This document shows, in pieces, positions 1 to 64,000 of a stretch of 64,000 nucleotides of DNA. Numbering within the stretch: the stretch's first letter is position 1; every line of letters starts with the position of its first letter. The notes beneath the pieces are model-generated. The model had not been told where the DNA came from. It saw nothing but the letters and a program-made list of their open reading frames with translations, and made no database searches. Location: NCBI GenBank assembly GCA_963700155.1, contig OY969472.1:176271-240270 (forward strand). The letters are read 5' to 3'. Position numbers and translations under genes: made by a program. This DNA is from an uncultured bacterium. GTDB lineage: Bacteria; Patescibacteriota; Dojkabacteria; J137.

Positions 1-1808
1 TTTCTAACTCTTTTTTCTAAAACAAATTTATAAATAAATACTAACAGTACTATAAAAAGTGCTATAAAAATAAGGTTTCGCAATAAATTTATTATATCAA
101 TTTTAAAAAATACATTTTTACTTGTACTCAAACTCGAGGAATCAATTTTATTCTCATCTACTCCAACCTTAATTTCTAAATCTTTAAATCCGTTATAAAG
201 ACTATCTGATTCTAAAAGATTCGAAAATGTAAAAATTGTAGCTTTGCCTGGTATTAAAGCTGGGTAAAAATTATCAGTTTTTAGTGCTGATAAATAATCA
301 TGACCATCAACTCCTATAGAGTTTAATTCTAAAAAATAATTTGATTTATTTTCTATACCCAAATCTGCTGAATAATAATCACCTGAATAAAGATCTCCAT
401 CTTGAGGTTTGAAATCAATATTAATTACTTTATTACTTTCCTCAATATTACTTCCATCTGAAATATTTACTGATACAGGATCTGAATCTACAGAGATCAA
501 TCCTAAGATATTATTGTAATCCATTCCTGGATGCCATCTCCCAAAAATTATTCTATCCATAGGTTCTTTAAAGTTATAATCAATGTTGAATACATCCTCT
601 AAAAAAGGATCAATAAAATATGAGCTATTACCATCATTTATTTCACACCATACATGAGGCTGCCGTTCATTCGATAATAATTCATTTGGAAGAAACATAT
701 ATCCATAAACAAGATTACCCTTATAACCTAGATACTCCGAAGCTGAAATAGCTAAATAACAATATTCTATTGAACTAAGTTTTGCAGACCCACCAAGTTT
801 GCTCCAGATATCACTAATCGATTTTATATCCAGTCTTTCGCTACTATAAGGTGTAAGATTTTCAACTAAATAATTATCAATCTCATTTAAATTTGTTTTA
901 AAGTCATTTTCTTTAGATATTTTTTTCAGAAGATTTTTAACAAAAAGACTGTCTGTATTCAAAGTCCAGTTATATTTTGGAATATTGAATTGCTGATTTG
1001 AATTATCTTGTATTAATGAAATATTAGAATCTAAATATACTTTGAAAGTATCACTTGGAGAAACATTTTTAACCGCAAAATTATCATTATACTCATCGTA
1101 AACACCTCCATCAACATTAGGAAAACTTCTATAATAGGTTGATTGATTTAAGTTAGATGGCAAATTAATTAAATATGCCTTATCACTATCCGAAACATTA
1201 TTAATTGAATAATTCAACTTTAAATCTAAACTAGCCTCTTCACCCCAAATAATTAATAGTGATTTAGATGTTTCAGCTGAAATTATTCCTGTATCATTTT
1301 GTGAAATATTTCTACTCGAAATAAAAGAGGTTTTAGGAAATTTTATAGGATACGTAATTGTATAATTTAAATTATCCAATTTAAAATTACTCTGAATTGC
1401 TGGCATATATAAATATTTCAAACCATACATATCTTTAACTAGTTTAGGAGCATCAAATTGAAGATTTAGAATCGTATCTTTGCTCAAATCTACTGTTAAA
1501 TTTTCAGTTTCAATTTTAATTATAGTTTGCCCATCAACACTTGTACTTGAGGAATCAATTTCTGAATCGTTAAGTTTTGCCGAAATACTATTCAAGTTTA
1601 TTTTGAATGGAACTGTAAACTGAAATCCAGTAAGAAAATTAACATTACTATTGTCTTTAAGATTAAATAAAAGATCAATTTTAGTATTCAGGTTATCTTC
1701 AATTTGAAGCTTTACAGAATTTAAATTTGAATCAGCATTTACTTTTAAAGTAAATACACTAATAAACGCGATTGAAATTATTAAAATACTTATTAACTTT
1801 TTAAACAT
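1..1808 (-). CDS. Secreted transglutaminase-like (Cys-His-Asp core) protein with a C-terminal TM anchor. Partial: the 3' end and stop codon lie beyond the window start.
   Basis: Absent from the ORF track because the stop is outside the window. By hand, the ATG (minus) is at 1806-1808 and gives MFKKLISILIISIAFISVFTLKVNA, a signal peptide. Frame continuity to position 1 is inferred from the absence of any other ORF here in the track and consistent spot translation. Around 600-700 it translates to NELLSNERQPHVWCEINDGNSSYFIDPF, preceded by EYCYLAISASEYLGY, which is the transglutaminase-like catalytic Cys, His and Asp spacing. Positions 3-95 encode LIFIALFIVLLVFIYKFVLEKRVR, a hydrophobic anchor. 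Confidence 0.6.
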   Translation of the reverse strand, partial: MFKKLISILIISIAFISVFTLKVNADSNLNSVKLQIEDNLNTKIDLLFNLKDNSNVNFLTGFQFTVPFKINLNSISAKLNDSEIDSSSTSVDGQTIIKIETENLTVDLSKDTILNLQFDAPKLVKDMYGLKYLYMPAIQSNFKLDNLNYTITYPIKFPKTSFISSRNISQNDTGIISAETSKSLLIIWGEEASLDLKLNYSINNVSDSDKAYLINLPSNLNQSTYYRSFPNVDGGVYDEYNDNFAVKNVSPSDTFKVYLDSNISLIQDNSNQQFNIPKYNWTLNTDSLFVKNLLKKISKENDFKTNLNEIDNYLVENLTPYSSERLDIKSISDIWSKLGGSAKLSSIEYCYLAISASEYLGYKGNLVYGYMFLPNELLSNERQPHVWCEINDGNSSYFIDPFLEDVFNIDYNFKEPMDRIIFGRWHPGMDYNNILGLISVDSDPVSVNISDGSNIEESNKVINIDFKPQDGDLYSGDYYSADLGIENKSNYFLELNSIGVDGHDYLSALKTDNFYPALIPGKATIFTFSNLLESDSLYNGFKDLEIKVGVDENKIDSSSLSTSKNVFFKIDIINLLRNLIFIALFIVLLVFIYKFVLEKRVR

Positions 1809-1900
1809 GAACTCATTGTTAATAAAAGATACTGACTGAGCACCAATACATAATACACTAAAATTAAGCTATAATTCATTATCTAATAATAAAAATAGTT

Positions 1901-2710
1901 ATGTTCAACAAACATCAATTTAAAAAGAGCTTCGGCCAGAATTTTTTAAGGAATGGAAAGTTTACAAATAAGCTGGCCGAAGCTCTTCAAATACAACCCG
2001 ATCAATCTGTGATTGAAATAGGTCCAGGAGAAGGAGTATTAACAAACTCGCTTTTAAAAGTGAAAGCTAAAGTTATCGCAGTTGAGATCGATTATTCTTT
2101 AATACCTAATTTAATAAAAAGATTTGGTGAAAATAAGAATTTCGAAATAATAAATGAAGATATTTTACACATTGATTTTACCGAAGCACTAGATAAATTT
2201 AATGCTACATCAGAAGTAAAAGCAGCAGGTTCGCTTCCATATAATATTTCAAAGAAGATTATAAAAAAATTTGAAGACTTTAACTTAGAACAAGATAAAT
2301 ACTTTGTCTCCCAAATGGCGTTTATTGTTCAAGATGAAGTTGCGAAAGAATATGCTTCTAAAGCACCAAAAGCAAGTTTATTGAGTAACTATATTAATTT
2401 ATATGCAGATGTTAAAAAATTAGAATCAATCCCTGCTTCTCAGTTTTTTCCACAACCAAGAGTTAACGGTGCTATATTATTAATTACACCTAAAAAAGAG
2501 GTAATTGAAAATGCTGGAGAAATTTATAAGTTTATGAGACTAGGGTTTTCCGCTCCGCGGAAAACCCTTCTAAAAAACTTAAAGAACTCAAATAAATGGG
2601 ATAAAGAGTTTCTTATCAAAACTTTTTCTGAACTAGAAATTAAAGAGAATGCTCGTGCTGCTGAAATTGAGAATGAAAAGTGGGTAGAATTATATGAAAA
2701 ATTAAATTGA
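1901..2710 (+). CDS. ksgA: 16S rRNA (adenine1518/1519-N6)-dimethyltransferase KsgA/RsmA
   Basis: N-terminal KKSFGQNFL motif and the SAM-binding VIEIGPGEGVLT motif. Length of 269 aa is typical. Confidence 0.9.
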   Translation: MFNKHQFKKSFGQNFLRNGKFTNKLAEALQIQPDQSVIEIGPGEGVLTNSLLKVKAKVIAVEIDYSLIPNLIKRFGENKNFEIINEDILHIDFTEALDKFNATSEVKAAGSLPYNISKKIIKKFEDFNLEQDKYFVSQMAFIVQDEVAKEYASKAPKASLLSNYINLYADVKKLESIPASQFFPQPRVNGAILLITPKKEVIENAGEIYKFMRLGFSAPRKTLLKNLKNSNKWDKEFLIKTFSELEIKENARAAEIENEKWVELYEKLN

Positions 2711-2721
2711 TTATATATAAA

Positions 2722-4488
2722 TTACTTTATTCTTAATCCACCTAACCTAAAAATCGGATTTAGATATCGCCTCATAATTCTTAACTCTTCAACTTTAAAT
2801 AAGAAACAAAGTAGATAATACACTAAGAAGCTTGTTATCACAGTTAAAGATGTTAAAAGAATCAAGTTCAAAGTAGTCGATCCAAAATATCCTTGTCCTG
2901 CAGAAGTAGGAAGAGCATAAGCAAATGTAGTCCAGATCTTATACATTACATACATTAAAATAAACATTATTCCACCGGCTGCAAATTTCAAACCAGTTGT
3001 TCTGGCAAGAGTTTTAAAATTCAACTTCAATTTCTTGTAATTAAAAATTATTAAAAGTGCAAAAAATTCTAATGAATACGCAACACTCATTCCTAAAGAA
3101 ATACCCCCAACTGCAGCCGGTCCATTGCCTCTAGTAAACAAATTATTAAGATTAATCTGTGTTAATGAGATGGCATAGTCAGCATTATGGCTGAATAAAT
3201 TAGTAAACATTATTGAAAGGAATACTGTTATAACAAGACTTGCTGCAGAAACTAAAAATGGTACAAAAGTATCTTTTGCTGCATAAAAAACTCTATACAT
3301 AAACCATCTTCCACAAACAAATACGTGACCAACAGCAAACCATAATAAAACCCAAGCAGTTTGATATGTAGCATCAAGAGTAAAGTTTGTATTAGGTAAA
3401 ATTCCGAAGACCAACCTTACAATCGGAACTCTTAATACTATTAAAGTAATTATAAACGGTAAAGCTAAGAACAAAATTTCATTTAATGTTTTAATTATTA
3501 CTGTTTGTGCCTTTTCTAAATTATTGTCTTCAAATAACTCTGATAAAATTGTGAACGATGCATATGAAAACGAGGCGGCGAAAAGCGTAGGAATCACTAA
3601 CGATAGTGAGTTTGCATAGTTCAGGGCAGAAATGCTATTTGCGCTAATTGCAAAAGCTAAAAAATCATCAATAGTTAAAGCTATATTCTCCGAAGCTAAA
3701 GCTAGTGTTCTAGGTAAACTAGATACAAGTATTTTCTTGAGATATCCATTCCATTCAAATTCAATTTTGTAATTAAGTCCAAGAGATTTAAATAATGGAA
3801 TTTGTATCAACAAATGTAATATAGAACCCATAAAGACTCCAATTACAATTGCCCATGGGCTGTAATTTAGGAGTGGAACTAAGATCAACAACCCAACAAT
3901 TCTTCCAATATTAAATAATAGTGGGGCAAGTTGAGGAACTACATATCTGTTATAAATGTTAAGTCCACTTGATATTAAGACACTCAAACCTAAAACTACC
4001 TGAGGGATTAATAAAACCCGCATCATAGAAATAACTGTCTGTATCTCTGAAGGTGACAAATCAACTTGCCCCTGCCCAAGCAGTTTTAATAAAAATGGGA
4101 ATATTGAATCAGCAAATATTGCAAATATTAAAGATGCGAAGACAAATAATGCTAAGAGTCCACTTATTATTGAATTGTAGAGCTTATAAAAAGCCTCTTT
4201 ACCTTCTTTTTTTCGAATCTCAATTAATGTAGGAATAATTACCGAACTAATTGCTCCTCCAAGGAGTATATTTGTCAGCATGTCTGGAATAGAACTTGCT
4301 AACTGAAATTGATTCCAGCCTTGGTTTCGAGTTCCAAAGTAAGAAGCAGCAATAAGATTAAAAAAGAGTCCGGAGAACTTAGTTAACAGAGATGGAATCA
4401 TCAAGATGATTGCAGTCTCAAGAATTTCTGTTTGTTCCTTACTTAAAATATTCTTGATGCTGTTAATGCTTTTTTGTAAAGCTGTCAT
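2722..4488 (-). CDS. murJ: Lipid II flippase MurJ/MviN (MOP superfamily), about 14 TM segments
   Basis: Polytopic membrane protein. The N-terminal pattern YFG...F..A..IPDML..ILLGGAISS..IP matches the conserved MurJ N-terminus. Size fits. Confidence 0.65.
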   Translation of the reverse strand: MTALQKSINSIKNILSKEQTEILETAIILMIPSLLTKFSGLFFNLIAASYFGTRNQGWNQFQLASSIPDMLTNILLGGAISSVIIPTLIEIRKKEGKEAFYKLYNSIISGLLALFVFASLIFAIFADSIFPFLLKLLGQGQVDLSPSEIQTVISMMRVLLIPQVVLGLSVLISSGLNIYNRYVVPQLAPLLFNIGRIVGLLILVPLLNYSPWAIVIGVFMGSILHLLIQIPLFKSLGLNYKIEFEWNGYLKKILVSSLPRTLALASENIALTIDDFLAFAISANSISALNYANSLSLVIPTLFAASFSYASFTILSELFEDNNLEKAQTVIIKTLNEILFLALPFIITLIVLRVPIVRLVFGILPNTNFTLDATYQTAWVLLWFAVGHVFVCGRWFMYRVFYAAKDTFVPFLVSAASLVITVFLSIMFTNLFSHNADYAISLTQINLNNLFTRGNGPAAVGGISLGMSVAYSLEFFALLIIFNYKKLKLNFKTLARTTGLKFAAGGIMFILMYVMYKIWTTFAYALPTSAGQGYFGSTTLNLILLTSLTVITSFLVYYLLCFLFKVEELRIMRRYLNPIFRLGGLRIK

Positions 4489-4506
4489 ATTTTCTTTAAA
4501 CTAAGA

Positions 4507-5106
4507 TTACTTGATTAGCCATGATAACACTCCAATAAACAAACCTGTCACAGTTCCTAAAAATAGCTGAAATTCATTATGCTTATGCAGCTTTATTCTC
4601 GCCCACCAAACTAATGGTAGCAAAAATAACAAGATAATAAATATATTATTTCCTTTATCAATAAGATAAACTGCAGAAAATGAAAAAGCTGCTGCATGCA
4701 TACTTATCTTATCAATATACTTATTTATTAAGAACATCAAACAGAAAAATACAAAAATAAGTATACTCTGAAACTGCCAAAAACTTAAATTTAAATATGA
4801 AAATATTAAGACATTAAACAAAAAAGAATATATTGCTATAAAATAAACGGGATTTCTTGTATCTCTTTCTAAAGATACAAAGTGCCAAAAATGTTTTTTA
4901 TGATGTAATAGCTGCTTAATATAAACAATAAATGGAAGTGTATAACCAATAACAATAAACATTAACAGTGGTCCCGGATCAGAAAATATATATTCTGAAT
5001 CTCCAACAATAATTGCAAAAAATATTATTACAAAAGGATTTGAGATAAAAGAAATTACTTTAGCTACAAATAGTTCTGTGTTCTCAGAAATTTTTAGAAG
5101 ATCCAT
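4507..5106 (-). CDS. Hypothetical polytopic membrane protein
   Basis: ORF with about 6 predicted hydrophobic helices. No recognisable motif. Confidence 0.5.
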   Translation of the reverse strand: MDLLKISENTELFVAKVISFISNPFVIIFFAIIVGDSEYIFSDPGPLLMFIVIGYTLPFIVYIKQLLHHKKHFWHFVSLERDTRNPVYFIAIYSFLFNVLIFSYLNLSFWQFQSILIFVFFCLMFLINKYIDKISMHAAAFSFSAVYLIDKGNNIFIILLFLLPLVWWARIKLHKHNEFQLFLGTVTGLFIGVLSWLIK

Positions 5107-5428
5107 CTTTTTAGTTATTAGAAATTAAAAAGCACTTTAAAATTGAGTATTTTAAAGGCGGAATTGATGTAGTTATACTACAACAATTCCGCCGACTAGT
5201 CGATATCTTTAGAATTAGACATTCACAAATGAAGAAGCAGAAAGATGATTTAAATACAAAATATTACTTGAAAAGTTTATTGAGATATCACTCTAATGCT
5301 ATTAATTGTCCTGATATTAGGACCACAAGTAATAAACTAAGAGAAACTTGTCAGATCATCTTACTTGGTTATTTTGTATTTACAATCACTTTCTGCTTCT
5401 ATATAAAATGGATAGTAAATTTTTGCTT

Positions 5429-7681
5429 TTAATATCTTGGTCTTCTATCATTAAATCTTCGTCTATCATTTCTTTGCTCAATTTGCATTTGACCTATTAC
5501 AGGATGTTCGAGAATTTCTTTTATTTTTGGACTTTGTTCTATTCCTTTGATCGTGAAATTAACTCTCCCATCTTCAACTTTCATAACTTGAACATTTAGT
5601 TCTTGTCCTTCTTTAAACATCTTTGATAAATCATATTGTCCCTGTTTTTCAAAAATCTCAGAAACATGAAGTAACCCAGAAATACTTGAGCTTACGTTTA
5701 CGAATACACCATAAGGCATAATCTTATCAATCTCACCGACATAAACTTTTCCTACTTCTGCTTCACCTAGCATTTCTTCTATTGTAGTTTTTATAAAATC
5801 TAATTGAGTTTTATTACCGGCAGTAATCATTACTCTTCCATCTTCATCAACATTAATATCAGCAGGAGTATTACTTTTGCTGTATTCTTGAGATCTCATT
5901 ACTAGTTCTTTAATATTCTTTCCACCTGGTCCGATAAGCTCGCCGATTTTATCCTGTTTAATTTGTACAAAATCTACAACTGGAGCATTTGGAGCAAGTT
6001 CTTTCCTCGGCTCGCTTATTGCTTTATTCATCACCTCTAAAACTGTTTCTCTTCCGGTTTTTGCTAATCTAAAAGCTTCTTTTAATACTGTTAATTTAAC
6101 TCCCCTTAATTTATTTTCAAACTGCATCGCAGTTATTCCATTTTTTGTCCCAGTTACTTTGAAGTCCATATCACCATAAAAGTCTTCGATTCCTTCAATA
6201 TCTAAAAGTAATTTATATTTATCTTCATTCCCATCTTCTGTAACAAGTCCAACTCCTATTCCAGCAACTTGTTCTTTCATTGGAACTCCTGCAGCCATTA
6301 AAGCCATACTTGATGCGCAAGTAGCTGCCATTGAAGTTGATCCATTTGAAGTTAAAATTTCTGAAACAACTCTTATTGTGTAAGGGAATTCATCCTGACT
6401 TGGAACCATATTTTTTAAAGCATTTTCTCCAATTGCACCATGTCCAATCTCTCTTCTCCCAGGCATATAGTTATATCTTCCAGCTTCACCTGTTGCCATT
6501 GGTGGCATGTTGTAATGATGCATAAATCTTTTACTTGCTTCTCCTTCCATGTTATCTGTCAAGAGTTCTTTACTTTGAGAACCAATTGTAACAATTGATA
6601 ATGATTGGGTTAAACCTCTATTGAATAATGCAGATCCATGTACAGTTGGTAGTAAGTCAATCTCTGCAGATAAAGGTCTTATCTCTGTAAGAGTTCTTTT
6701 AGTTACTCTTTTTTCATCTTTTAAGATAGCTTCTCTTACTATTTTTTTTGCGACATATTCTACTGCTAAATCAATTTCAAATTCAGAATATTTTTCAGTT
6801 TCTTCTGGTACATTTACAGTAATAAAGATTTCTTTTTTAATTGCATTCAGGTTTTGAGCCCTATCGGTATCTTTATCTTTTTCAACAAATAAACCTTTTT
6901 TTATTGAGTCTTTATAGTCTTTTTTAACTAAATCAATCAACTCTTGTGGAGCAGGTACATCACTAAATTCTTCTTTTATTTCATCTGGATTTAATACTTC
7001 TTTGCCAGCACCTTTAACAAATTCTCTTTGAATTTTATTTAACTTTTCAATTGCTCCATTAGCTTCATCTAAAAGTTGGTCCATTAAATCATCTGAGATT
7101 TCTTTACCCCAACCTTCTAAATTTAATAATCTTCCATCTAAACCTGATGCTGAAAATTCAGCATTATAATCTTCTCTTACTTCTACTTCAGGATTTAAAA
7201 CAATCTTATTGTCTTTATCAATGCAAGCAACAACACTCGAACTAGGTCCATAATAAGGAGCATTACTTAACATCAACGATAGACTGGCTCCAAAAACAGC
7301 TAATGTCTCTGGATCATTAACCTCATCATAACTTAATATTGTTAAGACGACTAATGTTGGTTTCCTGAAACTTTTAGGAAAAAGTGATCGAATCGAGTGA
7401 TCAACTTGTCTCGCTTTTATTATTGCGTCCTCAGATGGATGTCCTTCTCTCTTTGCAAATCTTGAGCCTGAGATTGCACCTCGAGCATACATCTTTTCAA
7501 TGTATTCAACTGATAATGGGAAAAAATCCTGTTCAGAATCTTTCTCATCAATTGTTGTTGTCGCTAAAACACTTGTTCCGCCAACTTGAAGTAATACCGA
7601 ACCTGCAGCCAATGTTGCTAACTTTCCTGTTGATAGCTTAATTTCTTTCCCTAGGAAATCATATGTTTTTGTATATTCCAT
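5429..7681 (-). CDS. pnp: Polynucleotide phosphorylase (PNPase)
   Basis: Two RNase PH-like domains, a KH domain (IGELIGPGGKNIKEL) and a C-terminal S1 domain (GKVYVGEIDKIMPYGVFVNV). The track ORF starts at 7753, but the conserved N-terminus MEYTKTYDFLGKEIKL begins at an ATG at 7679-7681, so the upstream 24 codons are probably not translated. Confidence 0.9.
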   Translation of the reverse strand: MEYTKTYDFLGKEIKLSTGKLATLAAGSVLLQVGGTSVLATTTIDEKDSEQDFFPLSVEYIEKMYARGAISGSRFAKREGHPSEDAIIKARQVDHSIRSLFPKSFRKPTLVVLTILSYDEVNDPETLAVFGASLSLMLSNAPYYGPSSSVVACIDKDNKIVLNPEVEVREDYNAEFSASGLDGRLLNLEGWGKEISDDLMDQLLDEANGAIEKLNKIQREFVKGAGKEVLNPDEIKEEFSDVPAPQELIDLVKKDYKDSIKKGLFVEKDKDTDRAQNLNAIKKEIFITVNVPEETEKYSEFEIDLAVEYVAKKIVREAILKDEKRVTKRTLTEIRPLSAEIDLLPTVHGSALFNRGLTQSLSIVTIGSQSKELLTDNMEGEASKRFMHHYNMPPMATGEAGRYNYMPGRREIGHGAIGENALKNMVPSQDEFPYTIRVVSEILTSNGSTSMAATCASSMALMAAGVPMKEQVAGIGVGLVTEDGNEDKYKLLLDIEGIEDFYGDMDFKVTGTKNGITAMQFENKLRGVKLTVLKEAFRLAKTGRETVLEVMNKAISEPRKELAPNAPVVDFVQIKQDKIGELIGPGGKNIKELVMRSQEYSKSNTPADINVDEDGRVMITAGNKTQLDFIKTTIEEMLGEAEVGKVYVGEIDKIMPYGVFVNVSSSISGLLHVSEIFEKQGQYDLSKMFKEGQELNVQVMKVEDGRVNFTIKGIEQSPKIKEILEHPVIGQMQIEQRNDRRRFNDRRPRY

Positions 7682-7882
7682 AATATACGAATAAAAAATA
7701 AATACATAAAATCTAAGGGGAATATAAAAAGAAGAAATTTTTCGTGTATGCAATATACGATGTGCTATATTCTACTGAACTTATAGCATATGGCATATAG
7801 TACATTGCATATTGACGCTGCTTCTTAACCCTTAATAATTTACTGAAGAATTATAAATTATAAATGAACCCTTTGGCAAATA

Positions 7883-9370
7883 TTAATAATGTGTTTTTCT
7901 ATATTTATAAACAGTAATACCCAGAACTATAAACAAAATTCCGATTAATATATCTAATCTATCATTTATTATTGCTGTATTAGGTAAACTTCCCGATGCC
8001 GAAGTTAAACAACTCCCACCATTTGCAGCAGCACATCCAGTTGAACTAGATGAAGAACCAGTTGGACAAGATGTTCCACTTGCAGTAAATGGAGAGCACG
8101 CATCGCCATCTGCTATAGAATCAGAGCAAGCATAACATGTAATATTATTTGTACTTTCTGTTGGGCAACTTCCACCTGCTGCTGTTGCGCAAGCATCTGA
8201 AGTAGTTGTTGATCCTGCTGGACATGATGAACCACTAACTACAAAAGACTCACAAGTATTTGAATCTGTTAATGCTGATGTGCATCTATAACAAGTAGTT
8301 GTAATAGCAGGTTCTACAATAATAGCTTGGCAAGCTTGCTGTATTTGCGAAAGTATAGGATTACTACCATTGATTGTTGCATAATTATTCCCCTGATCTC
8401 TTGAGACACACTTCGGAGCCAACCAACCTGTGGGATTTCCGTTATATATTGTACTAGGTAAACAATAAGTTGTTGAACTTAAGCTTCCACCAGAAGTACT
8501 ACAACTTGATCCAACAACATAAACACAAGATGAACCCGTTTGACATAATCCTAAAGATGCACTACATGGATTACCGCAAGCATTTAATGAAGAACAGTCA
8601 CAATTTGCACCGGGGAGACTTTTCCCGGCTGGACAAGCGGCATTTTCACAAATGCCGCTTCTACAAACTGCTGTTCCTCCATTAGCTGGAGCTGCACAAT
8701 CTGAATCTGATGTACATGAACCACCACATTGAACTATGGTCCCTGAAACTAGACCGCCTCCATTTGAAGATCCGCCCCCAGTGTTACCTCCAGTCCCAGT
8801 ATCATTTCCTGTTCCTGTATCTGAGCCATTTCCACCCCCGCCAGATGTTGAGGTTGCTGCACAGCAAACCCCACCGCCGGTACAAATACCAGATTTACTA
8901 GTTGTACCAGTTGGACAAATAGTTAAACTGCTGTAACAAGTTCCACCTGCAAAGGCACATGTTGGACCAGTTCCACCACAACTTGCACCATTATCTATAT
9001 TACCTGGATTAATACAACTAGTTGGGCAAATACATCCATCAACATCTGTACAACTATTATTACAATTATTTATTAGAGTTTTTTTATCATCACTCCCTGA
9101 TGTACTATTCTTTATACAGGCACATTCAAGCAAGCCATCAGATCCTTCACTACCAATAGATTGACATGTACCTGGTGCACTTGATATTGTACAAGAAGAA
9201 CCAATATCCCCTCCAACACATCCCGATCCTGAACCTTGAGTACTACATTTGCCTGAAGTTATTGTTCCACCAATATTCGTTAAGTCTGTACCATTTAATT
9301 TAGAAATTATAAAGAAAGCTACACCTGCAAATAATGCTATAACTATGAGAATTATAATTGTACGTCTCAC
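7883..9370 (-). CDS. Cys/Gly/Ser/Thr-rich cell-surface protein with an N-terminal signal anchor and a C-terminal TM helix
   Basis: N-terminal hydrophobic IIILIVIALFAGVAFFII. C-terminal ILIGILFIVLGITVYKYRKTHY. About 12% Cys in CxxC/CxC-like arrays. Locally GC-rich relative to the flanks. Confidence 0.6.
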   Translation of the reverse strand: MRRTIIILIVIALFAGVAFFIISKLNGTDLTNIGGTITSGKCSTQGSGSGCVGGDIGSSCTISSAPGTCQSIGSEGSDGLLECACIKNSTSGSDDKKTLINNCNNSCTDVDGCICPTSCINPGNIDNGASCGGTGPTCAFAGGTCYSSLTICPTGTTSKSGICTGGGVCCAATSTSGGGGNGSDTGTGNDTGTGGNTGGGSSNGGGLVSGTIVQCGGSCTSDSDCAAPANGGTAVCRSGICENAACPAGKSLPGANCDCSSLNACGNPCSASLGLCQTGSSCVYVVGSSCSTSGGSLSSTTYCLPSTIYNGNPTGWLAPKCVSRDQGNNYATINGSNPILSQIQQACQAIIVEPAITTTCYRCTSALTDSNTCESFVVSGSSCPAGSTTTSDACATAAGGSCPTESTNNITCYACSDSIADGDACSPFTASGTSCPTGSSSSSTGCAAANGGSCLTSASGSLPNTAIINDRLDILIGILFIVLGITVYKYRKTHY

Positions 9371-9437
9371 TTATAAAGTTTAAAAATCTTATCTTTATCA
9401 AGATATCATTTTTAGGAAACAAGAGCAAAATTGAAGT

Positions 9438-10913
9438 TTATTTGTTTTTCTCTAAATATTCTTTTGTGAATCTTAAAAGATCTAACTTTTTATTATAAGC
9501 TGGATCTTCTATTACTTTATCAAGAAGATACTTAAGTATATTTCCCATTTCTGGCCCTGGCTGAATTCCAAAATTATTTTGAATGTCTGTCCCTGTGATA
9601 TCTAAATCAGTAACTTTAAGAGCCATTTCTTTAGATCTTACTTCTGAAATACGGTCAGAAAGCGCATCCAGCTCCTTTGGATCAAATTCTGATTTCGGAT
9701 TTGAAGCTGCATCTGCAATTCTTAGTTTCATTAAATCATCGATTGCTTCTTCACCACCTACATTTTGGATCAATCTTCTTATTGCAGCATCTGACCATCC
9801 AAATTGCGATCTGCTGGATGCGCTCACAGAAGCTGAATCATCTGAGAACTGTTTTCTCCAGTCTGCTGAAGGATAATAAAACATATGCCACCTTACTAAT
9901 CTTACAGTCCTTTCAATTTCAGCATTGGAGAATTTCAATCTCTTCATAATTTCTTTAGTCATTTCTGCACCTTTTACATCATGTCCATAAAAATGAATTC
10001 CTTTCTCATCTTCAGTTCTTGTACTAGGTTTTGCAATATCATGAAAAAGAGCAGCAAGTTTCACTGAATCTTCAGCAAAATCTACTGTCTTTATTAAATG
10101 ATTAAAAACATCATCAGTATGAAATTGTGGTTGTACAATATCGATACCTTCTAAAAGTTCTGGTATAAACAATTGAAGTATCCCTGAATCTTTTAATAGA
10201 CCAAGACCTTTTGAAGGCTGAGGAGATTTTAATAAAAGTTTCATTAATTCTTCTCTGAATCGTTCTACTGAAACTTGTTTAGTAACATGCAAAGTTTCTT
10301 TTATAGCTTCAAAGGTTTTTGGCTTGATTTCAAAATCTAATTGCGAAGCTAATCTACAAGCTCTAACAGCTCTAAGACCATCTTCACTTAAACGTTCAAT
10401 AGGATCCCCAACAGCTTTGATAGTTTTATTTTTTAAATCAACTAAACCACTAAAAGGGTCTACAAGAACTTCTTGAACTGAAACATCACTTTCATCAAAA
10501 TGCTGGAGATCGAGGGCGATGGCATTAATTGTAAAATCTCTTCGTGACAGATCATCATCTATAGTTTTTGCAAATTCTACTTTAGAAGGCCATCGCCCTC
10601 CAACATAATCTGCTTCTGATCTATATGTTGTAACCTGAACATCAAATCTTTCTCCATTATCATCTTCAGTAATAACAGTTATGGTTCCAAATTTTGCACC
10701 AGTTGGGATTGATTTTTCGAAAATTTTTTCGATCTGCTCAGGATAAGCATTAGTAGCAATATCAAAGTCATCAGGTTCTTTATTCATTAGAACATCTCTA
10801 ATAGATCCACCTACAAGATAAGCTTCAAAATTATTTTTCTGCAATGTTTCTGCAATGTTTAATACATACTGAGGAATTAGTTTCTTAAATTGTGAGATTG
10901 TTAAATCATTCAT
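9438..10913 (-). CDS. cca: CCA-adding tRNA nucleotidyltransferase / poly(A) polymerase family with HD domain
   Basis: Pol-beta NTase head (LVGGSIRDVLM...DFDIAT), then an HD motif (FHDIAKP). Confidence 0.8.
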   Translation of the reverse strand: MNDLTISQFKKLIPQYVLNIAETLQKNNFEAYLVGGSIRDVLMNKEPDDFDIATNAYPEQIEKIFEKSIPTGAKFGTITVITEDDNGERFDVQVTTYRSEADYVGGRWPSKVEFAKTIDDDLSRRDFTINAIALDLQHFDESDVSVQEVLVDPFSGLVDLKNKTIKAVGDPIERLSEDGLRAVRACRLASQLDFEIKPKTFEAIKETLHVTKQVSVERFREELMKLLLKSPQPSKGLGLLKDSGILQLFIPELLEGIDIVQPQFHTDDVFNHLIKTVDFAEDSVKLAALFHDIAKPSTRTEDEKGIHFYGHDVKGAEMTKEIMKRLKFSNAEIERTVRLVRWHMFYYPSADWRKQFSDDSASVSASSRSQFGWSDAAIRRLIQNVGGEEAIDDLMKLRIADAASNPKSEFDPKELDALSDRISEVRSKEMALKVTDLDITGTDIQNNFGIQPGPEMGNILKYLLDKVIEDPAYNKKLDLLRFTKEYLEKNK

Positions 10914-10922
10914 TTCAGTAAT

Positions 10923-11474
10923 TTAAATTTGTTTCTTTTCTAAATCTTCAAGTTCTTCTGATGTATATAATTCGGTTGGATCTTTTATATATTTAATAAA
11001 AAGTATTCCATTTAAGTGATCAATTTCATGCTGCACTACATGTGCAAAATAATCATCTGCTGTTAACTCAACTTTATCTCCTTCAATATTAGTATACTCT
11101 ACAGTAATCTTTTCGGATCTTTCAACTTCTCCAAATAAATCACCTTCATTAACACTAAGACATCCTTCCCATTTTAGTGAAGTTGTATCACTCTGTTTTT
11201 TGATTTCTGGATTTATCATAACTTCCCAAATTGGTTCTCCCTCGCCTTTATCATTCTGATCTCTTTCCTCTTCTAAGTCTACTCTTCTACAAATAGCAAC
11301 TCTTAAAACTACGCCAATTTGAGGTGCGGATAAACCAGCAGAATGTTCTTTTACTGAATCCAAGACTTCAAGCATATCGTCAATCAACTTTGAAATTTTT
11401 GTATCTTTAGGATCACTAACATTTTTAGATTTTTGTTCAAGTACAGGACTCCCGTACTGAAGTATCTTCTTCAT
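10923..11474 (-). CDS. def: Peptide deformylase
   Basis: The three PDF motifs are present: GLSAPQIG, EGCLS and HEIDHLNG. An insertion sits between motifs 1 and 2. Confidence 0.85.
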   Translation of the reverse strand: MKKILQYGSPVLEQKSKNVSDPKDTKISKLIDDMLEVLDSVKEHSAGLSAPQIGVVLRVAICRRVDLEEERDQNDKGEGEPIWEVMINPEIKKQSDTTSLKWEGCLSVNEGDLFGEVERSEKITVEYTNIEGDKVELTADDYFAHVVQHEIDHLNGILFIKYIKDPTELYTSEELEDLEKKQI

Positions 11475-11580
11475 CTTTTAAATTTAAATATAATAATATC
11501 TTCCAACGGAATTATATCAATATTATTTGGGATATTCTATCTTATATTAGTTTATACAGCTTTTAAGTAATTCTCTTTTT

Positions 11581-12030
11581 TTAAGGTTTTATTCTTACGA
11601 TTGTAATTATTTTATTAAGACTAGGACGATAAATAATCGCAGTGTCTGGGTATATAATAATTAGATCGTCATTTTCTGCATCAGTATATAAGCTTGGGTT
11701 TTGTTTTTTGAGATTGTCTATATCAGTAATTTGGGCAACAGTTGGCTTTTCAGAAGAATCTACTTTGATAACATTAGAGATGCTTTCTTCTAATGATTGA
11801 ATGCTTGAATCATCAAAAGCATTTAAACTATTCAACTCTATTTTCTTTTGAACCAAAAATAATATTAACCCAAGAAAAATAACTACTATTAAAATAAGTA
11901 TTATCATTCTGTCTCGTTTAGTTTTTCTCCTTTGTTTTTCTAAATCAAAATTTAATTCTGGAAGAAATAATGCTTGCTTTAGAAGGGTTAATCTTTTTTT
12001 TAATCTTTTTAGGTAACTATTATCTGACAT
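11581..12030 (-). CDS. Hypothetical single-pass membrane protein, paralogous to the extracellular domain of 19644..20420
   Basis: Basic N-terminus, one TM (MIILILIVVIFLGLILFLV), then a domain with the motif ITDIDNLKKQNP..YTDAENDDLIIIYPDTAIIYRP that recurs in the other gene. Confidence 0.55.
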   Translation of the reverse strand: MSDNSYLKRLKKRLTLLKQALFLPELNFDLEKQRRKTKRDRMIILILIVVIFLGLILFLVQKKIELNSLNAFDDSSIQSLEESISNVIKVDSSEKPTVAQITDIDNLKKQNPSLYTDAENDDLIIIYPDTAIIYRPSLNKIITIVRIKP

Positions 12031-12080
12031 TGGATTAATATTACTTTACGAAGATTTAAATTACAATCTATGAAATAGTA

Positions 12081-15000
12081 TTAATTTATTATTAAGTAGT
12101 CTATTTTAACATCAGTTTCTTGAGCTTTTTCAATTTCTATTGTAAAGCCTTGTCCAGGAATAATAGATTTTACTATTGGAAGTACAAATTGATTACTCGT
12201 TAGTTGTATATGAGAATCTTCTGTAACAGAAGTATTGTCAACTGTGATTTCAGTCTCTCCAGAAGCAATATTTGCTTGTCCAATGCTAGAGTTTGGTCCG
12301 GATTTAAGTGTTAATTTACCATTAGTATCTACACCTAAAAGTGTGTTACCACCAGCATCTAATAATTTAAATGCATTTTCATTTGAAACGATTTGCATTG
12401 TTAAATCAAATCCGGAAATATTTGTATATGATTTTGCTTCAATTGAATTATTTACAGAAAGTACTTTGTCTAATGATAATTTAGCATCAGAAATCTTTAG
12501 TAATTGTTCAAGTGGTGTAGACCCAGATTCAGAGTTAGGATTTAAATCATTATTTACTGCTAAACCATTACCAAGATAATTTAAATTTACAAACATTGTT
12601 ACTTCTCCGATACCTTGATCATCAAAATTAGTTAATGCCATTCCAATTGCTAAACCTGAGCCTTTTGATTTCATAGCTACCCCAGGTGTTGAAGAAGGGG
12701 CTAAATAATCTCCAGCTTCAATTGGTCCGTTTTCTGTTGTAACTTTAACCGGGACTCTCCCTGACAAAGCTACTGGAACTATTGAACCATTACCTAAAGT
12801 TTTACCATCATCAAGAACCATTCCAGGTCTTGTTGAAACTACTCCTAATACTTTTGCATCATCAGTTCCCTGACTTTTTCTAACCCCAAGTTCTAGTGTT
12901 GGATCTATTGAAACTACCTCACCTAAATTCAAATTATCAGTTGTAGGATAAATTTCTGCCAAGTCAGCACCTGAGGCTGCAATTTCCTGAATTGTTAACA
13001 TAACCTCATCTATTGTTGCATTATTTCCAAAAGAACCATTGGTATCCCTGGTTGAAGCACAAACAGTGTATGTTTGAGGTGAAGTCGAAGCTGGTGAATC
13101 AATTACCGTGAATGGTATCCAAATCTGCTGTATTGGATCAGTCATTGCTGCAACAAAATCATTACCGATTTGTAATCCTGAACAGTTTCCACTTCCTCTT
13201 CTGACTCTAATTCTGACTGCAGTTTCAGTATCATCTCCTCCAGAAGGATTGGTATATTCAATAGCTCCAGTAATTAATATTCTTTGTGATGTATTGTCAG
13301 GACTAATTGTTGGATTTGTTGGAGTTAATACTTCAATTTCTGTCCCCCATGTTGGACTAGTTCCCGGTGTTGGTGAGGTAATACTTGAATCATCTACAGA
13401 TTCTGTTGACGAATTTGCTGCAGGATTTGAATTAGCTCCACCACTAGTTCCGATAACAAGTGCCTCTAGTCCCCAGTCATAAATATTAGTGTCACCTGCT
13501 GCTACAGAAGCACAAAGTGAGTAACTCTGCGCAGAATTTCCTGGATTTGATGCAACACCATAAATATGAAGATTACCTACAGGAGTTGTGTTACTATTAT
13601 TTGTTGATATTGTATATGTAACTGTAGCATTTCCTACTGTTGTACCTGAACAGTTATTAGTTGTTTCAATTGTTAAAGTAAATGGCTGGTCAGTATTATT
13701 ACCACTATGTAAATCTGCAAAACCTGAGACATAAACATCATCTGTAGTAGAACCTGGAGTTACAGAAACAGTACCTAATGTTGTTTGTGAAGAACTTGAA
13801 ATGTTTATAAAGCTATCACTTGTCTTGTATGCTGCATCGTGCTGTAGATTTATTCCTGTTCCTCCGATACAATTTGTCCAAGCCCCATTTTCATAACATC
13901 TAAATTTGTTAGTATTTGAATTATAGTAAATTGCACCGTTGGTGCCGGTGGGGTCGCCAGAGGTATTTTTGACATCAACTTTCAATAAATCCGGAGTTGC
14001 TGAACCAGAACCACCGGCACCAATCTGTACTGATCCAGTAGTCCCGGTTCCTGCTACCTGTAAATTAATATTTCCTGTTCCAGATTGAATTGTTGTTGTT
14101 GATGTTGATGTTGCTGAACCAAGCACTAATGTTTTTGCTGCAGCACCAGTTCCTACATTTATTGTTTCAGCACTTGCATCTCCACCAATTGTAATCGAGC
14201 CTGTAGTCCCAGACTCTATTGTTAAAGCTCTTGCAGCAGCAGTTGTAATATCTGTTCCAATTGTCCCGTTAAATTGTATCCCATTTGTAACTGTTCCTGC
14301 AGTTCTAGTAATGTTTAAAGCATTCGTAAGAGTTCCACCGGTAGTTTGATTAATCAACAAAGCATTAGTCAATGTTGTAGTACTTGTTAAGACTTCCGAA
14401 GTCCCAGCAATTGTTGTAAATGCTCCAGTAGATGGTGTTGTAGTACCTATTGCTGTTCCGTTTATTCCGGTTGAGGTAGTATTAATATTCGATGATGTTA
14501 ATGTTAACAAGTTTGCTCCAGTTGATATACTTGAAGCTGATAAACCTGAAAGTGCTAATGCTCCTGATGTTGATGTTAGATTGATAGCACCTGTTGTAAC
14601 TGTAAGACCAGTTGCAAATGTTGGATTTGAAACTGTCGCAAGTGTTATTGTTCCAGACCCGTTATTTGTTGTTGTTATATTTGTACCTTGTGCTAGTAAT
14701 AATGTTCCACCTTGGGATATCGTGCTATTTGTTCCGCTAGATGCTGAAGCAGTAAATATGCTGCCTCCAGATGTTAAACAAGTTGCACAAGTTAATGTTA
14801 ATCCAGCACCACCTAATGTTGCTGAACCCCCTCCTCCTAATGGTCCAGTAGTCCCTATAGTTACACTTGAATTTGCAAGTTGTGAATTTGTTATTCCTGC
14901 TGTTGCAGAAAGATTTGTTGTTGTTAGTCCTGAAATTGCAACATTAGCAGCAGCTGTTAACCTTCCTTGAGCATCAACTGTGTAAGTTGGGATATTTGTT

Positions 15001-18000
15001 GCACTTCCATAACTTCCTGCGGATACTGCAGTATTAGCTAAGTTTATAGTTGCTGATCCTCCTAACGCTAATGGTGAACCCCCTGTTATACTTATACCTG
15101 TTCCATTATTTAGAGTTACACTTGAATTTGCAAGATTAGCATTTGTTATTCCTGCACTTCCTGACAGATTGGAATTAGTTAATCCTGTTATTGTATTTGA
15201 ACCAGCTGCAATAGTTTTATTTGTTAGTACATCAATCGATGTAGGAGTAATATACCCTGCATCATTTGTCCATTGAGAAATATTTGCTGAAGTGAAGTTT
15301 GATGTTGTTAATCCTGAAATAGCAACACTTGCAGCGGCAGTTAACCTACCTTGAGCATCAACTGTAAATGTACCAATTGTTGAACCACTTCCATATGATC
15401 CTGGGGTAACAGTAGTATTTGCAATATTAATCGTTACAGTACCACTTCCATTATTAACTGTTGTGATTCCTGTACCTTGTGCTAAGGTAAGCGTTCCCCC
15501 ATCTGAAATTGTAGAATCAGAACCAGAACCTGCTGTAAGAGTAAACGATCCACCTCCGCTGGAACCTATGCAATCAACCCAGGAACTATTTTCAAAACAT
15601 CTAAATTTATCATTTGTAGTATTATAATAAATTCCACCGTTTGCCCCTGTAGGATCATTTGTCCCATTATCCAATACTAGTAAATCAGGAGTGTCTGTCC
15701 CACTATTCCCAATTAGAACCTGGCCGCTAGAACCAGTACTTCCAATTGTAAAATTTGCATTACCTGTACCTGATTTGATATTTAATGCTGTTGTAGTTGT
15801 ATTATTGCCTATTGTTATAGTTTTTGCATTTGTACTTGTTCCCAAATTTACCGCCCCTGTTGTACCTGAATCTAAAGTTAAGGCAGTTGCATTACCTGAT
15901 TTAACCGTTAAAGCTCCTCCTCCTGTGACAATTGCTCCTGCAGCTCCTAAATTAATCGCTGTAGCTGCTCCACCAACATTTAGTGTAGTAACATTTGTAT
16001 TGAATAAGTTTGCATTAGTAGCAGTTGTTGTTAAATCACCACCATTAACTCCAATATCACCTGCTGTAATAATGTTAAAGGCTCCAGTCTGATTCCAATC
16101 TTCAGTTAAATCTCCAAGGGAGACTGTATTTCCACTATTATTAAGTCCACTTGCAAAAGTAAAACTTGCGTTAGCTGAAAGTTGTACCCATCCACCAATA
16201 TGTGTTGAATATGTATATGAGATATCATGGTAAGCACTATTAGTATTTCCTACATAAAGTGCATCATTGTTGTTTGGAGATTCTGTTGTATATGTAAAAC
16301 TTCCTGGAGAACCACCAGAGATATGAATTTGATAATCTTTAAGTCCGGAAAGTGAACCTGCAGGAGTTGTACTTGAATTAAATGCAACTCCAAAACTATC
16401 ACCAACTGTTAGTGACTTTATTAAGACCCAAGTTGGATCTTGATATTGAACAAGATCACCAGGTGCAAATCCTGACCATACTCCTGTATTTCCACCAGTA
16501 TTAATCAAATAAGTATCATTATTTACTGGTGATCCAGGAGGAGTGCTTGCATCCTCTATTACATTTATTTCTTCTAACGGGTTATGCCATACAAGACCTG
16601 TAGCAATGTTATCAACATAAGTTTTTACAGCATTTTGAGTAGGATATAAAACGTCTGATGTTCCTAATGTTGTTGATGTCGATTTATTAGCAACATTTTC
16701 AGGGGTAAAGCCTAAAGCATCTTGCTTTCCATTAAACGTATTCCAGTCAGTTGATGTTAAAAATCCTGTTAAGGTAGAACTGGCAGCTTGGTCACCATCA
16801 TAATTCAGTGAAATAGCACCACTAGAATCAATAGTAGCATCTCCACTCAGAACCCTAGTAACCCAAGATGTACCGCTTCCAATTAATAAATTACCAGCAG
16901 TTGGAGTTGTTAAACCTAAAGTATTCCCATTAATCTTAGCTACAGTTGTAGCACCTTGTGTTCCTGTAACATCTCCGGCTAATGAACCTGTAAAATTTGT
17001 TGCAGATGTAGCTGTCGAAGCATTCCCTGAGACATCTATTGAATAGGTACCTGTGTTTATAACAGTGGAATAATTTCCAGCAGTAAGATTTGTTGCTGTT
17101 AAATTTGTTATTGTATTAAGTGATGCATTAATAGTTTTATTAGTTAATTCTTGTGTTGAACTTGCAGTGACATAACTAGAATCATTTGTCCATTGTGAAA
17201 TATTTGAAGATCCAAAATTGCTTACTGTTAAACCAGATATCCCAACATTACTTGCAGCAGTTAGTCTACCTTGAGCATCAACTGTATAAGTAGGAATAGT
17301 CGCTCCACCACCATAACTTCCAGCTGTCACAGTTGTATTTGCTAGGTTAATTGTTATTGTGCCTGATCCGCCGTTTACAGTTGTAATACCTGTGCCTTGT
17401 GATAATGTTAATGATCCCCCCTGTGATATGGTACTGTTGCTTCCACTACTAGCTACCGCAGTAAATAGGCTTCCTCCACTAGTTATACATGTAGTACAAG
17501 TTAATGTTAATGCAGAACCTCCAAGAGAAACTGACCCACCTCCTCCGAGTGGTCCAGAAGTATTTACAGTTACACTCGAATTTGCTAATTGAGAATTTGT
17601 TATTCCAGCTGTACCTGAAAGGTTTGTTGTTGTTAAACCTGCAATTGCTGTATTACTTGCAGAAGTTAACCTACCTTGCGCATCCACGGTAAATGAAGGC
17701 ACAGTAGTTCCACTACCATAACTCCCCGCAGTAACTAAAGTATCAGATAGATTAACCGTTGCTATACCTCCAAGAGCTAATGAACTACCTCCAGTAACAC
17801 TAATTCCTAAACCACTGTTTAATGTCACATAAGGAGTTGCTAAATTAGCATTTGTTATTCCCGCACTTCCAGATAAACTCGTATTAGTTAATCCCCCAAT
17901 TGCTACATTACTGGCTGAAGTCAACCTTCCATAAGTATCAACAGTAAATACTGGTACAGAATTCGAAGTCCCATAAGTAGCTGCAGTAATTCCTGATGGA

Positions 18001-18659
18001 CTTAACGCTGAACAAGATGGACAATCAATTGTTAATGAACCACCCAAACTAACTGAACCACCACCGGTTATTGGTCCTGATGTTTTTATATTTAAACTAG
18101 AATTCGCCAATTGTGAATTGGCTAACCCGAAAATACTATTTTGATCAAAATTTGAACCATTACCATTTGCTCCAACTATAGCAATGTCTCCAATATTAGT
18201 TCCGGGTACTCTTCCTTGAAGATACTCAGCATTTAAATTATTAATCAGACCAGTATCAGGGATTATAAGATATGAACTAGAAATAAGCTTAAGTGGTACT
18301 GTTGGGCTAAGTGTACTTGTTGGAGTTTCAGACTGTTGGCCACTATTATTACTTCCAAACCCACCTGTTCCTCCTGTACCCCCAGTCCCTCCATTATTAT
18401 TTGAAGAGCTTCCAGATGGATTAATCTGTAATACCTGGTTTGTATCTAATATAGTAACTTTTGTAACTTGATTGTAAGCATCTGGATTTACTGGTTTAAG
18501 CAAATCTAAAGATACTCTTCCAACAGGTTGAAATATACTTTGCAAAAAAGATGGCTGCTGCTCTTCAACACCATTTGTAACACCACCATTAGTATAGCCA
18601 AGTAAGTCAGAAGTTTGAGTCTGGGAAGAAATTAAACAATAAAAATAATAACAGTACAA
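12081..18659 (-). CDS. Giant (>=2192 aa) Gly/Thr/Ser/Asn-rich repeat protein, adhesin- or fibre-like. The start is probably wrong and it is likely fused to 18607..18978 by a +1 frame change.
   Basis: At least five copies of an approximately 100-aa module (..SGSAGITNANLANSSVTLN.G.GISITGG..LALGG.ATINLANT.V.AGSYGS...IPTYTVDAQGRLTAA.NVAISGLTT.N). Two copies of a G.IYYN..N.KFRC(F/Y)EN..W..CIG motif resembling phage tail-fibre-type repeats. A non-repetitive C-terminal domain. The track start is a TTG, and no Met occurs in the first roughly 700 residues. No signal peptide. Confidence 0.75.
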   Translation of the reverse strand: MYCYYFYCLISSQTQTSDLLGYTNGGVTNGVEEQQPSFLQSIFQPVGRVSLDLLKPVNPDAYNQVTKVTILDTNQVLQINPSGSSSNNNGGTGGTGGTGGFGSNNSGQQSETPTSTLSPTVPLKLISSSYLIIPDTGLINNLNAEYLQGRVPGTNIGDIAIVGANGNGSNFDQNSIFGLANSQLANSSLNIKTSGPITGGGSVSLGGSLTIDCPSCSALSPSGITAATYGTSNSVPVFTVDTYGRLTSASNVAIGGLTNTSLSGSAGITNANLATPYVTLNSGLGISVTGGSSLALGGIATVNLSDTLVTAGSYGSGTTVPSFTVDAQGRLTSASNTAIAGLTTTNLSGTAGITNSQLANSSVTVNTSGPLGGGGSVSLGGSALTLTCTTCITSGGSLFTAVASSGSNSTISQGGSLTLSQGTGITTVNGGSGTITINLANTTVTAGSYGGGATIPTYTVDAQGRLTAASNVGISGLTVSNFGSSNISQWTNDSSYVTASSTQELTNKTINASLNTITNLTATNLTAGNYSTVINTGTYSIDVSGNASTATSATNFTGSLAGDVTGTQGATTVAKINGNTLGLTTPTAGNLLIGSGTSWVTRVLSGDATIDSSGAISLNYDGDQAASSTLTGFLTSTDWNTFNGKQDALGFTPENVANKSTSTTLGTSDVLYPTQNAVKTYVDNIATGLVWHNPLEEINVIEDASTPPGSPVNNDTYLINTGGNTGVWSGFAPGDLVQYQDPTWVLIKSLTVGDSFGVAFNSSTTPAGSLSGLKDYQIHISGGSPGSFTYTTESPNNNDALYVGNTNSAYHDISYTYSTHIGGWVQLSANASFTFASGLNNSGNTVSLGDLTEDWNQTGAFNIITAGDIGVNGGDLTTTATNANLFNTNVTTLNVGGAATAINLGAAGAIVTGGGALTVKSGNATALTLDSGTTGAVNLGTSTNAKTITIGNNTTTTALNIKSGTGNANFTIGSTGSSGQVLIGNSGTDTPDLLVLDNGTNDPTGANGGIYYNTTNDKFRCFENSSWVDCIGSSGGGSFTLTAGSGSDSTISDGGTLTLAQGTGITTVNNGSGTVTINIANTTVTPGSYGSGSTIGTFTVDAQGRLTAAASVAISGLTTSNFTSANISQWTNDAGYITPTSIDVLTNKTIAAGSNTITGLTNSNLSGSAGITNANLANSSVTLNNGTGISITGGSPLALGGSATINLANTAVSAGSYGSATNIPTYTVDAQGRLTAAANVAISGLTTTNLSATAGITNSQLANSSVTIGTTGPLGGGGSATLGGAGLTLTCATCLTSGGSIFTASASSGTNSTISQGGTLLLAQGTNITTTNNGSGTITLATVSNPTFATGLTVTTGAINLTSTSGALALSGLSASSISTGANLLTLTSSNINTTSTGINGTAIGTTTPSTGAFTTIAGTSEVLTSTTTLTNALLINQTTGGTLTNALNITRTAGTVTNGIQFNGTIGTDITTAAARALTIESGTTGSITIGGDASAETINVGTGAAAKTLVLGSATSTSTTTIQSGTGNINLQVAGTGTTGSVQIGAGGSGSATPDLLKVDVKNTSGDPTGTNGAIYYNSNTNKFRCYENGAWTNCIGGTGINLQHDAAYKTSDSFINISSSSQTTLGTVSVTPGSTTDDVYVSGFADLHSGNNTDQPFTLTIETTNNCSGTTVGNATVTYTISTNNSNTTPVGNLHIYGVASNPGNSAQSYSLCASVAAGDTNIYDWGLEALVIGTSGGANSNPAANSSTESVDDSSITSPTPGTSPTWGTEIEVLTPTNPTISPDNTSQRILITGAIEYTNPSGGDDTETAVRIRVRRGSGNCSGLQIGNDFVAAMTDPIQQIWIPFTVIDSPASTSPQTYTVCASTRDTNGSFGNNATIDEVMLTIQEIAASGADLAEIYPTTDNLNLGEVVSIDPTLELGVRKSQGTDDAKVLGVVSTRPGMVLDDGKTLGNGSIVPVALSGRVPVKVTTENGPIEAGDYLAPSSTPGVAMKSKGSGLAIGMALTNFDDQGIGEVTMFVNLNYLGNGLAVNNDLNPNSESGSTPLEQLLKISDAKLSLDKVLSVNNSIEAKSYTNISGFDLTMQIVSNENAFKLLDAGGNTLLGVDTNGKLTLKSGPNSSIGQANIASGETEITVDNTSVTEDSHIQLTSNQFVLPIVKSIIPGQGFTIEIEKAQETDVKIDYLIIN

Positions 18660-18978
18660 TTATTATGTATATTAACGCGATTATTCCTAGAATAATCGCG
18701 GCTTTCTTTAGTCTCTTTAAAAGCTTAACTGTTCTTCTCTCCATCTGAAAATCTGCAAGTTTTGCGCGCTCTGCAATAGAAATTCCTTTATTTGCATTAA
18801 TTCTGGCAATATCTTCTTTTGTACTAACATGCATTCCTTGCAAAGTTAATTCTCTTAATTCTTTTACACTAATTCCTAACAATCTTGCTGCTTCTTCTTC
18901 AGGGAGACTTAGATTATTGTTTTGTCTAGAAGTTGGGTTATTATTTAATTGATTTTTTAAATTTGAAGTTTGTTCCAT
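18607..18978 (-). CDS. Small protein with an HTH-like segment and a C-terminal TM helix. Probably the true N-terminus of the giant protein.
   Basis: Starts at an ATG. EEAARLLGISVKELRELTLQGM is helix-turn-helix-like. The C-terminal AAIILGIIALIYIIIVLLLFLLFNFF is a TM. Its last 53 nt overlap the giant ORF in another frame. Confidence 0.55.
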   Translation of the reverse strand: MEQTSNLKNQLNNNPTSRQNNNLSLPEEEAARLLGISVKELRELTLQGMHVSTKEDIARINANKGISIAERAKLADFQMERRTVKLLKRLKKAAIILGIIALIYIIIVLLLFLLFNFFPDSNF

Positions 18979-19106
18979 TTATTTAAGACTAGTTTGATTA
19001 TTAATTATTTTATAACTTAATTAACAGCTGATTCTACATAGAAATCCAGACAAAAATCACTTATTGATCAACTCAATAACAATCTATACTAAATTGGAAA
19101 AAAAAT

Positions 19107-19529
19107 CTACATATTATCCTCAGTTTTTTTTTCTTCCTGGTCTAAGTTTTTCTTTTCATCATCTAATAACTTTTTGACCATTTGAAAAATGACCTCGAGA
19201 CTTGAATTTGCTTTTTCCAGAAAATATGAAGGGTGATCTTTTATGGCCTCAGTAATAATGCTAGTATCAGGCTCTAAGTTGGTAAGAATAATTACTTTAA
19301 CTTTTGAACCAAATTCCTCATCTGCCCTTAAATCAGTCAACATTTTCATACCATCCATTTCTGGCATTAATATGTCAGTTATAATTAAATCAGGATGTTG
19401 CTTTAAAGCTATATCTAAACCTACCTTGCCATTTTCAGCAGTCATAACTTCATAACCTAAATCTTTTAAACCATTTTCAAGCACCTCACTTAAAGAAAGT
19501 TCATCTTCAACAACTAATATTCGCTTCAT
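19107..19529 (-). CDS. Single-domain response regulator (CheY-like receiver)
   Basis: ILVVEDE...DLIITDILMPEMDG carries the phospho-acceptor Asp. ILTN and a downstream Lys follow. There is no output domain. Confidence 0.85.
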   Translation of the reverse strand: MKRILVVEDELSLSEVLENGLKDLGYEVMTAENGKVGLDIALKQHPDLIITDILMPEMDGMKMLTDLRADEEFGSKVKVIILTNLEPDTSIITEAIKDHPSYFLEKANSSLEVIFQMVKKLLDDEKKNLDQEEKKTEDNM

Positions 19530-19643
19530 AATGTTTATACCTTATAAAAATAAAATAGTAATTTAGAATATTTTTAACATAAATCTGAATCTATAGAAAA
19601 TATTTTATTGTATTTTCTAATCAATTGCTAATAATATTATTAA

Positions 19644-20420
19644 TTAAACCTTTTGATATGTGGTTGAGAAATTAGCCGAAGTGACAAAGCTTTGACTATC
19701 TGAATTATATACTGCAATCTTACCTGCATCACTAAAAATAACGATTATGTCATTTTTTCTAGCCAGTTTATAAAATTCTTTATTTGATTCACTTTGATTT
19801 CTTAATTGATCAGGATCAGCTATAACAGACAACTGAGGTATTTCATTAGAATCTTCAGAAATCAGTTTTTCAGATTTTGCTAATTTAATTATATTATTAA
19901 CAAGAATTTGTTGATTGTTTTTCTCAATAATACTAGGACTATCACCTTCATAAATAACTTTTCCCTCATCTTTTCGATAGATTATTATATTATCATTGTA
20001 AACAAGTACAATATCTCCATTTTTCGCATCTTTATATACTTGCTCATTTATAACATTGGAAGATTTCAATTGATCAATATCTGAAACTGTAGCAACTACA
20101 GGAATCTCTGTATCTGGATATTTGTTTTTAGCCTTAGAAAGAACTTCATTTATTAATAACTGATTTTGTATATTTTTAAAAAACTCAATTGGATTATATA
20201 CCGATAGGAGTGTGATTACTTGTAGCACAATAATTATAAACAACAGTCCCTTAAGAGTTCGAAGTTTAATTAAATTCTGTTTAATATTAACTTTTGAGAG
20301 ATTTAAATGAAATCTATTCTTATATTCTAAATTTTTTGATTGTTTGTCTATAGGTGTTGATTTGTATTTTAAGTTTTTTCCCAAAGTCTTAAATTCGCTT
20401 TTTATATTTGTTTTGATCAT
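19644..20420 (-). CDS. Hypothetical single-pass membrane protein with two copies of the domain found in 11581..12030
   Basis: The track ORF extends to 20477 but overlaps tRNA-Leu. It is trimmed to the ATG at 20418-20420 (MIKTNIK...). TM is LLFIIIVLQVITLLSV. Repeats are VATVSDIDQLKSS...GDIVLVYNDNIIIYRK and LSVIADPDQLRN...NDIIVIFSDAGKIAVY. Confidence 0.55.
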   Translation of the reverse strand: MIKTNIKSEFKTLGKNLKYKSTPIDKQSKNLEYKNRFHLNLSKVNIKQNLIKLRTLKGLLFIIIVLQVITLLSVYNPIEFFKNIQNQLLINEVLSKAKNKYPDTEIPVVATVSDIDQLKSSNVINEQVYKDAKNGDIVLVYNDNIIIYRKDEGKVIYEGDSPSIIEKNNQQILVNNIIKLAKSEKLISEDSNEIPQLSVIADPDQLRNQSESNKEFYKLARKNDIIVIFSDAGKIAVYNSDSQSFVTSANFSTTYQKV

Positions 20421-20437
20421 CAGCTTTGAAAAATATA

Positions 20438-20519
20438 TACCGAGGGAGGGACTCGAACCCTCACACCCTAAGGGCAAAGGATTTTAAGTCCTTCGTGTCT
20501 ACCATTCCACCACCTCGGC
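20438..20519 (-). tRNA. tRNA-Leu (anticodon TAA), type II with long variable arm, no encoded CCA
   Basis: Reverse complement is GCCGAGGTGGTGGAATGGTAGACACGAAGGACTTAAAATCCTTTGCCCTTAGGGTGTGAGGGTTCGAGTCCCTCCCTCGGTA. It has a 7-bp acceptor stem, anticodon loop CTTAAAA, a long variable arm, the GGTTCGAGTCC T-loop and discriminator A. Confidence 0.9.
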
Positions 20520-20582
20520 ATAAAATAAATTTGCGAAGAAATTATAACTATAAATTCAAAAACTTTCCATAAGATTATTTAA

Positions 20583-21659
20583 CTATCTTTCTCGAAATTT
20601 ATATGCTGGAAGATTTTGATCTTTTATATCGATTTGGTAAGTGTGGAATTTGTAATTTGGATGCTGTATAGAAACATTATATTTCCCAATTGGGATTTCT
20701 TGTTCAGAGAATCTACCATCTTGTGAACTTACTGCTTGAAAAGTTGAGTTATCTTCAAGATTTGTAAATGTAATTGATGCTTGAGAAATTGGATTATCTC
20801 TTTTATCTACAATAACTCCAAATACATTTTTTGTAGTTTTTACTACTGGAGTTACAACCATTCCGCTATTTCTTCCTATAGTTGATTGTATAGGATGATT
20901 TTGAGGATATTGCTGATTATTCATATTAATCAACTTAATTTCGCTATAAAGATCATTAATTCGAGAAAGAATTTCCTGTTCTTTTGGTTTATTATTTGTA
21001 TCTTTATTTAATCTTGACAATTCATATTTTAGTTTATTAATCTCGTTTTGGTAATCCTGAATTGAAATTGGTCTTGTCTGTTGTTGTTTATTAATAGTTT
21101 GTTGAAATTGTTGTTGGTTTTGTATCTGAGGAAGGGCTTTTTGTTGAATATTTCCTGAAAACTCTTGAGAGTATAATCTATCCAAGTTGGATTTCCTTAC
21201 TGGGTCACTTTCAAATGGAGTCTCAAGTTCAGTATATTCTTCAGGTTCTGCCTTTGAACTAAAAAGCTTGTCTAATGGAATTTTTGTTATATCAATTTTT
21301 TCCTCATTTTTCATCGAAGATACTTTTTGAGATTTTTTCACTTCTTTCTCTCCTTTTGCTTGTAATAGTTCTGGTGTAGATTCTTTCTTCATCCATACGT
21401 ATCTTGGTGAAATGAAAATTGACTTAATAAATCCAAACAACCAAACTCCAAAATTTTCATTAAGTGCAATTAAAATTCCTATTGCAACTGATAATAATAT
21501 TAGTGGTATTTTTATTAAAAGAGGGATGATCGGAAGCAAATAGATTACTACACCAACTAAACAACCAATAATAATCTTTGAAAACTGTTTTAAAGTAAAG
21601 CTTCCAAAAAGTTTAAATTCTACATCAATTATATTTTGTGGTACTGGATGTTGTTCCAA
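20583..21659 (-). CDS. Hypothetical membrane protein with a Gln-rich linker and a C-terminal carboxypeptidase-regulatory-like beta domain
   Basis: Two N-terminal TM helices, a Q/N-rich low-complexity middle, and a C-terminal VIVDKRDNPISQASITF...GKYNVSIQHPNYKF. Confidence 0.45.
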   Translation of the reverse strand: MEQHPVPQNIIDVEFKLFGSFTLKQFSKIIIGCLVGVVIYLLPIIPLLIKIPLILLSVAIGILIALNENFGVWLFGFIKSIFISPRYVWMKKESTPELLQAKGEKEVKKSQKVSSMKNEEKIDITKIPLDKLFSSKAEPEEYTELETPFESDPVRKSNLDRLYSQEFSGNIQQKALPQIQNQQQFQQTINKQQQTRPISIQDYQNEINKLKYELSRLNKDTNNKPKEQEILSRINDLYSEIKLINMNNQQYPQNHPIQSTIGRNSGMVVTPVVKTTKNVFGVIVDKRDNPISQASITFTNLEDNSTFQAVSSQDGRFSEQEIPIGKYNVSIQHPNYKFHTYQIDIKDQNLPAYKFRER

Positions 21660-21715
21660 ATTCTTATGTTAAGAACTATTCATTTACAGTTTACATTTTT
21701 CAAAAAAGTTTGTCA

Positions 21716-22384
21716 TCATATTAGTTTTTGTTCTTTAAAACTAAACCAAATGTCCTTAACTATAATTAAATGATCTAAAACATCAATACCTAAAATTTCT
21801 CCTGCTTTAACTAATCTTTTTGTTATATCAATATCTGCTTCAGATGGGCTTGAATTACCCGACGGATGATTATGGACAAGTATAATTGAAGCTGCGTTAT
21901 TTTTTATAGCGACTTCAAAAACTTCTCTTGGATGAACCAAACTTGCTGTTAAGGTGCCAATAGAAACAATTTCTCTTTTTATTTCTTGATTTCTACTATC
22001 TAAAAACAACACAATAAAATGCTCTTTTTTGGCAAAAGAATATTCACGCAATTCCTGATAAATTTCTTGTGGAGATAAATAAATATTAACTTTCTTATTT
22101 TCAAAAATTCTTTTGCCAATCTCAATAGTTGCAATAATTTCACACGCTTTAACATTCCCTAGACCTTGAAAATTAATTATGTCAGTATATTTAATGTTAG
22201 TGATTTTTTCTTTATTAAATTTTTTTAATACTTTCTCAGACAACTTAAGTACATTTTCGCCTTTCCTGCCTGTTCTTAAAATTATTGCAAAAAGCTCAGC
22301 GTCAGAAAGTTTTTCAGGACCATACCTAATCAGTTTTTCCCTTGGTCGAAGTATTATTGGAAGATCATGAATAGTCTGCTGCAT
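21716..22384 (-). CDS. radC: RadC-like JAB/MPN domain protein (UPF0758)
   Basis: The C-terminal HNHPSGNSSPSEADIDITKRL JAMM-like motif and overall RadC layout. Confidence 0.8.
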   Translation of the reverse strand: MQQTIHDLPIILRPREKLIRYGPEKLSDAELFAIILRTGRKGENVLKLSEKVLKKFNKEKITNIKYTDIINFQGLGNVKACEIIATIEIGKRIFENKKVNIYLSPQEIYQELREYSFAKKEHFIVLFLDSRNQEIKREIVSIGTLTASLVHPREVFEVAIKNNAASIILVHNHPSGNSSPSEADIDITKRLVKAGEILGIDVLDHLIIVKDIWFSFKEQKLI

Positions 22385-22453
22385 CTGATACTAATAAAAA
22401 CTAATATCAGATTTTAAAAAAAAGTTCTTACAAAATTATTACATGAATTATAT

Positions 22454-22975
22454 TTAAGATAGAATTATTTTAAAGGCTTCATTAAGGTAGTTAATTTCAC
22501 TATTTGAGTAACTTCTTTTTTTAAGCATTTCAATAACTTGTGCTACCAAGGATCTTATAAGTTCGTTAGACTTATAGAGATCTGATAAGGCGTATCGTGC
22601 AGATGATACAACACTCCTATATAAAATTTTTGTACTTTCATCAGTTTCCATAGAGCCAGGGACAATAACCTCAAGTAGAGCAAAAATTAACAAAATAGCA
22701 ATATTCTCAACTTGAGGTTTGAGAGTTTCGTTACTTTCTAAACTCACTTTTGAATCCTTTACAAGGTCAGCTTGTTCTTTTAGTTCACCTATAGCTAATA
22801 TTAAACTTCCGTTATGCTCTTTTTCTAGACCTTCTACCATTTTATTTAGCCTTTTTACATCCAACCAAGGGGAAAATAATTCATCTACAATTACAGTTTT
22901 ATACTCATTAAAATTCCTTTTCTCTTCACTTTCTCTAAATAATTTCATAAATAACAAAACTAAGGTAAAAGCCAT
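22454..22975 (-). CDS. Hypothetical protein
   Basis: ORF only. Overlaps the upstream gene by 16 nt, consistent with co-transcription. Confidence 0.45.
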   Translation of the reverse strand: MAFTLVLLFMKLFRESEEKRNFNEYKTVIVDELFSPWLDVKRLNKMVEGLEKEHNGSLILAIGELKEQADLVKDSKVSLESNETLKPQVENIAILLIFALLEVIVPGSMETDESTKILYRSVVSSARYALSDLYKSNELIRSLVAQVIEMLKKRSYSNSEINYLNEAFKIILS

Positions 22976-24810
22976 TTAAATCCTAGCAGATTTTCTAAGA
23001 AAGTGTCTAGTCCAGATGGAGTTTTGTTTTTTCTTTGTCGATTTGAGGTTGAATTATTATTAATTTCAAGTTCATATTTATTTTTCAGGTCGTTCAAAAC
23101 CCCCTTATCATAAGCATCTTTGATTACATTCCCATTCATACCACAGTTAGGGCAATTTTGATCCAAGTCGCAAACATCTATCGATCCTTCTCCACAAATT
23201 GGACATTTTATATGTCTCTCAACTTTTTTAGTCTCTTTATTATATTTATCAAAGAACTCAAGAATCTCACCTTTCTTCCCAATTACTTTATCAAAATTGC
23301 CCACAAGAGTATTATTACCAACGCTTTGACTATTTCGAGATTCTGAATTTTCAGACGCTGGTAAAGTTTTATTTTCAGAATTAATATTTTTTATTTGAAT
23401 ATTTACAACACCACATTCTGCCCCTTCTGAAATCTCAGAAATATTAACTTTTCCATCTTTAGAATTTTTACCAACATCAGTATTTTGGGATACGAAACCA
23501 GAAACTGTATTACCTGAGACTACACTTTGTAATAAGTTAGAATTGATTTTATCTTGATCCTCAATAGATATATTTTTATGTTTTGGCATATAAGTCATCC
23601 AAGCTGCATCAAGAACTTGTTGATATCTTTCTGAGAATTTTTGTAATTCAGTTGAATTTAAAGCAGCATTAGGAAGATTTGCCATAAGACTCTGTATAAA
23701 TGGATGAATAGTTAAGCCGATTGCATCTATTTTTGGTTTTATTAAATCATCATTAAGTCTCAAAATATCTAGTCCCCCTAAAGAATTTATTAAATTTAGT
23801 CTTTCGAGCAAATCTTCTTCTTCTATTCCCCTGATAATAAAAGTTTCGGATAAAATCTTATTTTGTGAAGATTTTAAGTTCCCAGTTTGAGTGGCAATCG
23901 AGAGTTCTCGCAGATTTTGTAGATCAAAAGCAAGTGCCTCTAGATTATTTGGCAATGAAAAGATTCTCGATTGCCACCCGTTTTTTGAATATTTATAAAT
24001 TCTCAACATAATATCCTTTTGATGTTTATAAATTGGTGGACTAAATTCAATAAATAAATCACCATTTTGAATTTGGACATCTTTCAATCCAGAGAGCTGT
24101 GAATATAAATAATTCAAGGTATTGCTATCAAAATCTTCTTCTAACAACAAGTTCAAAAGTTCTTCAGAATTTTTATATTTTAATTCCCATAATTTTAATA
24201 AATTCAAAAGTTCTACTAACTCTCTTTCATTATGTTTTACAGTAAAACACCTTATAGCAGAATCAATCATCATTTTATGTTTTTTTTGATCAAAATCGTT
24301 TTTAAAAATTCTTCCTCGCAGACTATTTTTATTCATAAATCTATTAAATTTATTTACTGTCTCACCTGAATAATTTTCTAAAATTTGATATGAATCCGCA
24401 TCTTTTAAAATAGATTCAAAATCATATAGCTTGCCTTCTTTTAGCTGAGTAAGAATATCCTGTTCAATTTGAGAATAAATTTCCCAGTAGCTTTCTGAAA
24501 TATTTAAATATTTTAACTTATCTTTGAAATTCAATTTCGATAAGTCAGCTGAATTTTCTAAAAGCTTTGACCAATAATCCCATTCAGAAAAAATATTTAT
24601 TAAATCTTCTAGTGAAAGTTCACTATTTCTAAAGTTATCTCCTAAAATTTGCAACAATAATCTGAATTTATCTTTTATAGATAAGGATAAACTATATCCT
24701 TTATCTTTAATTTCGAATGACTCTTCATATGTAGGTTTTAACCTTTGTAAAAAAGATTCAATGTATCTATCTAATAATGTAGAATTATCTACTGATTCAA
24801 CAAATTCCAT
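22960..24810 (-). CDS. Hypothetical 616-aa protein with a C-terminal Cys4 zinc-ribbon
   Basis: Long helical, Leu/Asn-rich ORF. The C-terminal CPICGEGSIDVCDLDQNCPNCG is a zinc-ribbon. Confidence 0.5.
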   Translation of the reverse strand: MEFVESVDNSTLLDRYIESFLQRLKPTYEESFEIKDKGYSLSLSIKDKFRLLLQILGDNFRNSELSLEDLINIFSEWDYWSKLLENSADLSKLNFKDKLKYLNISESYWEIYSQIEQDILTQLKEGKLYDFESILKDADSYQILENYSGETVNKFNRFMNKNSLRGRIFKNDFDQKKHKMMIDSAIRCFTVKHNERELVELLNLLKLWELKYKNSEELLNLLLEEDFDSNTLNYLYSQLSGLKDVQIQNGDLFIEFSPPIYKHQKDIMLRIYKYSKNGWQSRIFSLPNNLEALAFDLQNLRELSIATQTGNLKSSQNKILSETFIIRGIEEEDLLERLNLINSLGGLDILRLNDDLIKPKIDAIGLTIHPFIQSLMANLPNAALNSTELQKFSERYQQVLDAAWMTYMPKHKNISIEDQDKINSNLLQSVVSGNTVSGFVSQNTDVGKNSKDGKVNISEISEGAECGVVNIQIKNINSENKTLPASENSESRNSQSVGNNTLVGNFDKVIGKKGEILEFFDKYNKETKKVERHIKCPICGEGSIDVCDLDQNCPNCGMNGNVIKDAYDKGVLNDLKNKYELEINNNSTSNRQRKNKTPSGLDTFLENLLGFKWLLP

Positions 24811-25010
24811 TCAATTTGAATTATATTTATTCATGCTCGTGAACTCTCTATCGAGAATGCAGAAATTTGCTGGTATCCGGACTTTCAAAAATGATTACCG
24901 TTGCGGCACAGTGAAGGATTTTCACCTTCTTCCCCAGCGCCTATCATCTAAGTTTAGACTTCGGCTTCTGTGATATAAACAATAGTTTAAATTTTAAAAA
25001 TATTCAAGAA

Positions 25011-25280
25011 TTATTGGATAAAATCTGTACTTTTTTCTCTGGTACTTCCTTGCAGCTTAGCGATTTCAGCTTTAATTTTAGAAGCGATTTCATTATAATC
25101 ACCGCTATATTGTGCAGTATATTTGAAAATATAGTCATCTATCGATACTTTAGGATTATTTTCACTTTCAATAAGTATTTTTAAAGCAATTCTTTTGACT
25201 TCTGAATCTGTTAAATTTTTGTTTTTCGCTTCAACAGCCTTAATATCTTCAAGGGTACTTGGTTTATTTGTTAAATTCAT
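25011..25280 (-). CDS. Hypothetical small protein
   Basis: ORF only. Confidence 0.4.
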   Translation of the reverse strand: MNLTNKPSTLEDIKAVEAKNKNLTDSEVKRIALKILIESENNPKVSIDDYIFKYTAQYSGDYNEIASKIKAEIAKLQGSTREKSTDFIQ

Positions 25281-25384
25281 ATGGAAAATATTAATATTAA
25301 ATAAGATTAATTTACCATAAAATCTTGTATATAGTATATAATCCCTAAATTACTTTAATATACAAATGAAAAGTATTACTTATA

Positions 25385-25708
25385 ATGGAAACAGAAGCAC
25401 AGGAAGCAAAGAAAGAAATTTTGTTACAAAAAGTTTTTGATTTACTGAAAAGTTACTTTCAATATAAGCTTTTATTTAACAAACCTGAAGTTATCTCAAA
25501 GCGAAATTTAATTAAACTACTAAAAGAAAATCTTCCAGAGTACTCAATGCAAGAAGTACTAGAATCTATAAATACTCTATTTACAATGAAAATTTTATTT
25601 TCCGATGAAATCGATAATCAAGGTGTCTGTGCTTTTTCTGATCAAATAAGAGAATTATATTTAAACGAGATTAGAGTCATTCAAAAAGATATTACCATTC
25701 AGCCTTAG
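25385..25708 (+). CDS. Hypothetical small protein
   Basis: ORF only. Confidence 0.4.
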   Translation: METEAQEAKKEILLQKVFDLLKSYFQYKLLFNKPEVISKRNLIKLLKENLPEYSMQEVLESINTLFTMKILFSDEIDNQGVCAFSDQIRELYLNEIRVIQKDITIQP

Positions 25709-26237
25709 TTTCCTCAATTAACTCAGCACCAGAATCAGAAAGAATAGTATTAACCTCTTCCTCATTCTCTTCATCTATTGGAACAGCTATTAATACATAA
25801 TTTTCTTTCATATAATTTTCGATGAACGTTGTATCTTCTAGTTTTAAACCAAGTTTTTCAAGAATTTTATCAAATTCTATTTCGGGCCTACCTTCTTGAG
25901 TAACCTCGTCTTCAAAATCAGATTCCAGGTCCTCCTCTTCAACAATATTTCCTATCGGCCCTGCAAAAATCATATCTCCTACGTTAGGAACAACAACTTC
26001 AACTGTTCCAAATTCTCCAGTAGCAATCGGATCTATTAACCCACGTACTTCTTCCATTCCTTCTCCGTCAAGTTCACTACTATAATCCTCATTATTTTCT
26101 TCAGGTTCTGGTTCTTCATTTTCATTTTTTGTAATTAAAGATACTTCTTGTAAAAAGCCAGATTCGCTAAGTTCGTTTATTGCTGTTTGAGCATCTTCTA
26201 TTTCTTTAAATATAGCAACCAATAATTTTTGCGACAT
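25692..26237 (-). CDS. Highly acidic YflT/general-stress-protein-like protein (two half-domains)
   Basis: N-terminal LLVAIFKEIEDAQTAINELSESGF resembles the YflT-type heat/general stress domain. The second half YVLIAVPIDEENEEEVNTIL repeats the pattern. About 30% Asp+Glu. Confidence 0.4.
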   Translation of the reverse strand: MSQKLLVAIFKEIEDAQTAINELSESGFLQEVSLITKNENEEPEPEENNEDYSSELDGEGMEEVRGLIDPIATGEFGTVEVVVPNVGDMIFAGPIGNIVEEEDLESDFEDEVTQEGRPEIEFDKILEKLGLKLEDTTFIENYMKENYVLIAVPIDEENEEEVNTILSDSGAELIEETKAEW

Positions 26238-26329
26238 ATTTTCAAATTAAAAGTTAAACAATAATTAAAGTTTATCTTAAGTATTTTAAAAAGTATAGAC
26301 AATATTAATAATCTAAAATATAATACGAA

Positions 26330-26728
26330 TTGCTTTTACATACAATAATGATAGAGGAATTACTCTTTAACGAAACAATCGAAATAAATACTTGTATAGA
26401 AGAAATTGCAAATTATTTACTAAAATATACTGGTTTTGATATATATACTGAAGAAGAGCTAAATAAAATTATCTCACTTCTAAGAACTGATCATAAAAAA
26501 GCCAGAAAATTAAGAGTAATGATATATCTTGTCTTAAAAGAAGGGACAAAGCGAAAAGCAAGTGAATATGCTCAAGGTATTCTTAATCAGAAAGGTTATA
26601 GCAATGTTAATTTCACTATTTATCTATGTAAAAAAAACGTTCGTAATTTAATTGAGGAATACTTAAATAACGAAATAAATATGAATGTTTTTTTTCAAAG
26701 AATTTCTACTAAACAAATAGAGAGTTAA
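26330..26728 (+). CDS. Hypothetical protein
   Basis: ORF only. Confidence 0.4.
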   Translation: MLLHTIMIEELLFNETIEINTCIEEIANYLLKYTGFDIYTEEELNKIISLLRTDHKKARKLRVMIYLVLKEGTKRKASEYAQGILNQKGYSNVNFTIYLCKKNVRNLIEEYLNNEINMNVFFQRISTKQIES

Positions 26729-26731
26729 ATA

Positions 26732-27535
26732 TTATTTACTCTCAAAATAATTATATAATCTTGCAAAAACGTAAAGTATAAAGGCAATTGTAGCTATAAA
26801 GAAGCTTACCGGCCAAGAAATATAATAGGATAATATAATACCTGAAATAACCTCAAATAACCCAATCATTATTGCTAGGATTATTGTATTAATCGGCCTC
26901 GAAGATAAATATTGAGCTGTCGCAGCAGGAACTAAAATTAAAGTAAATATCAATAGAACTCCCACAACTTGAACTGCAATTGAAACACTAACAGCAAGGA
27001 CAATGAAGAAAACTATTGATAAAGTTTTAACTGGAAGTCCTTTAGCTTCAGCAACTACTGGATCAATAGAATAAAATAATAGCTGTTTGTAAATAATTGC
27101 AATTATAACTACACAAATTATACTTAGAACCAAAGTCTGAATTACATCCTGTCCACTAACTCCTAAAATCGTTCCAAATAAAATAGAAAAAACCTGAGTT
27201 GCGTATTTTGTATAAAGACTTAAAAATAACGCCCCCAACCCAAGACTAAATGAAAGTACAACTCCAATTGAAACATCTCGACCTCTAACCTTTTCTCCTA
27301 AAAATCCCATTACAACTCCAGCAATAACCGTAAATACCAAAAGTCCAACTAATGGATTAAGACCAATTAGAACTGCTCCTGTAGCTCCTGCAAACCCAAT
27401 ATGAGCAAGTGAATGTGCAGCAAAAGACAAACCTCTTATTACTACAAAATACCCTATTACAGCAGCAAGAATAGCAACCAATGAGCCTACTATCAATGCA
27501 TTCCTAACAAATTCAAACTGTAAAAAATCAATCAT
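26732..27535 (-). CDS. Metal (Zn/Mn) ABC transporter permease, ABC-3 (ZnuB/TroCD) family
   Basis: Polytopic membrane protein. It sits in an operon after the ATPase and the cluster-9 binding protein. Confidence 0.75.
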   Translation of the reverse strand: MIDFLQFEFVRNALIVGSLVAILAAVIGYFVVIRGLSFAAHSLAHIGFAGATGAVLIGLNPLVGLLVFTVIAGVVMGFLGEKVRGRDVSIGVVLSFSLGLGALFLSLYTKYATQVFSILFGTILGVSGQDVIQTLVLSIICVVIIAIIYKQLLFYSIDPVVAEAKGLPVKTLSIVFFIVLAVSVSIAVQVVGVLLIFTLILVPAATAQYLSSRPINTIILAIMIGLFEVISGIILSYYISWPVSFFIATIAFILYVFARLYNYFESK

Positions 27536-27548
27536 ATAAATTATCTAA

Positions 27549-28337
27549 TCAATTATTTAATTTATTATATTTTTCAATCGCTGCGACAAAAATTCTGCCA
27601 TTTACATCAAAGACTTTAACAGTCGAATCATATAACTTAGACAATACATCCTCTTGAATTACTTCTTTTGGAGTCCCAATTTCCGCATGCTTATTTGCAA
27701 GATATATTACTTTATCTATATAAGGCAGCAAAGGATTTACATCATGAGCAACAAGTAGAATTGTATGACAATGCTCTTTGTGATATTTTGAGATCCTTTG
27801 TAAAATTTCAGACTGATATGAAATATCAAGATTAGCTAAAGGCTCATCTAATAAAAGCAAATGAGGATCACTCACTAAAGCTTGTGCTAAAGAAATCCTT
27901 TGCTGCTCTCCACCAGACATTTTTCCAAGTTTTTTATGTGCTAAATCTTCAGCATCCATCTGCCTTAGTACTTTATCTGTTTTTGATTTAACTCCTGCAA
28001 TTGGTAAAAAAGAGGCGAAGCCATTAGTAACTAACCCTAAAGATACATAATCTCTTCCAGTAATTGGAATATCAGGATCAAAAGGCTTCGCCTGAGGAGA
28101 ATATCCTATTTTCTGATTTCCTCTTTTAATCTTCTTCCCAAATACTTTTATATCTCCCGCTGTTGGGGTGATTAATCCTAAAATTGCTTTTAAAAGTGTT
28201 GATTTCCCTGAACCATTCGGGCCTAATACAGCTATAAAATCTCCCCTATCAATTGTCAAATTAATATTTTCAAGAACATTCTCTCCAGCAAGGTTTATTG
28301 ATAAGTTTTTTATTTCTATTATTGGTTCTTTTTTCAT
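27549..28337 (-). CDS. Metal ABC transporter ATP-binding protein (ZnuC/TroB-like)
   Basis: Walker A GPNGSGKSTLLK, signature LSGGEQQRISLAQAL and Walker B LLLDEP. Confidence 0.85.
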   Translation of the reverse strand: MKKEPIIEIKNLSINLAGENVLENINLTIDRGDFIAVLGPNGSGKSTLLKAILGLITPTAGDIKVFGKKIKRGNQKIGYSPQAKPFDPDIPITGRDYVSLGLVTNGFASFLPIAGVKSKTDKVLRQMDAEDLAHKKLGKMSGGEQQRISLAQALVSDPHLLLLDEPLANLDISYQSEILQRISKYHKEHCHTILLVAHDVNPLLPYIDKVIYLANKHAEIGTPKEVIQEDVLSKLYDSTVKVFDVNGRIFVAAIEKYNKLNN

Positions 28338-29230
28338 TTATTTGAATTTAAAGCATTTTTTAAATCGTTAAGTTGACTTTGCATCCAGCTTTGATAAGTG
28401 GCCCCTATTGGCATTGTCTCAGTTACTCCGACTACTGGAACATTATTTTCTTCGGCAAAAGTTTTCTCTTTTAAAGTTAACTGCGACTCCGTCTGATTAT
28501 TATAAATTAAAACTTTTGCCTCATGAGTCTTTAAAATATTTTCAAAAGAATTTATTGCTGTTACTGATGGATCATTTTCTTCCTCTACAGCTTTTTGAAA
28601 ATCATTTTTTATTGGAATAAGTCCGCATTTCAAAAGCATATAATCCGCAACTCTTTCCATTGCAACAACTTTAGTTCCATTATACAGATTTTTGATGCTA
28701 AGACATTCGCTTTCTATTGAATTCAATGAGTTTATAAAACTATTGTAGCCATCTTTATACCTTCCCTGATTTAAACTATCCATCTCGACTAATTTATCTA
28801 AAAGATTTGTTGCAAAAGTTTTTATTATATCTGTACTGTACCAGACATGAGGATTATCTTCTTCTGTTATTCCTGAAAGATTAGCAACATTTATCACAAT
28901 CTTATTCGAAGTTGTTGATAAAATATTACCCATAAAAGGATCATATCCAGCTCCACTTTCAATAACTATATCAGCGTTACTAATATCCCTTGCATCCTTA
29001 GAAGTAGCATCATAATCATGTGGGTCCTGGCTTGGATTTGAAAGTATACTTAAAACTTCAACATTATCTCCACCTATCTGTGAAGCAATATTCCCATAAA
29101 AGTTTTCGGCTGCGACGATTTTAACTTTATCCAGTGTATTATTTGGTAAATTAGTCCTATTAGCAATCATCAATATTCCTATAATTCCAACAATAATTAT
29201 GACTGGTATAAGAAATATTAATTTCTTCAT
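28334..29230 (-). CDS. Metal-binding lipoprotein/substrate-binding protein, ZnuA/TroA (cluster A-I) family
   Basis: Signal/TM N-terminus. DPHDY and NPHVWYS motifs are typical of ZnuA/TroA metal ligands. Overlaps znuC-like by 4 nt. Confidence 0.7.
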   Translation of the reverse strand: MKKLIFLIPVIIIVGIIGILMIANRTNLPNNTLDKVKIVAAENFYGNIASQIGGDNVEVLSILSNPSQDPHDYDATSKDARDISNADIVIESGAGYDPFMGNILSTTSNKIVINVANLSGITEEDNPHVWYSTDIIKTFATNLLDKLVEMDSLNQGRYKDGYNSFINSLNSIESECLSIKNLYNGTKVVAMERVADYMLLKCGLIPIKNDFQKAVEEENDPSVTAINSFENILKTHEAKVLIYNNQTESQLTLKEKTFAEENNVPVVGVTETMPIGATYQSWMQSQLNDLKNALNSNK

Positions 29231-29319
29231 ATTTCACAGTAAGAAGTTAAACATAAGCAGCATAATATCAGAGTAAAATTCTAATTGCAAATTATTCGCA
29301 TTTAAAATATAATCAAAAA

Positions 29320-29739
29320 ATGAAAACTCAAACTGAAAACATAAGTCAGATACTAAAAATGTATGATATTAAGTCTACATTAGGTACAATTTTAATATAT
29401 AAAATTCTAGATAAAAGTGATAATCCAATTAGTTTGATAGAAATTAAAAAAAAAGTTAATGGAGAAATACATTTAGCAACAATATACCGCATTTTAGAAA
29501 AATTAGAGAATAAAGGAGTTGTTAATAAATTACAATTTAACGAACAAAAATCTTTTTATGAATTAAATCGATCCCCGCATAATCATTTTATTTGTTCTCA
29601 TTGTAATAAAGTTATTGATATTTACTTAGAAAGCGAAAATCTTAGTTTTATAAAAAAAGATATACTAAATAAATATAATCTCAAAGTCCAATCTGCAAGC
29701 ATAAACTTCACAGGAATTTGTTCGGAGTGTAAAAAGTAA
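29320..29739 (+). CDS. Fur-family metalloregulator (Zur-like), divergent from the metal ABC operon
   Basis: A winged-helix N-terminus, then an HxHHxxC...CxxC pattern (HNHFICSHCNKV ... ICSECKK) typical of Fur/Zur. Confidence 0.7.
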   Translation: MKTQTENISQILKMYDIKSTLGTILIYKILDKSDNPISLIEIKKKVNGEIHLATIYRILEKLENKGVVNKLQFNEQKSFYELNRSPHNHFICSHCNKVIDIYLESENLSFIKKDILNKYNLKVQSASINFTGICSECKK

Positions 29740-29760
29740 AAAATAACTTTTTACTTTTTT
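29731..29760 (+). terminator. Putative AT-rich intrinsic terminator after the Fur-family gene
   Basis: AAAAAGTAAAAA-ATAAC-TTTTTACTTTTT is a hairpin with a 12-bp mostly A/T stem containing only one G-C pair, followed by a T-run. Confidence 0.4.
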
Positions 29761-29804
29761 AGATAGTGTTTATAATATAAGTTATAAGTTTTTATATTTA
29801 CTAA

Positions 29805-30941
29805 ATGGAACTCTCCAAAAATGATCAAGATTTGTTAATTAATTCATCCAAAGTCAATGTTTTTAAATTAGCAGTGAAAAGTGCATTTAACCATATAATA
29901 ATAACTAACATAGATGGGAAAATAATTTTTGCAAACTCAGCTGCAGAAAGAATCACAGGTTATTCAAAAGAAGAAATAATAGGTAGTACACCTAGACTAT
30001 GGGGAGGACAGATGCCAAAAGGATTCTATGAAAACATGTGGCATGTTATCAAAGATGAAGGAAAGCCTTTTCAGGGAGAATTAACAAACAGAAGAAAAAA
30101 CGGAATTTTATATATTGCAAAATCGATTATTTCTCCAATTTTTGATGATGAAAATAAAATTATTGGATTTGTTGGAACAGAAGAAGATATAACAAAAGCA
30201 AAAGAGGCTGACAGAATGAAAACAGAGTTTGTTTCAATAACTGCTCATCAATTGAAAACCCCTATGACAAGTATCAAATGGAACTTAGAACTCTTAAAAG
30301 GAAAAATATTCGATAAATTAGATGATGAAGGAAAAGAAGCTTTCAGCTTCATTGATAAATCTAATCTTAATTTAATAAATTTAACAGATATCCTTTTAAA
30401 TATCACAAGAATAGAGTCTGGTCGACTAACTATAATACCTAAACCTATAAAATTAGGAGAATTGTTAAATAACGTTATAAAAACCCTTGAACCCGAAATT
30501 AGAAATAAAAATATTCAATTAAATAAAGAAATAGTTAAAGAAGATGAGGTAAATGCTGATAGTGAATTGGTTTATCAACTTCTCAGTAATCTTATTAGTA
30601 ATGCAATAAAATATTCTCCTGATAATTCAAAGATTGATATAAAAATAATGAAAGACAATGAGAACTTTATCTTAAGTATTAAAGATAATGGATATGGAAT
30701 ACCTGAAAGTGAAAAAAAGAAAGTGTTTCAAAAACATTTTAGAGGGACAAATATTATTGATAAAAGAATTGGAGGAACTGGTCTCGGATTATATTTTGTT
30801 AAATTAATAGTAGATTCTTATGGTGGTGAGATTTGGTTTGAAAGTAAAGAGAATGAAGGTTCAACCTTTACTTTTACCATCCCCATAATTGGTATGAAAA
30901 GCAAAGATGGAGAAATTAGATTAACTTCAGTTGGAAAATAA
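29805..30941 (+). CDS. Cytoplasmic PAS-domain sensor histidine kinase
   Basis: PAS fold (NIDGKIIFANSAAERITGYSKEEIIG). HisKA H-box ITAHQLKTPMTSI. HATPase_c N, G1 and G2 boxes (NAIKYSP, DNGYGIP, GGTGLGLYFVK). No TM. Confidence 0.85.
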   Translation: MELSKNDQDLLINSSKVNVFKLAVKSAFNHIIITNIDGKIIFANSAAERITGYSKEEIIGSTPRLWGGQMPKGFYENMWHVIKDEGKPFQGELTNRRKNGILYIAKSIISPIFDDENKIIGFVGTEEDITKAKEADRMKTEFVSITAHQLKTPMTSIKWNLELLKGKIFDKLDDEGKEAFSFIDKSNLNLINLTDILLNITRIESGRLTIIPKPIKLGELLNNVIKTLEPEIRNKNIQLNKEIVKEDEVNADSELVYQLLSNLISNAIKYSPDNSKIDIKIMKDNENFILSIKDNGYGIPESEKKKVFQKHFRGTNIIDKRIGGTGLGLYFVKLIVDSYGGEIWFESKENEGSTFTFTIPIIGMKSKDGEIRLTSVGK

Positions 30942-30946
30942 TTAAA

Positions 30947-31020
30947 CGGGGTGAAAGGGGATCGAACCCTCAACCTTTCGCGTGACAGGCGAATGCTCTA
31001 ACCAGTTGAGCTATCACCCC
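30947..31020 (-). tRNA. tRNA-Asp (anticodon GTC), 74 nt, no encoded CCA
   Basis: Reverse complement is GGGGTGATAGCTCAACTGGTTAGAGCATTCGCCTGTCACGCGAAAGGTTGAGGGTTCGATCCCCTTTCACCCCG. It folds as a cloverleaf with anticodon loop CTGTCAC. Confidence 0.9.
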
Positions 31021-31082
31021 AAAATTTGGAGCATGTACATTTTAACAAAAATCAGGGATTTTTCTAGTCTAAATATACATAA

Positions 31083-31679
31083 TCAACCTTCAGCATCTTT
31101 ATAGGAATATCTTAAAGTAAAACTTTGCAATTCATTGTTATATTGATCATAACTTTTAAGGTAAAGTTTTCCATTTTTATTAAAATCAAGCCAAAATCCA
31201 TCAACTCTAAAATTACTTGTTGATTGAGATGGTGTCCACCTTGAAATACTCCAATCATCCACAGGTAAATACTGCATCCATATACCGGAAATTCTATCAG
31301 AAAATCCACCAGCTCCATACATTCCCCATTCACTTGTCTGATTGTTATCGTAATCCAATCCAGCCATATTAACTATTGCTATTGAGCGATCTCTTTTAGT
31401 TATCATATATATTTCACTAAGTAATGATATCCTATCAAAATCAGGTTGTTCAGATAAATACATATTAGAAAACAAATCCGGTAGAGGTAATTGGGCTTCT
31501 AATAATTTTGCATCAAGGTAATTTTTCTGCCAAGAAATATCACTATGCATTTCTGGAGATACGGTTGGCACTTGTCTAGAAATTGGAGTAATAGTTGGAG
31601 CCTGTGTTGCTTGAGGATTTCCACCACAAGCTGAAAGGGCTAACAAGCCTGCTGCTACTTCAAGGCGAGAGAACTTCAT
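31083..31679 (-). CDS. Putative lipoprotein
   Basis: Signal peptide with lipobox LLALSAC|GGN. The rest is a hydrophilic, Trp/Tyr-rich domain. Confidence 0.6.
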   Translation of the reverse strand: MKFSRLEVAAGLLALSACGGNPQATQAPTITPISRQVPTVSPEMHSDISWQKNYLDAKLLEAQLPLPDLFSNMYLSEQPDFDRISLLSEIYMITKRDRSIAIVNMAGLDYDNNQTSEWGMYGAGGFSDRISGIWMQYLPVDDWSISRWTPSQSTSNFRVDGFWLDFNKNGKLYLKSYDQYNNELQSFTLRYSYKDAEG

Positions 31680-31759
31680 TAATATGAACTTAATATATCA
31701 AATATAATTGAATAATAGCATATAAAAAAGGAATCTTTAAAATGAAGTTCTCTCGCCTT
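31662..31759. repeat. Perfect 19-bp inverted repeat (AAGGCGAGAGAACTTCATT / AATGAAGTTCTCTCGCCTT) flanking a 60-bp AT-rich spacer
   Basis: Left arm at 31662-31680 is the first 6 codons of the lipoprotein gene. Right arm at 31741-31759 overlaps the 3' end of the HAD gene. Confidence 0.8.
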
Positions 31760-32335
31760 TTAAATTTGGAGAAAATCTATTCCACACTTATCTGCAGCAA
31801 CTCCATCATTTAATCTGCTGTCACCTATCATTAAATATTTTGATTTATCTTCATCTTCACGATAAAGATCTTTAAAGCCAACTGGATCTGGTTTTAAATA
31901 TTTAACACTATCTCTTGTTACAAGTTTTGAAAAAGCACTTCTTATATTTTGTTCACCTAAAATTTTGTCTACCGTAGTCAAAGTGTTTGAAGTCCAAAGG
32001 TAAAAAGTATATTTATCTTTATTCTTTCTAATAAAATCTATTATTTCTTTATTTGGAGTATACCCTTTAAGATTTTTTCTCTCGAAATCAATCCATAACT
32101 TTGCAATAATTACCCACGATGGCGGTCCAAACCTTTTTACAATCATATTAGCAACAACTGAGATATCATTAACCATTTTAACTTTTGAAGTGAAGCTTTT
32201 ATCTACATTCTTTTCGAAATATTTTAATTGTTCTGTTAACTTAGACCAAGGAAGTATTAAAGTTGCAATTGTATGATCAAAATCAAAGATTAAGAATTCT
32301 TTTGGATGATCTTCGAGGTATTTTTCAAGTTCCAT
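31760..32335 (-). CDS. HAD-superfamily hydrolase
   Basis: Motif I FDFDHTIA (DxDxT) near the N-terminus. Size is typical of small HAD phosphatases. Confidence 0.6.
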   Translation of the reverse strand: MELEKYLEDHPKEFLIFDFDHTIATLILPWSKLTEQLKYFEKNVDKSFTSKVKMVNDISVVANMIVKRFGPPSWVIIAKLWIDFERKNLKGYTPNKEIIDFIRKNKDKYTFYLWTSNTLTTVDKILGEQNIRSAFSKLVTRDSVKYLKPDPVGFKDLYREDEDKSKYLMIGDSRLNDGVAADKCGIDFLQI

Positions 32336-32428
32336 AAATAAATTATATCAGAAGTTTTATGAAAGTCTTGTGATTTCTATAATCTTTTTTATAAAAGGAA
32401 CATAGAGTATAATTCTACTGAAATTCAA

Positions 32429-32446
32429 GCAGACGTGGCGGAATTG
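32429..32446 (+). repeat. 18-nt duplicate of the 5' end of tRNA-Leu(GAG) (GCAGACGTGGCGGAATTG), 124 nt upstream of the intact gene
   Basis: Exact match to tRNA positions 1-18. The sequence diverges after that. Confidence 0.8.
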
Positions 32447-32552
32447 ATCATAAGGTCAATTGAGACAAATGTAATGTAGTCGAAATAAAGACCGCATGAA
32501 TCCCCTGAGGGGAGCATACTTGAGTAGCAGAAGTTTGGTAATATTGTTTTAT

Positions 32553-32636
32553 GCAGACGTGGCGGAATTGGCATACGCGCTACCTTGAGGTGGTAGTCCA
32601 AGCAATTGGGTGCAGGTTCAAGTCCTGTCGTCTGCA
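32553..32636 (+). tRNA. tRNA-Leu (anticodon GAG), type II, 84 nt
   Basis: GCAGACGTGGCGGAATTGGCATACGCGCTACCTTGAGGTGGTAGTCCAAGCAATTGGGTGCAGGTTCAAGTCCTGTCGTCTGCA. Anticodon loop TTGAGGT, long variable arm, T-loop GGTTCAAGTCC. Confidence 0.85.
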
Positions 32637-32697
32637 TTAGCTTACCAAAAAGAAATTATATATAACTCAAGTATTTTAGATGTTCTAATTTACAAAT

Positions 32698-33408
32698 ATG
32701 AAACTTTACAGAGGATTTATTGTTGATCATAATAAACCACAAAACGATCCATTCCGACAGGAATCTTCAATTAACATTGCGGAGGCTATACGGGTGCCAG
32801 AAAAATTTGATCCTCATTCTTCAAATAACTCAAATCAACTATTGTGGGCAACTCCAGAAGAAAACTATGCAAAAGGGGTAAATCTAGCGAGATTTCTAAG
32901 CAGGTATATTTTTAGTTCAGCTTTTCGCGAGAGTGTGGGCCAAGGCAAAGTACAGCTAGCAATAGCAGAATATAATGTAGAAGAGGGTAATGTTTATCTC
33001 GTAAATGAAGATGGAGTTCACAAGTATTCCCCAGATGGAGAACAATATTTAATTCAGAAAAGTAATGACAGACCTCAGATACGTACCATTAGTCAGGATT
33101 CATTTACAGAAATAGTAGGATTATTAGGTCGGAAAGGTATGCAGGATTATATAGCGAGAGCGGCGTATAGATTATCTCAGCTATATAAATTAAGTATTAA
33201 CTGGAATAAAGAAAGAATAGTTAATGAGATGACTTTTTATGAAGGTGTAAATTATATACTCTCAAAATACTTTCCCCAAGTACTCTTACAAGAAGAGCTG
33301 TTAGAAGAATTTGCAGAAGGATTATTTGGAACCAGTCTTCGATTCAATAGAATTGCGGAAAATTCAAATTATTCAAACTTATTTGAAGGGGAAATAGATC
33401 TAAGATAA
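32698..33408 (+). CDS. Hypothetical protein (first gene of the repeat-punctuated segment)
   Basis: ORF only, no motif recognised. Confidence 0.45.
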   Translation: MKLYRGFIVDHNKPQNDPFRQESSINIAEAIRVPEKFDPHSSNNSNQLLWATPEENYAKGVNLARFLSRYIFSSAFRESVGQGKVQLAIAEYNVEEGNVYLVNEDGVHKYSPDGEQYLIQKSNDRPQIRTISQDSFTEIVGLLGRKGMQDYIARAAYRLSQLYKLSINWNKERIVNEMTFYEGVNYILSKYFPQVLLQEELLEEFAEGLFGTSLRFNRIAENSNYSNLFEGEIDLR

Positions 33409-33545
33409 ACTCTAATTCAATTTAAGAGAATTGAGATCAAACTGTATTAATTAGTTCATATCCTATTGTTTATTTATAAATACTTGCAGTTTAGCTTCTA
33501 GTGATATTTCTTTCTTTGTATTCAATAAGTTGCTATGGCTAGGAA

Positions 33546-33626
33546 ATTCAAGAGATTCTATAATAGTAGCGAATTCTTGGAGTTCTTCTATGATTTGGGT
33601 TCGCTTTCGATCCTCTAAGTTGCATT
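33546..33626 (+). repeat. Segment repeat copy 1, short subtype (...GATTCTATAATAGTAGCGAATTCTTGGAGTTCTTCTATGATTTGGGTTCGCTTTCGATCCTCTAAGTTGCATT)
   Basis: Near-identical to copies at 36231 and 39204 and to the 3' half of copies 2 and 3. Confidence 0.85.
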
Positions 33627-33684
33627 GAGTTGTTTTATAAATCTTTTATTGATAGAATCCAGGAATAAATTTTAACATCATATT

Positions 33685-33978
33685 ATGAGTGATCAACTCT
33701 TTGTTCAAAGACAAAGTATCTTTAACGCTAAGATTACAACAGCTGAAAGCTTGCTTGAAGCACTCCGAGTAGATAAGCCATACTTACAAGCAGAAACTGC
33801 TGAAGTTACAATAGTAAAGTACGAAGAGGTAGAAGGTATCGATTATTTTACTATCTCTGCTAGTTATTTCGTTTCGAATTCTCCAACTAGTAATCCATAT
33901 AAAAAAACTGAATTAATTACGATTACAGTAGATAAAGGAGAAATTAGTAATTTTGGTTCTAGAGTTATAGAAGGATAG
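33685..33978 (+). CDS. Hypothetical small protein
   Basis: ORF only. Confidence 0.4.
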   Translation: MSDQLFVQRQSIFNAKITTAESLLEALRVDKPYLQAETAEVTIVKYEEVEGIDYFTISASYFVSNSPTSNPYKKTELITITVDKGEISNFGSRVIEG

Positions 33979-34010
33979 GTGTTTAAATTTTACTCTTCAA
34001 AATTAATATA

Positions 34011-34108
34011 TTCCATAATGGTACTGAAAACTTTGAATTCTTCTAATATTACTCGAACTGAGCTACTACTCAGTTCACCGGTTCGCTTTCGATCCTCTAA
34101 GTTGCATT
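34011..34108 (+). repeat. Segment repeat copy 2, long subtype with a 27-nt insertion carrying the GAACTGAGCTACTACTCAGTTC hairpin
   Basis: Shares ...TTCTTCTAATATTACTCGAACTGAGCTACTACTCAGTTCACCGGTTCGCTTTCGATCCTCTAAGTTGCATT with copy 3. Confidence 0.85.
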
Positions 34109-34129
34109 ATTTTATTATAAACTCCTGAT

Positions 34130-34753
34130 TTAAGACTCTCTTCTTGACCTACTTAAAATGGTATCTATTGCCTGTACAAGATCAGCTCTATAGGTTTTAT
34201 AATTCCTAATAAAACTCTCCTCAGAACTAATTATTTGAGCAAATCTGTCAGCCAATGATTTATAATGGCCTGTCAAAGGTAGCATTAAAGAATATTCCAT
34301 ACTTAACAAAGTATTAACTGCATCTATATTAAAAAAGGTTTCAAATAAATCCCCAATCATTTCCAAAGTATATTCATTACCTATATCAGGATCTGCATCT
34401 GGAATACCAGCAAGCACTGGAAGTGAACCGCCATTTCCCATATATTCTAAAATCAAAGCCGTTGATTCCTTAAGTATACCGAGTATTTGCTTTCCTACAT
34501 CTGATAGACCTTCTAGTGCAGTTAACATACTTAAATCCCCTGATATATTTCGCCTTGCTAAATACCTTATTACATCAAATGGGATTTTAGGTGAAGCATT
34601 TAAAACATCCGCGATCTTGAATATTATTCCATTAATTTGAATAGTTTCTCCTAATTCTTCTCTTGAAAGTATTTTTGATCCTATCTCATCTGTTATTTTT
34701 GATACAAACAACGCTGGATTAGATTGAACTCTTTCTAGTGCATTTACATCCAT
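34130..34753 (-). CDS. Hypothetical protein
   Basis: ORF only. Confidence 0.45.
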   Translation of the reverse strand: MDVNALERVQSNPALFVSKITDEIGSKILSREELGETIQINGIIFKIADVLNASPKIPFDVIRYLARRNISGDLSMLTALEGLSDVGKQILGILKESTALILEYMGNGGSLPVLAGIPDADPDIGNEYTLEMIGDLFETFFNIDAVNTLLSMEYSLMLPLTGHYKSLADRFAQIISSEESFIRNYKTYRADLVQAIDTILSRSRRES

Positions 34754-34830
34754 ATATTAGTATTAAAATATAATTGTACGGAATATATAATTTTAATATA
34801 GAAAAAGCAAGTTGAATTTAAATAGCCTCA

Positions 34831-34939
34831 CATTCAATGGATTCTATAATAGTACTAAATTCTTGGAGTTCTTCTAATATTATTCGAACTGAGCTACTAC
34901 TCAATTCACCGGTTCTCTTTCGATCCTCTAAGTTGCATT
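34831..34939 (+). repeat. Segment repeat copy 3, long subtype
   Basis: CAATGGATTCTATAATAGTACTAAATTCTTGGAGTTCTTCTAATATTATTCGAACTGAGCTACTACTCAATTCACCGGTTCTCTTTCGATCCTCTAAGTTGCATTGA. Confidence 0.85.
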
Positions 34940-34946
34940 GACTTAT

Positions 34947-35591
34947 TCAATAAGGATTTTTCTTCTTGTCTTTTATATATTTTTCGTAATACTTCTTAGA
35001 GTCAAGAGCTTCTGGTCCAGTTCCATTCTCGAAATATTCTAAGAGTTGATCTTCAATATAATCATTCTCATCTGAATAAGAGACATTCCAATCATCTATT
35101 GTAATCAAAATACCTAACAAAACCTTATCTTTGAAGTTATAATCATAATACGTTGCTTTAGGGAACTTATGCATAATCTCAAACACAACCTCATGTAAAA
35201 AATTTTCAGAGATCTCATCATCAAAATAAAGCTTTAATACTTTTTTTATTAAAATTTTTACATCATCTTCAGTTGGTTTAGTTTTAGGAAAATTCTCATT
35301 TCGTATATATTCTCCAACTGTTGATTCGAGTTTATCTTCATCATTAGAGGCTAGTGTTTGATAAAAATCTAAAATCCTACCTCTTACCTCGATAAATTCT
35401 GTTGTTGGCTGTCTTACACTCCAATTCAAAGCTAATTCCACCAATGCTCTCAAGTTAGAATCAGATTTATCAATTTTTTGACAGAGAGATCTAGCATTTT
35501 CTGCGAGCTGCTTTCGAGATATTTGACCATCGAAATAACGCTTTATTGCATTTTCGAAAATTTTTCGAGTATTTGAATCATTAATTTTCAT
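34947..35591 (-). CDS. Hypothetical protein
   Basis: ORF only. Helical and Lys/Glu/Asp-rich. Confidence 0.45.
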   Translation of the reverse strand: MKINDSNTRKIFENAIKRYFDGQISRKQLAENARSLCQKIDKSDSNLRALVELALNWSVRQPTTEFIEVRGRILDFYQTLASNDEDKLESTVGEYIRNENFPKTKPTEDDVKILIKKVLKLYFDDEISENFLHEVVFEIMHKFPKATYYDYNFKDKVLLGILITIDDWNVSYSDENDYIEDQLLEYFENGTGPEALDSKKYYEKYIKDKKKNPY

Positions 35592-35786
35592 AGTTTACTA
35601 ATTATAATAATTAAAATTTTATATAGATTTTACCCCTTAAAAATATTTAAACCAACTTTGTCTTTTGGTAAAGCTCGTCACTGCTGACGAGAGAATTGTA
35701 GTCTGTTTCCAGATCTACACTTCTACAAAGTTGGTTTAACTTTTAGCTTCAGATCTACAAATCAACGATTTTGATACTGTTATGGA

Positions 35787-36035
35787 TCAGCCACCGAACC
35801 AGGAGCCGAAGCCACCTTTTTTTTCCTTCTTGCCCTTGCGGTCTTTGACAACACCCGTCTCGATGGTCAGTTTGCGCCCGTTGTCGTGATCGGTCTGGTG
35901 ATCCCCTGTCTTCGATCCATCAGGGTGGCGATCATGAGACCGGTGTAAACCGGGCTGGTGTTTTACCGTGTGAACATACGGTTTTCCATTCTTATCTTTC
36001 TTGTTCTCATTTTTCGTTGTATGTTTCCTAACCAC
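35787..36035 (-). CDS. GC-rich small His/Lys/Gly/Asp-rich hydrophilic protein (disordered, possibly stress- or metal-related)
   Basis: GTG start 5 nt after a strong AGGAGGTG SD. No hydrophobic core. About 50% GC against roughly 30% flanks. The 5'UTR has a GTGTCCGAAAAGGAACAC hairpin. Confidence 0.45.
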   Translation of the reverse strand: MVRKHTTKNENKKDKNGKPYVHTVKHQPGLHRSHDRHPDGSKTGDHQTDHDNGRKLTIETGVVKDRKGKKEKKGGFGSWFGG

Positions 36036-36230
36036 TTTACACCTCCTAAGGGTGTTCCTTTTCGGACACTTAATGTGTCATGAGTAATAATATTATCACT
36101 CAATCTATATATAATGTCAATATACTAGAGACGTTTGTAGAGCTCATCTACTAATATTTATCTAAAACTTTGATGAAATAAATCTTTATCTGCGGTAACT
36201 TCAACTGTTCGGATAGCTTCCGCATTGTCT

Positions 36231-36316
36231 TCAAACTCAATGGATTCTATAATAGTGCTGAACACTTGGAGCTCTTCGATGATTTGGGTTCGCTTTCGAT
36301 CCTCTAAGTTGCATTT
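36231..36316 (+). repeat. Segment repeat copy 4, short subtype
   Basis: CAATGGATTCTATAATAGTGCTGAACACTTGGAGCTCTTCGATGATTTGGGTTCGCTTTCGATCCTCTAAGTTGCATT. Confidence 0.85.
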
Positions 36317-36367
36317 GAATTTAGCTTTCACAACATTTATACTAAGGATAATAAAGTTAATTATCCT

Positions 36368-36976
36368 ATGAATAATATTGATTTACCCAATGCACTTCCA
36401 CAAGACATCATCGCAAAAGAAAAGCTTATAGAATTAGTTAGAGAAAAGTTAATACCAAAACTTGATTTATATAGAGATAGATTTTCTGACTTTCCAGAAC
36501 TACAGAAAAAGGTTTCAGACGAAACTATTGAAATCATGGTAGAAAGTTTTGCTGAATGTTTCTTACTACTTAATTTAACGCAGGAACATATTCCTGATTT
36601 TTTTGTATTTGATGAGAAGTTTAGAGAAGAAATAAGTATGATAACAAATACCGTATGGATTCTAAATAGTGAAGATGGACCTGTTTTTAATATAAACTAT
36701 GATCGTCTTTATGAAATATCACAAAGAATTTCAGAAAAAAATTCAAAATTAAATTTAATGGAAAAAGATCATTTACGACAAATGATTGCCCATGAAGTAC
36801 ACCATATTTATGATATATATTTTGATCCTGAAAGAGCAAAAATTTCAGGAATAGCAAATGCAAGAAGTGACTTAGCTTTCTTAGACCCAGGAGAAAATGC
36901 TGCTCAACAATTTGGTTTTAGATATCGTGATCTAAAAAAAGATGAAGATGACTTAAAAGTTAATAATAAAAACTGA
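36368..36976 (+). CDS. Hypothetical protein with an HExxH motif (possible zincin-like metallopeptidase)
   Basis: MIAHEVHHIYD contains HEVHH. No other support. Confidence 0.4.
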   Translation: MNNIDLPNALPQDIIAKEKLIELVREKLIPKLDLYRDRFSDFPELQKKVSDETIEIMVESFAECFLLLNLTQEHIPDFFVFDEKFREEISMITNTVWILNSEDGPVFNINYDRLYEISQRISEKNSKLNLMEKDHLRQMIAHEVHHIYDIYFDPERAKISGIANARSDLAFLDPGENAAQQFGFRYRDLKKDEDDLKVNNKN

Positions 36977-37142
36977 ACAAAATCGTTCTACCTCTACTTT
37001 CTATCATAATGACATCTAATCTAATCTTAATTTACCTCAATACTTACTTTTAACTTGGTTTTGGAAATTACAATATAGGAACTGTACTTGAACCATTAAT
37101 TATTTTCAGATGTTCAGAAAAGAAAAAATAAATTAAAATAGT

Positions 37143-37994
37143 ATGATGATTATTAAGACATACATTCCAAGCTCACCTTTAAATACATTTATAAAAGTTA
37201 TGTGGATTTCCGAAGGGGTAGCACAAACAAAAAGGATTAAGATTCTCCCCGACACATCACTTCATCTAATGATCAATTTAGGTGAGCCTTATAGAATATA
37301 CAAAACAGATACCGTGGAATGTATTACAACATGTAAAGAAAGTTGGTGCGTAGGAATATGGAAGAATTCCCACTTAATGGATTACCCCACTAAAATGCAT
37401 ATCTTAAATATTACGTTTTTACCTGGTGGAGCATTTCCATTTATTGGTTATCCAGCGATTGAGGTGGAAAACAATATTGTTCCACTAGAGGCAATTTGGG
37501 GATCTAAAGCTTTGGAGTTACGAGAGAAACTTTATTATGCACGTTCTGCAGATGAACGATTTAAAATTCTTGAAGTAAGTTTATTTCAAAGATTGAAAAA
37601 TACTGAAATATCAAAAGAACTTATTATGATCCAAGATGTTATTCGTCAAATTTCAGTTAATAATGGAGTTTTATCTATCTCTTCATTAAGTGAACTTTAC
37701 AATATTAGTCAAAAACACTTGATACATTTGTTCCTTAAGTTTGTGGGGGCTACTCCAAAAGAAGTTGCCAAGATATTTCGATTTAACTTTATACTTTCGC
37801 AAATAAATTCTAATTCCGACATAAACTGGACAAATATTTCTCAAGATTCCGGATACTATGATCAGTCTCATTTTAATAAGGACTTTAAATCATTCACTCA
37901 GATGACACCAAGTGAATATTTGAAGGAAACAATATTGGCAAATGGGAGGGTTCCGGAGTTGTCCTCTTCCCCAAATAATTTAGCAACTGGTTAA
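37143..37994 (+). CDS. AraC-family transcriptional regulator
   Basis: The C-terminal dual HTH (ISQKHLIHLFLKFVGATPKEVAKIFRFNFILSQI ... SGYYDQSHFNKDFKSFTQMTPSEYL) is diagnostic of AraC/XylS. Confidence 0.8.
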   Translation: MMIIKTYIPSSPLNTFIKVMWISEGVAQTKRIKILPDTSLHLMINLGEPYRIYKTDTVECITTCKESWCVGIWKNSHLMDYPTKMHILNITFLPGGAFPFIGYPAIEVENNIVPLEAIWGSKALELREKLYYARSADERFKILEVSLFQRLKNTEISKELIMIQDVIRQISVNNGVLSISSLSELYNISQKHLIHLFLKFVGATPKEVAKIFRFNFILSQINSNSDINWTNISQDSGYYDQSHFNKDFKSFTQMTPSEYLKETILANGRVPELSSSPNNLATG

Positions 37995-38022
37995 ATTTTT
38001 ACAAGCATTACCTCTATCATGG

Positions 38023-38517
38023 ATGTATTATTATAAAATATTAGGAGGTAATATGAAGAAATCAAATACATCTACAAATCAAGAAATTATAACAGTCAAG
38101 ACAATAAATGCATCCCCTGAACGCATTTGGAAAGCTTGGACAAATTCTGATGAAGTACGTACGTGGTGGGGTCCTGCTGGATTTTCAACTGAAACTCAAT
38201 TAATGGATGTGAAGCCGGGTGGAAACTGGGTATATATTATGCACGGACCAGACGGGAAAGACTATGCTAATGCTTTAGTTTATGATGAAGTTCAAGAACC
38301 AAATCGTTTAGTCTATACACATAAAGCAAGCCCTGAATTCAATTTAGACGGCTGGAAAATGATAAATACTTTTGAAGATATTGGAGGGAAAACAAAAGTA
38401 ACCATGCACGCTATTTATGCCTCTCCAGAGGAATACAATAAACATATCACTTTTTTTAATGCTGTTAAGGGAGCAAAAGAAATGCTTCAGCGGCTAGAAA
38501 AGTTTGTCAAGGAATAA
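38023..38517 (+). CDS. SRPBCC-superfamily protein, AHSA1/Aha1-like
   Basis: PERIWKAWTNSDEVRTWWGP and overall length are typical of the AHSA1 domain family. Confidence 0.65.
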   Translation: MYYYKILGGNMKKSNTSTNQEIITVKTINASPERIWKAWTNSDEVRTWWGPAGFSTETQLMDVKPGGNWVYIMHGPDGKDYANALVYDEVQEPNRLVYTHKASPEFNLDGWKMINTFEDIGGKTKVTMHAIYASPEEYNKHITFFNAVKGAKEMLQRLEKFVKE

Positions 38518-38543
38518 TTTAAGTTAATTTTTAAAAAGAAATT

Positions 38544-39149
38544 ATGAGAAAAATAATAGTCACAACAATGATAACAATCGATGGAGTGATGCAAGCTCCT
38601 GGAGGATCTAAAGAAGATACTGCTGAGGGCTTTTCATTTGGTGGGTGGACCGGACCTTACAACGACAAATTTACAGAAAAAATGTTTACAAGAGACATGT
38701 CAGGAAAATTTGATCTTTTGTTAGGGCGAAAAACCTATGAAATTTTCAAAGGATACTGGCCGGAGCATGCCTATGCTTGGCCTCGAATCAATGAAGTAAT
38801 GAAATATGTAGTGTCACGGAATTCTTCACTTAAAACAGATTGGAATAACTCTGTGCTTATTGGTATAGATATAGTCAAAGAAATAAAAAAACTTAAACGA
38901 GGTAACGGGCTTGATATTGAGATTTGGGGAAGCAGTAATCTAATCCAGACACTATTAAAAAATGATTTAGTAGATGAAATTTGGCTTAAAATATATCCTA
39001 TAACTTTAGGCACTGGGAAAAAGCTATTTTCTGAGGGGACAATCCCAGTTGCTTTCAAGCTAGAAGAGTGCAAAATTTCACCAAAAGGAGTCATTTTTGC
39101 TAATTATAAGAAAACCGGAAAAGTTAAAACAAGCGAGGTTAAAGACTAA
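38544..39149 (+). CDS. Dihydrofolate reductase-like (RibD C-terminal domain / YwjB family) protein
   Basis: MRKIIVTTMITIDGVMQAPGG ... YPITLGTGKKLF matches the DHFR-like RibD_C fold pattern. Confidence 0.65.
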   Translation: MRKIIVTTMITIDGVMQAPGGSKEDTAEGFSFGGWTGPYNDKFTEKMFTRDMSGKFDLLLGRKTYEIFKGYWPEHAYAWPRINEVMKYVVSRNSSLKTDWNNSVLIGIDIVKEIKKLKRGNGLDIEIWGSSNLIQTLLKNDLVDEIWLKIYPITLGTGKKLFSEGTIPVAFKLEECKISPKGVIFANYKKTGKVKTSEVKD

Positions 39150-39203
39150 GACGTGAGCATTAGTTATCGATAATCTTTTCACAGCTTAAGCATTAGAGTT
39201 TTT

Positions 39204-39243
39204 TCAATGATTTAGGTTCGCTTGCAGTCTTCTAAACTGCAAT
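39204..39243 (+). repeat. Segment repeat copy 5, degenerate 3' part of the short subtype
   Basis: TCAATGATTTAGGTTCGCTTGCAGTCTTCTAAACTGCAATG matches the consensus GATGATTTGGGTTCGCTTTCGATCCTCTAAGTTGCATTG. Confidence 0.6.
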
Positions 39244-39247
39244 GAAA

Positions 39248-39682
39248 TTACACATTAGTGATTTTTTCTCCTAATTCCTTTGCTCTCCATTGTAAATCTA
39301 TTAACACTCTAAACCTAGCATTCTTGGTTACATCAGTTTGTTTCAATAATTTTAATATCAACTCTGTTTCAAAATTCTTCATTCCTGTTGAATTTATAAG
39401 AAAATCAAGCATTACACAATTATTTGTACCAATGTCTTCCATCAATTGATTTGATACATTGCAAGTTGTAACTAAAAAAGTTCTCACTCCATTTAATTGA
39501 AAATACCCCTCATAAATCTTAATTAAATTATCTATACCTTCTTTAAGTATTAATACTGTAATATCCTGAGGATATTTTTCCAATAATTCTTTGATAGCAT
39601 TCTGACAAATAATTACATCACTAGTAGGTTCTTTATCCATAATATATAAATATGAGTTAATTTTCTGGATTATACATAACAA
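39248..39682 (-). CDS. Hypothetical protein (likely starts at the internal Met, MDKEPTSD, at 39640)
   Basis: ORF only. Confidence 0.4.
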   Translation of the reverse strand: MLCIIQKINSYLYIMDKEPTSDVIICQNAIKELLEKYPQDITVLILKEGIDNLIKIYEGYFQLNGVRTFLVTTCNVSNQLMEDIGTNNCVMLDFLINSTGMKNFETELILKLLKQTDVTKNARFRVLIDLQWRAKELGEKITNV

Positions 39683-39714
39683 TTCATGAATTTATCAAGT
39701 TGTGTTGGTTGTTA

Positions 39715-39756
39715 GGCGCGGCGTTAAATGCCGCGCCATCTCAACCTTGCTAATTA
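39715..39756. repeat. Cassette-1 3' element: GGCGCGGCG-TTAAA-TGCCGCGCC hairpin plus terminal IR AACCTTGCTAATTA
   Basis: Nearly identical elements at 40943-40980 and 41751-41782. The 14-bp IR partner TAATTAGCAAGGTT is at 40798-40811. Confidence 0.85.
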
Positions 39757-40635
39757 TCAATTAGTCCGACGCCTGATCATCTCCAGTACTTGTTGGGCTT
39801 GATATGTAGAACAGGATGGGGTAAGCCCCCATACATGAGTATTGTCGTCTGTCAGGTATATAGGTTCACGGGTAAGCCAGGCGTTCGAATATAAGCCATT
39901 TCGCACTACAATCATCCACTCTCCTTCTGTTGGAAGAAGTTGTTTCGACATTAGCCCATCGGTGTCAAAGAGTGGAGTCCAGTATCCGCCTGGACCATTC
40001 TTAATCTGACCTGCGACTTCACCATTGATCTTATAAATGACTTCTCCGAAGTCGCAGAACGGGACATCCTCACCAGGGCTTGGTGCCACATAGTCGGACG
40101 TCTTGTCGAAATCCACCCACACTGACGCTTCAGAGCCATCAATTCCGACCCGGACAGCGTTACCCTCGCAGGATTGCACTGTGGTGTCGTAACCAATGAC
40201 CGAGATCCCCGCTTCAAGCTGAAGCTGGGAGTCAAGATAAATCTCGACGCTCGGCGGAACGCGAATCGGATTATCGATAGCGCAATGCCTTACTGTCTCC
40301 TGCACTCCGCCAAGTTGATCAGTGTAGCTGGAGGTTTCATCGAAATCCGCCAAGTCTACCCACACACCAGCATCCACACTAGCTACTGATCTATCGTGGA
40401 AAATGACAAGAGCTGCATTTCCCTGGCATGCTCTAACTTCACCATCGAAGCCAGCGATCAAGGATCCAGCACTAACTTGAAGCTGAGAGTCAAGGTAAAG
40501 TGCAGTACCTGCTGGAACATGAATCGAGGGGAGTCCTGTGACACAGTAACGCTGATGAACATCCTGCCCAAGAGCAGGCTGAATCAGTCCGATAGTGAGC
40601 AATACGCCCACGAATATTACCACTAATTTCTTCAT
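39757..40635 (-). CDS. Secreted protein, paralogue 1 of a three-member family (two internal about 70-aa repeats plus a shared C-terminal domain). GC-rich.
   Basis: Signal peptide MKKLVVIFVGVLLTIGLIQPALGQ. Internal duplication YCVTGLPSIHVPAGTALYLDSQLQ... and HCAIDNPIRVPPSVEIYLDSQLQ.... C-terminus GEWMIVVRNG...HVWGLTPSC...VLEMI is shared with paralogues 2 and 3. Confidence 0.7.
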   Translation of the reverse strand: MKKLVVIFVGVLLTIGLIQPALGQDVHQRYCVTGLPSIHVPAGTALYLDSQLQVSAGSLIAGFDGEVRACQGNAALVIFHDRSVASVDAGVWVDLADFDETSSYTDQLGGVQETVRHCAIDNPIRVPPSVEIYLDSQLQLEAGISVIGYDTTVQSCEGNAVRVGIDGSEASVWVDFDKTSDYVAPSPGEDVPFCDFGEVIYKINGEVAGQIKNGPGGYWTPLFDTDGLMSKQLLPTEGEWMIVVRNGLYSNAWLTREPIYLTDDNTHVWGLTPSCSTYQAQQVLEMIRRRTN

Positions 40636-40724
40636 TTCCGGTCTCCAGTATATTATGATTTTGCAGCTACGCTTATAAAGGACGCTACTTACCCTCAGTC
40701 TTTAAAGTTCGAGCTCGTTCAGCT

Positions 40725-40782
40725 TTAAAGATGCGCAAACTAACCTCATTTTATTTTTAAAGTCAGTTTGCGCATCTTAAAG
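40725..40782. promoter_or_regulatory. Large palindromic operator-like element upstream of paralogue 1 (TTTAAAGATGCGCAAACTAAC ... GTCAGTTTGCGCATCTTAAAG)
   Basis: A roughly 21-bp inverted repeat around a 16-nt AT spacer. It is related to the elements upstream of paralogues 2 and 3. Confidence 0.55.
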
Positions 40783-40942
40783 TACAAACTCAAGCAATAA
40801 TTAGCAAGGTTGTTAATGAACTGTAAAACTAACAAATGATTAGAATTTACAAGGGGATTATATCATGGTGATATACTTATGTCACATTAAAGTATCATAG
40901 GTACTTATTTAGGAAGGAATTAAGGAAGTTAGATTAGGTTCA

Positions 40943-40980
40943 GGCGCGGCGTTAAACGCCGCGCCTTCTCAACCTTGCTA
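40943..40980. repeat. Cassette-2 3' element: GGCGCGGCGTTAAACGCCGCGCC hairpin plus AACCTTGCTA
   Basis: A perfect 9-bp GC stem with a 5-nt loop. The IR partner AGCAAGGTT is at 41554-41562. Confidence 0.85.
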
Positions 40981-40981
40981 G

Positions 40982-41389
40982 CTATCCTAGGAAAATCCCG
41001 ATGAGATGAAGTAACCAAACGAGAAACTCGAGCTGCGGTTTTACGCACCCAATTGAATAGGTCCAAACCCTTGAGCCAGGTTTGACACTATCATATGGGG
41101 TTGCTGATACTTCGGCAGTGCTGAACAGTATTCGATCATTATGCAATCTTGCTACGATTAACCACTGCCCCGAAGGATTTACAAATATTGCTCCTCCGTT
41201 ATCAGTACTTAGCGAATCGAAGTACCATCCATTACTCATTGGTACCTGACGAAGCCCTTTTATTAGAATGCACTCAGTCACTCCAAGTGACATCCCCGAG
41301 CTGGAGCTATCGGCGAGAGCTGGGATAATTTGCAGTCCCAGCAATCCAATGAGCAATATGCTCACTAAGAATAATGGAATTCTATTCAT
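40982..41389 (-). CDS. Secreted protein, paralogue 2 (135 aa), GC-rich
   Basis: Signal peptide MNRIPLFLVSILLIGLLGLQIIPALA. GQWLIVARLHND...RVWTYSIGC...LEFLV aligns with the shared C-terminal domain. Confidence 0.65.
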   Translation of the reverse strand: MNRIPLFLVSILLIGLLGLQIIPALADSSSSGMSLGVTECILIKGLRQVPMSNGWYFDSLSTDNGGAIFVNPSGQWLIVARLHNDRILFSTAEVSATPYDSVKPGSRVWTYSIGCVKPQLEFLVWLLHLIGIFLG

Positions 41390-41476
41390 TCTACCTCCAT
41401 TACAAGCTACTGCAGCTTCGCTAACTCAAGGATGCTGCTACCCTTATCATCAAGTACTGAGCTCATTCGGACTCGA

Positions 41477-41524
41477 TGACGCGCAAAGTAACTTAAAATT
41501 TAATTATCGTCACTTTGCGCGTCA
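41477..41524. promoter_or_regulatory. Palindromic operator-like element upstream of paralogue 2 (TGACGCGCAAAGTAAC-N16-GTCACTTTGCGCGTCA)
   Basis: A 16-bp IR with one mismatch. Near-identical copy at 42479-42526. Confidence 0.6.
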
Positions 41525-41553
41525 CCAATCTTAAAATTTTCAAGGATATTATC

Positions 41554-41650
41554 AGCAAGGTTATCAGTAATCTTTCATAGCTTTCGCATATGATTTTGAT
41601 TACTAACAACATTAATCCCATAAGTGGGATTGCTGTTATTAATGTGCTTA
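41554..41650. repeat. Conserved about 100-nt AT-rich structured block (AGCAAGGTTATCAGTAATCTTTCATAGCTTTCGCATATGATTTTGATTACTAACAACATTAATCCCATAAGTGGGATTGCTG...)
   Basis: Repeated at 42555-42660 with a few substitutions. Contains AGTAATC/GATTACT and AATCCCA/TGGGATT hairpins. Confidence 0.8.
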
Positions 41651-41750
41651 TAATACTATTATACACTAAGAGATTATTTTATATAATATAAGAAGTATAT
41701 AAGGATTTTAAAGATATCTATATTTATTTGAAAGTTATCAGGCGCGGCGT

Positions 41751-41782
41751 TAAACGCCGCGCCTACATCGATAACCTTGCTA
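41751..41782. repeat. Cassette-3 3' element: GGCGCGGCGTTAAACGCCGCGCC hairpin plus AACCTTGCTA (overlaps the stop codon)
   Basis: As for cassettes 1 and 2. The IR partner CATAGT..TAGCAAGGTTAT is at 42543-42566. Confidence 0.85.
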
Positions 41783-42406
41783 ACTATGCATAATCTCCAA
41801 GATGTGATCAAGATCCCCCTGATCACACCCATTGTTCAGCGCCCAGACGTGGGCGCCGAAAATCGAGCTGACGAACGTGTAATTGACAAACCGAGCGGTC
41901 TGCCAGAGATCGTTGCCTTCAGGTCCTTTGTCCACTACTAAGAGCAGTTGCCCGTAATAGTGGAGATCAGTCGAGGGATGAACAAAGACGATTCCTCCTT
42001 GATTAGTCTCACGACCGGCATGATAATCTCCGTCACCGATGGCGTCGCCGCCAAAAACCTTCTGAATACGGCAGATCGGGCGAGTAACTTGCGGTCCATC
42101 AGGCATAATTGAGCCTTCAAAGATGGAATTCCTTATATCATCAACCGCAACCCATAACCGATGATCGGAGCCGTGAATACTGATCTCTGCTGAATCGATG
42201 TCATCTGCGCAAGTATTCACAACAGCACCAAATCCTTCCGTTGTCAGACCATATTGTTCGGTCCGACCCGCGTCATTGAATAGCCAGGTGCCTGGCTGGA
42301 CAATTACGTAGCCATTCGTACATGCCACATTTTCTTGCCCGATGGCTGGCGTAACCAGCATGGCTGAAAGGACAATGAACACAATGAACAGAACTAGCTT
42401 CTTCAT
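41780..42406 (-). CDS. Secreted protein, paralogue 3 (208 aa), GC-rich
   Basis: Signal peptide MKKLVLFIVFIVLSAMLVTPAIGQ. The C-terminus GQLLLVVDKG...HVWALNNGC...ILEIM aligns with paralogues 1 and 2. Confidence 0.7.
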   Translation of the reverse strand: MKKLVLFIVFIVLSAMLVTPAIGQENVACTNGYVIVQPGTWLFNDAGRTEQYGLTTEGFGAVVNTCADDIDSAEISIHGSDHRLWVAVDDIRNSIFEGSIMPDGPQVTRPICRIQKVFGGDAIGDGDYHAGRETNQGGIVFVHPSTDLHYYGQLLLVVDKGPEGNDLWQTARFVNYTFVSSIFGAHVWALNNGCDQGDLDHILEIMHS

Positions 42407-42478
42407 TTTCTTATCTCCGTTTTGAACTCTTTCTCTCGAAGTATGCTTATCATCTTCCCGAATGATTCCTGGGTTTAA

Positions 42479-42526
42479 TGACGCGCAAAGTAACTTAAAA
42501 TTTAATTATTGTCACTTTGCGCGTCA
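42479..42526. promoter_or_regulatory. Palindromic operator-like element upstream of paralogue 3
   Basis: TGACGCGCAAAGTAACTTAAAATTTAATTATTGTCACTTTGCGCGTCA. Confidence 0.6.
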
Positions 42527-42554
42527 CTAACTTTCAGTTCTAACATAGTTATAT

Positions 42555-42660
42555 TAGCAAGGTTATCAGTAATCCTTTCATAGCTTTCACATATGATTTT
42601 GATTACTAACAACATTAATCCCATAAAAGGAATTGCTGTTGTTAATGTTCTAAGTAAACT
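42555..42660. repeat. Second copy of the conserved about 100-nt block, beginning with TAGCAAGGTT
   Basis: See 41554-41650. Confidence 0.8.
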
Positions 42661-42774
42661 CATAAATGAATCTACTCGATTGAATTATATCATCGGTATA
42701 TATTTCTTATCAAACTTTTATTTATGAATAAGTTAACTTTAAAATTTCTTTTTCAAAAGCTATACTATTGATAT

Positions 42775-43245
42775 ATGGAAATAAAAATAAGTAAAAATAA
42801 AATAAGTTTATTTTTCAAAATATTAATAACATCAATAATTTTATTAGCTGTACTTGCTTTCTTTCTACCATTTATAGAAAAAGACGCTTCGAGTTTTGAT
42901 AATAGCAATGTTAACTCAAATGGGTATATTGATAACTTGGGATATGTTAATTATTCTCCAGCCATAAAGAGCTTTTCAAATAAAAAGAATGTTTTATTCT
43001 TTAAAGCAAATTGGTGTTCCACTTGTACAACGGCTGATCTGAACTTTCAGAAAGAACTTCAAAATAAAAGTATTCCAAACTACTTAACTATTTATAAAGT
43101 AGATTTTGAAAAAGATGTTGCCTTAAAACAGAAATACGGAGTAACTCTTCAACATACTTTTGTTCAGGTAGATAATAACGGAAATGAACTAAAAAAATGG
43201 ATCGGAAGTTATACTATTGATGAAGTTCTTAAAGAAATCGTTTAA
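42775..43245 (+). CDS. Thioredoxin-fold protein with an N-terminal TM anchor (CxxC)
   Basis: TM ILITSIILLAVLAFFLPF. FFKANWCSTCTTAD is a thioredoxin-like CxxC active site. Confidence 0.55.
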   Translation: MEIKISKNKISLFFKILITSIILLAVLAFFLPFIEKDASSFDNSNVNSNGYIDNLGYVNYSPAIKSFSNKKNVLFFKANWCSTCTTADLNFQKELQNKSIPNYLTIYKVDFEKDVALKQKYGVTLQHTFVQVDNNGNELKKWIGSYTIDEVLKEIV

Positions 43246-43721
43246 ATTACATCTTCAATCTGAGGATTACATAATATCAGCCAATTTTTTGAATTCATTA
43301 ATATTGAAATTGATCTATCCCCAGCATTAAATGCTATTTCATCATTATTTAATAAAGTTTTTTCAGCAATCATTTTTATTCCAAAAAGATTTCCAAAAGG
43401 TGGCACTCCACCAGGAATTACACCGTTTGTAATCTGAAATACTTCATCAGCAGTAGCAAAACTTAGTTTATTTATTCCTAGAATACCTCTGACTTTTTTA
43501 GAATCAAATCTTTGATCACCAGGGACAATAACCATTGCAAATTCATAAACTTTATCTTTGTTTTTATATTTGACTATTAATGCTTTTGCTCCTTGAGTAA
43601 TGCTAATGTCACCTCTTACCTTTGCTGCTTCTTCAGAGGTCCTTACAGGTTCATGCCTAAATTCTTTATATGAAATATTATTATCTTTTAGTAGCTGATT
43701 AATTTTTTCGTATGTGTTCAT
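43242..43721 (-). CDS. ybaK: YbaK/ProX-family aminoacyl-tRNA deacylase (Cys-tRNA(Pro) trans-editing)
   Basis: GAKALIVKY...VIVPGDQRFDSKKV...TNGVIPGGVPPFG matches the YbaK/EbsC deacylase domain pattern. Confidence 0.7.
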   Translation of the reverse strand: MNTYEKINQLLKDNNISYKEFRHEPVRTSEEAAKVRGDISITQGAKALIVKYKNKDKVYEFAMVIVPGDQRFDSKKVRGILGINKLSFATADEVFQITNGVIPGGVPPFGNLFGIKMIAEKTLLNNDEIAFNAGDRSISILMNSKNWLILCNPQIEDVI

Positions 43722-43786
43722 CTTTATAAATTTAGATATACGAAAAAGATTTTAATCTATTTAATTTTTATATTCTACCTTTAGGA

Positions 43787-44218
43787 TTATTTCTTTGTTG
43801 TAGTTTTCTTAGTTGCAGTTTTTTTTGCAGCTGACTTTGTTACCTGTTTTTTTACTGTCGAAGTTTTTTTAATTATTGGTTTCGTATCAACTTTAGTTGA
43901 TGGCATTACATCTATTTCTGTAGGCTTAACTTCTCCACCTTGAACAACAGCTGAAGCACTCTCAACAACATCAACATATTTTTGATGTCTTTTATATCCT
44001 GTCATTCTTCTGAATGCAACGAAGCCTAGTTTTGTTGCATAAAGTGTGAAATCTCTTCCTTGTTTAACATTTACACCTGGATAAAATTCAGAACCTCTTT
44101 GTCTGACAATAATTTCTCCTGGATTAACTTTTTCTCCACCAAATTTTTTAATGCCTAGTCTTTTTCCTATGACATCAACTGTTCTTTTTGCTGAACCGGT
44201 GGCGGCTGAATGTGCCAT
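43787..44218 (-). CDS. rpmA: 50S ribosomal protein L27 with a Lys/Thr-rich C-terminal extension
   Basis: RLGIKKFGGEKVNPGEIIVRQRGSEFYPGVNVKQGRDFTLYA is the conserved L27 core. Confidence 0.9.
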   Translation of the reverse strand: MAHSAATGSAKRTVDVIGKRLGIKKFGGEKVNPGEIIVRQRGSEFYPGVNVKQGRDFTLYATKLGFVAFRRMTGYKRHQKYVDVVESASAVVQGGEVKPTEIDVMPSTKVDTKPIIKKTSTVKKQVTKSAAKKTATKKTTTKK

Positions 44219-44228
44219 TCTCTACAAT

Positions 44229-44546
44229 TTAATATTTAATAGATGTAACTTTAAATTTAGTTACTGATTTTCTGAAACCTCTATTTCTTCTATATCTTGA
44301 TTTTGCCTTAAAAATTCTGCTATTTACTTTTTCACCTTTTCCTTGTTCTAAAATTTCTAATTCAACAACTCCTTTAACAACATTTGGAGTGCCTACAACT
44401 AATTTATCTTCGTCTCCAACTGCTAAAACACTTTCAACTTTCATCTTTTTTCCTACTTCTGCTGTAAAATTAGGCACAGTATATTCTCTGCCTTCATTGA
44501 CAGTATATTGAAACATTCCGATTTGTATTATTGCGTATTTACTCAT
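44229..44546 (-). CDS. rplU: 50S ribosomal protein L21
   Basis: MSKYAIIQIGMFQYTVNEG... and the L21 fold pattern. It is in an operon with rpmA. Confidence 0.85.
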   Translation of the reverse strand: MSKYAIIQIGMFQYTVNEGREYTVPNFTAEVGKKMKVESVLAVGDEDKLVVGTPNVVKGVVELEILEQGKGEKVNSRIFKAKSRYRRNRGFRKSVTKFKVTSIKY

Positions 44547-44675
44547 ATTGAATATTTATTTTTTAGGCTGATGTAGTGTACTACAAAGCACAATTTATAT
44601 CAAGAATTATAGCATAGACTTGCTTATTTGTGAGTATATATACTATATTTATTATTATTTTGTTAAGTTATATAT

Positions 44676-44912
44676 ATGCAAGGAGAATCTCAAATAAAAT
44701 CAATAAAATCTGATTTAGAAGATCTTGAAAATAACATCGCATTGGGATTAAGTTATGAAGATATTGAAAAAACTTGGACTGATGCACAAAGTACAAGAAT
44801 TGAAGAAAATGTTGTCAGACACTTACAATCTAAAGATCTTTTATACCATGGATTACAGTTATGGGAAGTTTTAAGAATTAACGCGATTGTAAAAAATATA
44901 GATGGTAATTGA
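44676..44912 (+). CDS. Hypothetical small protein
   Basis: ORF only. Confidence 0.35.
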   Translation: MQGESQIKSIKSDLEDLENNIALGLSYEDIEKTWTDAQSTRIEENVVRHLQSKDLLYHGLQLWEVLRINAIVKNIDGN

Positions 44913-45014
44913 TATGTTTTAAATGATTTTGTAGACCTAATTGATCAGATATTTCTAAAAGTTAGTTTATATGGTGAAAGTAATTATGCAGATCTTAATA
45001 GTGAAATAAGGACA

Positions 45015-45404
45015 TTGTTAATTAAAAACCTTAAATCTGAAAACTCTCCATTAAAAAGATTTGAAAACGATCAAACTAGAAAAACAAAAGACGCAAGCAT
45101 AAATTATGTAATGAGATGGGTAAAACTTCCAAATTTTACACTAAATGAAAAATTTTTATCAAAGTCTGGGAAAGTAAGCATGGCAGATTTTGAAAAGATT
45201 ATGACTCCATTTTGGAGAAGTTTATGTAACGCTATGCTTGACTTCAATCTCAAAGAGAGTGATCTTAAAGATATTATATTAGAATTAAATATAGCTGGTT
45301 ACGACAGTAAACTATTTCCATTAAAATTTCTAAGAGAAGTTTTCAAATCAGTTGAAAAAGAACAACAAAATATTACACACAGAAAAGATCTTGGTATGGA
45401 TTAG
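45015..45404 (+). CDS. Hypothetical protein
   Basis: ORF only. Confidence 0.4.
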   Translation: MLIKNLKSENSPLKRFENDQTRKTKDASINYVMRWVKLPNFTLNEKFLSKSGKVSMADFEKIMTPFWRSLCNAMLDFNLKESDLKDIILELNIAGYDSKLFPLKFLREVFKSVEKEQQNITHRKDLGMD

Positions 45405-45407
45405 TTT

Positions 45408-45436
45408 ATAAAATTGGGGAAAGCGAAGCTTTCCCC
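45408..45436. terminator. Bidirectional intrinsic terminator between convergent genes (AATTGGGGAAAGC-GAA-GCTTTCCCCAATT)
   Basis: A perfect 13-bp inverted repeat with a G/C core, flanked by A/T runs on both sides. It sits between the stop of 45015..45404 and the stop of thrS. Confidence 0.7.
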
Positions 45437-45463
45437 AATTACTTTTAACTTTGAAAGTATAAG

Positions 45464-47206
45464 TTAAAGATCCAAAGCTTTACTAGAAACTTTTGCATTC
45501 ATTCGTTTACTAAATTCATCAATTTTTAATTCACCTAAATTTTCACCGGACCTCAATCTTACATTAACACTTCCATTCTGCATTTCTTTATCTCCCATAA
45601 CAAGCATATACGGAATTTTCTGTTCTTGAGCTTTGCGGATTCTGTTTCCAAGAGTCTCAGAAGCATCATCAACTTCTACCCTAAATCCTGCATCTTTCAA
45701 TTGCTTATAAACAGAATCCGCATATTCACCATGTTTATCTGTTGATATCGGCAAGACAACAGCCTGAACTGGTGAAAGCCATAATGGGAAAGCTCCTGCA
45801 AAATGTTCTATGATAACTCCTATAAATCGTTCTAGTGATCCATATATAACTCTATGAATAACTACAGGCGTTCTTTCTTTACCATCTTTATCTGTATATT
45901 TAAGATTAAATCTTTGAGGTTGTTGAAAATCTAATTGAATTGTTCCCATTTGCCATTCTCTCCCAATCGCATCTTTCATTAAAATATCAACCTTTGGACC
46001 ATAAAATGCTCCATCTCCTTCTAAAATTGAATATTCTTTCCCTGAATTTGCTAACACTTTTTTAAGTTTTTCTTCTGCTTTATTCCAAGTCTCCAACTCT
46101 CCTAAAAAGCCTTCAGGTCTAGTTCCCATTCTAAATTTATATTCCAAACCGAAGATTGAATAAAATTCTTCACAGATCTTAAATACTTCTTCATATTCAC
46201 TTTCAATCATCTCTTCCGAAATATAATTGTGCGAATCATCCTGCTGGAATGATCTTACTCTGAATAACCCATTTAGAGTTCCAGATCTTTCATATCTATG
46301 AAGTCTATCTGTATCTGATAGTCTTAATGGTAATTCTCTATAACTTCTTGGTTTTGATCCAAAAACAATCATTGCGTTAGGACAATTCATTGGTTTGACT
46401 CCATATACTTCATTTTCACCCATATCGGCGATAAACATATCATCTTTATAATGATCCCAATGACCAGATGTTACATATAGATCTGTTTTATTTAACAACG
46501 GACTAGATATTTCTTGATATCCATGTTCATCATGATATTTTCTCCAAAAGCTAACCAATTCGTTATAAATGACTAATCCTTTAGGGAGCCAGTAAGGCAT
46601 TCCAGGTGAAGTCTCATGGAACATAAATAAATCAAGTTTAGGTCCTAAAATTTTATGATCTCTTTTTTTTGCTTCTTCAAGCATTTGCAAATATGAATCT
46701 AACTCTTCCTGTGTTGGGAAAGCGGTTGCATAAATTCTTGTCAGCATTTTATTTTTCTCGTCACCTCTCCAATATGCTCCAGCTAAAGAAAGAATTTTAA
46801 AAGCTCCAATCTCTTTTGAAGGGTTTTCAACATGTCCGCCTCTGCAAAGATCTTCAAAATCTCCAGCTTTATAAAAAGTGATCTTTTGTCCCTCATTTGA
46901 GAATTCATTTATTAACTCAACTTTATATTCATTCCCTTTAACCTTTTCTAAGGCTTCTTCTTTTGAAACCTCAACATGGTTAAAGTGATCCCAAGATTTT
47001 AAAATCTCTTTCATTTTTTCTTCAATCTTTGGGAAATCATCTTCTGAAATTGAATCTTCACCAAAATCAAAATCGTAATAAAATCCATTTTCAATTGCAG
47101 GACCTATAGTTCTTTTTGCATTAGGCCAGATTTCAATAACTGCTGCTGCAAGCAAATGTGCTGTACTGTGTCTTAGTTTGTTTAAATAGTCTTTATCTTC
47201 ATTCAT
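45464..47206 (-). CDS. thrS: Threonyl-tRNA synthetase
   Basis: N-terminal editing-domain HSTAHLL motif. Class II core. TGHWDHYKDDMF and the C-terminal anticodon-binding domain. Confidence 0.9.
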   Translation of the reverse strand: MNEDKDYLNKLRHSTAHLLAAAVIEIWPNAKRTIGPAIENGFYYDFDFGEDSISEDDFPKIEEKMKEILKSWDHFNHVEVSKEEALEKVKGNEYKVELINEFSNEGQKITFYKAGDFEDLCRGGHVENPSKEIGAFKILSLAGAYWRGDEKNKMLTRIYATAFPTQEELDSYLQMLEEAKKRDHKILGPKLDLFMFHETSPGMPYWLPKGLVIYNELVSFWRKYHDEHGYQEISSPLLNKTDLYVTSGHWDHYKDDMFIADMGENEVYGVKPMNCPNAMIVFGSKPRSYRELPLRLSDTDRLHRYERSGTLNGLFRVRSFQQDDSHNYISEEMIESEYEEVFKICEEFYSIFGLEYKFRMGTRPEGFLGELETWNKAEEKLKKVLANSGKEYSILEGDGAFYGPKVDILMKDAIGREWQMGTIQLDFQQPQRFNLKYTDKDGKERTPVVIHRVIYGSLERFIGVIIEHFAGAFPLWLSPVQAVVLPISTDKHGEYADSVYKQLKDAGFRVEVDDASETLGNRIRKAQEQKIPYMLVMGDKEMQNGSVNVRLRSGENLGELKIDEFSKRMNAKVSSKALDL

Positions 47207-47408
47207 TGTTTTAATAATAAGATTTAATTTAATAATTCGAAATTAATTTGATTATATAGTTTTTCTAGTTTATTTGAAAATTTGATATAGAAAAGTGATA
47301 AATTTTTGGTGTAGTGATTTTTCCCCTTACGGGGTAGTAGTGAAAGTTGTTGAAGTGTAACCGTTAATTGTGAAAATGACTTCCTTATTCATTAATGTGA
47401 TTATACTA

Positions 47409-48362
47409 TTAGCCTTCAATTTGTGCAAAATCAGCAATATCAATCTGATCTAAATGATAGCCATCTGTAATCAAAGTTATTAATAATCGATTAATTCTTT
47501 CCATTACCTCAAGTTTAACTTGATAATCTTTTATATTTTGTACAGACTGAAGTAAGAAGTGATAATTATTATAATCATGAGAGCCTCTTTCATAAACTGT
47601 AGAATTTCTTAAGATATCAATATAAAGCTGAACTTGTTTGTCATCCCACGTTCTTATATCATCAACACTTACCTGCATTAAAGGGAGAGCGCATTCTCTT
47701 TCTGCAAATTCAATTTCATCTTCCGAATCAGGATTATCCATTGGTAGTCCTCCATTCATACCATAACAGGTTTTTATCCATTTATCCGGCAGTACATGAA
47801 TAGGAGCTCGCTGAGAATGCGCTCTCCCGACTTTTGTACTAAAAAACTCTGCTCTTTTATGATCTCTTGCATTCACCTGCCCCATAATATTTTCAGAACT
47901 TCCACCTTCATCATAAATATCATCACCTAATAGCAATACATCAATCAACCCTTCAATATGTGAGAGAGAATACTGATTTTTCCCAGATCCATTTTTTGCT
48001 GCAAAAATAAATTGAGGTGCATTTGAATAAGTTAATAAACTTTGATAAAGTGAGAACCTTTTCATCAGCTCATAATATTTAAGTAGTCCTCCGTTTAAAG
48101 GGGTGCATTCAGCTAAATTTACACCTCGTTCAATATAGTCTTTAATTTCATTAAATAAAAAATCAGAAAAATTATTTATATGATCGATTATATGTTGAGG
48201 AACTAATATCTCATTCTTTCTAGTTGAAGGATTTACAAAAGTTACCACATCAAGACCTGGTAAACTAATTCTTAACTGCTCTGCAAATATGTCTAGGTCA
48301 TCTTGCCTAGTGGCTTCGAAAGGAAACGTTGTTAAAACTCTGTTTGACATCAAAAAAAACAA
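47409..48362 (-). CDS. Hypothetical protein (possible weak phosphoesterase-like LLLGDDIYDEGG motif)
   Basis: ORF only. The motif resemblance is weak. Confidence 0.4.
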   Translation of the reverse strand: MFFLMSNRVLTTFPFEATRQDDLDIFAEQLRISLPGLDVVTFVNPSTRKNEILVPQHIIDHINNFSDFLFNEIKDYIERGVNLAECTPLNGGLLKYYELMKRFSLYQSLLTYSNAPQFIFAAKNGSGKNQYSLSHIEGLIDVLLLGDDIYDEGGSSENIMGQVNARDHKRAEFFSTKVGRAHSQRAPIHVLPDKWIKTCYGMNGGLPMDNPDSEDEIEFAERECALPLMQVSVDDIRTWDDKQVQLYIDILRNSTVYERGSHDYNNYHFLLQSVQNIKDYQVKLEVMERINRLLITLITDGYHLDQIDIADFAQIEG

Positions 48363-48504
48363 AAGGGTAACTTTGGATTCTATAAAAATTTTTTTAAAGA
48401 ATCAATACCTTATATTGTACAAAATACTTCCTTTGATTAATCTTTAGACTAAGTTATAATTTTCAACACTAGGCATATTGTTCCTATATAATATATTTTA
48501 GGAT

Positions 48505-50376
48505 TTGAACATGTGTGGGATTGTTGGATTTTCGGGAGAAGGAGATAGTTATGCTCTAAAGAGAATGACTGATTCAATTTATCATAGAGGACCTGATGAT
48601 GAAGGATTCTTAGAGACAGGTCATTTTTCATTAGGATTTCGAAGACTTGCAATAATCGATTTAACTCCTAATATTTATCCAGTAAAAAATGAAGATGAAG
48701 ACATTTTTGTTTTCTTAAACGGAGAAATTTACAATTATCAGGATATTAAATCTGAATTAATTAATCGTGGCCATAAATTCTCTACAGAATCAGATACAGA
48801 AGTTATCGCTCATGGATATGAAGAGTGGGGAGAAGAAGTATTGAATTATCTTCGAGGTATGTTTGCTTTTATGCTTTATGATAAGAAAAAAGACCATATC
48901 TTTATTGCAAGAGATAGATTAGGAATAAAACCTTTATACTATGCTGAATTTAATAATCGAATAGTTTTTGCTTCAGAAATTAAAGCTTTGTTTGCGGGTT
49001 TTGAAATTGACAGAGAACCAGATAAAGAAGTCGTTTTAAAGTTTCTGTTAGCAAGAGTTCACGATGATACAAAATCTACATTTTTCAAAAATGTAAAACG
49101 ACTTCTTCCTGGACACTTTATGATTATCGACAATCAAAATAATTTTAGAATTCAAAAATATTGGGAACCAACTTATAACAAAGACTTTTCAATTTCAAAA
49201 CCCGCCCAAGAGTATATTGATGAATTTAGGGATATTTTTACTGAAGCAATGAATCTTCATCTTATTGCAGATGTTCCAGTTGGTGTAACACTTTCTGGGG
49301 GATTAGATTCAAGTGGAATTACTGCTCTTGCTGCAAAACTTTACAGCGAATCCAATAATGAGCATATAAATGCTAACAAGCAGAAAATGTATTCATTTTC
49401 TGCAATACACCCAGGCGAAACTATAAACGAAGAAGAATATATTGATTCAGTAGTTGAAGCTACAAATGTTGAACCTATAAAAATACAGCCTGAAATTGAT
49501 AAATTTTGGGATGATTTAGATATCTGGACATATTTTCAAGAAGAACCAGTAATAAGTGGAGCTCCATATGCTTATTACACAGTGATGAGAGAAGCACGTA
49601 AATACGTAACTGTTTTGTTAAGTGGTCAAGGTGGGGATGAATTACTCGCTGGATATCTTCCATATTTTATGACTTATTTACAATCTGCATTTTCAAGTAA
49701 TAAATATTTCACAGCAATAAAAGAAATATTTGCCGGTAAAGATTTATACTGGAAATATTTTTTTGATAAAATAGGAAAACAATTTTCTAAAGGAAATTAC
49801 CTTGATCCCAATTTTATGATTATTAAAGGTGAAAACGAGGTAAATTATAATTTCTCAAACTATAAAAACTTAAATGAAAGATTATTTAAAGATGTTACCT
49901 CTCTAACTACTCCAAGTTTATTAAGATATGAAGATAAGAATTCGATGGCAAACTCTCTTGAATCAAGAGTTCCTTTTTTTGACCATCTTGTTGTTGAATA
50001 TATATTTAATCTTCCGATCGAAATGAAGTTAAAAAACGGTTGGACTAGATATATTTATAGAGAAGCGATGAAAGGGATTATTCCAGAAAAGAACAGGTTA
50101 AGAAGAAGCAAGATTGGTTTTACAAACCCTGAATGGGAATGGATTGAAAGAAAGAAAGAAAACTTTTTGGGAGTATTTGATTCTCAAAGTTTTAGATCTA
50201 GAGAATTCTGGGATGCAGATAAAGTTATTCACGAATTCTTGAATACTCTTGATGGTAAAAGAAAGGGCGACTTATTAATATTCTGGAGATTATTCTCAGT
50301 AGAAATGTGGTTGAGGAAATATGTAGATAACTTTCAAGTTATGGATACTTCAAAACTAGTTTACTTCAGAAGTTAA
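48505..50376 (+). CDS. asnB: Asparagine synthase (glutamine-hydrolysing)
   Basis: N-terminal MCGIVGF (Ntn Cys2). PP-loop SGGLDSS. Overall length fits. Confidence 0.9.
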   Translation: MNMCGIVGFSGEGDSYALKRMTDSIYHRGPDDEGFLETGHFSLGFRRLAIIDLTPNIYPVKNEDEDIFVFLNGEIYNYQDIKSELINRGHKFSTESDTEVIAHGYEEWGEEVLNYLRGMFAFMLYDKKKDHIFIARDRLGIKPLYYAEFNNRIVFASEIKALFAGFEIDREPDKEVVLKFLLARVHDDTKSTFFKNVKRLLPGHFMIIDNQNNFRIQKYWEPTYNKDFSISKPAQEYIDEFRDIFTEAMNLHLIADVPVGVTLSGGLDSSGITALAAKLYSESNNEHINANKQKMYSFSAIHPGETINEEEYIDSVVEATNVEPIKIQPEIDKFWDDLDIWTYFQEEPVISGAPYAYYTVMREARKYVTVLLSGQGGDELLAGYLPYFMTYLQSAFSSNKYFTAIKEIFAGKDLYWKYFFDKIGKQFSKGNYLDPNFMIIKGENEVNYNFSNYKNLNERLFKDVTSLTTPSLLRYEDKNSMANSLESRVPFFDHLVVEYIFNLPIEMKLKNGWTRYIYREAMKGIIPEKNRLRRSKIGFTNPEWEWIERKKENFLGVFDSQSFRSREFWDADKVIHEFLNTLDGKRKGDLLIFWRLFSVEMWLRKYVDNFQVMDTSKLVYFRS

Positions 50377-50439
50377 AACAATCTTGCCAAAATTCACTTC
50401 TACGCTGTAAAATCCACGCATAAATAATACTTATTTTCT

Positions 50440-50808
50440 ATGGAGAAATTTAAAAGAATAAATACTATATTTAAAGATGCTGGTATTGCTTTTAATTATG
50501 AGATGGAGCAGATATTTACAACCGATAAAATTCGAAAATATCTCTTTGAATTTTATGAAACATTACAAGAATGGGAAAGAATGGGAAGATTAGATAGAGA
50601 GCCTGATTATATTATTGGCAGATTTATTAATGCCTATGTAGAAATTCAAGGATATGAACATAATTGGAGAAAAAGACATAATTTCCCTCCAAAATTTAAA
50701 CTTTTACAGAATTTTGCTCTAGATAATAAATCTGGGACTTTTAAAGAATATTGCTTTGTGAAATACGGGTACAATATCGAAACTGATGAATATATTTCTG
50801 AGTCTTAG
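50440..50808 (+). CDS. Hypothetical protein
   Basis: ORF only. Confidence 0.4.
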   Translation: MEKFKRINTIFKDAGIAFNYEMEQIFTTDKIRKYLFEFYETLQEWERMGRLDREPDYIIGRFINAYVEIQGYEHNWRKRHNFPPKFKLLQNFALDNKSGTFKEYCFVKYGYNIETDEYISES

Positions 50809-50814
50809 ATGAAT

Positions 50815-51156
50815 TTATCCTTCTTTTGAATCATCTTTATTACCATTAATCATTTCCATCATTATATTCAAAATCAATCCATATCCAACTGTCTCTCTAA
50901 TTTTTTGATCAAAATATTGTTCAATTTCAACTAACATTTTTGCTGCTTGTTCAATATTTCCAGCTTCGGCATATGAAGATACAACTATTCTTAAATTTTC
51001 AGCATCTGCTGCTCTATCCTCAGGTAATCCGGATAATATTACATCTAATAATGCAATAAAGTTTGTTTCTGAAGGATCAAATGTATATTTATTCATTGTA
51101 TCAACTGCTCTTTTGTCAAAATCTGATGCTTCAAGTTTAATTTGATTTATTGCCAT
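50815..51156 (-). CDS. Hypothetical protein
   Basis: ORF only. Confidence 0.4.
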   Translation of the reverse strand: MAINQIKLEASDFDKRAVDTMNKYTFDPSETNFIALLDVILSGLPEDRAADAENLRIVVSSYAEAGNIEQAAKMLVEIEQYFDQKIRETVGYGLILNIMMEMINGNKDDSKEG

Positions 51157-51197
51157 TAATTGTATCTAAAAATTAAATTATTAAATTCTAGCACAAC

Positions 51198-51578
51198 CTA
51201 TTTCAACTCAATAGCTTCTTTGATTAGAGACTTCAATGCAGCTTCATCTATATGATCATTTTCATAGAAATCTACTGCTCTAACAGTTTTACTATCTAAA
51301 CGGGTATTAAAGATTTTTTTTGGATCTTTCAGCTTTGCACCATTAAAAAATGTTAATCTAACTCTATTCTTAAGAATATTTCCTACACATATTATTCCAT
51401 CATGAGACCAAACAGGAACTCCGAGCGGATTTGAATGCATCTTCCATTTTACTTCCTCTACAATTTCTGGGTCAGATTCTTTTATTATAGATCGAAGTTC
51501 TGACATTGTTTTACCACGCCAGTCGCCAGAGCTTTTGATAATAGCTTCTATTTGTTCAGATATAGATAAATCTTTCAT
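51198..51578 (-). CDS. DUF1801/YdhG-like small protein
   Basis: Spacing and composition (W..KTMSELR...VKWKMHSNP) resemble the DUF1801 family. Confidence 0.4.
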   Translation of the reverse strand: MKDLSISEQIEAIIKSSGDWRGKTMSELRSIIKESDPEIVEEVKWKMHSNPLGVPVWSHDGIICVGNILKNRVRLTFFNGAKLKDPKKIFNTRLDSKTVRAVDFYENDHIDEAALKSLIKEAIELK

Positions 51579-51604
51579 ATTAATTTATATAACAATTAAT
51601 ATTA

Positions 51605-52849
51605 TTAAATAAGACTTTTTATCTCTTCAAGTTCTACAATTCTTGAACTATCTTCATTCCTATTCTTTATTTCAAGTTGGGTTCCTGTTTTTTTAGAAAC
51701 AACAACTCTCAAAGGAATTCCAATTAAATCAGAATCTGCAAACTTTTCTCCAGCTCTAGTATCGACTCTGTCATCATAAAGAACATCAAAACCCAAATCT
51801 GTGAGCGTTTTGTAAACTTCTTCTGCCCTGTTATTTACTTCAACTTCTTCAAGATTAAGCCCTACAAGATGAACTTGAAAAGGAGCTAAAGATTTTGGCC
51901 ATACAATTCCTTTATCATCTGAAAGTTTTTCAACAACAACTCCCATTAACCTTGTTATTCCTATCCCATATGAACCCAATATAACAGGCTTTCTGTTTCC
52001 TTCCTCGTCAGTAAAGTAAAGATCTAACTGTTCAGATTTAGTACTCCCAAAACTAAATATATTTCCAACTTCTGCGGTTTTTACCTTTTCAAGTTCATCT
52101 TTTTTAAGATTTAATTGGTTAATAACATCATCACTAAAGACTTCTTCATTTATCGCAATCTTTTTATTTCTATCAAGATAAATTGTATCCTCACCAGCTT
52201 CAGTTATTGTCTGAAACTCATGGCTGAATTGAGTAAATGCACCACCAGAAGCGAAAGTAAAAAATGTATCTTCTCCAATTCCTGCTCTCTCAAATACTTT
52301 TTTGTAGGCTTCTGTTGTCTTGTCATAAATATCCTTATGTGCTTTCTCATCTACAGAATAAGAATACATATCTTTCATAACAAATTCTCTTCCTCTCATA
52401 ATTCCACTTTTAGCCCTTAATTCATTTCTTAATTTAGTTTGAAATTGATAAACATAAACAGGAAGATCTCTGTAACTTGAGATAAATTCTTTCATCATCT
52501 CAGTAATTGGTTCTTCATGCGACCATCCAAATCCAACTTCAGTTCCGTTTTTTAATTGTGACTTAAACCAGACATCGACTTTTTCATCACTCCACCTATC
52601 AGTTTTCTCCCAAAGTTCTTTTTTTTGTAGCGCAGTCATAATAATTTCTTGTCCACCAATTGCATTCATCTCTTCCCGAACAATTTGTTTTATTTTCTCT
52701 AGAACTTTCAAACCGAGTGGAAGATAAGCATATGCTCCAGCCATCTCTTTATGAATAAAGCCAGCTTTTATTAAAAGCTGAGCATTTTTTGATATTTCTT
52801 CAGCTGGTACATTTTTATTAGTTTTCGAAAACAGTTTCGAATATCTCAT
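51605..52849 (-). CDS. proS: Prolyl-tRNA synthetase, short form lacking the INS editing domain
   Basis: N-terminal MRYSKLF..KNVPAEEISKNAQLLIKAGFI..AYAYLPLGLKVLEKI. Class II motif 2 RGREFVMKDMYS. The anticodon-binding C-terminus is present. At 414 aa it is too short for an INS domain. Confidence 0.85.
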   Translation of the reverse strand: MRYSKLFSKTNKNVPAEEISKNAQLLIKAGFIHKEMAGAYAYLPLGLKVLEKIKQIVREEMNAIGGQEIIMTALQKKELWEKTDRWSDEKVDVWFKSQLKNGTEVGFGWSHEEPITEMMKEFISSYRDLPVYVYQFQTKLRNELRAKSGIMRGREFVMKDMYSYSVDEKAHKDIYDKTTEAYKKVFERAGIGEDTFFTFASGGAFTQFSHEFQTITEAGEDTIYLDRNKKIAINEEVFSDDVINQLNLKKDELEKVKTAEVGNIFSFGSTKSEQLDLYFTDEEGNRKPVILGSYGIGITRLMGVVVEKLSDDKGIVWPKSLAPFQVHLVGLNLEEVEVNNRAEEVYKTLTDLGFDVLYDDRVDTRAGEKFADSDLIGIPLRVVVSKKTGTQLEIKNRNEDSSRIVELEEIKSLI

Positions 52850-53110
52850 TTTTATAAAATTAATAATTACGAAAATAAAAAATCGCCCATTAATAAATTT
52901 AGTCTACATCATTTTAAACTAAATTTATTATAAGGACGATTTGAATCGTGTTACCACCTTAATTTGTTTTGATATTTCTACCAAAACCTTAGTAGCTGCT
53001 AATAACAGCCTCCTTATTTCATTTGTACTAGTTAGGGTTCTAGTGAAAGTTACCTTTCAAAGTTTCCTTTCCTGCTCCAAGGCTGGGAACCTTTTCATTG
53101 CAGACTATAG
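52850..53110 (-). promoter_or_regulatory. Putative T-box riboswitch leader of proS
   Basis: The minus-sense AATTAAGGTGGTAACACG (52964-52947) matches the T-box consensus AATTAGGGTGGTACCGCG at 15 of 18 positions. AAGG-[UGGUAAC]-ACGAUUCAAAUCGU-CCUU gives the canonical antiterminator with a 7-nt UGGN bulge. Its 3' strand, AAAUCGUCC, is also the 5' strand of a downstream terminator hairpin (52942-52879) that is followed by UUUUUUAUUUU and lies 30 nt before the start codon. Confidence 0.55.
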
Positions 53111-53361
53111 GATTTTATAGGATAAGAAAATATTAGTCAATAAAACAAAATTCTTTAGGATATAATTCACTATATAAACAAAATATTATATAAAATATAA
53201 CAATTAGATTTTACAAACTACCTATTTTAGGAATATAATCTATACAATTACACAAGGATATGAGAATACTGCTTATGTATATGCTTATTTATAAAAATTA
53301 GTTCTGACTTGAATATTTATGTAATATCAATTAAACTCGAGAACTAAGAATTTATAGTAAC

Positions 53362-54861
53362 ATGCATCCACTTTTAGAAAAACAATTAGAAGAAATTCAA
53401 AACTCCGACAATGAAGTTATAGTAATACCAGGATTAGGAGGACATTCAGGTGCATCCTGGGCCCAAGTATTAAATTCTCACAACAATATTAATTTTGTAT
53501 TAATTTTTAACTCTTTCGATGATGGAGGTGATACTGGCAAAGTTACTGCAGCATTAGGAACACCTTCAATGGGAGATTTTAGAAACACTTTAGGGCATAT
53601 TTGGGAAGTTTCTGGAAATTTCGAATTGAAAAATCTTGCAAGTATTTTTAACCAAAGAGTAAACAATTTTTATGAACTAAAAATACTTGCAAGAGAAGCA
53701 TTAATGCAAATTGCAAAAATATCAGGTCGCAATGAAATCGGGAGGTTTGATATTGAAAAATATATCGATATTTATGAAGCAGAATGTCAAAAACTTGATC
53801 CAGACTATTTATATGGACCTGATGGGAATCTTATTAAACATAATGTTGGTAATATAATTCTTTCTGCCTTATACACACATTTAGGAGGTATTGATGAACT
53901 GGTATACGCTTTTAAGTCATGTTTGTTAATCAATAAAAATATTTATTGTGTTTCAATGGCAGAAAACGAAAATGTTGAGTTAAGGGGAATAGATGAAGAA
54001 GGAAATCTTATTCGTAGAGAGAAAAATATTGATAACCATAGAAAACGAATTGCTTTAAAATCACTTTTTTGTGCAAGAAGAGGTACAAACCCATCAGAAA
54101 ATTACACTACTAAAAATGAGTTTATTAGTGAAGTAATTAAGCTTGCAAAAATGATAAATTTCCCACAAAGTTCACCAAATAATTGGTCAGTAATAACAAA
54201 AATGTATCAAGATGAAATAACTTATGCATTATCAAAAGTAGATCCTGCAATTGCTGTGTGCTGGACTCCAGTAACACAAGAAGAAAATACTTTTGGGATT
54301 GCTGACATTATCTTATACCTTTGGGAAATGTTCCCTAATAAAGTGAAATTTATCATCCCCGAAACACCGGATAGACTTATACAAGAACATTTTTTTGAGT
54401 ACGGTAATATTCTAAAAGCATATAGAAAAGAAGGTAAAACTTTGCAACTTTTTAATTTAAATCAATTTGCAGAAGCTCTATCTTATGTACTTGAAAATTT
54501 TTATCCAAATCTTAATGTATTTACTGGAGAAGAAATATTAAGAAGTATGTACAATGTTTCGGGATCAGTTAGTATTGTATATGACCATCCAGATGGAGAA
54601 GTTTATGAAATTCCTCTAACGTCAGAACAAAGTGATCTTCATGCAAGACTAGCACTTGAAAATAGAGGAATAAAACATAATCCAAAATTTATGACTGAAT
54701 TTATTAAAAGACTTATAGAATCTAATTGGGAATTATCATGTGAAGTATTTAAGGAAATCGAAAAAGAAGTAAATAGTAACTTTAGAAGCTTGGCAAATAT
54801 TGAAACGAGAGAGCTTAAAGTACGACAAGATAATATCAACACAGAATTAGTAGCAAAATAA
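53362..54861 (+). CDS. Divergent CofD/YvcK (UPF0052) family protein
   Basis: VIVIPGLGGHSG... and FNSFDDGGDTGKV...MGDFRNTL match the family GGGTG / DDGGSSG / PGDxRN motif series. The protein is longer than usual. Confidence 0.5.
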   Translation: MHPLLEKQLEEIQNSDNEVIVIPGLGGHSGASWAQVLNSHNNINFVLIFNSFDDGGDTGKVTAALGTPSMGDFRNTLGHIWEVSGNFELKNLASIFNQRVNNFYELKILAREALMQIAKISGRNEIGRFDIEKYIDIYEAECQKLDPDYLYGPDGNLIKHNVGNIILSALYTHLGGIDELVYAFKSCLLINKNIYCVSMAENENVELRGIDEEGNLIRREKNIDNHRKRIALKSLFCARRGTNPSENYTTKNEFISEVIKLAKMINFPQSSPNNWSVITKMYQDEITYALSKVDPAIAVCWTPVTQEENTFGIADIILYLWEMFPNKVKFIIPETPDRLIQEHFFEYGNILKAYRKEGKTLQLFNLNQFAEALSYVLENFYPNLNVFTGEEILRSMYNVSGSVSIVYDHPDGEVYEIPLTSEQSDLHARLALENRGIKHNPKFMTEFIKRLIESNWELSCEVFKEIEKEVNSNFRSLANIETRELKVRQDNINTELVAK

Positions 54862-54901
54862 CTTTCTATGTGATTTAATATTCCAGTATTAAAAAAGATT
54901 A

Positions 54902-55912
54902 ATGGATTCAGATAATAGATTTACGCGGGAAAATATCGACAAAATTATTTATGACCCTACTGATTCTACACTTGTAAGAATTTTAAAAGAATATGTTTTA
55001 ATACCTATACTAGATTTCTTTGCTGTTTATCTTCTTTTCATTTGGACAGATTTATATTTAATTTTCAAATTTGACTACAGATTATTTTTAATAGTATTTG
55101 CTTTTCTTGTTTTTTTAAGTATTGCACAAATTTTTCTAATATTTTTTGAATATTATTCAATTAATATTAATAACTATAGATTTAAGGTAGGTAAAATAAA
55201 AGATTCATTTAAATTTATTTTTATCAGCGATATACATATAGGGAGAAGATATTATGGAACTAACTCTAAAAGATTAAGAAAAATCATAGACAAAATAAAT
55301 AATTTAAATTTAGATTTAGTAATAATTGGTGGCGATTTTGTATGCGATAAGATTGAAGAAGATTTGATAATTGAATTAAAAAAAATAAAAGCTAATTATA
55401 AGTTAGCAGTCTATGGCAATCATGATTGTGATTATCTTAAAGAAGAAAAATTAAAAAAAGAACCGGTAAAACTTTTAGATATTCTCGAAGATGCAGGTTT
55501 TAAGGTTCTTATTAACTCAGGAGAATTAGTAGAAATTAATAATGAGAAAGTCTATATAGGTGGAATTCCTGATTTATATACAAGAAGGTTTGACATCAAT
55601 AAAGCTTTTGAGAAGGCGCCAAAAGATACACCGAAAATTTTGCTTTCCCATAATCCCGATATTATTGACTTTGTTGAAGATTCAGATGATATAGATTTAA
55701 TATTATCTGGGCATAACCACTCCGGAATGATTTACCTAAAACCTTTTGGCGCCATTCTCCCTATGCCTTCAAAATACAAATGGCTTACAAAAGGAGTATT
55801 CGATATTGGTAAACGTACAAAGCTTTTCTTAAGTCAAGGAATTGGATACTCAGGAACAAGACTTAGAATAGGAACCGAGTCTGAGATTGCAGTGATTGAA
55901 CTTAAGAAATAA
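54902..55912 (+). CDS. Membrane-anchored calcineurin-like metallophosphoesterase
   Basis: Two N-terminal TM helices. MPE motifs FISDIHIG, IIGGDFV, VYGNHD, LLSHNPD and ILSGHNH. Confidence 0.8.
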   Translation: MDSDNRFTRENIDKIIYDPTDSTLVRILKEYVLIPILDFFAVYLLFIWTDLYLIFKFDYRLFLIVFAFLVFLSIAQIFLIFFEYYSININNYRFKVGKIKDSFKFIFISDIHIGRRYYGTNSKRLRKIIDKINNLNLDLVIIGGDFVCDKIEEDLIIELKKIKANYKLAVYGNHDCDYLKEEKLKKEPVKLLDILEDAGFKVLINSGELVEINNEKVYIGGIPDLYTRRFDINKAFEKAPKDTPKILLSHNPDIIDFVEDSDDIDLILSGHNHSGMIYLKPFGAILPMPSKYKWLTKGVFDIGKRTKLFLSQGIGYSGTRLRIGTESEIAVIELKK

Positions 55913-55966
55913 TAATAGTTTCAAGTGTGTTAAGATTAGTTCTAATAAGATTTTACTTACTTAGCA

Positions 55967-56341
55967 GTGGATACTAGCAATTGGGATGAAATTATCCCTG
56001 ATTTAGAACTAAAAATAAATTATGCTGAAATCAATAAACTCTTCAGCTATCTATATATCTTCGTCCAAAATTTATCTAAATCCGATTCATATACTCGATC
56101 ACTATTTGCAGAATTCAAACTCAGGATGTTAAATTTAATGGTTGCTTCGAATTTAAATACTTTACGAAATATTTTCACAAATATTGAAGATACAAAACTC
56201 CGTCAAGAAGCTTACAAAATTGTTAACGAAATTACTAATCTCTTAAAAGAAAATAAATTCGATTTTGAACCTTATACAGAAAAAGAGATAGAATTATCTG
56301 TAAAGCAACTAATAGAATTCTTATTCAGTAAAGAAAATTAA
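55967..56341 (+). CDS. Hypothetical protein
   Basis: ORF only. Confidence 0.4.
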   Translation: MDTSNWDEIIPDLELKINYAEINKLFSYLYIFVQNLSKSDSYTRSLFAEFKLRMLNLMVASNLNTLRNIFTNIEDTKLRQEAYKIVNEITNLLKENKFDFEPYTEKEIELSVKQLIEFLFSKEN

Positions 56342-56365
56342 CCCCCAGCATGTTAAAATGCATGG

Positions 56366-57469
56366 ATGTATAAATCAATTTTAAACTTACAAGAACCTAT
56401 AATTGCGCTTTCTCCCATGGATGGAGTTTCTGATGCATCTTTCAGATTTATTACTAAGAAATATGGGAATCCTGACATTGTTTTCACAGAATTCGTAAAT
56501 GTTATGGGACTTTGCATTGCCGGATACAACACTTTAAAAGAACTTTATTATGATGAAATAGAAAGACCAATTATTGGGCAAATTTATGGAAAAGATCCTG
56601 AATACTTTTATCATGCTGCAAAGATCATTTGTGCATTAGGTTTTGATGGGGTCGATATAAATATGGGCTGCCCCGCAAAAAATGTTTCAAACAGTGGAAG
56701 CGGGGCAGCCCTAATAAGAACTCCAGATTTAGCAAGGGAAATCGTTGCAGCAGTAAAACAAGGTGTCCAAGACTGGGTTGAAGATGGAAAGCTTACAGGT
56801 TTGAATGAAAAGACTTTGGCAGCAGTAAAAAAACAACTTTCAGAATATAAAGAAAGAATTAATACGGCTCCTGATGAAAAATATTTGAATAATGAAGCTT
56901 TAAAAGGATTTAAGAATTTAAAATCAAACTATTCAGATCAGGAGCCAAGATATAAAATTCCTGTCTCAGTAAAAACTAGGATTGGATATGATCATCCAGT
57001 AACAGAAGAATGGATCCGAAATTTAGATAAAGCAGACCCTGCGTGGATCAGCGTTCATGGTAGAACATTAAAGCAAATGTATACTGGAATTGCAGATAGA
57101 ACTGAATTAAAAAAAGCTGTTGAATCAACTGATAAAGCTGTATTAATAAATGGCGACCTGGATACAAAAACTATTGCACTTCAAGCAATTGAAGAAACGG
57201 GCGCCTTCGGCGCCCTTATCGGACGCGGATCATTTGGCAACCCTTGGACATTTTTAAACCCTTTTCCAGATATTTCTTTAGAACAAAAGAAAAAAGTTAT
57301 GATAGAACATACAAAAAAGTTTATAGAATTAAATTCAGAACCGAAAGCTTTTTTTCAGATGCGAAAACATTTTGGATGGTATATGAAAGGCTTTGATGGA
57401 GCAAAAGAACTCAGAATAAAACTACTTCATACAAATAATCTTGAAGAAGTGAAAAATATTCTCATATAA
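56366..57469 (+). CDS. tRNA-dihydrouridine synthase
   Basis: ALSPMDGVSDASFR...IYGKDPE...DGVDINMGCPAKNV has the conserved Dus catalytic Cys context. It carries a long insertion before the C-terminal helical domain. Confidence 0.8.
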   Translation: MYKSILNLQEPIIALSPMDGVSDASFRFITKKYGNPDIVFTEFVNVMGLCIAGYNTLKELYYDEIERPIIGQIYGKDPEYFYHAAKIICALGFDGVDINMGCPAKNVSNSGSGAALIRTPDLAREIVAAVKQGVQDWVEDGKLTGLNEKTLAAVKKQLSEYKERINTAPDEKYLNNEALKGFKNLKSNYSDQEPRYKIPVSVKTRIGYDHPVTEEWIRNLDKADPAWISVHGRTLKQMYTGIADRTELKKAVESTDKAVLINGDLDTKTIALQAIEETGAFGALIGRGSFGNPWTFLNPFPDISLEQKKKVMIEHTKKFIELNSEPKAFFQMRKHFGWYMKGFDGAKELRIKLLHTNNLEEVKNILI

Positions 57470-57475
57470 ATAAAT

Positions 57476-57904
57476 TTAGAAATTCGAATTTTCAATATTT
57501 CTTGCTCTAACACCAGCATTCATACAAATTCTAACAAGCTCTTTCATAGATCCGATAGTATTGTTGCTTACATTAAACACATCATAATCAAGAATTTTGT
57601 ATAATACTAAAATAGCATATTTTTCTTCGGCACCTAATTCATATCCAATTCTTTGTATTGCCCAATACATAAATAATCTAGCTATTTTGCTTGTTGTTTC
57701 GTTGAATAATCCAGAAAAGTTTTGATCTAATATTTCAGCAACATCACTAAATCCTTGGGACATTTCAATATTCTCTGTTACGATTGTCTCAAGAATCTCA
57801 TCAGTTCTTATTGAAAAAGATAATTCTTCAGCATCATCTGATTTTAAAAATTGCCTAGCAAATGCTGCTTCTACTGGTAAGTCATTCCAAGAAAGTTGAT
57901 CCAT
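57476..57904 (-). CDS. Hypothetical protein (last gene of a co-directional block of unknowns)
   Basis: ORF only. Confidence 0.45.
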   Translation of the reverse strand: MDQLSWNDLPVEAAFARQFLKSDDAEELSFSIRTDEILETIVTENIEMSQGFSDVAEILDQNFSGLFNETTSKIARLFMYWAIQRIGYELGAEEKYAILVLYKILDYDVFNVSNNTIGSMKELVRICMNAGVRARNIENSNF

Positions 57905-57906
57905 AA

Positions 57907-58395
57907 TTATATATTTACAACCATAGATTTTTGAACAGTATATCCATTAATTTTTCGAAAAAGTTCTCCCATTTTATCCCATTCCTCCTTTTCAAATAAT
58001 TCTCGAAGATTTTTTATAAAAGAAAGCTTTAAAGTTTTTTCAGTCTGATCTTGAAGTTCATTAATATCTTTTTCAAGATAATCAATCTGATCTGCAACAA
58101 ATGTTTTTAAAGTTGAAGTAAGAGATTCATCCATTTTTTCATCAAAATCGATAGATTTATCTTGTAACTTTTGCTTTACAGCTAAAACAAACTGTTCTTT
58201 TGTAGTCCTTTTTTTAGTCATCTTATTTACAAAATGATGATATTCATCAGTCCCAAGAAGTTCTTCTAAATCTTCAGCAAGAAATTTAAACCAAGCAGAT
58301 TCTTCAAGACCTGATTCTAGATCGGTTCTTTCATCACCATCAACATCCAATCCAACCACATCCCAAATGTAATAATCTAAAATTTTCATCTCCAC
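57907..58395 (-). CDS. Hypothetical acidic protein
   Basis: ORF only. A 2-nt gap separates it from the downstream gene. Confidence 0.45.
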   Translation of the reverse strand: MEMKILDYYIWDVVGLDVDGDERTDLESGLEESAWFKFLAEDLEELLGTDEYHHFVNKMTKKRTTKEQFVLAVKQKLQDKSIDFDEKMDESLTSTLKTFVADQIDYLEKDINELQDQTEKTLKLSFIKNLRELFEKEEWDKMGELFRKINGYTVQKSMVVNI

Positions 58396-58456
58396 TTTAT
58401 TTAAACTTAAAAACTAAGCTACTTTTTGTATTTTATTATTATAATTCTGCTCCATT

Positions 58457-59707
58457 CTATCTACTTTTTCCTTCAATACACCACTTAATGTCAAATTCAA
58501 TCTTGGATATAAGTTCTTTTCCTTTATTAACGAAATCAAAAGGGGTGATTTGATCATCTTTTGGTAATGTTGATACAGGAACTAGTTCAACTATCTCATC
58601 AAAAATATCCTCAGATAATGAACATAGTACAAAATTTCTTTGGTTCAAATAAATATTTACTAATAATCTATTTAATACATTGTTCAGAAGAACTATTTGG
58701 TTTTGCTTTAATGAACTCAAAATTATTCCTACTGTATCTCTTTCTTTTTCGTTTTTGTGTAAAAGTAAATAAAGTTCTTTTAGAACTTCAATTAGTTCTC
58801 TAGGATTTCCTGTAAGATCAATCCTTCTAAAATAAGATTCAATTTGAGCTGCTTCGTCCTCATAACCTTCTTCTGGTTTAACTTCATCCGGAATAGCTGG
58901 TTCTCTTACTATTTCTTCAAGGAAAGCAAAGATATCTAAATCATTAAATGTCCTCATAAACTCAGTGTTTCCATTTCTTTGCTGAAGTTTAGAAGTTCTA
59001 TCTCTAAATTCACTATTTTTTTGCCTTAAATTTGAATATACTTTTGCAACAAATTCTGTTGCGTTACCAAAAATATAGCTTGTAGAAGACCTACCATTTT
59101 TAGTAAGAATATCTCTAACTATCATTCCATAAGTCTTATCATTATTTACAAATTTTATTAATATTTTTTCAATAACAATTGTTTTGACATCATCAGGCAA
59201 CAATTCCCATACAGAAGGCTTTAGTACAGAACTGACAAGAAGTATTTCAATGATTCTTATGTCTAAATTATTTAAAGGTTCTCTCTCGATTGTAGTTTCA
59301 TAAAGTTTAGAGAGGAGCTCTTTAAATCCAGGAACTTCAGAATAAGATCTTAGTAATGCTGGGGAAGATATAACTCTTTCTAATTCAACAGTACTTTGAT
59401 ATCTTACATGCGAAATATCATCATAAATTTCAACAAGCTGATTCTTTTTTTCTCTTAGTGCTTCAAGTTGTTTTGCTGAAGAGTTAAAAACTGATTGTCC
59501 ATTTTTTAATTTTATTGCTTCAGCTCTTTGATTTTTATATTCAACATTATATCTAACTGAAGCTACATTCAAATTAGCATCCCATATTGCAAAAGGAAAA
59601 GCTTTAACCTCTTCTGGCAAAATATCAACAATCACAGGATTGAATAACGCTTTATTAAGAATCATTAGAACTTTTTCTCTGAAACCCTTTAGGATTATTA
59701 CTTTCAT
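58457..59707 (-). CDS. Hypothetical 416-aa protein
   Basis: ORF only. The start may be the internal Met at about 59665. Confidence 0.45.
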   Translation of the reverse strand: MKVIILKGFREKVLMILNKALFNPVIVDILPEEVKAFPFAIWDANLNVASVRYNVEYKNQRAEAIKLKNGQSVFNSSAKQLEALREKKNQLVEIYDDISHVRYQSTVELERVISSPALLRSYSEVPGFKELLSKLYETTIEREPLNNLDIRIIEILLVSSVLKPSVWELLPDDVKTIVIEKILIKFVNNDKTYGMIVRDILTKNGRSSTSYIFGNATEFVAKVYSNLRQKNSEFRDRTSKLQQRNGNTEFMRTFNDLDIFAFLEEIVREPAIPDEVKPEEGYEDEAAQIESYFRRIDLTGNPRELIEVLKELYLLLHKNEKERDTVGIILSSLKQNQIVLLNNVLNRLLVNIYLNQRNFVLCSLSEDIFDEIVELVPVSTLPKDDQITPFDFVNKGKELISKIEFDIKWCIEGKSR

Positions 59708-61418
59708 ACAAATTCTTTAAAGTTATGAAAATATTCCTGATTAATTCTAAATTAGAGGGAACAAGGGCAAATCTTTCAAGATCCTTGAAAGATTTGCCCT
59801 CAGGATCTCCCAAAAAATATGCATTCAACATATTAATAGCATCATCAACCTCAAGTGGGATCTGATCTTCAACTGATACTTTAGCTTTCTCAGTTTCTTT
59901 TTCTCTCCATTTATTATTAAAGAAATTTCTAAACCTTGAAACTGGAATCTTGTTAGCAACTTTCATAAAGTTTGAAGTAGATTCTCTAGATTCTACTTCC
60001 TGCTCAACAGCTCCTTTTCTATCATTCAATTTTGCGAATTTTTGATTAACAGCCTCAAGATCACTCCCTATTGTATTTGATTTTTCAACGTCTTTATCAA
60101 GCAATTTTGCGTTTACTTCTGACTTTACTTCAGGATTAATAAGCAAAATTGCTTTCACTAAATTCTGTAAGTTTGCAGTCCTCTTGCCTTCATTATCTGG
60201 AGTTCTATCAACAATAAGCAGTACAACATTTGCTAACGATTCTATACTTTGAGTATTTAAAAAATTTAAGATTAATTCCAAAGGATCCTGTTTTAAACTT
60301 CTTAAGGACAAACTTAATAATCTTTCAAAAGTATAAAAGCTTGCAGGATCGTTTATTAGAGATAAAAGCTTTTGCCCAACTTGATTATTAAAATTATCAG
60401 ACCAAACTTTTGGGGATTGTTCTTCACTGTCTTGTAAATCTGAAACTATAACTTGAATTTCTCTATTAGTTGAATTTGCTGATAAATTATTAACTTCTCC
60501 TAAAATTTTTATTTCTAACTCTTCATCAAATTTTTCAATTGTTTCTGTTTCTGGTTCTTTAGCAACTTCATTTTCAGATGCAACTTCTTCTACTTTAGAT
60601 TCTAGTAACATTGATTCAGATATGTCTTTTACAGTCTGTAATATTTCCGGCTCATCTTTGACTTTCTCTCTAGTCATTTCAACAAAATTTTCTATCTGGG
60701 CTTTTGGAAACAAATTCTTATCTACAGTCTCCAATAACTTATTAAAGAATGATTTCCTTGTTTGGAATAATACCGATAAAAATTTGAAAAGTTTAAAATT
60801 TCTAGGACTATTCCTAAAATACAAATACATTATTGTATCTGCAATTTCTGGTTCTGAATCTATTAATAAAGGATCTCCTGCTAGTGTATATAAGACTTTG
60901 TATAGGAGCTTGCCTAATAAAAGTCCTTCAAATTTTTCTCTATTATCAATAAGATATCTTATTACTATATTTGCAAAAAATAAATTTTTAGAAATAGATG
61001 ATGCTAAATTTACGTCCAAAAGTGTTATATATTTTTGAGAATCATAAAATTCCATATCAAACTTACCATAAGCTTCGGCAAATCTTTCAATAAGATCAAG
61101 ATCTTTTATTTCAGTAAAATCAAAATTAGGAGCTCCTTTTATTAATGCAGAGACAATTTCAGGAAAATTATCTAAAGTATAAACTGCTTTTTCTTTTCGT
61201 TCACAAAGTGTATTTAACAAATCTATTAAAAAACTTAATTGATCTTCATTCAATGGGGAATTAATTTTCTCAAAATAACTTGAAATTTCATCAAGTGCTG
61301 AATTACCAACATCGATATTAGAAGAAAATAAATTATTCTTTAATGATGATAGATCTATTGTGTTAACAGCTATATTAGGAGCTTCATTTACTTCTGCTAT
61401 TGCAGGATTATCAGCCAT
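59655..61418 (-). CDS. Hypothetical 587-aa helical, acidic protein
   Basis: ORF only. Confidence 0.45.
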   Translation of the reverse strand: MADNPAIAEVNEAPNIAVNTIDLSSLKNNLFSSNIDVGNSALDEISSYFEKINSPLNEDQLSFLIDLLNTLCERKEKAVYTLDNFPEIVSALIKGAPNFDFTEIKDLDLIERFAEAYGKFDMEFYDSQKYITLLDVNLASSISKNLFFANIVIRYLIDNREKFEGLLLGKLLYKVLYTLAGDPLLIDSEPEIADTIMYLYFRNSPRNFKLFKFLSVLFQTRKSFFNKLLETVDKNLFPKAQIENFVEMTREKVKDEPEILQTVKDISESMLLESKVEEVASENEVAKEPETETIEKFDEELEIKILGEVNNLSANSTNREIQVIVSDLQDSEEQSPKVWSDNFNNQVGQKLLSLINDPASFYTFERLLSLSLRSLKQDPLELILNFLNTQSIESLANVVLLIVDRTPDNEGKRTANLQNLVKAILLINPEVKSEVNAKLLDKDVEKSNTIGSDLEAVNQKFAKLNDRKGAVEQEVESRESTSNFMKVANKIPVSRFRNFFNNKWREKETEKAKVSVEDQIPLEVDDAINMLNAYFLGDPEGKSFKDLERFALVPSNLELIRNIFITLKNLYESNNPKGFQRKSSNDS

Positions 61419-61485
61419 AAAAAAGGATTCTAAAATAATCTATGACATTTATAGAATATTCTATTAGAAAATCATTTGCAAGAAG

Positions 61486-62841
61486 TTATCCAACACTACC
61501 TTTCATCGACATTTTTATTAATTCGTTCATTTCAACTGCATATTCCATAGGAAGTTCTTTTGCTATTGGATCAATAAAACCAGCAACTATTAGTCCTGAA
61601 GCTTCTTCTTCAGTAAGACCTTTTGACATCAAATAATAAAGCTGAGATTCAGACACCTTGCTCACAGTTGCTTCATGTTCAACTCTCGATTGTTTTTCAT
61701 AAATTTCATTATAAGGATAAGTATCAGTCTGTGAAATGTCATCTAGTATTAATGCATCACATACCACTTTATCTTTTGAATTTGTTGCACCTTTTGTAAC
61801 TTTAATAAGGCCGCGATAACTTGTCCTGCCACCATTTTTACAGATAGATTTTGTTTTAATAATCCCGCTGGTATTTTTTCCCATATGTATCATTTTTCCA
61901 CCTGAATCTAAATGTTGATTACCATCAGCCACAGCAATTGATAAAACTTCACCATGAGAATGATTTCCAACAAGAAGAACTGATGGATATTTCATTGTAA
62001 CTTGAGAACCTAAGTTGCAGTCAACCCATTCAACTGTTGCATTCTCATATGCTAATCCACGCTGTGTAACAAGGTTATAGACATTTTTCGACCAATTTTG
62101 AATTGTTGTATATCGTATCTTTGAATTTTTTAAAGCAATTAATTCAATAACGCCAGAATGCAGAATTTCAGAAGAATAAGTCGGCGCCGAGCACCCCTCT
62201 ACATAATGAACCTCGGCGCCTTCATCAGCAATAATCATTGTTCGCTCAAATTGACCTAAACTTTCAGTTTGTATATAAAAATATGCTTGAAGCGGCACTT
62301 CAACTTTTACTCCTTTTGGGACATATACAAATGAGCCACCTGACCAACAAGCTGTATTTAGTGCCGCATATTTGTTATCTGTCATTGGGATAGCTTTACC
62401 AAACCATTTTTTAAATAATTCTGGATGCTCCCTCAGACCTGTATCAGTATCAGTAAATATCACACCTTGAGATTCCCATTGCTCTTTAAGTCTGCCGTAA
62501 ATTACATTTGAGTCAAATTGAGTTTCCACTCCTGCAAGAAATTTTCGTTCAGCTTCGGGAACTTTTAGGTCATCAAAAGTCTTTTTGACAGAAGCTGGTA
62601 CCTCATCCCAGCTTCGACCTTTTTTTGAACCTGGGGTTACATAAAATCTAATCTCTTCATCTTTAAAACCATCTAAATTAGCGCCCCAGGTTGGGACAGG
62701 ACGTTGAATGTAATGGTCATAGGCTTTGAGGCGATTATCGGTCATCCATCGAGGTTCCTCTTTAAAGACCGAAATCGCCTCAACAACATCTTTAGAAAGT
62801 CCTTTTTTTGAAAGTATTTTTACAGCTTCGCTTATATTCAT
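61486..62841 (-). CDS. sufB: Fe-S cluster assembly protein SufB (SufB/SufD family), without an adjacent sufC or sufD
   Basis: The C-terminal GGRTSYRGLIKV...DALILDD...TYPYNEI...EHEATVSKVSESQLYYLMSKGLTEEEA...ELPMEYAVEMNELI is strongly SufB-like. Confidence 0.8.
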   Translation of the reverse strand: MNISEAVKILSKKGLSKDVVEAISVFKEEPRWMTDNRLKAYDHYIQRPVPTWGANLDGFKDEEIRFYVTPGSKKGRSWDEVPASVKKTFDDLKVPEAERKFLAGVETQFDSNVIYGRLKEQWESQGVIFTDTDTGLREHPELFKKWFGKAIPMTDNKYAALNTACWSGGSFVYVPKGVKVEVPLQAYFYIQTESLGQFERTMIIADEGAEVHYVEGCSAPTYSSEILHSGVIELIALKNSKIRYTTIQNWSKNVYNLVTQRGLAYENATVEWVDCNLGSQVTMKYPSVLLVGNHSHGEVLSIAVADGNQHLDSGGKMIHMGKNTSGIIKTKSICKNGGRTSYRGLIKVTKGATNSKDKVVCDALILDDISQTDTYPYNEIYEKQSRVEHEATVSKVSESQLYYLMSKGLTEEEASGLIVAGFIDPIAKELPMEYAVEMNELIKMSMKGSVG

Positions 62842-62846
62842 AATTT

Positions 62847-63131
62847 TTACATTGAGTCTAAAATCATTGTTATTTCAACATATTTTGCTATTTCTAATTT
62901 TTCAGAATCACTAAATCCCTCAAAAGAAATTCCGAATAATTCTAAAAGAATAATAAAGTCTACAAGAAAAATTGAGTGATCCATTATAGTCTTGTTAGCG
63001 TAAAGACTTGCTAATCGAATATTAAAATCTGGATTATTATTTTGAAGATTTTCTAATTCAATATTAATTGAATCAATTTTTTGTGTAATAGCTTCCAATC
63101 GACTTACTAAGCCAGGTGTGTCTAAACCCAT
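62847..63131 (-). CDS. Hypothetical small protein with a C-terminal ISFEGFSDSE motif
   Basis: ORF only. It shares the (F/I)SFEGF(T/S)(E/D) motif with the next gene. Confidence 0.4.
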   Translation of the reverse strand: MGLDTPGLVSRLEAITQKIDSINIELENLQNNNPDFNIRLASLYANKTIMDHSIFLVDFIILLELFGISFEGFSDSEKLEIAKYVEITMILDSM

Positions 63132-63178
63132 ATTTTATTAAATTTAATTATATATAAAACATTTTAACATGTTGGATT

Positions 63179-63565
63179 TTATCCTTCTTTTGGACTTTGA
63201 GTTAATAAATAAATCATTGCATTATAAATCTGATCTTCAGTAAAACCTTCAAATGAAAATCCATGATTTTCAAGATAATGTCTAAAATTTGAAGTTAATA
63301 TATTTACTTCCTCTTTTAATTTAACCATTCTGGGATCATCATCTCGCCAGTTAGCAGAATCTGGATCTGTAGGATTTATTTTAACTAATTTCTTTCTATA
63401 TCTTAGAAGTGAACGTCGAATTACATCTCTTCTATCTGAATCTTCAAAAAGGAAAAGATCAATTAGCTCTAAGAGAAATTTTATTCCTAGTTCTTCAGAC
63501 TCATCTATGATTTTTTCATCATTTTCATCTTGTTCAATTATGTCAGATTCTGAAGTTCTTTCCAT
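63179..63565 (-). CDS. Hypothetical small acidic protein with an FSFEGFTEDQ motif
   Basis: ORF only. Confidence 0.4.
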   Translation of the reverse strand: MERTSESDIIEQDENDEKIIDESEELGIKFLLELIDLFLFEDSDRRDVIRRSLLRYRKKLVKINPTDPDSANWRDDDPRMVKLKEEVNILTSNFRHYLENHGFSFEGFTEDQIYNAMIYLLTQSPKEG

Positions 63566-63596
63566 AAAAATATTTTAACATGAGGGACATTATAAA

Positions 63597-64000
63597 CTAG
63601 TTAACTTTAAAACCAATTTTACTATCTGATTTATCTTCTGAAATTTTAGTCAACTCATCAAAAAGAAGTTTCAACTGAATAGAATGATTGGAAAGTTCAT
63701 CTTCGATAGATTTAAGTTTAAGTTCAATATTACTATTAAGAAGGTATGCTTTACGTATTTGAACAAAGATCTTTATAATCATTATATTTATTTCAATAGC
63801 TTTTTTACTTTTTAATACACTTGATAACATTGCAACTCCTAACTCAGTAAATGCCCAGGGAGTACTTCTGTTATATGTTTTATGAGTTGCGGTCACAAAT
63901 TGTGACCGCAACCCCCGAATCTCCTTATCATTAAGGATTATCATAAATTCATCTGGGAATCTTTCAATATTTCTTCTAACTGACTGTTTTAAAGCTTTTG
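63597..64000 (-). CDS. ORF6N-domain protein (phage antirepressor-associated N-terminal domain). Partial: the 5' end lies beyond the window.
   Basis: LRSQFVTATHKTYNRSTPWAFTELGVAMLSSVLKSKKAIEINIMIIKIF matches the ORF6N core. The frame stays open upstream of the track's Met to the window edge (...KALKQSVRRNIERFPDEFMIILND), which matches the conserved KRNIERFPDEF segment, so the true start is outside the window. Confidence 0.7.
   Translation of the reverse strand, partial: KALKQSVRRNIERFPDEFMIILNDKEIRGLRSQFVTATHKTYNRSTPWAFTELGVAMLSSVLKSKKAIEINIMIIKIFVQIRKAYLLNSNIELKLKSIEDELSNHSIQLKLLFDELTKISEDKSDSKIGFKVN

Follow-up and report, generated by a model that had tools for sequence, protein, structure and literature searches.

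A giant surface fibre gene of an uncultured Dojkabacteria bacterium, probably split into two annotated open reading frames by a non-programmed single-nucleotide insertion

Described systems and the present locus

Genes split by a frameshift, whether young pseudogenes or consensus indels, are annotated as two CDSs and are marked by a surplus base, by halves that are each open, by a motif spread over two frames and by homologues that are uninterrupted. The locus described here shares all of these features and differs from such genes in nothing essential; it stands out only in how large the gene is and in how precisely, to 9 nt, homologues place the break. The protein that it would encode has several partial counterparts. 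RodZ, ToxR and CadC carry a cytoplasmic N-terminal DNA-binding fold, a single transmembrane (TM) helix and an extracytoplasmic C-terminal domain. The present protein has the same predicted topology, but its helix-turn-helix (HTH) is MerR/HTH_17-like rather than XRE (RodZ) or OmpR winged-helix (ToxR/CadC), its outside part is a fibre of >2000 residues in contrast to their small sensor domain, and sequence homology to RodZ or ToxR/CadC was not detected. With the MerR superfamily (MerR, CueR, SoxR, GlnR, RacA) it shares a candidate HTH and the long helix that comes next in MerR dimers, but it has no effector-binding domain and the long helix runs into the TM segment. With phage tail fibres and tailspikes (phi29 gp12; Peptidase_S74 / Peptidase_G2) it shares fibre-like repeats rich in Thr, Gly, Ser and Asn, whereas the present gene lies in a cellular genome and encodes an N-terminal TM anchor with an HTH ahead of it. 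The giant membrane or surface proteins of CPR bacteria, such as those of Vampirococcus lugosii, are very large, predicted to be membrane-localised and encoded in a reduced genome, and are thought to mediate host recognition and attachment (PMC8080830). The CPR giants described carry WD40, PKD, integrin or fibronectin-type domains, unlike the HTH-TM-fibre order seen here, and neither this architecture nor its pairing with a response regulator was found in the literature that we searched. We propose, with a probability of about 0.85, that two overlapping ORFs of 123 and 2192 aa in the window (the whole 64,000-nucleotide stretch analysed) together make up a single gene, which encodes a giant surface fibre anchored in the membrane and is split by a non-programmed 1-nt insertion.

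The two open reading frames and their homologues

Both ORFs lie on the minus strand with the coordinates and start codons originally reported, the smaller at 18978..18607 (ATG start, TGA stop) and the giant at 18659..12081 (TTG start). They overlap by 53 nt (18659..18607), the giant frame being +1 relative to the small one, and are deposited publicly as separate proteins from the same 1,140,724-bp contig. Their parts are as follows.

18622..18978, minus strand: 5' part of the gene, frame A; codons 1-119, starting with ATG 18978-18976 and ending with the invariant Pro, CCA 18624-18622
18841..18900, minus strand: helix-turn-helix of MerR/HTH_17 type, predicted cytoplasmic; residues 27-46, EEEAARLLGISVKELRELTL
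18625..18705, minus strand: predicted signal-anchor TM helix; about residues 92-118, AAIILGIIALIYIIIVLLLFLLFNFF, with KLLKRLKK just before
18607..18621, minus strand: out-of-frame tail of the small ORF, D-S-N-F-stop (TGA 18609-18607), a product of the break
12081..18617, minus strand: 3' part of the gene, frame B; CAA (Gln) 18617 to the stop codon 12083-12081, 2178 codons
18618..18659, minus strand: spurious 5' extension of the giant ORF; TTG 18659 ... LYCYYFYCLISSQT

The small ORF has the features of a signal-anchored N-terminus. As predicted, it ends in a TM helix, with a Kyte-Doolittle hydropathy of 3.47 over 19 residues (residues 95-113), and a continuous helix spans residues 68-117 of its AlphaFold model (pLDDT up to 98). 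Of the 15 residues before the TM segment seven are K/R, against none of the 15 that follow the reconstructed junction, a charge pattern indicating, as far as sequence can, an N-in orientation. A single helix of at least 19 residues, a positive-inside bias and the lack of a cleavable signal peptide, all found here, predict a type II topology. Ahead of this helix the AlphaFold model places helices at residues 27-34 and 38-46 (pLDDT 72-85) and a third at 54-62. When 15 aligned N-termini of the family were compared with Pfam, MerR_1 was matched by 10/15, MerR by 7/15 and HTH_17 by 5/15 (best E 1.5e-7), and the family profile gave weak PDB matches to GlnR, RacA, SoxR and CueR. The window's own copy scored E 0.069 against HTH_17, at 13.9 bits versus a cut-off of 27, and Foldseek returned mostly HTH regulators for its model, many of the MerR family (NmlR, MerR, BmrR, TipAL, RacA), all at E >= 0.79. 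Some 10 wing-region residues are missing from this copy and likewise from the homologous proteins P0004 and P0002. The HTH is a candidate DNA-binding element.

The giant ORF lacks what the small ORF supplies. Its N-terminus is not hydrophobic, as originally noted (maximum 0.67 in the first 60 residues), and no 19-residue window in the whole ORF exceeds a Kyte-Doolittle value of 1.6, the peak being 1.43. The Met-free stretch noted in the original prediction is real, but the length given, roughly 700 residues, was too short, the earliest Met being residue 1839 after 1838 residues without one. The only alternative in-frame near-cognate starts, TTG 18545 and TTG 18503, yield no signal peptide. The frame B product is a tail-fibre-like repeat region rich in Thr, Gly, Ser and Asn and predicted to be extracellular. 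All 2178 codons 3' of the break are open, an observation compatible with a recent or artefactual break and also with a decoded one.

Homologues join the two ORFs. The giant ORF's best homologues carry, as their first 110-125 residues, a homologue of the small ORF (blastp, P0004 3e-15, P0002 7e-15), with most alignments stopping at residue 119, and the conceptual fusion is collinear with P0004 over the junction (query 25-330 versus subject 30-335, E 1.6e-65). We assembled a set of at least 28 distinct homologues, drawn from sequence databases (14 proteins), GTDB (5 loci) and metagenomes (9 loci); Dojkabacteria, Levyibacteriota, Microgenomates and other Patescibacteria are represented. All 28 cross the junction as a single ORF, with the N-terminal order of MerR-type HTH, TM helix and the motif P-x-Q-T-[AS]-x-[WF]-[LF]-G; four further phmmer homologues whose sequence was read also read through, none terminating at the junction. 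Where the small ORF has its out-of-frame tail (18607..18621), the homologues show x-Q-T-[AS]-x, a motif that the +1 frame supplies at this locus. A profile of the 28 N-termini, built with the window sequence excluded, matches frame A over positions 5-110 (71 bits, E 1.3e-23), ending at ...FFPD, and frame B over positions 128-324 (158 bits), changing frame directly after Pro119. The suggested +1 frame change between the ORFs is thereby borne out, as is the reading of a single type II protein with HTH, TM helix and extracellular repeats, and the opposing pattern of orthologues encoded as two separate genes was not seen among the 28.

These data also bear on the alternative of two true genes, one for a small membrane-anchored HTH protein and one for a giant protein initiated at TTG 18659 or downstream. 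Both ORFs are open, both are deposited as proteins and a TTG is available at the 5' end of the giant ORF. However, the region 18618..18659, where the public annotation starts, is TM-coding DNA in the wrong frame; the resulting N-terminus of the public protein P0001, MYCYYFYCLISS, has no counterpart in the homologues by alignment or profile, and an SD-like or ribosome-binding sequence was looked for upstream of TTG 18659 and not found. The giant ORF alone has no hydrophobic segment anywhere, and so would have no Sec route out of the cell. The family motif is moreover divided between frames in the middle of P-x-Q-T, and an exhaustive phmmer search found no stand-alone family of about 120-aa proteins ending at the junction. 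We therefore consider two separate genes very unlikely indeed, and favour a single gene, in which the small ORF supplies the positive-inside signal anchor that the giant ORF lacks.

Position and nature of the frame break

Three elements of the overlap region are relevant to how the frame changes.

18614..18622, minus strand: frame break, one surplus base within AGACTCAAA
18636..18650, minus strand: T-rich run, TTATTATTTTTATTG, the slippery site of the original prediction, rejected
18676..18700, no strand: inverted repeat with perfectly matching 11-bp arms and a 3-nt loop, within TM-coding sequence 55-80 nt 5' of the break

The break was mapped by a scan of single-base deletions in which each version was scored against the homologue profile. 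The best scores, 237.0-236.5 bits, were obtained at 18622-18618; the A3 run at 18616-14 gave 235.1 bits, 18613-11 gave 231.2, the C3 run at 18625-23 gave 228.4, the stop codon 227.1 and the T5 run 220.4. Codon alignment with two homologous loci, L001 and L002, shows that the Pro and Gln/Thr codons are separated by four nucleotides (GACT) at the break but by exactly one codon in the homologues.

The original prediction had pointed to a slippery T-rich overlap. Such a run exists (approximately 18650-18636), but the frame changes elsewhere: a break placed in the run costs the family motif its F115 and P119, and its score falls short of the optimum by 16.6 bits (~1e5-fold). We also considered that phase variation, or slippage during transcription, at this run might toggle the fibre. 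The T5 run and its T-rich context do lie inside the ORF overlap, and surface proteins are among the classic targets of phase variation. Yet slipped-strand or RNA-polymerase slippage usually needs a run of 7-9 or more, for which T5 is short; the mapped site itself offers nothing longer than A3 and C3; and a frame change at T5 removes the nearly invariant F115 and the invariant P119. With no long homopolymer at the mapped site and the break found in no relative, we regard the suggested homopolymer switch as extremely unlikely.

Programmed +1 frameshifting, also suggested originally, would have ribosomes shift near 18622-18607 at some frequency and so produce both the HTH-TM stub (123 aa) and the full fibre. 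The required shift is indeed +1 and a 0-frame TGA follows three codons past the mapped break, as at the +1 sites of prfB (RF2) and Listeria phage PSA, which share the direction and a nearby 0-frame UGA. The frameshift sequence of prfB is CUU UGA C, which TTC TGA C superficially resembles; the downstream ORF is perfectly intact, and there is a significant hairpin upstream that is unique to the present genome (mRNA 18720..18600, z = -3.4, versus +0.67, +0.87 and -0.14 for the equivalent stretches of L001, L002 and L003). In contrast to the prfB and PSA sites, the break lies three codons before the stop, and a shift at the stop itself would give FFPDSNFDLLGY and score 10 bits less than the optimum, since the +1 frame already encodes the conserved Q-T-S 5' of the stop. 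Re-pairing of a P-site codon in the +1 frame is impossible at CCA-GACT-CAA / TCA-AAC, since pairing is lost in each case (CCA to CAG, GAC to ACU, UCA to CAA). The mapped position has no stop or rare codon in the 0-frame A site, and the flanking codons are common in the genome (TCA 30.8, AAC 11.9 and GAC 7.9 per 1000). An SD-like element was not found upstream of the break, nor was a downstream RNA structure in the 121 nt 3' of it (z = +1.5), and the hairpin, 55-80 nt 5' of the break, matches no known stimulator and is too distant for the known 5' type. The frame break occurs in 0/28 homologues, all compared at no more than ~40% identity; relatives above ~40% identity were searched for and none was found. 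Programmed recoding thus lacks its expected features, and we consider it very unlikely.

An indel or assembly error is the only one of the three originally proposed options left standing, and the break most probably reflects an ordinary mutation or an error in the sequence rather than programmed recoding. The other Pfam-recognisable genes in the window, about 27, are full length, and the break is therefore isolated. Between the two, we lean slightly towards a recent single-base insertion in the sequenced population over a consensus error, because the site has no long homopolymer and the remaining window is clean. If the insertion is real, the cell would produce the HTH stub, anchored in the membrane, but export no fibre, and the locus would be a very young pseudogene or a strain variant.

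The reconstructed protein, its neighbour and its C-terminal domain

The intact gene would encode a protein of ~2298 aa of type II (N-in, C-out). Some 90 cytoplasmic residues with the MerR-type HTH would be followed by the single signal-anchor TM helix, the juxtamembrane motif P-x-Q-T-S-D-L-L-G-Y and ~2170 extracellular residues that include a conserved beta-rich C-terminal domain. The surplus base within 18622..18614 would end ATG-started translation four codons later, leaving the 123-aa product, and gene callers would restart the remainder at a meaningless TTG. Two further features belong to this gene and its surroundings.

19107..19529, minus strand: stand-alone response-regulator receiver gene (Pfam Response_reg 6.4e-21)
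12639..12971, minus strand: conserved C-terminal beta-rich domain, GADLAEIY...GVVSTRPG...ALSGRVPVKV...PGVAMK

The ATG of the small ORF lies 128 nt past the response-regulator gene, which is the start position of the giant gene in relatives. At least 14 distinct relatives have the receiver gene upstream of the open frame with a gap of ~30-230 nt, the gap being >400 nt in L003, and a PAS histidine kinase is found farther upstream in L001, L002 and L003. The protein and this neighbouring regulator probably act together.

The C-terminal domain is common to at least 30 giant homologues at 35-52% identity, and its model has a core pLDDT of 73-90. The family profile had no match in the PDB. Foldseek gave as best PDB match the pre-mature phi29 gp12 structure 3suc (E 5e-3, prob 1.0, with a TM of only 0.34), phmmer gave E 0.83 against 3gqh, and K1-lyase_C (24 bits versus 27) and Phage_cement (18 bits) scored below the Pfam cut-off. 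These matches are suggestive only of a possible autochaperone of the phage phi29 gp12 type.

Homologues of the giant ORF number 141 at E<=1e-5, and most of them are giant proteins of Patescibacteria. The fibre probably serves as a surface adhesin or recognition structure. Above-threshold Pfam families were not found in the giant ORF itself; among its homologues, PF13884, PF11962 or collagen repeats are present in some, and one bears the name 'tail fiber domain-containing protein'. Short motifs recur along the giant ORF, VD.[QY]GRL five times (four of them VDAQGRL) and IYYN twice.

Two overlapping reading frames and their homologues

The window is a stretch of cellular genome of 30% GC, carrying tRNAs, ribosomal proteins and aminoacyl-tRNA synthetases, and in it two ORFs overlap by 53 nt. 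Public collections hold their products as two separate hypothetical proteins from the same 1,140,724-bp contig.

18978..18607, minus strand: small ORF, ATG start, 123 codons, stop TGA
18659..12081, minus strand: giant ORF, 2192 codons, TTG the sole available start

Relative to the small ORF, the giant one lies in the +1 frame, since 18978 - 18659 = 319 = 3 x 106 + 1. The original prediction described a TTG-initiated giant ORF overlapping an ATG-initiated ORF that encodes a transmembrane (TM) helix, with no Met in roughly its first 700 residues and neither a signal peptide nor a hydrophobic N-terminus. This description was confirmed, and the Met-free stretch proved longer, the first Met being residue 1839. 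No SD-like sequence lies upstream of the giant ORF, none of its alternative starts yields a signal peptide, and a Kyte-Doolittle scan of it gave no 19-residue window at 1.6. The TM segment of the small ORF covers residues 95-113 (19-residue Kyte-Doolittle score 3.47), with seven K/R in the preceding 15 residues and none after it.

A search with the giant ORF product returned 141 homologues, mostly giant Patescibacteria proteins, those named being from Dojkabacteria, Shapirobacteria, Saccharibacteria and Parcubacteria. The best of these (P0002-P0008, P0011-13, P0015, P0025, P0028 and P0054) begin with a helix-turn-helix (HTH; ..AAKLLGISVE.L..LEKQG..), followed by 'I.RIK', an 'EA..V...IQRE' helix, a TM helix and P-x-Q-T-[AS]-x-[WF]-[LF]-G. 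The small ORF matches exactly this N-terminal part (3e-15 for P0004, 7e-15 for P0002, and 12 more), in alignments that mostly stop at residue 119, the invariant Pro. A conceptual fusion of the two ORFs gives one collinear alignment over the junction with P0004 (query 25-330 to subject 30-335, 1.6e-65) and likewise with P0002 (5.9e-61). Family-alignment pattern scans contributed a further five GTDB loci and nine distinct metagenome loci; the productive pattern, NLN[SA][QE][YF][LI]QG, came from one alignment (A2), while a second (A1) was too divergent for any pattern. The comparison with orthologues proposed in the original prediction thus has a uniform outcome, in that each of the 28 distinct homologue N-termini crosses the junction as a single ORF without a change of frame.

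With the small ORF as query, phmmer searched 1.84 billion representatives exhaustively and found only eight other proteins, six of them of 667-1665 aa. The four whose sequences were examined, among them the two short proteins (125 and 205 aa, which look truncated or chimeric), continue through P-x-Q..G in frame, and that library contained no family of stand-alone HTH-TM proteins that stop at the junction. A word-indexed protein search with the 289-aa conceptual fused N-terminus gave no match at E<=1e-3, homologues surfacing there only with the whole giant ORF as query, and single-protein pattern scans of genome and metagenome contigs with the fused N-terminus matched nothing, the source genome itself included.

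Gene order agrees with these alignments. In at least 14 distinct Patescibacteria loci the giant gene begins shortly after a stand-alone response-regulator gene, with a PAS histidine kinase further upstream in three of them. In the window the small-ORF ATG lies 128 nt past a receiver gene (19107..19529, minus strand), and as this is the position at which the giant gene starts in relatives, synteny supports reading the two ORFs as one gene. Judged by sequence comparison, the small and giant ORFs are one disrupted gene, and the proposal of a single type II membrane protein whose coding sequence is broken by a +1 change of frame was right, the fusion being collinear with the homologues and the small ORF corresponding to their N-terminus.

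Position and nature of the frame change

Against a profile of the 28 homologue N-termini, built with the window left out, the small-ORF frame matches positions 5-110 with 71 bits, as far as ...FFPD, and the giant frame matches positions 128-324 (158 bits). Each base from 18662 to 18605 was then dropped singly, and the translation from the ATG rescored.

Table. Single-base deletion scan against the homologue profile (position of dropped base; score)
18622-18618: 237.0-236.5 bits
18616-14, A3 run: 235.1 bits
18613-11: 231.2 bits
18625-23, C3 run: 228.4 bits
18610-09, at stop: 227.1 bits
18645-41, T5 run: 220.4 bits

Where relatives have CCA/CCT-TTG-CAA/CAG-AC[TA] (P-L-Q-T), the window has CCA-GACT-CAA-ACT, its sequence around 18614-18622 reading AGACTCAAA as written. 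The invariant Pro and the nearly invariant Phe115 are encoded in the small-ORF frame alone, and the conserved Q-T-S-D-L-L-G-Y in the giant frame alone; the surplus base therefore lies within 18622..18614, and the reconstructed junction peptide is ...LFNFFP[D/T/A]QTSDLLGYTNGGVTNGVEEQQPSFLQ... A 1-nt insertion, and not a 2-nt deletion, is required because exactly one residue separates P and Q/T in every homologue. The scan rejects a break at the C3 run, at the TGA stop or at the T5 run, the last being 16.6 bits worse. The T-rich run, which the original prediction had called potentially slippery, is accordingly the wrong place for the frame change, and phase variation, raised there as a possibility at homopolymers, is not supported.

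Programmed +1 frameshifting, which had also been suggested, is likewise unsupported, since the features expected of a +1 site are missing and the break occurs in none of the 28 homologues. At the mapped position there is no P-site codon able to re-pair in +1 and no SD-like element, the codons on either side are common ones, and the folding of the 121 nt downstream is no stronger than that of shuffled sequences (z = +1.5). The TGA follows three codons after the break (stub C-terminus ...FFPDSNF), and a shift at this stop is unfavoured because the conserved Q-T-S would be destroyed. Two homologous loci are themselves disrupted, each at another place.

5677..5700 of Logan contig SRR24236059_792760 (L003): HTH region interrupted at its codon 8 by an in-frame TAG, in place of the Gln codon (CAG) of relatives
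about 614..656 of the 1.2-kb metagenome contig OBEQ010191096.1 (L026): frame change ~40 residues past the junction, unlike that of the window

Because of the TAG in this N-terminal region, the protein of the first locus (P0009) is called from an internal Met; the second break may be an error, as the contig is short. Together these cases favour sporadic damage or errors over a conserved recoding site. On the contig of the first locus, a topoisomerase IB gene is split into two calls as well.

Structure upstream of the break leaves recoding a small probability, and we regard it as a curiosity. Inside the TM-coding region, a perfect inverted repeat of 11 bp flanks a 3-nt loop (18676..18700) and encodes AIILGIIA, a palindromic peptide; together with an AU hairpin at about 18645..18666, it gives the mRNA of 18720..18600 a folding z of -3.4. 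Three relatives (L001, L002 and L003) have no such structure in the corresponding stretches, and to our knowledge a position 55-80 nt upstream of the break is too distant to resemble any known stimulator. A real, fixed extra base that is overcome by non-canonical +1 recoding, possibly hairpin-aided, is very improbable; the cell would in that case produce mostly the 123-aa membrane-tethered HTH stub and, under regulation, a smaller share of the complete fibre. A non-programmed insertion of one base, from a recent mutation or from an error in the consensus, best accounts for the break.

Assembly-wide indel noise was rejected as an explanation: about 27 window genes with Pfam families span their models in full, among them PNPase, CCA-adding enzyme, Def, ThrRS, AsnB, SufB, RadC, an ABC transporter trio, L21 and L27. 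The ORF pair 59655..61418 / 58457..59707, considered as a second frameshift, has the look of a common short overlap of stop and start; an ATG lies internally at ~59665.

With a non-programmed insertion, translation of the sequence as written would yield only the stub. The two deposited proteins (123 and 2192 aa) should become one frameshifted CDS or pseudogene in the genome record, or be corrected if the consensus is in error; a real insertion would be one case of fibre loss at strain level.

The reconstructed protein and its surroundings

The reconstructed protein is ~2298 aa long. Among 15 family N-termini, Pfam recognised MerR_1 in 10, MerR in seven and HTH_17 in five (best E 1.5e-7), and the family profile weakly matches GlnR, RacA, SoxR and CueR in the PDB. 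The window's own copy is a divergent one, with E 0.069 for HTH_17, and, as in its closest relatives P0004 and P0002, is shorter by ~10 wing-region residues. The AlphaFold model of the 123 residues has helices at 27-34 and 38-46 (the HTH), 54-62, and a long one at 68-117 running into the membrane; Foldseek matches to it were mostly HTH regulators, many of the MerR family, none significant. Two homologous loci (L023 and L024) start MGKISASEAAQVGIGIQRE..., with the HTH core apparently lost in frame, and P0010 and P0014 have another short cytoplasmic N-terminus without HTH, keeping the TM helix and P-x-Q-T motif. Clear Patescibacteria-type HTH-TM-fibre genes also occur in MAGs labelled Methylomirabilota, Sulfotelmatobacter and Pseudomonadales (L005, L008 and L009), labels that probably reflect mis-binning.

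The giant ORF had no match above threshold in Pfam, NCBIfam, PHROGs or PDB sequences. Its ectodomain is Thr-, Gly-, Ser- and Asn-rich, with VD.[QY]GRL five times (VDAQGRL four times) and IYYN twice.

12971..12639: conserved beta-rich C-terminal domain, common to at least 30 giant homologues, model core pLDDT 73-90

The best fold match of this domain is pre-mature phage phi29 gp12 (3suc; E 5e-3, prob 1.0, TM 0.34), and phmmer matched it to the gp12 C-terminal fragment 3gqh at E 0.83. A tail-spike-like autochaperone is a lead here.

The TM helix would act as a signal anchor, leaving the fibre outside the cell and the HTH in the cytoplasm. In other CPR bacteria, giant membrane proteins are proposed to serve in recognising the host and attaching to it (PMC8080830), and by analogy the fibre probably works in recognition or adhesion at the cell surface. 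A link to gene regulation or DNA anchoring is suggested by the tethered HTH together with the conserved presence of a response-regulator gene next door; proteins of this family could form a physical bridge between a host-contact structure and DNA or transcription in episymbiotic CPR bacteria. No description of the HTH-TM-giant-fibre architecture was found in the literature searched. The family, paired with a response regulator, is an undescribed and modestly interesting by-product of this analysis, the frame change itself being ordinary.

Several other features were seen in the window.

19644..20477 and 11581..12030, both minus strand: paralogues flanking the response-regulator/giant-gene pair, each with an N-terminal TM helix and a common C-terminal domain (..V..ITDID.LK..N...Y.DA.NGD.I..Y.D..IIYR..), no Pfam family match; a 55%-identity homologue lies in Dojkabacteria locus L001 (6845-7390), upstream of a histidine kinase and response regulator
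24851..24999, minus strand: cobalamin riboswitch directly upstream of the next ORF, its 43 bits exceeding the gathering score
22960..24810: 616-aa ORF, C-terminal CxxC...CxxC motif, no Pfam match
7883..9370, minus strand: 495-aa ORF, low-complexity and Cys/Gly/Ser/Thr-rich, no Pfam match, hydrophobic segments at both ends, probably another surface protein

Follow-up and report, generated by a model that had tools for sequence, protein, structure and literature searches.

A giant Patescibacteria ORF as the likely extracellular part of a membrane-anchored surface fibre assembled from phage-tail-fibre-type modules

The giant open reading frame (ORF) at 12081..18659 on the minus strand of the window (the whole stretch of 64,000 nucleotides that was analysed), listed as a single ORF of 2192 codons, is likely to encode the extracellular part of a giant, membrane-anchored and adhesive surface fibre of the Patescibacteria (CPR), and not a phage or tailocin component. 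This reading rests on the identities of its modules, on the homology and fold of its chaperone and tip, on its cellular context and on relatives that are single ORFs; the fibre is probably trimeric, and we infer its trimer formation, cleavage, adhesion and target. Pfam, NCBIfam and PDB sequence searches with the protein alone returned nothing above threshold, and the domain assignments of the fibre rest on homologue-built profiles, sub-threshold matches or predicted structures.

Gene structure and N-terminal cassette

As assembled, the giant ORF lacks a credible start codon: no ATG occurs before codon 1839, the TTG candidate starts lack a Shine-Dalgarno sequence, and the ORF has no signal peptide. 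Its closest homologues are single ORFs that include an HTH and a transmembrane (TM) helix, here encoded by an upstream 123-aa ORF (18607..18978, minus strand) that aligns with residues ~7–124 of 15 single-ORF homologues and is taken on this alignment to be the gene's N-terminal cassette; HTH and TM helix lie within the same chain in 15 of 120 homologues. The putative cytoplasmic HTH (~aa 25–48, nt 18835–18906, minus strand) gave a sub-threshold HTH_17 match of 14.9 bits, as against 28.2 bits in homologue P0007, and the TM helix (~aa 92–116, nt 18631–18705, minus strand) follows a basic stretch (RRTVKLLKRLKK): since basic residues precede the helix, the topology reads from the sequence as N-in, C-out. 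The two ORFs are parted by one extra base at the junction 'cca g act' (18618..18624, minus strand), where frame A (..FNFFP) joins frame B (TQTSDLLGY..). Removal of one base at 18621–18624 recovers the single-ORF architecture of the homologues, and the corrected fusion aligns with P0004 without gaps over the junction (FFPTQTSDLLGY vs FFPLQTAIWLGY, E 4e-54). Judging by the homologues, the intact gene would start at the upstream ATG (18978), and its product would comprise a small cytoplasmic HTH domain, one TM helix and then ~2180 extracellular residues. An extracellular location of the giant ORF is also indicated because all 14 real cysteines fall into seven local pairs (213/216, 388/391, 1021/1030, 1291/1294, 1588/1597, 1670/1716 and 1826/1867).

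Repeats and stalk modules

Threonine, glycine, serine and asparagine together make up ~50% of the giant ORF. Closest to the membrane lies a conserved region (aa 14–130; 18270..18620, minus strand; assigned by alignment to P0004) that includes 'LQSIFQPVGRVSLDLLKPVNP' and a short (GGT)n run encoding Gly-X-Y (18345–18398, minus strand); collagen repeats (PF01391) were detected in P0006, P0007 and P0010, at the juxtamembrane position of several homologues. The VDAQGRLTAA-type modules of the sequence-only reading (at least five) were recovered as five VDxxGRLT modules at aa 240, 325, 460, 1100 and 1228 (VDAQGRLT in four, VDTYGRLT in one), as were its two copies of the motif G.IYYN..N.KFRC(F/Y)EN..W..CIG (aa 1008 and 1575); the modules are not, as it had proposed, regular ~100-aa units, their measured spacing being 85–135 aa. 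In homologue P0018, Pfam names the motif of the VDAQGRLT repeat DUF5907, and weak matches to the repeat also occur in proteins of cyanophages and in 'tail fiber' proteins. The repeats are arranged as two permuted super-blocks, with aa 254–526 resembling aa 1061–1340 and aa 924–1035 resembling aa 1476–1602: repeat block A (aa 178–560; 16980..18128, minus strand) holds three DUF5907-type VDxxGRLT modules together with CxxC motifs, and repeat block B (aa 1046–1340; 14640..15524, minus strand) is its permuted paralogue with two VDAQGRLT modules, showing 73–76% amino acid and 68–73% nucleotide identity to block A.

At the DNA level, near-identical repeats had been reported around 14920, 15300 and 17220. 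Copies do occur at these positions (14901–15051, 15285–15435, 17205–17355 and additionally 17610–17760), but they are 70–76% identical (68–76% over all comparisons), and the longest exact match within the gene runs to 21 nt. The three best repeat pairs agree at 68–73% of nucleotides and at 47–58% of third codon positions, and where their amino acids are identical the codon is also the same in only ~51% of cases; this comparison gave no sign of recent homogenisation, and Tandem Repeats Finder reported nothing for the gene. The repeats are old, diverged duplications, and the earlier reading of them as near-identical and recombinogenic is wrong.

Each of two G/T-rich segments ends with an IYYN-KFRC-C motif: segment 1 (aa 860–1045; 15525..16082, minus strand), presumed from its composition to form a β-helix, with motif 1 (aa 1008–1036, nt 15552–15638, minus strand), and segment 2 (aa 1340–1602; 13854..14642, minus strand) with motif 2 (nt 13851–13937, minus strand), which directly precedes the tip domain in homologues. 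In the profile of this motif (A3), the residues D, P, G, Y, Y, F, R, C, W and C are invariant. The search found no relative of the motif among Pfam fibre repeats or solved structures in the PDB; the suggested resemblance to a phage (lambda) side-tail-fibre repeat is unsubstantiated. The non-repeated stalk segment (aa 560–860; 16080..16982, minus strand), which is kept in six homologues, carries a 'ALGFTPENVANKST..YPTQNAVKTYVDN' motif and a DUF2793-like domain; the DUF2793 match is weak (E 0.0019), aa 679–840 match a putative tail fibre of Bacillus phage AgentSmith (9e-12, tblastn), and no PDB relative of the segment was found. HMM and structure searches thus reveal kinship to fibre families, and the tail-fibre-type make-up proposed earlier is borne out by the DUF5907-type repeat, the DUF2793-like/AgentSmith match and the phi29 gp12-related domain described below.

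C-terminal tip and chaperone

Instead of the single ~150-aa end domain previously suggested, the non-repetitive C-terminal part spans ~590 aa (aa 1603–2192) and has four domains. Tip domain 1 (aa 1603–1745; 13425..13853, minus strand) is a TNF/C1q-like jelly roll and tip domain 2 (aa 1757–1897; 12969..13391, minus strand) its paralogue: one joint HMM covers both over their full length. The AF2 model of tip domain 2 has a pLDDT of ~55–81, mostly 70–80, and the tip fold is matched by BclA and ExsFA, nap proteins of the spore coat.

The ADLAE domain that follows (aa 1898–2032; 12564..12968, minus strand) is assigned as a C-terminal auto-chaperone of the phi29 gp12 (Peptidase G2-like) type. A profile of 22 homologous segments matched the C-terminal fragment of phi29 gp12 (3gqh_A, E 1.2e-4), full-length gp12 (6qz9) and the 'chaperon domain D4' of Dpo31, and the AF2 model (pLDDT 89.5) has 3suc and 3gqh as its top Foldseek matches; the domain is also related to jumbo-phage virion proteins. 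Both gp12 and ADLAE carry D-x-A-E at the N-terminal boundary, with the Asp falling, in the alignment, on residue 1 of the fragment that phi29 releases, and A, D, A and E are invariant across the 22 divergent sequences: this alignment predicts the scissile bond to be A1898|D1899. The C-terminal domains of phi29 and K1F are auto-chaperones that are taken off once the trimer has folded (PMC3357383), and Dpo31 D4 is cleaved with Asp as its first residue (PMC13317679). Like the domains of the phi29 pre-neck appendage protein gp12 (MEROPS/Pfam Peptidase_G2; 3GQH, 3SUC) and of Dpo31 (D4), ADLAE lies C-terminal to a fibre or spike that is trimeric, presumably so here. In contrast to this similarity of profile and fold, sequence identity between gp12 and ADLAE is ~15% and the Pfam Peptidase_G2 model stays sub-threshold (11.4 bits on this fibre and 24.8 bits on a homologue, cut-off 25); furthermore, unlike in gp12, an extra domain follows ADLAE, the protein is cellular and extracellular, and in relatives the domain is sometimes internal or present twice per chain.

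The S74 signature SD.RLK is indeed absent, as the sequence-only reading stated, with neither the motif nor a Pfam S74 match present. Sister CPR proteins (P0006, P0007, P0010 and P0025) do have S74 at the slot equivalent to ADLAE: a missing S74 does not mean a missing intramolecular chaperone, since a phi29/G2-type one fills this slot. S74 fibres and spikes (K1F endosialidase, T5 pb1) are built on the same logic, with the receptor-binding part followed by a trimerising chaperone at the C-terminus. A further ~160 aa follow the presumed chaperone here, including a small β domain (aa 2123–2182; 12114..12293, minus strand) that is K1-lyase_C-like (25.8 bits, E 1.5e-5, cut-off 27) and lectin-like; homologues have an H-type lectin at this position (H_lectin, 27.7 bits in P0002 and 25.6 bits in P0005), and kinship between K1-lyase_C-like and H_lectin domains is unproven.

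Genomic context and family

The fibre gene lies among housekeeping genes on both sides in a Patescibacteria contig of 1.14 Mb, with neighbours identified as PNPase, CCA-adding enzyme, deformylase, response regulator, RadC, MurJ and ThrRS, the last of which has its best named matches in Patescibacteria only. Directly upstream is a stand-alone response-regulator receiver gene (19107..19529, minus strand; Response_reg E 6e-21), an arrangement repeated beside P0009, P0004, P0007 and P0005 and in the fused artefact P0122: the orphan response-regulator gene is a conserved neighbour. At least 513 ADLAE-domain loci were confirmed in species-representative genomes, and in the loci examined the domain sits in large ORFs. 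Among the 80 records listed, most are titled as Patescibacteria lineages and ~17 as Gammaproteobacteria, Pseudomonadales or Bdellovibrio-like. Among relatives, the tip in front of ADLAE is of at least three different types, and tips and chaperone types are swapped between these relatives. The literature search found no experiments on any member of this CPR fibre family.

Alternative explanations

A prophage or tailocin tail fibre, unanchored to the cell and with an unrelated upstream ORF, had been offered as an alternative and would fit the many modules shared with phage fibres and virion proteins and the lack of a signal peptide in the giant ORF as assembled. It is, however, largely refuted and very improbable: the gene is outside any prophage, with no phage structural PHROG matches among the 10 flanking ORFs, the giant ORF has no credible start, HTH and TM helix are fused in frame in homologues, and hundreds of CPR genomes carry the family on the chromosome, with response regulator and histidine kinase kept as neighbours. 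A coat role, as a structural envelope or S-layer-like protein that plays no part in cell binding, is somewhat less remote, though still improbable; giant repetitive T/G/S/N-rich proteins can form surface coats and the tip-fold matches are spore-coat proteins, but close relatives swap tip domains, ligand binding is typical of lectin and TNF-like folds, and the Bdellovibrio precedent favours adhesion (PMC10769870).

That the frameshift at 18618–18624 is real, leaving a recent pseudogene or a phase-variable OFF state with no full-length fibre, we regard as unlikely but worth serious attention. The public record annotates two ORFs, the junction is not a long homopolymer, and codon 8 of the HTH in relative L001 is an in-frame TAG, so N-terminal lesions recur in the family. 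Against this, a 6.6-kb frame that stays open at a genome GC of 30–38% argues against long-standing decay, and single-base indels are a common assembly error in long-read contigs; programmed frameshifting is improbable because no re-pairing after a +1 slip would be available at 'CCA G ACU'. The alternative with the strongest claim, though still the less likely course, is that ADLAE remains uncleaved in cellular fibres as a permanent trimerisation node, the true distal tip then being the terminal lectin-like domain. A structured domain follows ADLAE here and in ~50 of 83 related ORFs, 16 related ORFs have a second, internal copy, and more than 1000 aa of fibre follow the internal copies in P0012, P0014, P0022 and P0026: the C-terminal ~160 aa and these copies do not fit easily with a plain 'cleave and discard' role. 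By Foldseek, the fold is also common to non-cleaved trimeric phage cement proteins. Chaperone release in phi29 reportedly uses ATP, which is unavailable outside the cell, and this counts against a phi29-like release here. Cleavage is favoured by the invariance of A-D-x-A-E exactly at the phi29 boundary and by the sister S74 domains, which have an apparently intact Ser...Lys motif and likewise precede a lectin-like domain.

Proposed organisation and relation to known systems

In the surface fibre that we favour, the extracellular chain would be a mosaic of modules also known from phage tail fibres: two duplicated super-blocks of DUF5907-type VDAQGRLT repeats and G/T-rich stretches (presumed β-helix), both of which end in a disulfide-type IYYN-KFRC-C 'neck', an insert in the stalk that is DUF2793-like, a pair of TNF/C1q-like jelly rolls, the β-rich gp12 auto-chaperone homologue and the small lectin-like end domain. 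The auto-chaperone may align three chains in register from the C-terminus, so that the trimer would fold outside the cell; the Asp and Glu of ADLAE would then probably cut the chain at the predicted bond, as in phi29 gp12, so that the distal tip, which would bind the ligand, would consist of the TNF-like domains.

This fibre is best read as analogous to the mosaic adhesive trimer (MAT) fibres of Bdellovibrio, which are surface-displayed, trimeric and phage-fibre-like, carry S74, TNF-like or lectin tips and aid prey handling (Caulton et al. 2024, PMC10769870). Both are chromosomal surface fibres of phage-tail-fibre build, a self-cleaving chaperone ends some members of each, and a Bdellovibrio 'tail fiber domain-containing protein' (P0115) is a distant match. 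MAT proteins, however, are ~1000 aa long, possess a signal peptide and share a conserved β-rich N-domain of 130 aa, whereas this fibre exceeds 2200 aa and is anchored by a TM helix behind a cytoplasmic HTH; MAT has an S74 chaperone where this fibre has a phi29/G2-type one, TNF-like domains replace the chaperone in MAT and precede it here, and the DUF5907 and IYYN stalk modules and the Patescibacteria host lineage set this fibre apart. BclA and other C1q/TNF-like tipped filaments of Bacillus (exosporium nap, Ena tip fibrillum) share a jelly-roll tip, presumably trimeric here, on a long repetitive filament and, with homologues of this fibre, collagen repeats, but they show no sequence similarity and differ in stalk and anchoring, and this fibre has two tandem jelly rolls and a chaperone. 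In the CPR predator Vampirococcus lugosii, giant membrane proteins are proposed mediators of host attachment (PMC8080830), likewise membrane-anchored with a proposed fibrous surface and host binding; the domains described for them are of the WD40, PKD, integrin and fibronectin types, and not phage-fibre modules or intramolecular chaperones.

In the present assembly the frameshift divides the fibre gene, which may therefore be inactive in this genome. An intact fibre would recognise and hold the surface of another cell, likely the host of the episymbiont, and is a plausible candidate for how ultra-small CPR bacteria grip their host cells.

Repeats and stalk modules of the giant protein

The best-supported reading of the giant ORF (window 18659 to 12081, minus strand, a single ORF of 2192 codons) is that it encodes a membrane-anchored, probably trimeric adhesive fibre with TNF-like ligand-binding domains near its distal end; assembly of this fibre would proceed from the C-terminus with the help of a phi29-type auto-chaperone. 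Thr, Gly, Ser and Asn together make up 50% of the product. Searches with the whole protein gave no matches in Pfam, NCBIfam or PDB sequences and one weak match, to an unknown family, in PHROGs; as single-protein searches were silent, module assignments were drawn from relatives (homologous proteins with P-numbers) and from segment searches. The sequence-only reading had counted at least five VDAQGRLTAA modules and two copies of a motif G.IYYN..N.KFRC(F/Y)EN..W..CIG, and both counts stand: five VDxxGRLT modules lie at aa 240, 325, 460, 1100 and 1228 and the two IYYN motifs at aa 1008 and 1575, with a motif spacing of 85–135 aa. In the protein sequence, the repeats are arranged as two permuted super-blocks (aa 254–526 versus 1061–1340; aa 924–1035 versus 1476–1602), which were visible in a blastp self-comparison only after windowing. 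The same reading had described long, near-identical DNA repeats that would predispose the gene to copy-number variation. Repeat copies are indeed present at these places (14901, 15285, 17205 and 17610, 151 nt each, plus longer pairs), but their identity is 70–76%, the longest exact repeat in the gene measures 21 nt and Tandem Repeats Finder reports no arrays, so that the recombinogenic part of the claim falls away. For the three best pairs, nucleotide identity is 68–73%, third-position identity 47–58% and the same codon is used at only about half of the residues that are identical between copies: the repeats are old duplications kept alike by selection at the protein level, rather than near-identical substrates for recombination. 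Among the relatives, the number of VDxxGRL-like motifs per protein ranges from 0 to 18, and these differences in module number are variation on an evolutionary scale.

The VDAQGRLT repeat corresponds to the motif that Pfam scores as DUF5907 (PF19264) in P0018, a homologue that matches the giant protein at E 2e-101 and in which many copies of 'GSYGS..PTFTVDAQGRLTAA' reach 143 bits; hmmscan with the giant protein or its single repeats yielded no DUF5907 match, and neither the single repeats nor the IYYN motifs fall into any Pfam family. Weak recurrence of the repeat was observed in cyanophage proteins and in one 'phage-related tail fiber protein', whilst aa 679–840 match a putative tail fibre of a Bacillus phage (9e-12) and, weakly, DUF2793. 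The IYYN-KFRC motif had been likened to the phage side-tail-fibre repeat, a resemblance that was not borne out: a search with 19 instances against Pfam at E<=1 returned no fibre-repeat model, only stray C1q and RIC1 matches, and the motif profile found nothing credible in the PDB. Residues D, P, G, Y, Y, F, R, C, W and C are invariant in 19 of 19 instances, and in relatives the motif occurs as a single copy immediately N-terminal to a tip domain. We read it as a family-specific neck, probably disulfide-stapled, and not as a lambda side-tail-fibre repeat. Profiles of the VDAQGRLT repeat, of the IYYN motif and of aa 600–860 found no solved relatives; matches of stalk profiles to CLAMP, a kinase and formylmethanofuran dehydrogenase were rejected as chance. 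All 14 genuine cysteines of the protein fall into seven local pairs, as expected for an extracytoplasmic protein. CxxC motifs (CPSC, CTTC and CATC at aa 213–216, 388–391 and 1291–1294; window ~18012–18023, 17487–17498 and 14778–14789) occupy a constant place in one repeat type ('LTLTC.TC.TSGG'), for which no relative of known structure was found; if the protein is a trimer, these motifs could serve as metal-binding sites or be joined by disulfides.

N-terminal cassette and frame junction

Upstream of the giant ORF and overlapping it in another frame lies a 123-aa ORF (window 18607–18978, minus strand) in which an HTH-like segment is followed by a basic stretch and a strong TM helix. The closest homologues (P0002–P0008, P0011–13, P0015, P0025, P0028 and P0054) are single ORFs whose first ~120 residues align with this 123-aa ORF and then run into fibre. 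Within the ORF overlap (18607–18659), deletion of one base at the junction 'cca g act' (18618–18624) yields ..FNFFPTQTSDLLGY.., which aligns without gaps to ..FIFFPLQTAIWLGY.. of P0004; the corrected fusion matches P0004 with E 4e-54 over 268 columns, and the removal brings the gene back to the single ORF that all close homologues have. No ATG occurs in the giant ORF itself upstream of codon 1839, and no ribosome-binding site accompanies its candidate TTG starts. Since the homologues are single ORFs, the corrected fusion is gapless and the giant ORF has no credible start, the ancestral and true gene probably comprises HTH, TM helix and fibre, with the N-terminus predicted inside the cell and the fibre outside. 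Collagen repeats follow the membrane segment directly in several relatives, and a short (GGT)n run is found there in the giant ORF.

The extra base at 18618–24 is either an indel error of the assembly or an inactivating mutation of very recent date; that the frame stays open over 6.6 kb in an AT-rich genome speaks against long-standing decay. A programmed +1 frameshift was rejected, as there is no slippery site and a stop codon follows 12 nt downstream. Recurrent gene splitting at the TM helix was also rejected: P0009 seemed split, yet its ORF covers the TM helix and a TAG interrupts it elsewhere, P0125 is probably truncated at a contig end and P0122 seems to be an artefact of assembly. The TAG of P0009 lies in frame at codon 8 of the N-terminal HTH (..ITAE*AAKLL..; genomic locus L001, 3677–3700), so that the cytoplasmic cassette is damaged in a second member of the family.

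The assignment of the HTH as HTH_17/MerR-like draws on the relatives: HTH_17 (PF12728) scores 14.9 bits on the 123-aa ORF (E 0.033, cut-off 27) and 28.2 bits on the homologous N-terminus of P0007, and precomputed annotations list PF12728, PF00376 and PF13411 for about a dozen related giant proteins. With the 123-aa ORF as query, phmmer matched only 9 of 1.84 billion representatives, which makes the HTH-TM cassette a small subfamily at single-sequence sensitivity.

C-terminal tip and end domains

In place of the single C-terminal domain of about 150 aa that had been proposed, the last 590 residues comprise four domains. The two tip domains (aa 1603–1745 and 1757–1897) are paralogous and predicted to be beta-sandwiches (pLDDT about 85 for the first), with a TNF/C1q-like jelly-roll fold in monomer structure prediction; further matches include BclA, ExsFA, Pgp3, tail-fibre domains of cyanophages A4 and A-1(L) and the fibre tip of Bdellovibrio Bd2734. 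The ADLAE domain (aa 1898–2032) follows, and after a linker comes a K1-lyase_C-like end domain (aa 2123–2182), for which PF24146 scores 25.8 bits, just under the cut-off of 27. In two relatives, the terminal domain is instead matched by H_lectin (PF09458; 27.7 bits for P0002 and 25.6 for P0005, cut-off 24). Kinship of the two end-domain types was not demonstrable by HMM or hhalign comparison, with profile comparison giving 49% probability over 24 columns only.

The ADLAE domain, a predicted auto-chaperone

The ADLAE domain, which starts with the residues of that name, was identified through profile searches, AF2 modelling and Foldseek. Peptidase_G2 (PF11962) scores only 11.4 bits on the giant protein alone (E 0.21) and 24.8 bits on an internal copy of the domain in P0026 (cut-off 25). 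A profile built from 22 CPR segments matches the C-terminal fragment of phi29 gp12 (3gqh, E 1.2e-4), a phi29 gp12 chain (6qz9, 3.2e-4) and 'chaperon domain D4' of the tailspike Dpo31 (9e-4). The AF2 model (pLDDT 89.5, pTM 0.82) has 3suc and 3gqh as top Foldseek matches in the PDB (E ~4e-4, query TM 0.59), followed by trimeric phage cement proteins. The domain is thus predicted, from profile and model together, to share the fold of the phi29 gp12 C-terminal domain; jumbo-phage virion proteins match it by tblastn. Residues A, D, A and E of the motif are invariant in 22 of 22 sequences, the acidic residues at the cleavage boundary (phi29 S|DFAE) are conserved and the ADLAE Asp aligns with residue 1 of the phi29 C-terminal fragment, that is Asp692 of full-length gp12. 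We take the D and E of the motif to be the catalytic pair (MEROPS G2; Xiang et al. 2009). The C-terminal domains of phi29 and K1F act as auto-chaperones, driving the folding of the trimer before they are removed by cleavage (PMC3357383), and Dpo31 D4 has the same fold, begins at an Asp and is cleaved (PMC13317679).

The sequence-only reading had noted that the S74 chaperone signature is absent, and this proved correct: no Pfam match to S74 was obtained on segments even at E<=10 and no SD.RLK/SDxxxK motif is present, with the same regular expression finding the motif in 17 of the related proteins scanned. Sister CPR proteins carry an S74 chaperone in the same slot as the ADLAE domain; the giant protein, whilst lacking S74, probably carries an intramolecular chaperone of another type. 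P0012, P0014, P0022, P0026, P0042 and P0055 have a second ADLAE domain, which is internal, belongs to a distinct subtype ('ADLAEW/Y..GDII..GVVSDTA..PGWYDP') and is followed by more than 1000 aa of fibre; this is hard to square with a purely terminal, discarded chaperone.

Genomic context and distribution

As an alternative, it had been proposed that the gene encodes a tail-fibre or tailocin-like protein. This holds in so far as the product is a fibre of phage-type modules; the chromosomal CPR context speaks against a phage or tailocin origin. The flanking genes encode PNPase, CCA-adding enzyme, peptide deformylase, a response regulator, a PrgI-family protein, RadC, MurJ and ThrRS, and no phage structural PHROGs were found in ten flanking ORFs. 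The genes for the giant protein and ThrRS lie on one 1.14-Mb contig, all named best matches of the ThrRS are Patescibacteria and, among named organisms, the giant protein has its closest relatives in Candidatus Dojkabacteria: the giant ORF is a chromosomal CPR gene, not a prophage or tailocin locus.

A distribution scan for the ADLAE domain, using one genome per species, gave at least 513 confirmed loci, with 80 records listed. When the giant protein's own C-terminus served as the query in a genome scan, no relative was retrieved, which places its source genome outside the set of representatives. Most of these 80 are titled as Patescibacteria lineages (Saccharibacteria, Shapiro-, Collier-, Nomura-, Uhr-, Woese-, Gottesman-, Levy-, Moranbacteria and others), and about 17 as Gammaproteobacteria, Pseudomonadales or Bdellovibrio-like, some of which may be mislabelled bins. 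Several MAGs titled 'uncultured Gammaproteobacteria/Pseudomonadales' (L005, L008, L009, L013, L038 and others) contain the CPR-type fibre cassette at 50–57% identity, one of them being a 915-kb 'chromosome'; these are probably mislabelled Patescibacteria bins. The ADLAE domain lies within large ORFs in 80 of the 80 loci examined. A lectin-type end domain is present in about 50 of the 83 ORFs with an ADLAE domain, and 16 ORFs have two ADLAE domains. Traits restricted to a subfamily in this survey are the HTH-TM cassette (3 loci) and the upstream receiver gene (5 loci).

Other features of the window, which has a GC content of about 30%, were also recorded. A PrgI-family N-terminus joined to a carboxypeptidase-regulatory-like beta-sandwich is encoded two genes upstream of the fibre locus (20583–21659, minus strand), suggesting a type-IV-secretion-like or conjugation-like component. 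A 277-aa ORF with a TTG start and no family match (19644–20477, minus strand) overlaps tRNA-Leu (20437–20520, minus strand) at its 5' end, so that either it is no gene or translation must begin further downstream. Directly upstream of two ORFs of 616 aa (22960–24810) and 173 aa (22454–22975), neither with a Pfam or PHROG match, lies a cobalamin riboswitch (Rfam RF00174, 43 bits; 24851–24999, minus strand); the two ORFs may encode a so far uncharacterised transporter or binding protein related to B12 in this CPR genome. Positions 40001–42000 have a GC fraction of 0.44 against the background of about 0.30, and no rRNA or other Rfam family was found there.

Two-component neighbours

Immediately upstream of the fibre gene and co-directional with it is a stand-alone, output-less response-regulator receiver gene (window 19107–19529). 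A co-directional upstream receiver is found at five loci, those of the window, P0009, P0004, P0007 and P0005 (receiver genes at relatives: L001 3180–3554, L002 7386–7895, L084 3529–3897 and L085 3207–3596). A PAS-HisKA kinase adjoins the receiver at three of the four relatives' loci, the exception being P0007, and the P0003 locus has two receivers and a kinase nearby on the opposite strand. One mis-assembled protein fuses a receiver to the HTH. In relatives, the receiver is often preceded by a PAS-HisKA-HATPase kinase gene and an XRE-type HTH gene, the window having the receiver only. In this subfamily, the extracellular fibre is covalently joined to the cytoplasmic HTH by one TM helix, and the three could conceivably form a transmembrane signalling device beyond an adhesin, in which receiver and tethered HTH would act as a split response regulator, either coupling host-cell contact to gene expression or setting the state of the fibre from inside; we consider this an unlikely, speculative extension of the adhesive-fibre reading. 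The fused cytoplasmic HTH and the conserved two-component neighbours suggest a link between attachment and regulation, for which no described precedent was found in the literature.

Comparison with known fibres

The nearest characterised analogue of the giant protein is the group of Bdellovibrio MAT fibres, surface-displayed, phage-fibre-like trimers with S74, TNF-like or lectin tips that aid prey handling and whose family hallmark is a signal peptide followed by a conserved ~130-aa beta-rich N-terminal domain (PMC10769870). Among the relatives of the giant protein, both tips and chaperones are mosaic, and the predicted tip fold recurs in a MAT fibre. The N-terminus of the giant protein, in contrast, has an HTH and a TM helix followed by a juxtamembrane region of another kind, and by description this sets it apart from the MAT N-domain; with N-terminus, stalk modules and chaperone type all differing, the protein is outside the MAT family. 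Giant membrane proteins are also proposed to attach the CPR predator Vampirococcus to its host (PMC8080830), but these have other domain types. Within the searchable literature on DUF5907 and CPR tail-fibre-like proteins, we found no description of the present family.

How ultra-small Patescibacteria find and hold their hosts is largely unknown, as stated in work on type IV pili (PMC12206443). The family described here is a very widespread one of giant surface proteins, with its loci in species-representative genomes being mostly Patescibacteria by title, and it reuses the receptor-binding architecture of phages, with exchangeable TNF-like or lectin tips on a long fibre and a C-terminal chaperone, of S74 or phi29 type, that is predicted to cleave itself. 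Our findings extend the idea of the MAT fibre to another predatory or episymbiotic lineage, suggest that cellular organisms use the phi29-type auto-chaperone outside the cell and name specific candidates whose part in the host specificity of CPR bacteria can be tested.

Follow-up and report, generated by a model that had tools for sequence, protein, structure and literature searches.

The DNA analysed, termed the window, is a stretch of 64,000 nucleotides from the small, AT-rich genome of a member of the Patescibacteria (CPR), and the features of the locus are collected in Table 1. An intact tRNA-Leu(GAG) gene is called on the + strand by ARAGORN and Rfam (32552-32637 and 32553-32636), and the gene content beyond it agrees with the preliminary description, with an AraC/SRPBCC/RibD_C trio, a GC-rich small gene and a trio of secreted proteins, followed by the thioredoxin-like gene (trx), ybaK, rpmA and rplU. 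The four genes at 32698-35591 have GC3 values of 0.19-0.24 and a tetranucleotide distance at background level, give no significant match in Pfam, NCBIfam or PHROGs and are mutually unrelated. The region of the 82-aa gene gives no match in Rfam. In the block between the 82-aa and 144-aa genes, the 202-aa gene has a GC3 of 0.15, and the genes of the AraC/SRPBCC/RibD_C trio have values of 0.27-0.29. The RibD_C gene is 59% identical in amino acids and 66% in nucleotides to a gene adjoining tRNA-Leu in a related contig (L121), inverted relative to the tRNA, and so is a resident of the lineage and not cargo.

Table 1. Features of the locus, with positions counted from the first nucleotide of the window
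Feature	Position	Strand	Remarks
Left anchor	30946-32335	-	tRNA-Asp(GTC) 30946-31021; 198-aa gene 31083-31679; HAD hydrolase 31760-32335
Ancestral tRNA promoter block	32381-32423	+	AATCTTTTTTATA-N-GAGTATAATTC; TATAAT at 32408-32413
Distal 18-nt copy	32429-32446	+	exact match to tRNA-Leu positions 1-18
Inserted spacer, 106 nt	32447-32552	+	missing from relatives
tRNA-Leu(GAG)	32553-32636	+	intact, encoded CCA absent; ARAGORN; Rfam RF00005, 53 bits
Proximal 18-nt copy	32553-32570	+	first 18 nt of tRNA-Leu(GAG)
Variable interval, tRNA-Leu 3' end to conserved trx promoter	32638-42724		~10.1 kb, roughly 17 genes
Four genes without family assignment	32698-35591		236 aa (+), 97 aa (+), 207 aa (-), 214 aa (-); native composition
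Family-1 repeat, copy A	33544-33641	+	
Family-1 repeat, other copies	33997-34121, 34828-34953, 36231-36315, 39200-39249 (weak)		same orientation as copy A
82-aa basic His/Lys/Gly-rich gene	35787-36035	-	strong AGGAGG ribosome-binding site; GC 0.50, GC3 0.57
Block of 202-aa gene, AraC-type regulator, SRPBCC/AHSA1 and RibD_C	36368-39149	+	Pfam
AraC-type regulator	37143-37994		DUF6597 + HTH_18; Pfam
SRPBCC/AHSA1	38023-38517		Pfam
RibD_C	38544-39149		Pfam
144-aa gene	39248-39682	-	native composition, GC3 0.21; no family match (Pfam, NCBIfam, PHROGs)
Three tandem secreted-protein cassettes	39714-42710	-	unit starts 39714, 40942, 41740; foreign composition
GC-rich signal-peptide proteins	39757-40635, 40982-41389, 41780-42406	-	292, 135 and 208 aa
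Right anchor: conserved trx promoter region and thioredoxin-like gene	42725-43245	+	gene 42775-43245; Pfam Thioredoxin
Backbone ybaK, rpmA, rplU, thrS	43242-47206	-	YbaK gene 43242-43721, then L27, L21

The locus was compared with three metagenomic contigs of relatives (L119, L120 and L121), in which the YbaK protein is 65-68% identical and ThrRS, encoded in L120 alone of the three, is 80% identical. The parts of the backbone common to the relatives read thrS-rplU-rpmA-ybaK-(dsbD)-trx ... tRNA-Leu(GAG)-198aa-tRNA-Asp. On the right the thioredoxin-like protein is 49-52% identical in amino acids to the L119 and L120 genes, the block upstream of trx (...AAAGCTATACTAT...) is conserved, and the ybaK-rpmA-rplU-thrS order recurs in L120 and L132, with part of it in L121. 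On the left the tRNA-Leu of L119 is followed by a 212-aa homologue of the 198-aa protein (30% identity) and then by tRNA-Asp with no HAD gene between them, making the HAD hydrolase an extra gene relative to L119; its homologues anywhere are only 36-40% identical and none is syntenic.

Between these anchors the three relatives keep tRNA-Leu(GAG) and ybaK/trx and differ in content and length. The distance from trx to tRNA-Leu is 1,079 bp in L120 (MIP and DUF2200 genes), 5,526 bp in L119 and ~10.1 kb here, and L121 lacks trx and has a ybaK-to-tRNA distance of 2.4 kb. MIP is found in the interval of two of the three relatives and DUF2200 in all three, and the sole match of the present interval to the relatives, by blastn and tblastx, is RibD_C. 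The synteny comparison that the preliminary description had put forward as its own check therefore gives a variable interval, with lengths of 1.1, 5.5 and 10.1 kb, and the gene orders make it a variable hotspot, probably one of recombination or gene turnover, in this Patescibacteria lineage. Each of the nine proteins from the region and its flanks for which a look-up was possible is alone in its 90% cluster, and with these and such distant relatives the comparison does not separate gain here from loss there, nor the order or number of events. Flexible genomic islands, additive or replacement, are hotspots bounded by conserved core genes and often lie beside tRNA genes. The locus resembles them in its conserved flanks (tRNA-Leu on one side and trx-ybaK-rpmA-rplU-thrS on the other), in a gene set that differs in each relative and in combining genes that look native with others of foreign composition while having no genes for mobility, but the pattern is shown here among distant relatives only, and it may have arisen by homologous recombination in the flanks or by site-specific capture.

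The gaps between unrelated genes of the interval are occupied by copies of a repeat termed family 1, with a shared core (GGTTCGCTTTCGATCCTCTAAGTTGCATT) and best pairs 85-88% identical; it has no copies elsewhere in the 64 kb and no Rfam family. Copies D and F flank the block that runs from the 202-aa gene to RibD_C. The secreted-protein cassettes form a second array, in which each unit has an upstream module composed of AACCTTGCTAAT and a palindrome with a 16-bp stem (GTGACGCGCAAAGTGAC...) and a 3' module composed of TTAGCAAGGTT and a GGCGCGGCGTTTAACGCCGCGCC hairpin. The cassette flanks are 88-96% identical, whereas local alignments of the proteins give only 21-31% identity, and searches of 1.8-5.8 billion proteins find essentially no homologues of them. 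CALINs are clusters of attC sites without integrase, for which IntI and attI are not required. The arrangement is similar to integron arrays and CALINs in that unrelated and mostly uncharacterised genes are set apart by repeats of 85-125 nt in one orientation and in that the units of the second array agree at their ends but diverge in cargo. There are also differences. Sites of the attC type are imperfect palindromes of 57-141 nt, R''(RYYYAAC)...R'(GTTRRRY), which fold as single-stranded hairpins, whereas the family-1 repeats folded as single-stranded DNA on both strands have z values of about 0 (-0.4 to +1.1 for most copies) and are not attC-like, with only a local 8-9-bp hairpin in a 27-nt insert standing out, and on inspection they contain no R''/R' pair. 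The GTT...AAC polarity at the family-2 hairpin of the second array is reversed compared with R''/R', no IntI or attI is present here, and several "cassettes" contain multiple or reversed genes. An integron cassette array or CALIN was rejected on the folding and inspection of the repeats, and an integron array also on the absence of IntI and attI.

The first 18 nt of tRNA-Leu(GAG), GCAGACGTGGCGGAATTG, are found without mismatch at two places in the window, whose starts are 124 nt apart as in the preliminary description, and the search for the 18-mer elsewhere in the window gives no further copy with up to 3 mismatches (0 matches in 100 shuffles). The distal copy lies upstream on the same strand and is an end fragment and not an internal one, covering the 5' strands of the acceptor and the D-stem together with half the D-loop; the repeat stops inside the D-loop and is flanked there by the D-stem inverted repeat. 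No 3' tRNA-Leu fragment is found in the window and no tRNA fragment of at least 16 nt (at most 2 mismatches) downstream. The source is a metagenome-derived 1.14-Mb contig, and a second assembly of the GC-rich array junctions was not found, but an assembly artefact or chimera is hardly credible: a contig from an independent assembly (Logan contig L001, ERR11571143) is 100% identical to the window over 31039-33619 and reproduces the duplication, and the upstream module of the array runs straight into the trx promoter conserved with relatives.

Homologous tRNA-Leu(GAG) genes are found in L119, L120 and L121. In local alignments with the 110-130 nt that precede tRNA-Leu in L119 and L121, the promoter block ahead of the distal 18-mer scores 36-37, compared with shuffle means of 16-19, and the observed score is reached by 0-1 of 2000 shuffles. 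TATAAT in the relatives ends 10-11 nt ahead of tRNA-Leu position +1. In L119 and L121 the block directly precedes tRNA-Leu, whereas here it precedes the distal 18-mer, which lies 15 nt downstream of it. This placement shows that a 124-bp insertion split tRNA-Leu from its old promoter, shows the polarity of that insertion, and makes the distal 18-mer the mark of the ancestral position of the tRNA-Leu 5' end. The insertion consists of the 106-nt spacer and a regenerated copy of nt 1-18 placed in the 5' part of the tRNA-Leu gene; the original first 18 nt were left beside the old promoter, and the fresh copy now forms the functional 5' end. By inspection the spacer carries an extended -10-like TGGTAATAT at 32536-32544, 8 nt before tRNA-Leu; it also contains a hairpin, CCCCTGAGGGG, and its left junction is spanned by an imperfect inverted repeat of 8 bp (AATTGATC/GGTCAATT). 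The spacer has no significant similarity to the rest of tRNA-Leu, to the ancestral upstream region or to the upstream regions of the relatives. It belongs to no Rfam family, and no second copy of it turns up in the window or among the retrieved loci.

In the Islander scheme an island is the 2-200 kb enclosed by a tDNA and the end fragment displaced from it, which has the same orientation and lies upstream if it is a 5' fragment and downstream if it is a 3' fragment; a tyrosine integrase gene lies within the island or overlaps it. Fragments of the 5' side occur in a small minority, 159 of 3919 islands, and integration subsites have been described in the anticodon loop, in the T-loop and at the T/acceptor junction (PMC4383910). 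The locus is similar to these islands in having an intact regenerated tRNA gene and a same-orientation end fragment, with the 5' fragment upstream in a permitted configuration, and in being a hotspot adjoining a tRNA. It differs in that the crossover would lie in the D-loop, that the bracketed interval (32447-32552) is 106 bp and without a tyrosine integrase, and that the large variable region is located on the other side of the tRNA with no fragment at its far end. Because both 18-mer copies bracket 106 bp upstream, the 18-mer cannot bound the 10 kb downstream. Of the island at tRNA-Leu put forward earlier, the variability of the interval and the 18-mer as a real recombination scar hold, but not the 18-mer as its boundary. 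No integrase, recombinase or transposase domains are found in ORFs of at least 150 aa of the 64-kb window or in the smaller scanned ORFs of the region, in line with the reported lack of an integrase.

A site-specific integration that used the 5' side of the tDNA may have left the 124-bp insertion as its remnant, a tentative reading that we place somewhat below even. Both tRNA nt 1-18 and a promoter would have been supplied by attP, with the crossover in the D-loop, and the body of the integrated element would later have been deleted. Transcription of tRNA-Leu would now start either from the extended -10 promoter of the spacer or from the old promoter with RNase P trimming a ~130-nt leader. The symmetry at the D-loop end of the repeat and the inverted repeat at the left junction are of the kind used by tyrosine recombinases at anticodon-loop and T-loop sites. 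The integration step is conjecture because the spacer is without recognisable element features, there is no integrase in the 64 kb and the 106-bp interval agrees with no island criterion. A product of repair or replication, with a staggered break or template switch duplicating 18 bp and capturing filler DNA, is a less likely origin. A spacer with no terminal inverted repeats, coding capacity, other copy or homologue is compatible with it, and a nearby 19-nt stretch bordering the extra HAD gene, a perfect inverted duplicate of the 5' end of the 198-aa gene (31741-31759 compared with 31662-31680), hints that the locus is prone to such events. However, the 18 duplicated bp stop exactly in the D-loop, and the tRNA is left fully functional behind a promoter-like extended -10; this is the prediction of an att-type exchange and unexpected from a random break, and the source of the filler DNA was not found. 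A functional role for the distal 18-mer, as a leader element pairing with the 3' acceptor strand of the precursor and controlling tRNA-Leu processing or transcription, is very improbable. The 18 of 18 identity outside the gene and the minimum-free-energy fold of 32420-32640, in which the distal 18-mer pairs with the 3' acceptor strand (z = -2.4), would suit such a role, but the pairing is a trivial consequence of sequence identity, the element is absent from the relatives, and a recent origin explains the identity equally well. The 18-nt scar on the 5' side is unusual and the locus is otherwise an example of ordinary genome plasticity. It is quite improbable that the duplication ending in the D-loop is the footprint of an undescribed tDNA-targeting recombination in Patescibacteria with the D-arm on the 5' side as its crossover site, and that the interval gained its cassettes one at a time by way of two families of conserved flanking repeats, with family 1 lying between unrelated unassigned genes and family 2 around the divergent secreted proteins. 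If true, this would be a cassette-capture system working like an integron without attC and IntI.

Foreign composition in the interval is limited to ~3.3 kb, the three secreted-protein cassettes and the 82-aa gene, with GC3 of 0.43-0.57 compared with a background of 0.13-0.25. Tetranucleotide usage and GC3 flag only 39.5-42.7 kb and 35787-36035, the cassette array having GC3 of 0.43-0.51 and a tetranucleotide distance of 0.45-0.57 compared with a median of 0.25, and 32.6-39.5 kb is at background and native-looking. The compositional heterogeneity noted in the preliminary description is thus present in the block at 39.5-42.7 kb and the 82-aa gene, while the remaining interval, about two thirds of the total, is native in composition; the 10 kb was rejected as a single compositional unit, and the whole span does not have the composition of a horizontally acquired island. 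The interval is a compositional mosaic. It was probably assembled by several events and not as one integrated element, with the small 5'-side tRNA scar independent of them. Its parts are unassigned native-looking genes spaced by local repeats, the resident RibD_C with its AraC and SRPBCC neighbours, and the ~3.3 kb of higher-GC DNA, which would have been acquired recently.

A single 10-kb island, put in at tRNA-Leu(GAG) by a tRNA-targeting integrase since lost and with the 18-mer as its attachment scar, is improbable and is contradicted by the upstream geometry of the 18-mer. An interval that varies among relatives, adjoins a tRNA and contains many unassigned genes and a foreign-composition block is in keeping with an island, and a 19/23 imperfect inverted repeat is present at both edges (32638-32660 and 42740-42762), a match attained by only 1 in 300 shuffles and by none of 248 controls from real sequence (~0.3%), which counts against the mosaic reading. 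The right arm of this repeat, however, lies inside trx promoter DNA conserved with L119 and L120 and so is not an element terminus. Further points against a single island are the predominantly native composition, the RibD_C gene common to L121 at the same locus, and the absence of a 3' tDNA fragment, an integrase and any phage or plasmid signal. PHROGs gives 0 matches for 10 region proteins, a blastn comparison of the GC-rich array with 50,697 phage records and viral-contig scans for the repeats return nothing, and the region has no phage or plasmid similarity. A prophage or phage remnant was rejected as these comparisons give no phage-family proteins and no similarity to phage DNA. GC-rich patches elsewhere in the window are an effect of amino-acid composition, with high GC2 and a GC3 of 0.14.

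The first 18 nt of tRNA-Leu(GAG), GCAGACGTGGCGGAATTG, have an exact second copy 124 nt upstream of the gene, and the repeat ends within the D-loop of the tRNA. The duplication noted in the preliminary description is therefore genuine, and it recurs in the separately assembled Logan contig L001, which is 100% identical to the window over 31039-33619 and so rules out an assembly artefact. No third copy occurs in the window at up to three mismatches, shuffled sequences also gave none, and a scan of JGI metagenomes for the duplication returned nothing; the same tRNA 5' half is present at 34 metagenome loci, all of them unrelated tRNA-Leu(GAG) genes. A viral source of the 18-mer was rejected, three of the four viral-contig matches being complete phage tRNA-Leu genes and the fourth, inside an apparent coding sequence, probably arising by chance.

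In the related metagenomic contigs L119 and L121 a promoter block, AATCTTTTTTATA-N9/10-GAGTATAATTC, ends 10-11 nt upstream of tRNA position +1. The same block in the window lies 15 nt upstream of the distal 18-mer, not of the tRNA, with an alignment score reached by only 0-1 of 2000 shuffles. The 106-nt spacer separating the two 18-mers shows no resemblance to the tRNA, the old upstream region, the relatives, Rfam families or the other loci compared, which together with the placement of the promoter block identifies the distal copy as the gene's original 5' end. The alignments thus indicate that 124 bp, consisting of the spacer and a new copy of nucleotides 1-18, were inserted in the lineage of the window, with the relatives representing the empty site. 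The tRNA gene survived this 5'-side insertion by gaining a new 5' end, and the inserted DNA probably also gave it a new promoter; the spacer terminates in TGGTAATAT, which resembles an extended -10 element and lies 8 nt upstream of the tRNA. A decayed tandem tRNA copy does not explain the spacer, which aligns to the remainder of the tRNA no better than 427 of 1000 shuffles do, nor does a plain tandem duplication of promoter and 18-mer, as the spacer is not significantly similar to the ancestral upstream region. Integration of an att-type element on the 5' side, with its body deleted later, is tentatively held to be the most likely source of the scar; the main alternative, a repair event leaving filler DNA, is considered unlikely.

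By the rule applied in Islander (PMC4383910), inserted DNA lies between a tDNA and the displaced fragment of it, and in that survey 3760 islands carry a 3' fragment versus 159 with a 5' fragment. The 18-mer pair accordingly bounds 106 bp only and cannot delimit the 10 kb downstream of the tRNA, where tRNA-Leu fragments of at least 16 nt are absent at up to two mismatches. The single 10-kb island integrated at tRNA-Leu that had been proposed is therefore not upheld, and the 124-bp scar is separate from the interval between the tRNA and the conserved thioredoxin-like gene trx.

Relatives were not found by way of the HAD gene, which has no close homologue, nor was a syntenic locus found in GTDB genomes or JGI metagenomes. 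The nearest ThrRS sequences in GTDB representative genomes come from Patescibacteria MAGs (64-65% identity) with non-syntenic loci, and all nine proteins looked up from the region and flanks of the 1.14-Mb source contig are singleton 90% clusters. A YbaK search yielded five relatives at 63-68% identity, the contigs of which provided synteny. The order in L120 is thrS (80% amino acid identity to the window), rplU, rpmA, ybaK, dsbD, trx (52%), MIP, DUF2200 and tRNA-Leu(GAG); in L119 it is ybaK, dsbD, trx, a 130-aa gene, MIP, a 794-aa gene, DUF2200, three small genes, tRNA-Leu(GAG), a 212-aa homologue of window gene 31083-31679 and tRNA-Asp; and in L121 it is rpmA, ybaK, three small genes, DUF2200, RibD_C and tRNA-Leu(GAG). 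Comparison of these contigs points to a conserved backbone, thrS...ybaK-trx {variable} tRNA-Leu {+/- HAD} 198aa-tRNA-Asp. Between trx and the tRNA lie 1.1 kb in L120 and 5.5 kb in L119, against 10.1 kb in the window, which is without MIP and DUF2200, and RibD_C is the sole interval gene common to the window and L121 (59% amino acid and 66% nucleotide identity), in inverted orientation. The identical gene order in relatives that would have spoken against the preliminary description is thus not seen, and the interval is truly variable; it represents a variable hotspot, anchored at the tRNA and built by several events.

A DsbD-type membrane gene lies between ybaK and trx in L119, L120 and L122 and is missing in the window, where trx and ybaK share 4 nt at their 3' ends. 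Ribosomal protein L27 has a C-terminal extension of ~55 aa (143 aa in total); its length is 144 aa in the more distant L123 (3033-3467) and 115-124 aa in L120, L121 and L132. One arm of a perfect 19-nt inverted repeat is where the 198-aa gene begins (A+ATGAAGTTCTCTCGCCTT), and the other comes directly after the HAD stop codon, HAD being absent at that position in L119; the repeat could represent another short duplication scar, or a hairpin hiding the start codon in read-through transcripts.

All genes listed in the preliminary description are present. Against a window GC of ~30% and a background GC3 of 0.13-0.25, four genes are clearly foreign (see table), the AraC/SRPBCC/RibD_C trio is mildly raised (GC3 0.27-0.29) and the remaining interval genes look native; by tetranucleotide distance, only 39.5-42.5 kb deviates within the interval. 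About 3.3 kb of the interval is recently acquired. The foreign 82-aa ORF is very basic and His/Lys/Asp/Gly-rich, has a strong AGGAGG ribosome-binding site, sits within AT-rich native DNA and forms a singleton 90% cluster. GC-rich patches at 7.9-9.4 kb and 12-18.6 kb combine high GC2 with a GC3 of 0.14 and thus reflect amino acid composition. The 495-aa and 2192-aa ORFs (GC2 0.55-0.65, GC3 0.14, native), the latter with internal DNA repeats, have no Pfam domains and probably encode large surface proteins. A PrgI-like protein gene adjoins tRNA-Leu(TAA).

Positions of the features within the window
Feature	Position	Strand	GC3
495-aa ORF	7883-9370	-	0.14
2192-aa ORF	12081-18659	-	0.14
PrgI-like protein	20583-21659		
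Cobalamin riboswitch	24851-24999	-	
19-nt inverted repeat, arms	31662-31680 / 31741-31759		
Promoter block	32381-32423		
18-mer, distal copy	32429-32446		
tRNA-Leu(GAG)	32553-32636	+	
Edge inverted repeat, arms	32638-32660 / 42740-42762		
Family-1 repeats, 85-125 nt	33544-33641, 33997-34121, 34828-34953, 36231-36315		
Family-1 repeat, weak copy	39200-39249		
Clearly foreign gene (82-aa ORF)	35787-36035	-	0.57
Three tandem cassettes	39714-42710		
Clearly foreign gene	39757-40635		0.47
Clearly foreign gene	40982-41389		0.43
Clearly foreign gene	41780-42406		0.51
trx/ybaK overlap	43242-43245		
L27	43787-44218	-	

Integrase, recombinase and transposase domains are absent from ORFs of at least 150 aa across the 64 kb, in agreement with the earlier remark that there is no integrase, and PHROGs gave zero matches among the region proteins searched. 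For AraC and SRPBCC no donor could be assigned, the best plasmid matches being only 33-46% identical. An imperfect inverted repeat (19/23), rare by chance, is found at the two edges of the interval, its left arm 1 nt past the annotated tRNA 3' end (32637) and its right arm separated by 12 nt from the start codon of trx; the right arm is the only reverse-complement match of the left arm in the 64 kb at up to five mismatches. The two arms could be taken for the termini of a transposon-like element of 10 kb, but there is no target-site duplication and the right arm lies within trx promoter DNA conserved in L119 and L120, so the repeat is not read as an element terminus.

Dispersed repeats in the 64 kb are confined to the interval, except for those internal to the 2192-aa gene and a short palindrome near 59.8 kb. 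Family-1 copies lie in one orientation throughout, between unrelated genes, and end sharply at a shared ...GGTTCGCTTTCGATCCTCTAAGTTGCATT. The pairs are nested, with A closest to D and B closest to C, and copies B and C carry an additional 27 nt, in frame, that include an 8-bp hairpin; contig L001 terminates within copy A. The folding of the copies is not attC-like, family 1 matches no Rfam family, and Rfam at gathering and E-value thresholds gave no known RNA in the spacer, repeats or GC-rich patches. Small protein genes were also rejected, with a start codon in copy D only and a stop codon directly before copy B. Past its TGA stop, the frame of a 214-aa gene runs on for 42 codons (34947 to 34821) into copy C, and all four main copies keep this frame open. 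The conserved frame prompted the idea of UGA recoding (code 25 or code 4), which is rejected: 10 of 51 ORFs terminate in TGA, among them ABC-transporter genes with ATGA overlaps, and TGA is thus a real stop in a standard code. A recent nonsense mutation or coincidence probably accounts for the open frame.

The family-2 modules, non-coding and 88-96% identical, form the 5' and 3' parts of the three tandem cassettes, the signal-peptide proteins of which (292, 135 and 208 aa) share only 21-31% identity in local alignments. Homologues of these proteins are essentially lacking, the sole remote sequence matches being repeats in giant proteins, and the cassettes show no phage or plasmid similarity. 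The AlphaFold model (pLDDT 41) was unusable for assigning function. An 11-12-nt inverted repeat (TTAGCAAGGTT / AACCTTGCTAA), its arms ~175-215 nt apart, flanks each inter-gene segment, which thereby resembles an invertible promoter segment, and every cassette gene is preceded by a palindrome with a 16-bp stem. For the recently acquired secreted proteins, a role at the cell surface or in interaction with a host is possible.

In Patescibacteria (CPR), genomes are tiny and recognised mobile elements few, and the means of gene gain and loss are therefore unclear. The locus provides a concrete, comparatively verified case of a variable region anchored at a tRNA in a genome of this kind. If the family repeats were recombination sites it would point to a cassette-exchange mechanism, of which we know none in this phylum; as it stands, the locus is well-documented ordinary genome plasticity.

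Elsewhere in the window, a cobalamin riboswitch (Rfam RF00174, 43 bits) lies upstream of a 616-aa protein without family assignment. The IMG/VR contig IMGVR_UViG_3300043772_004626 has a 21-nt match to the 18-mer junction, probably by chance. Its segment 1490-4282 (~2.8 kb) has no forward-strand ORF of at least 80 aa and one 86-aa reverse-strand ORF under code 11, yet the DNA is coding-like, and this phage may use a recoded stop codon.
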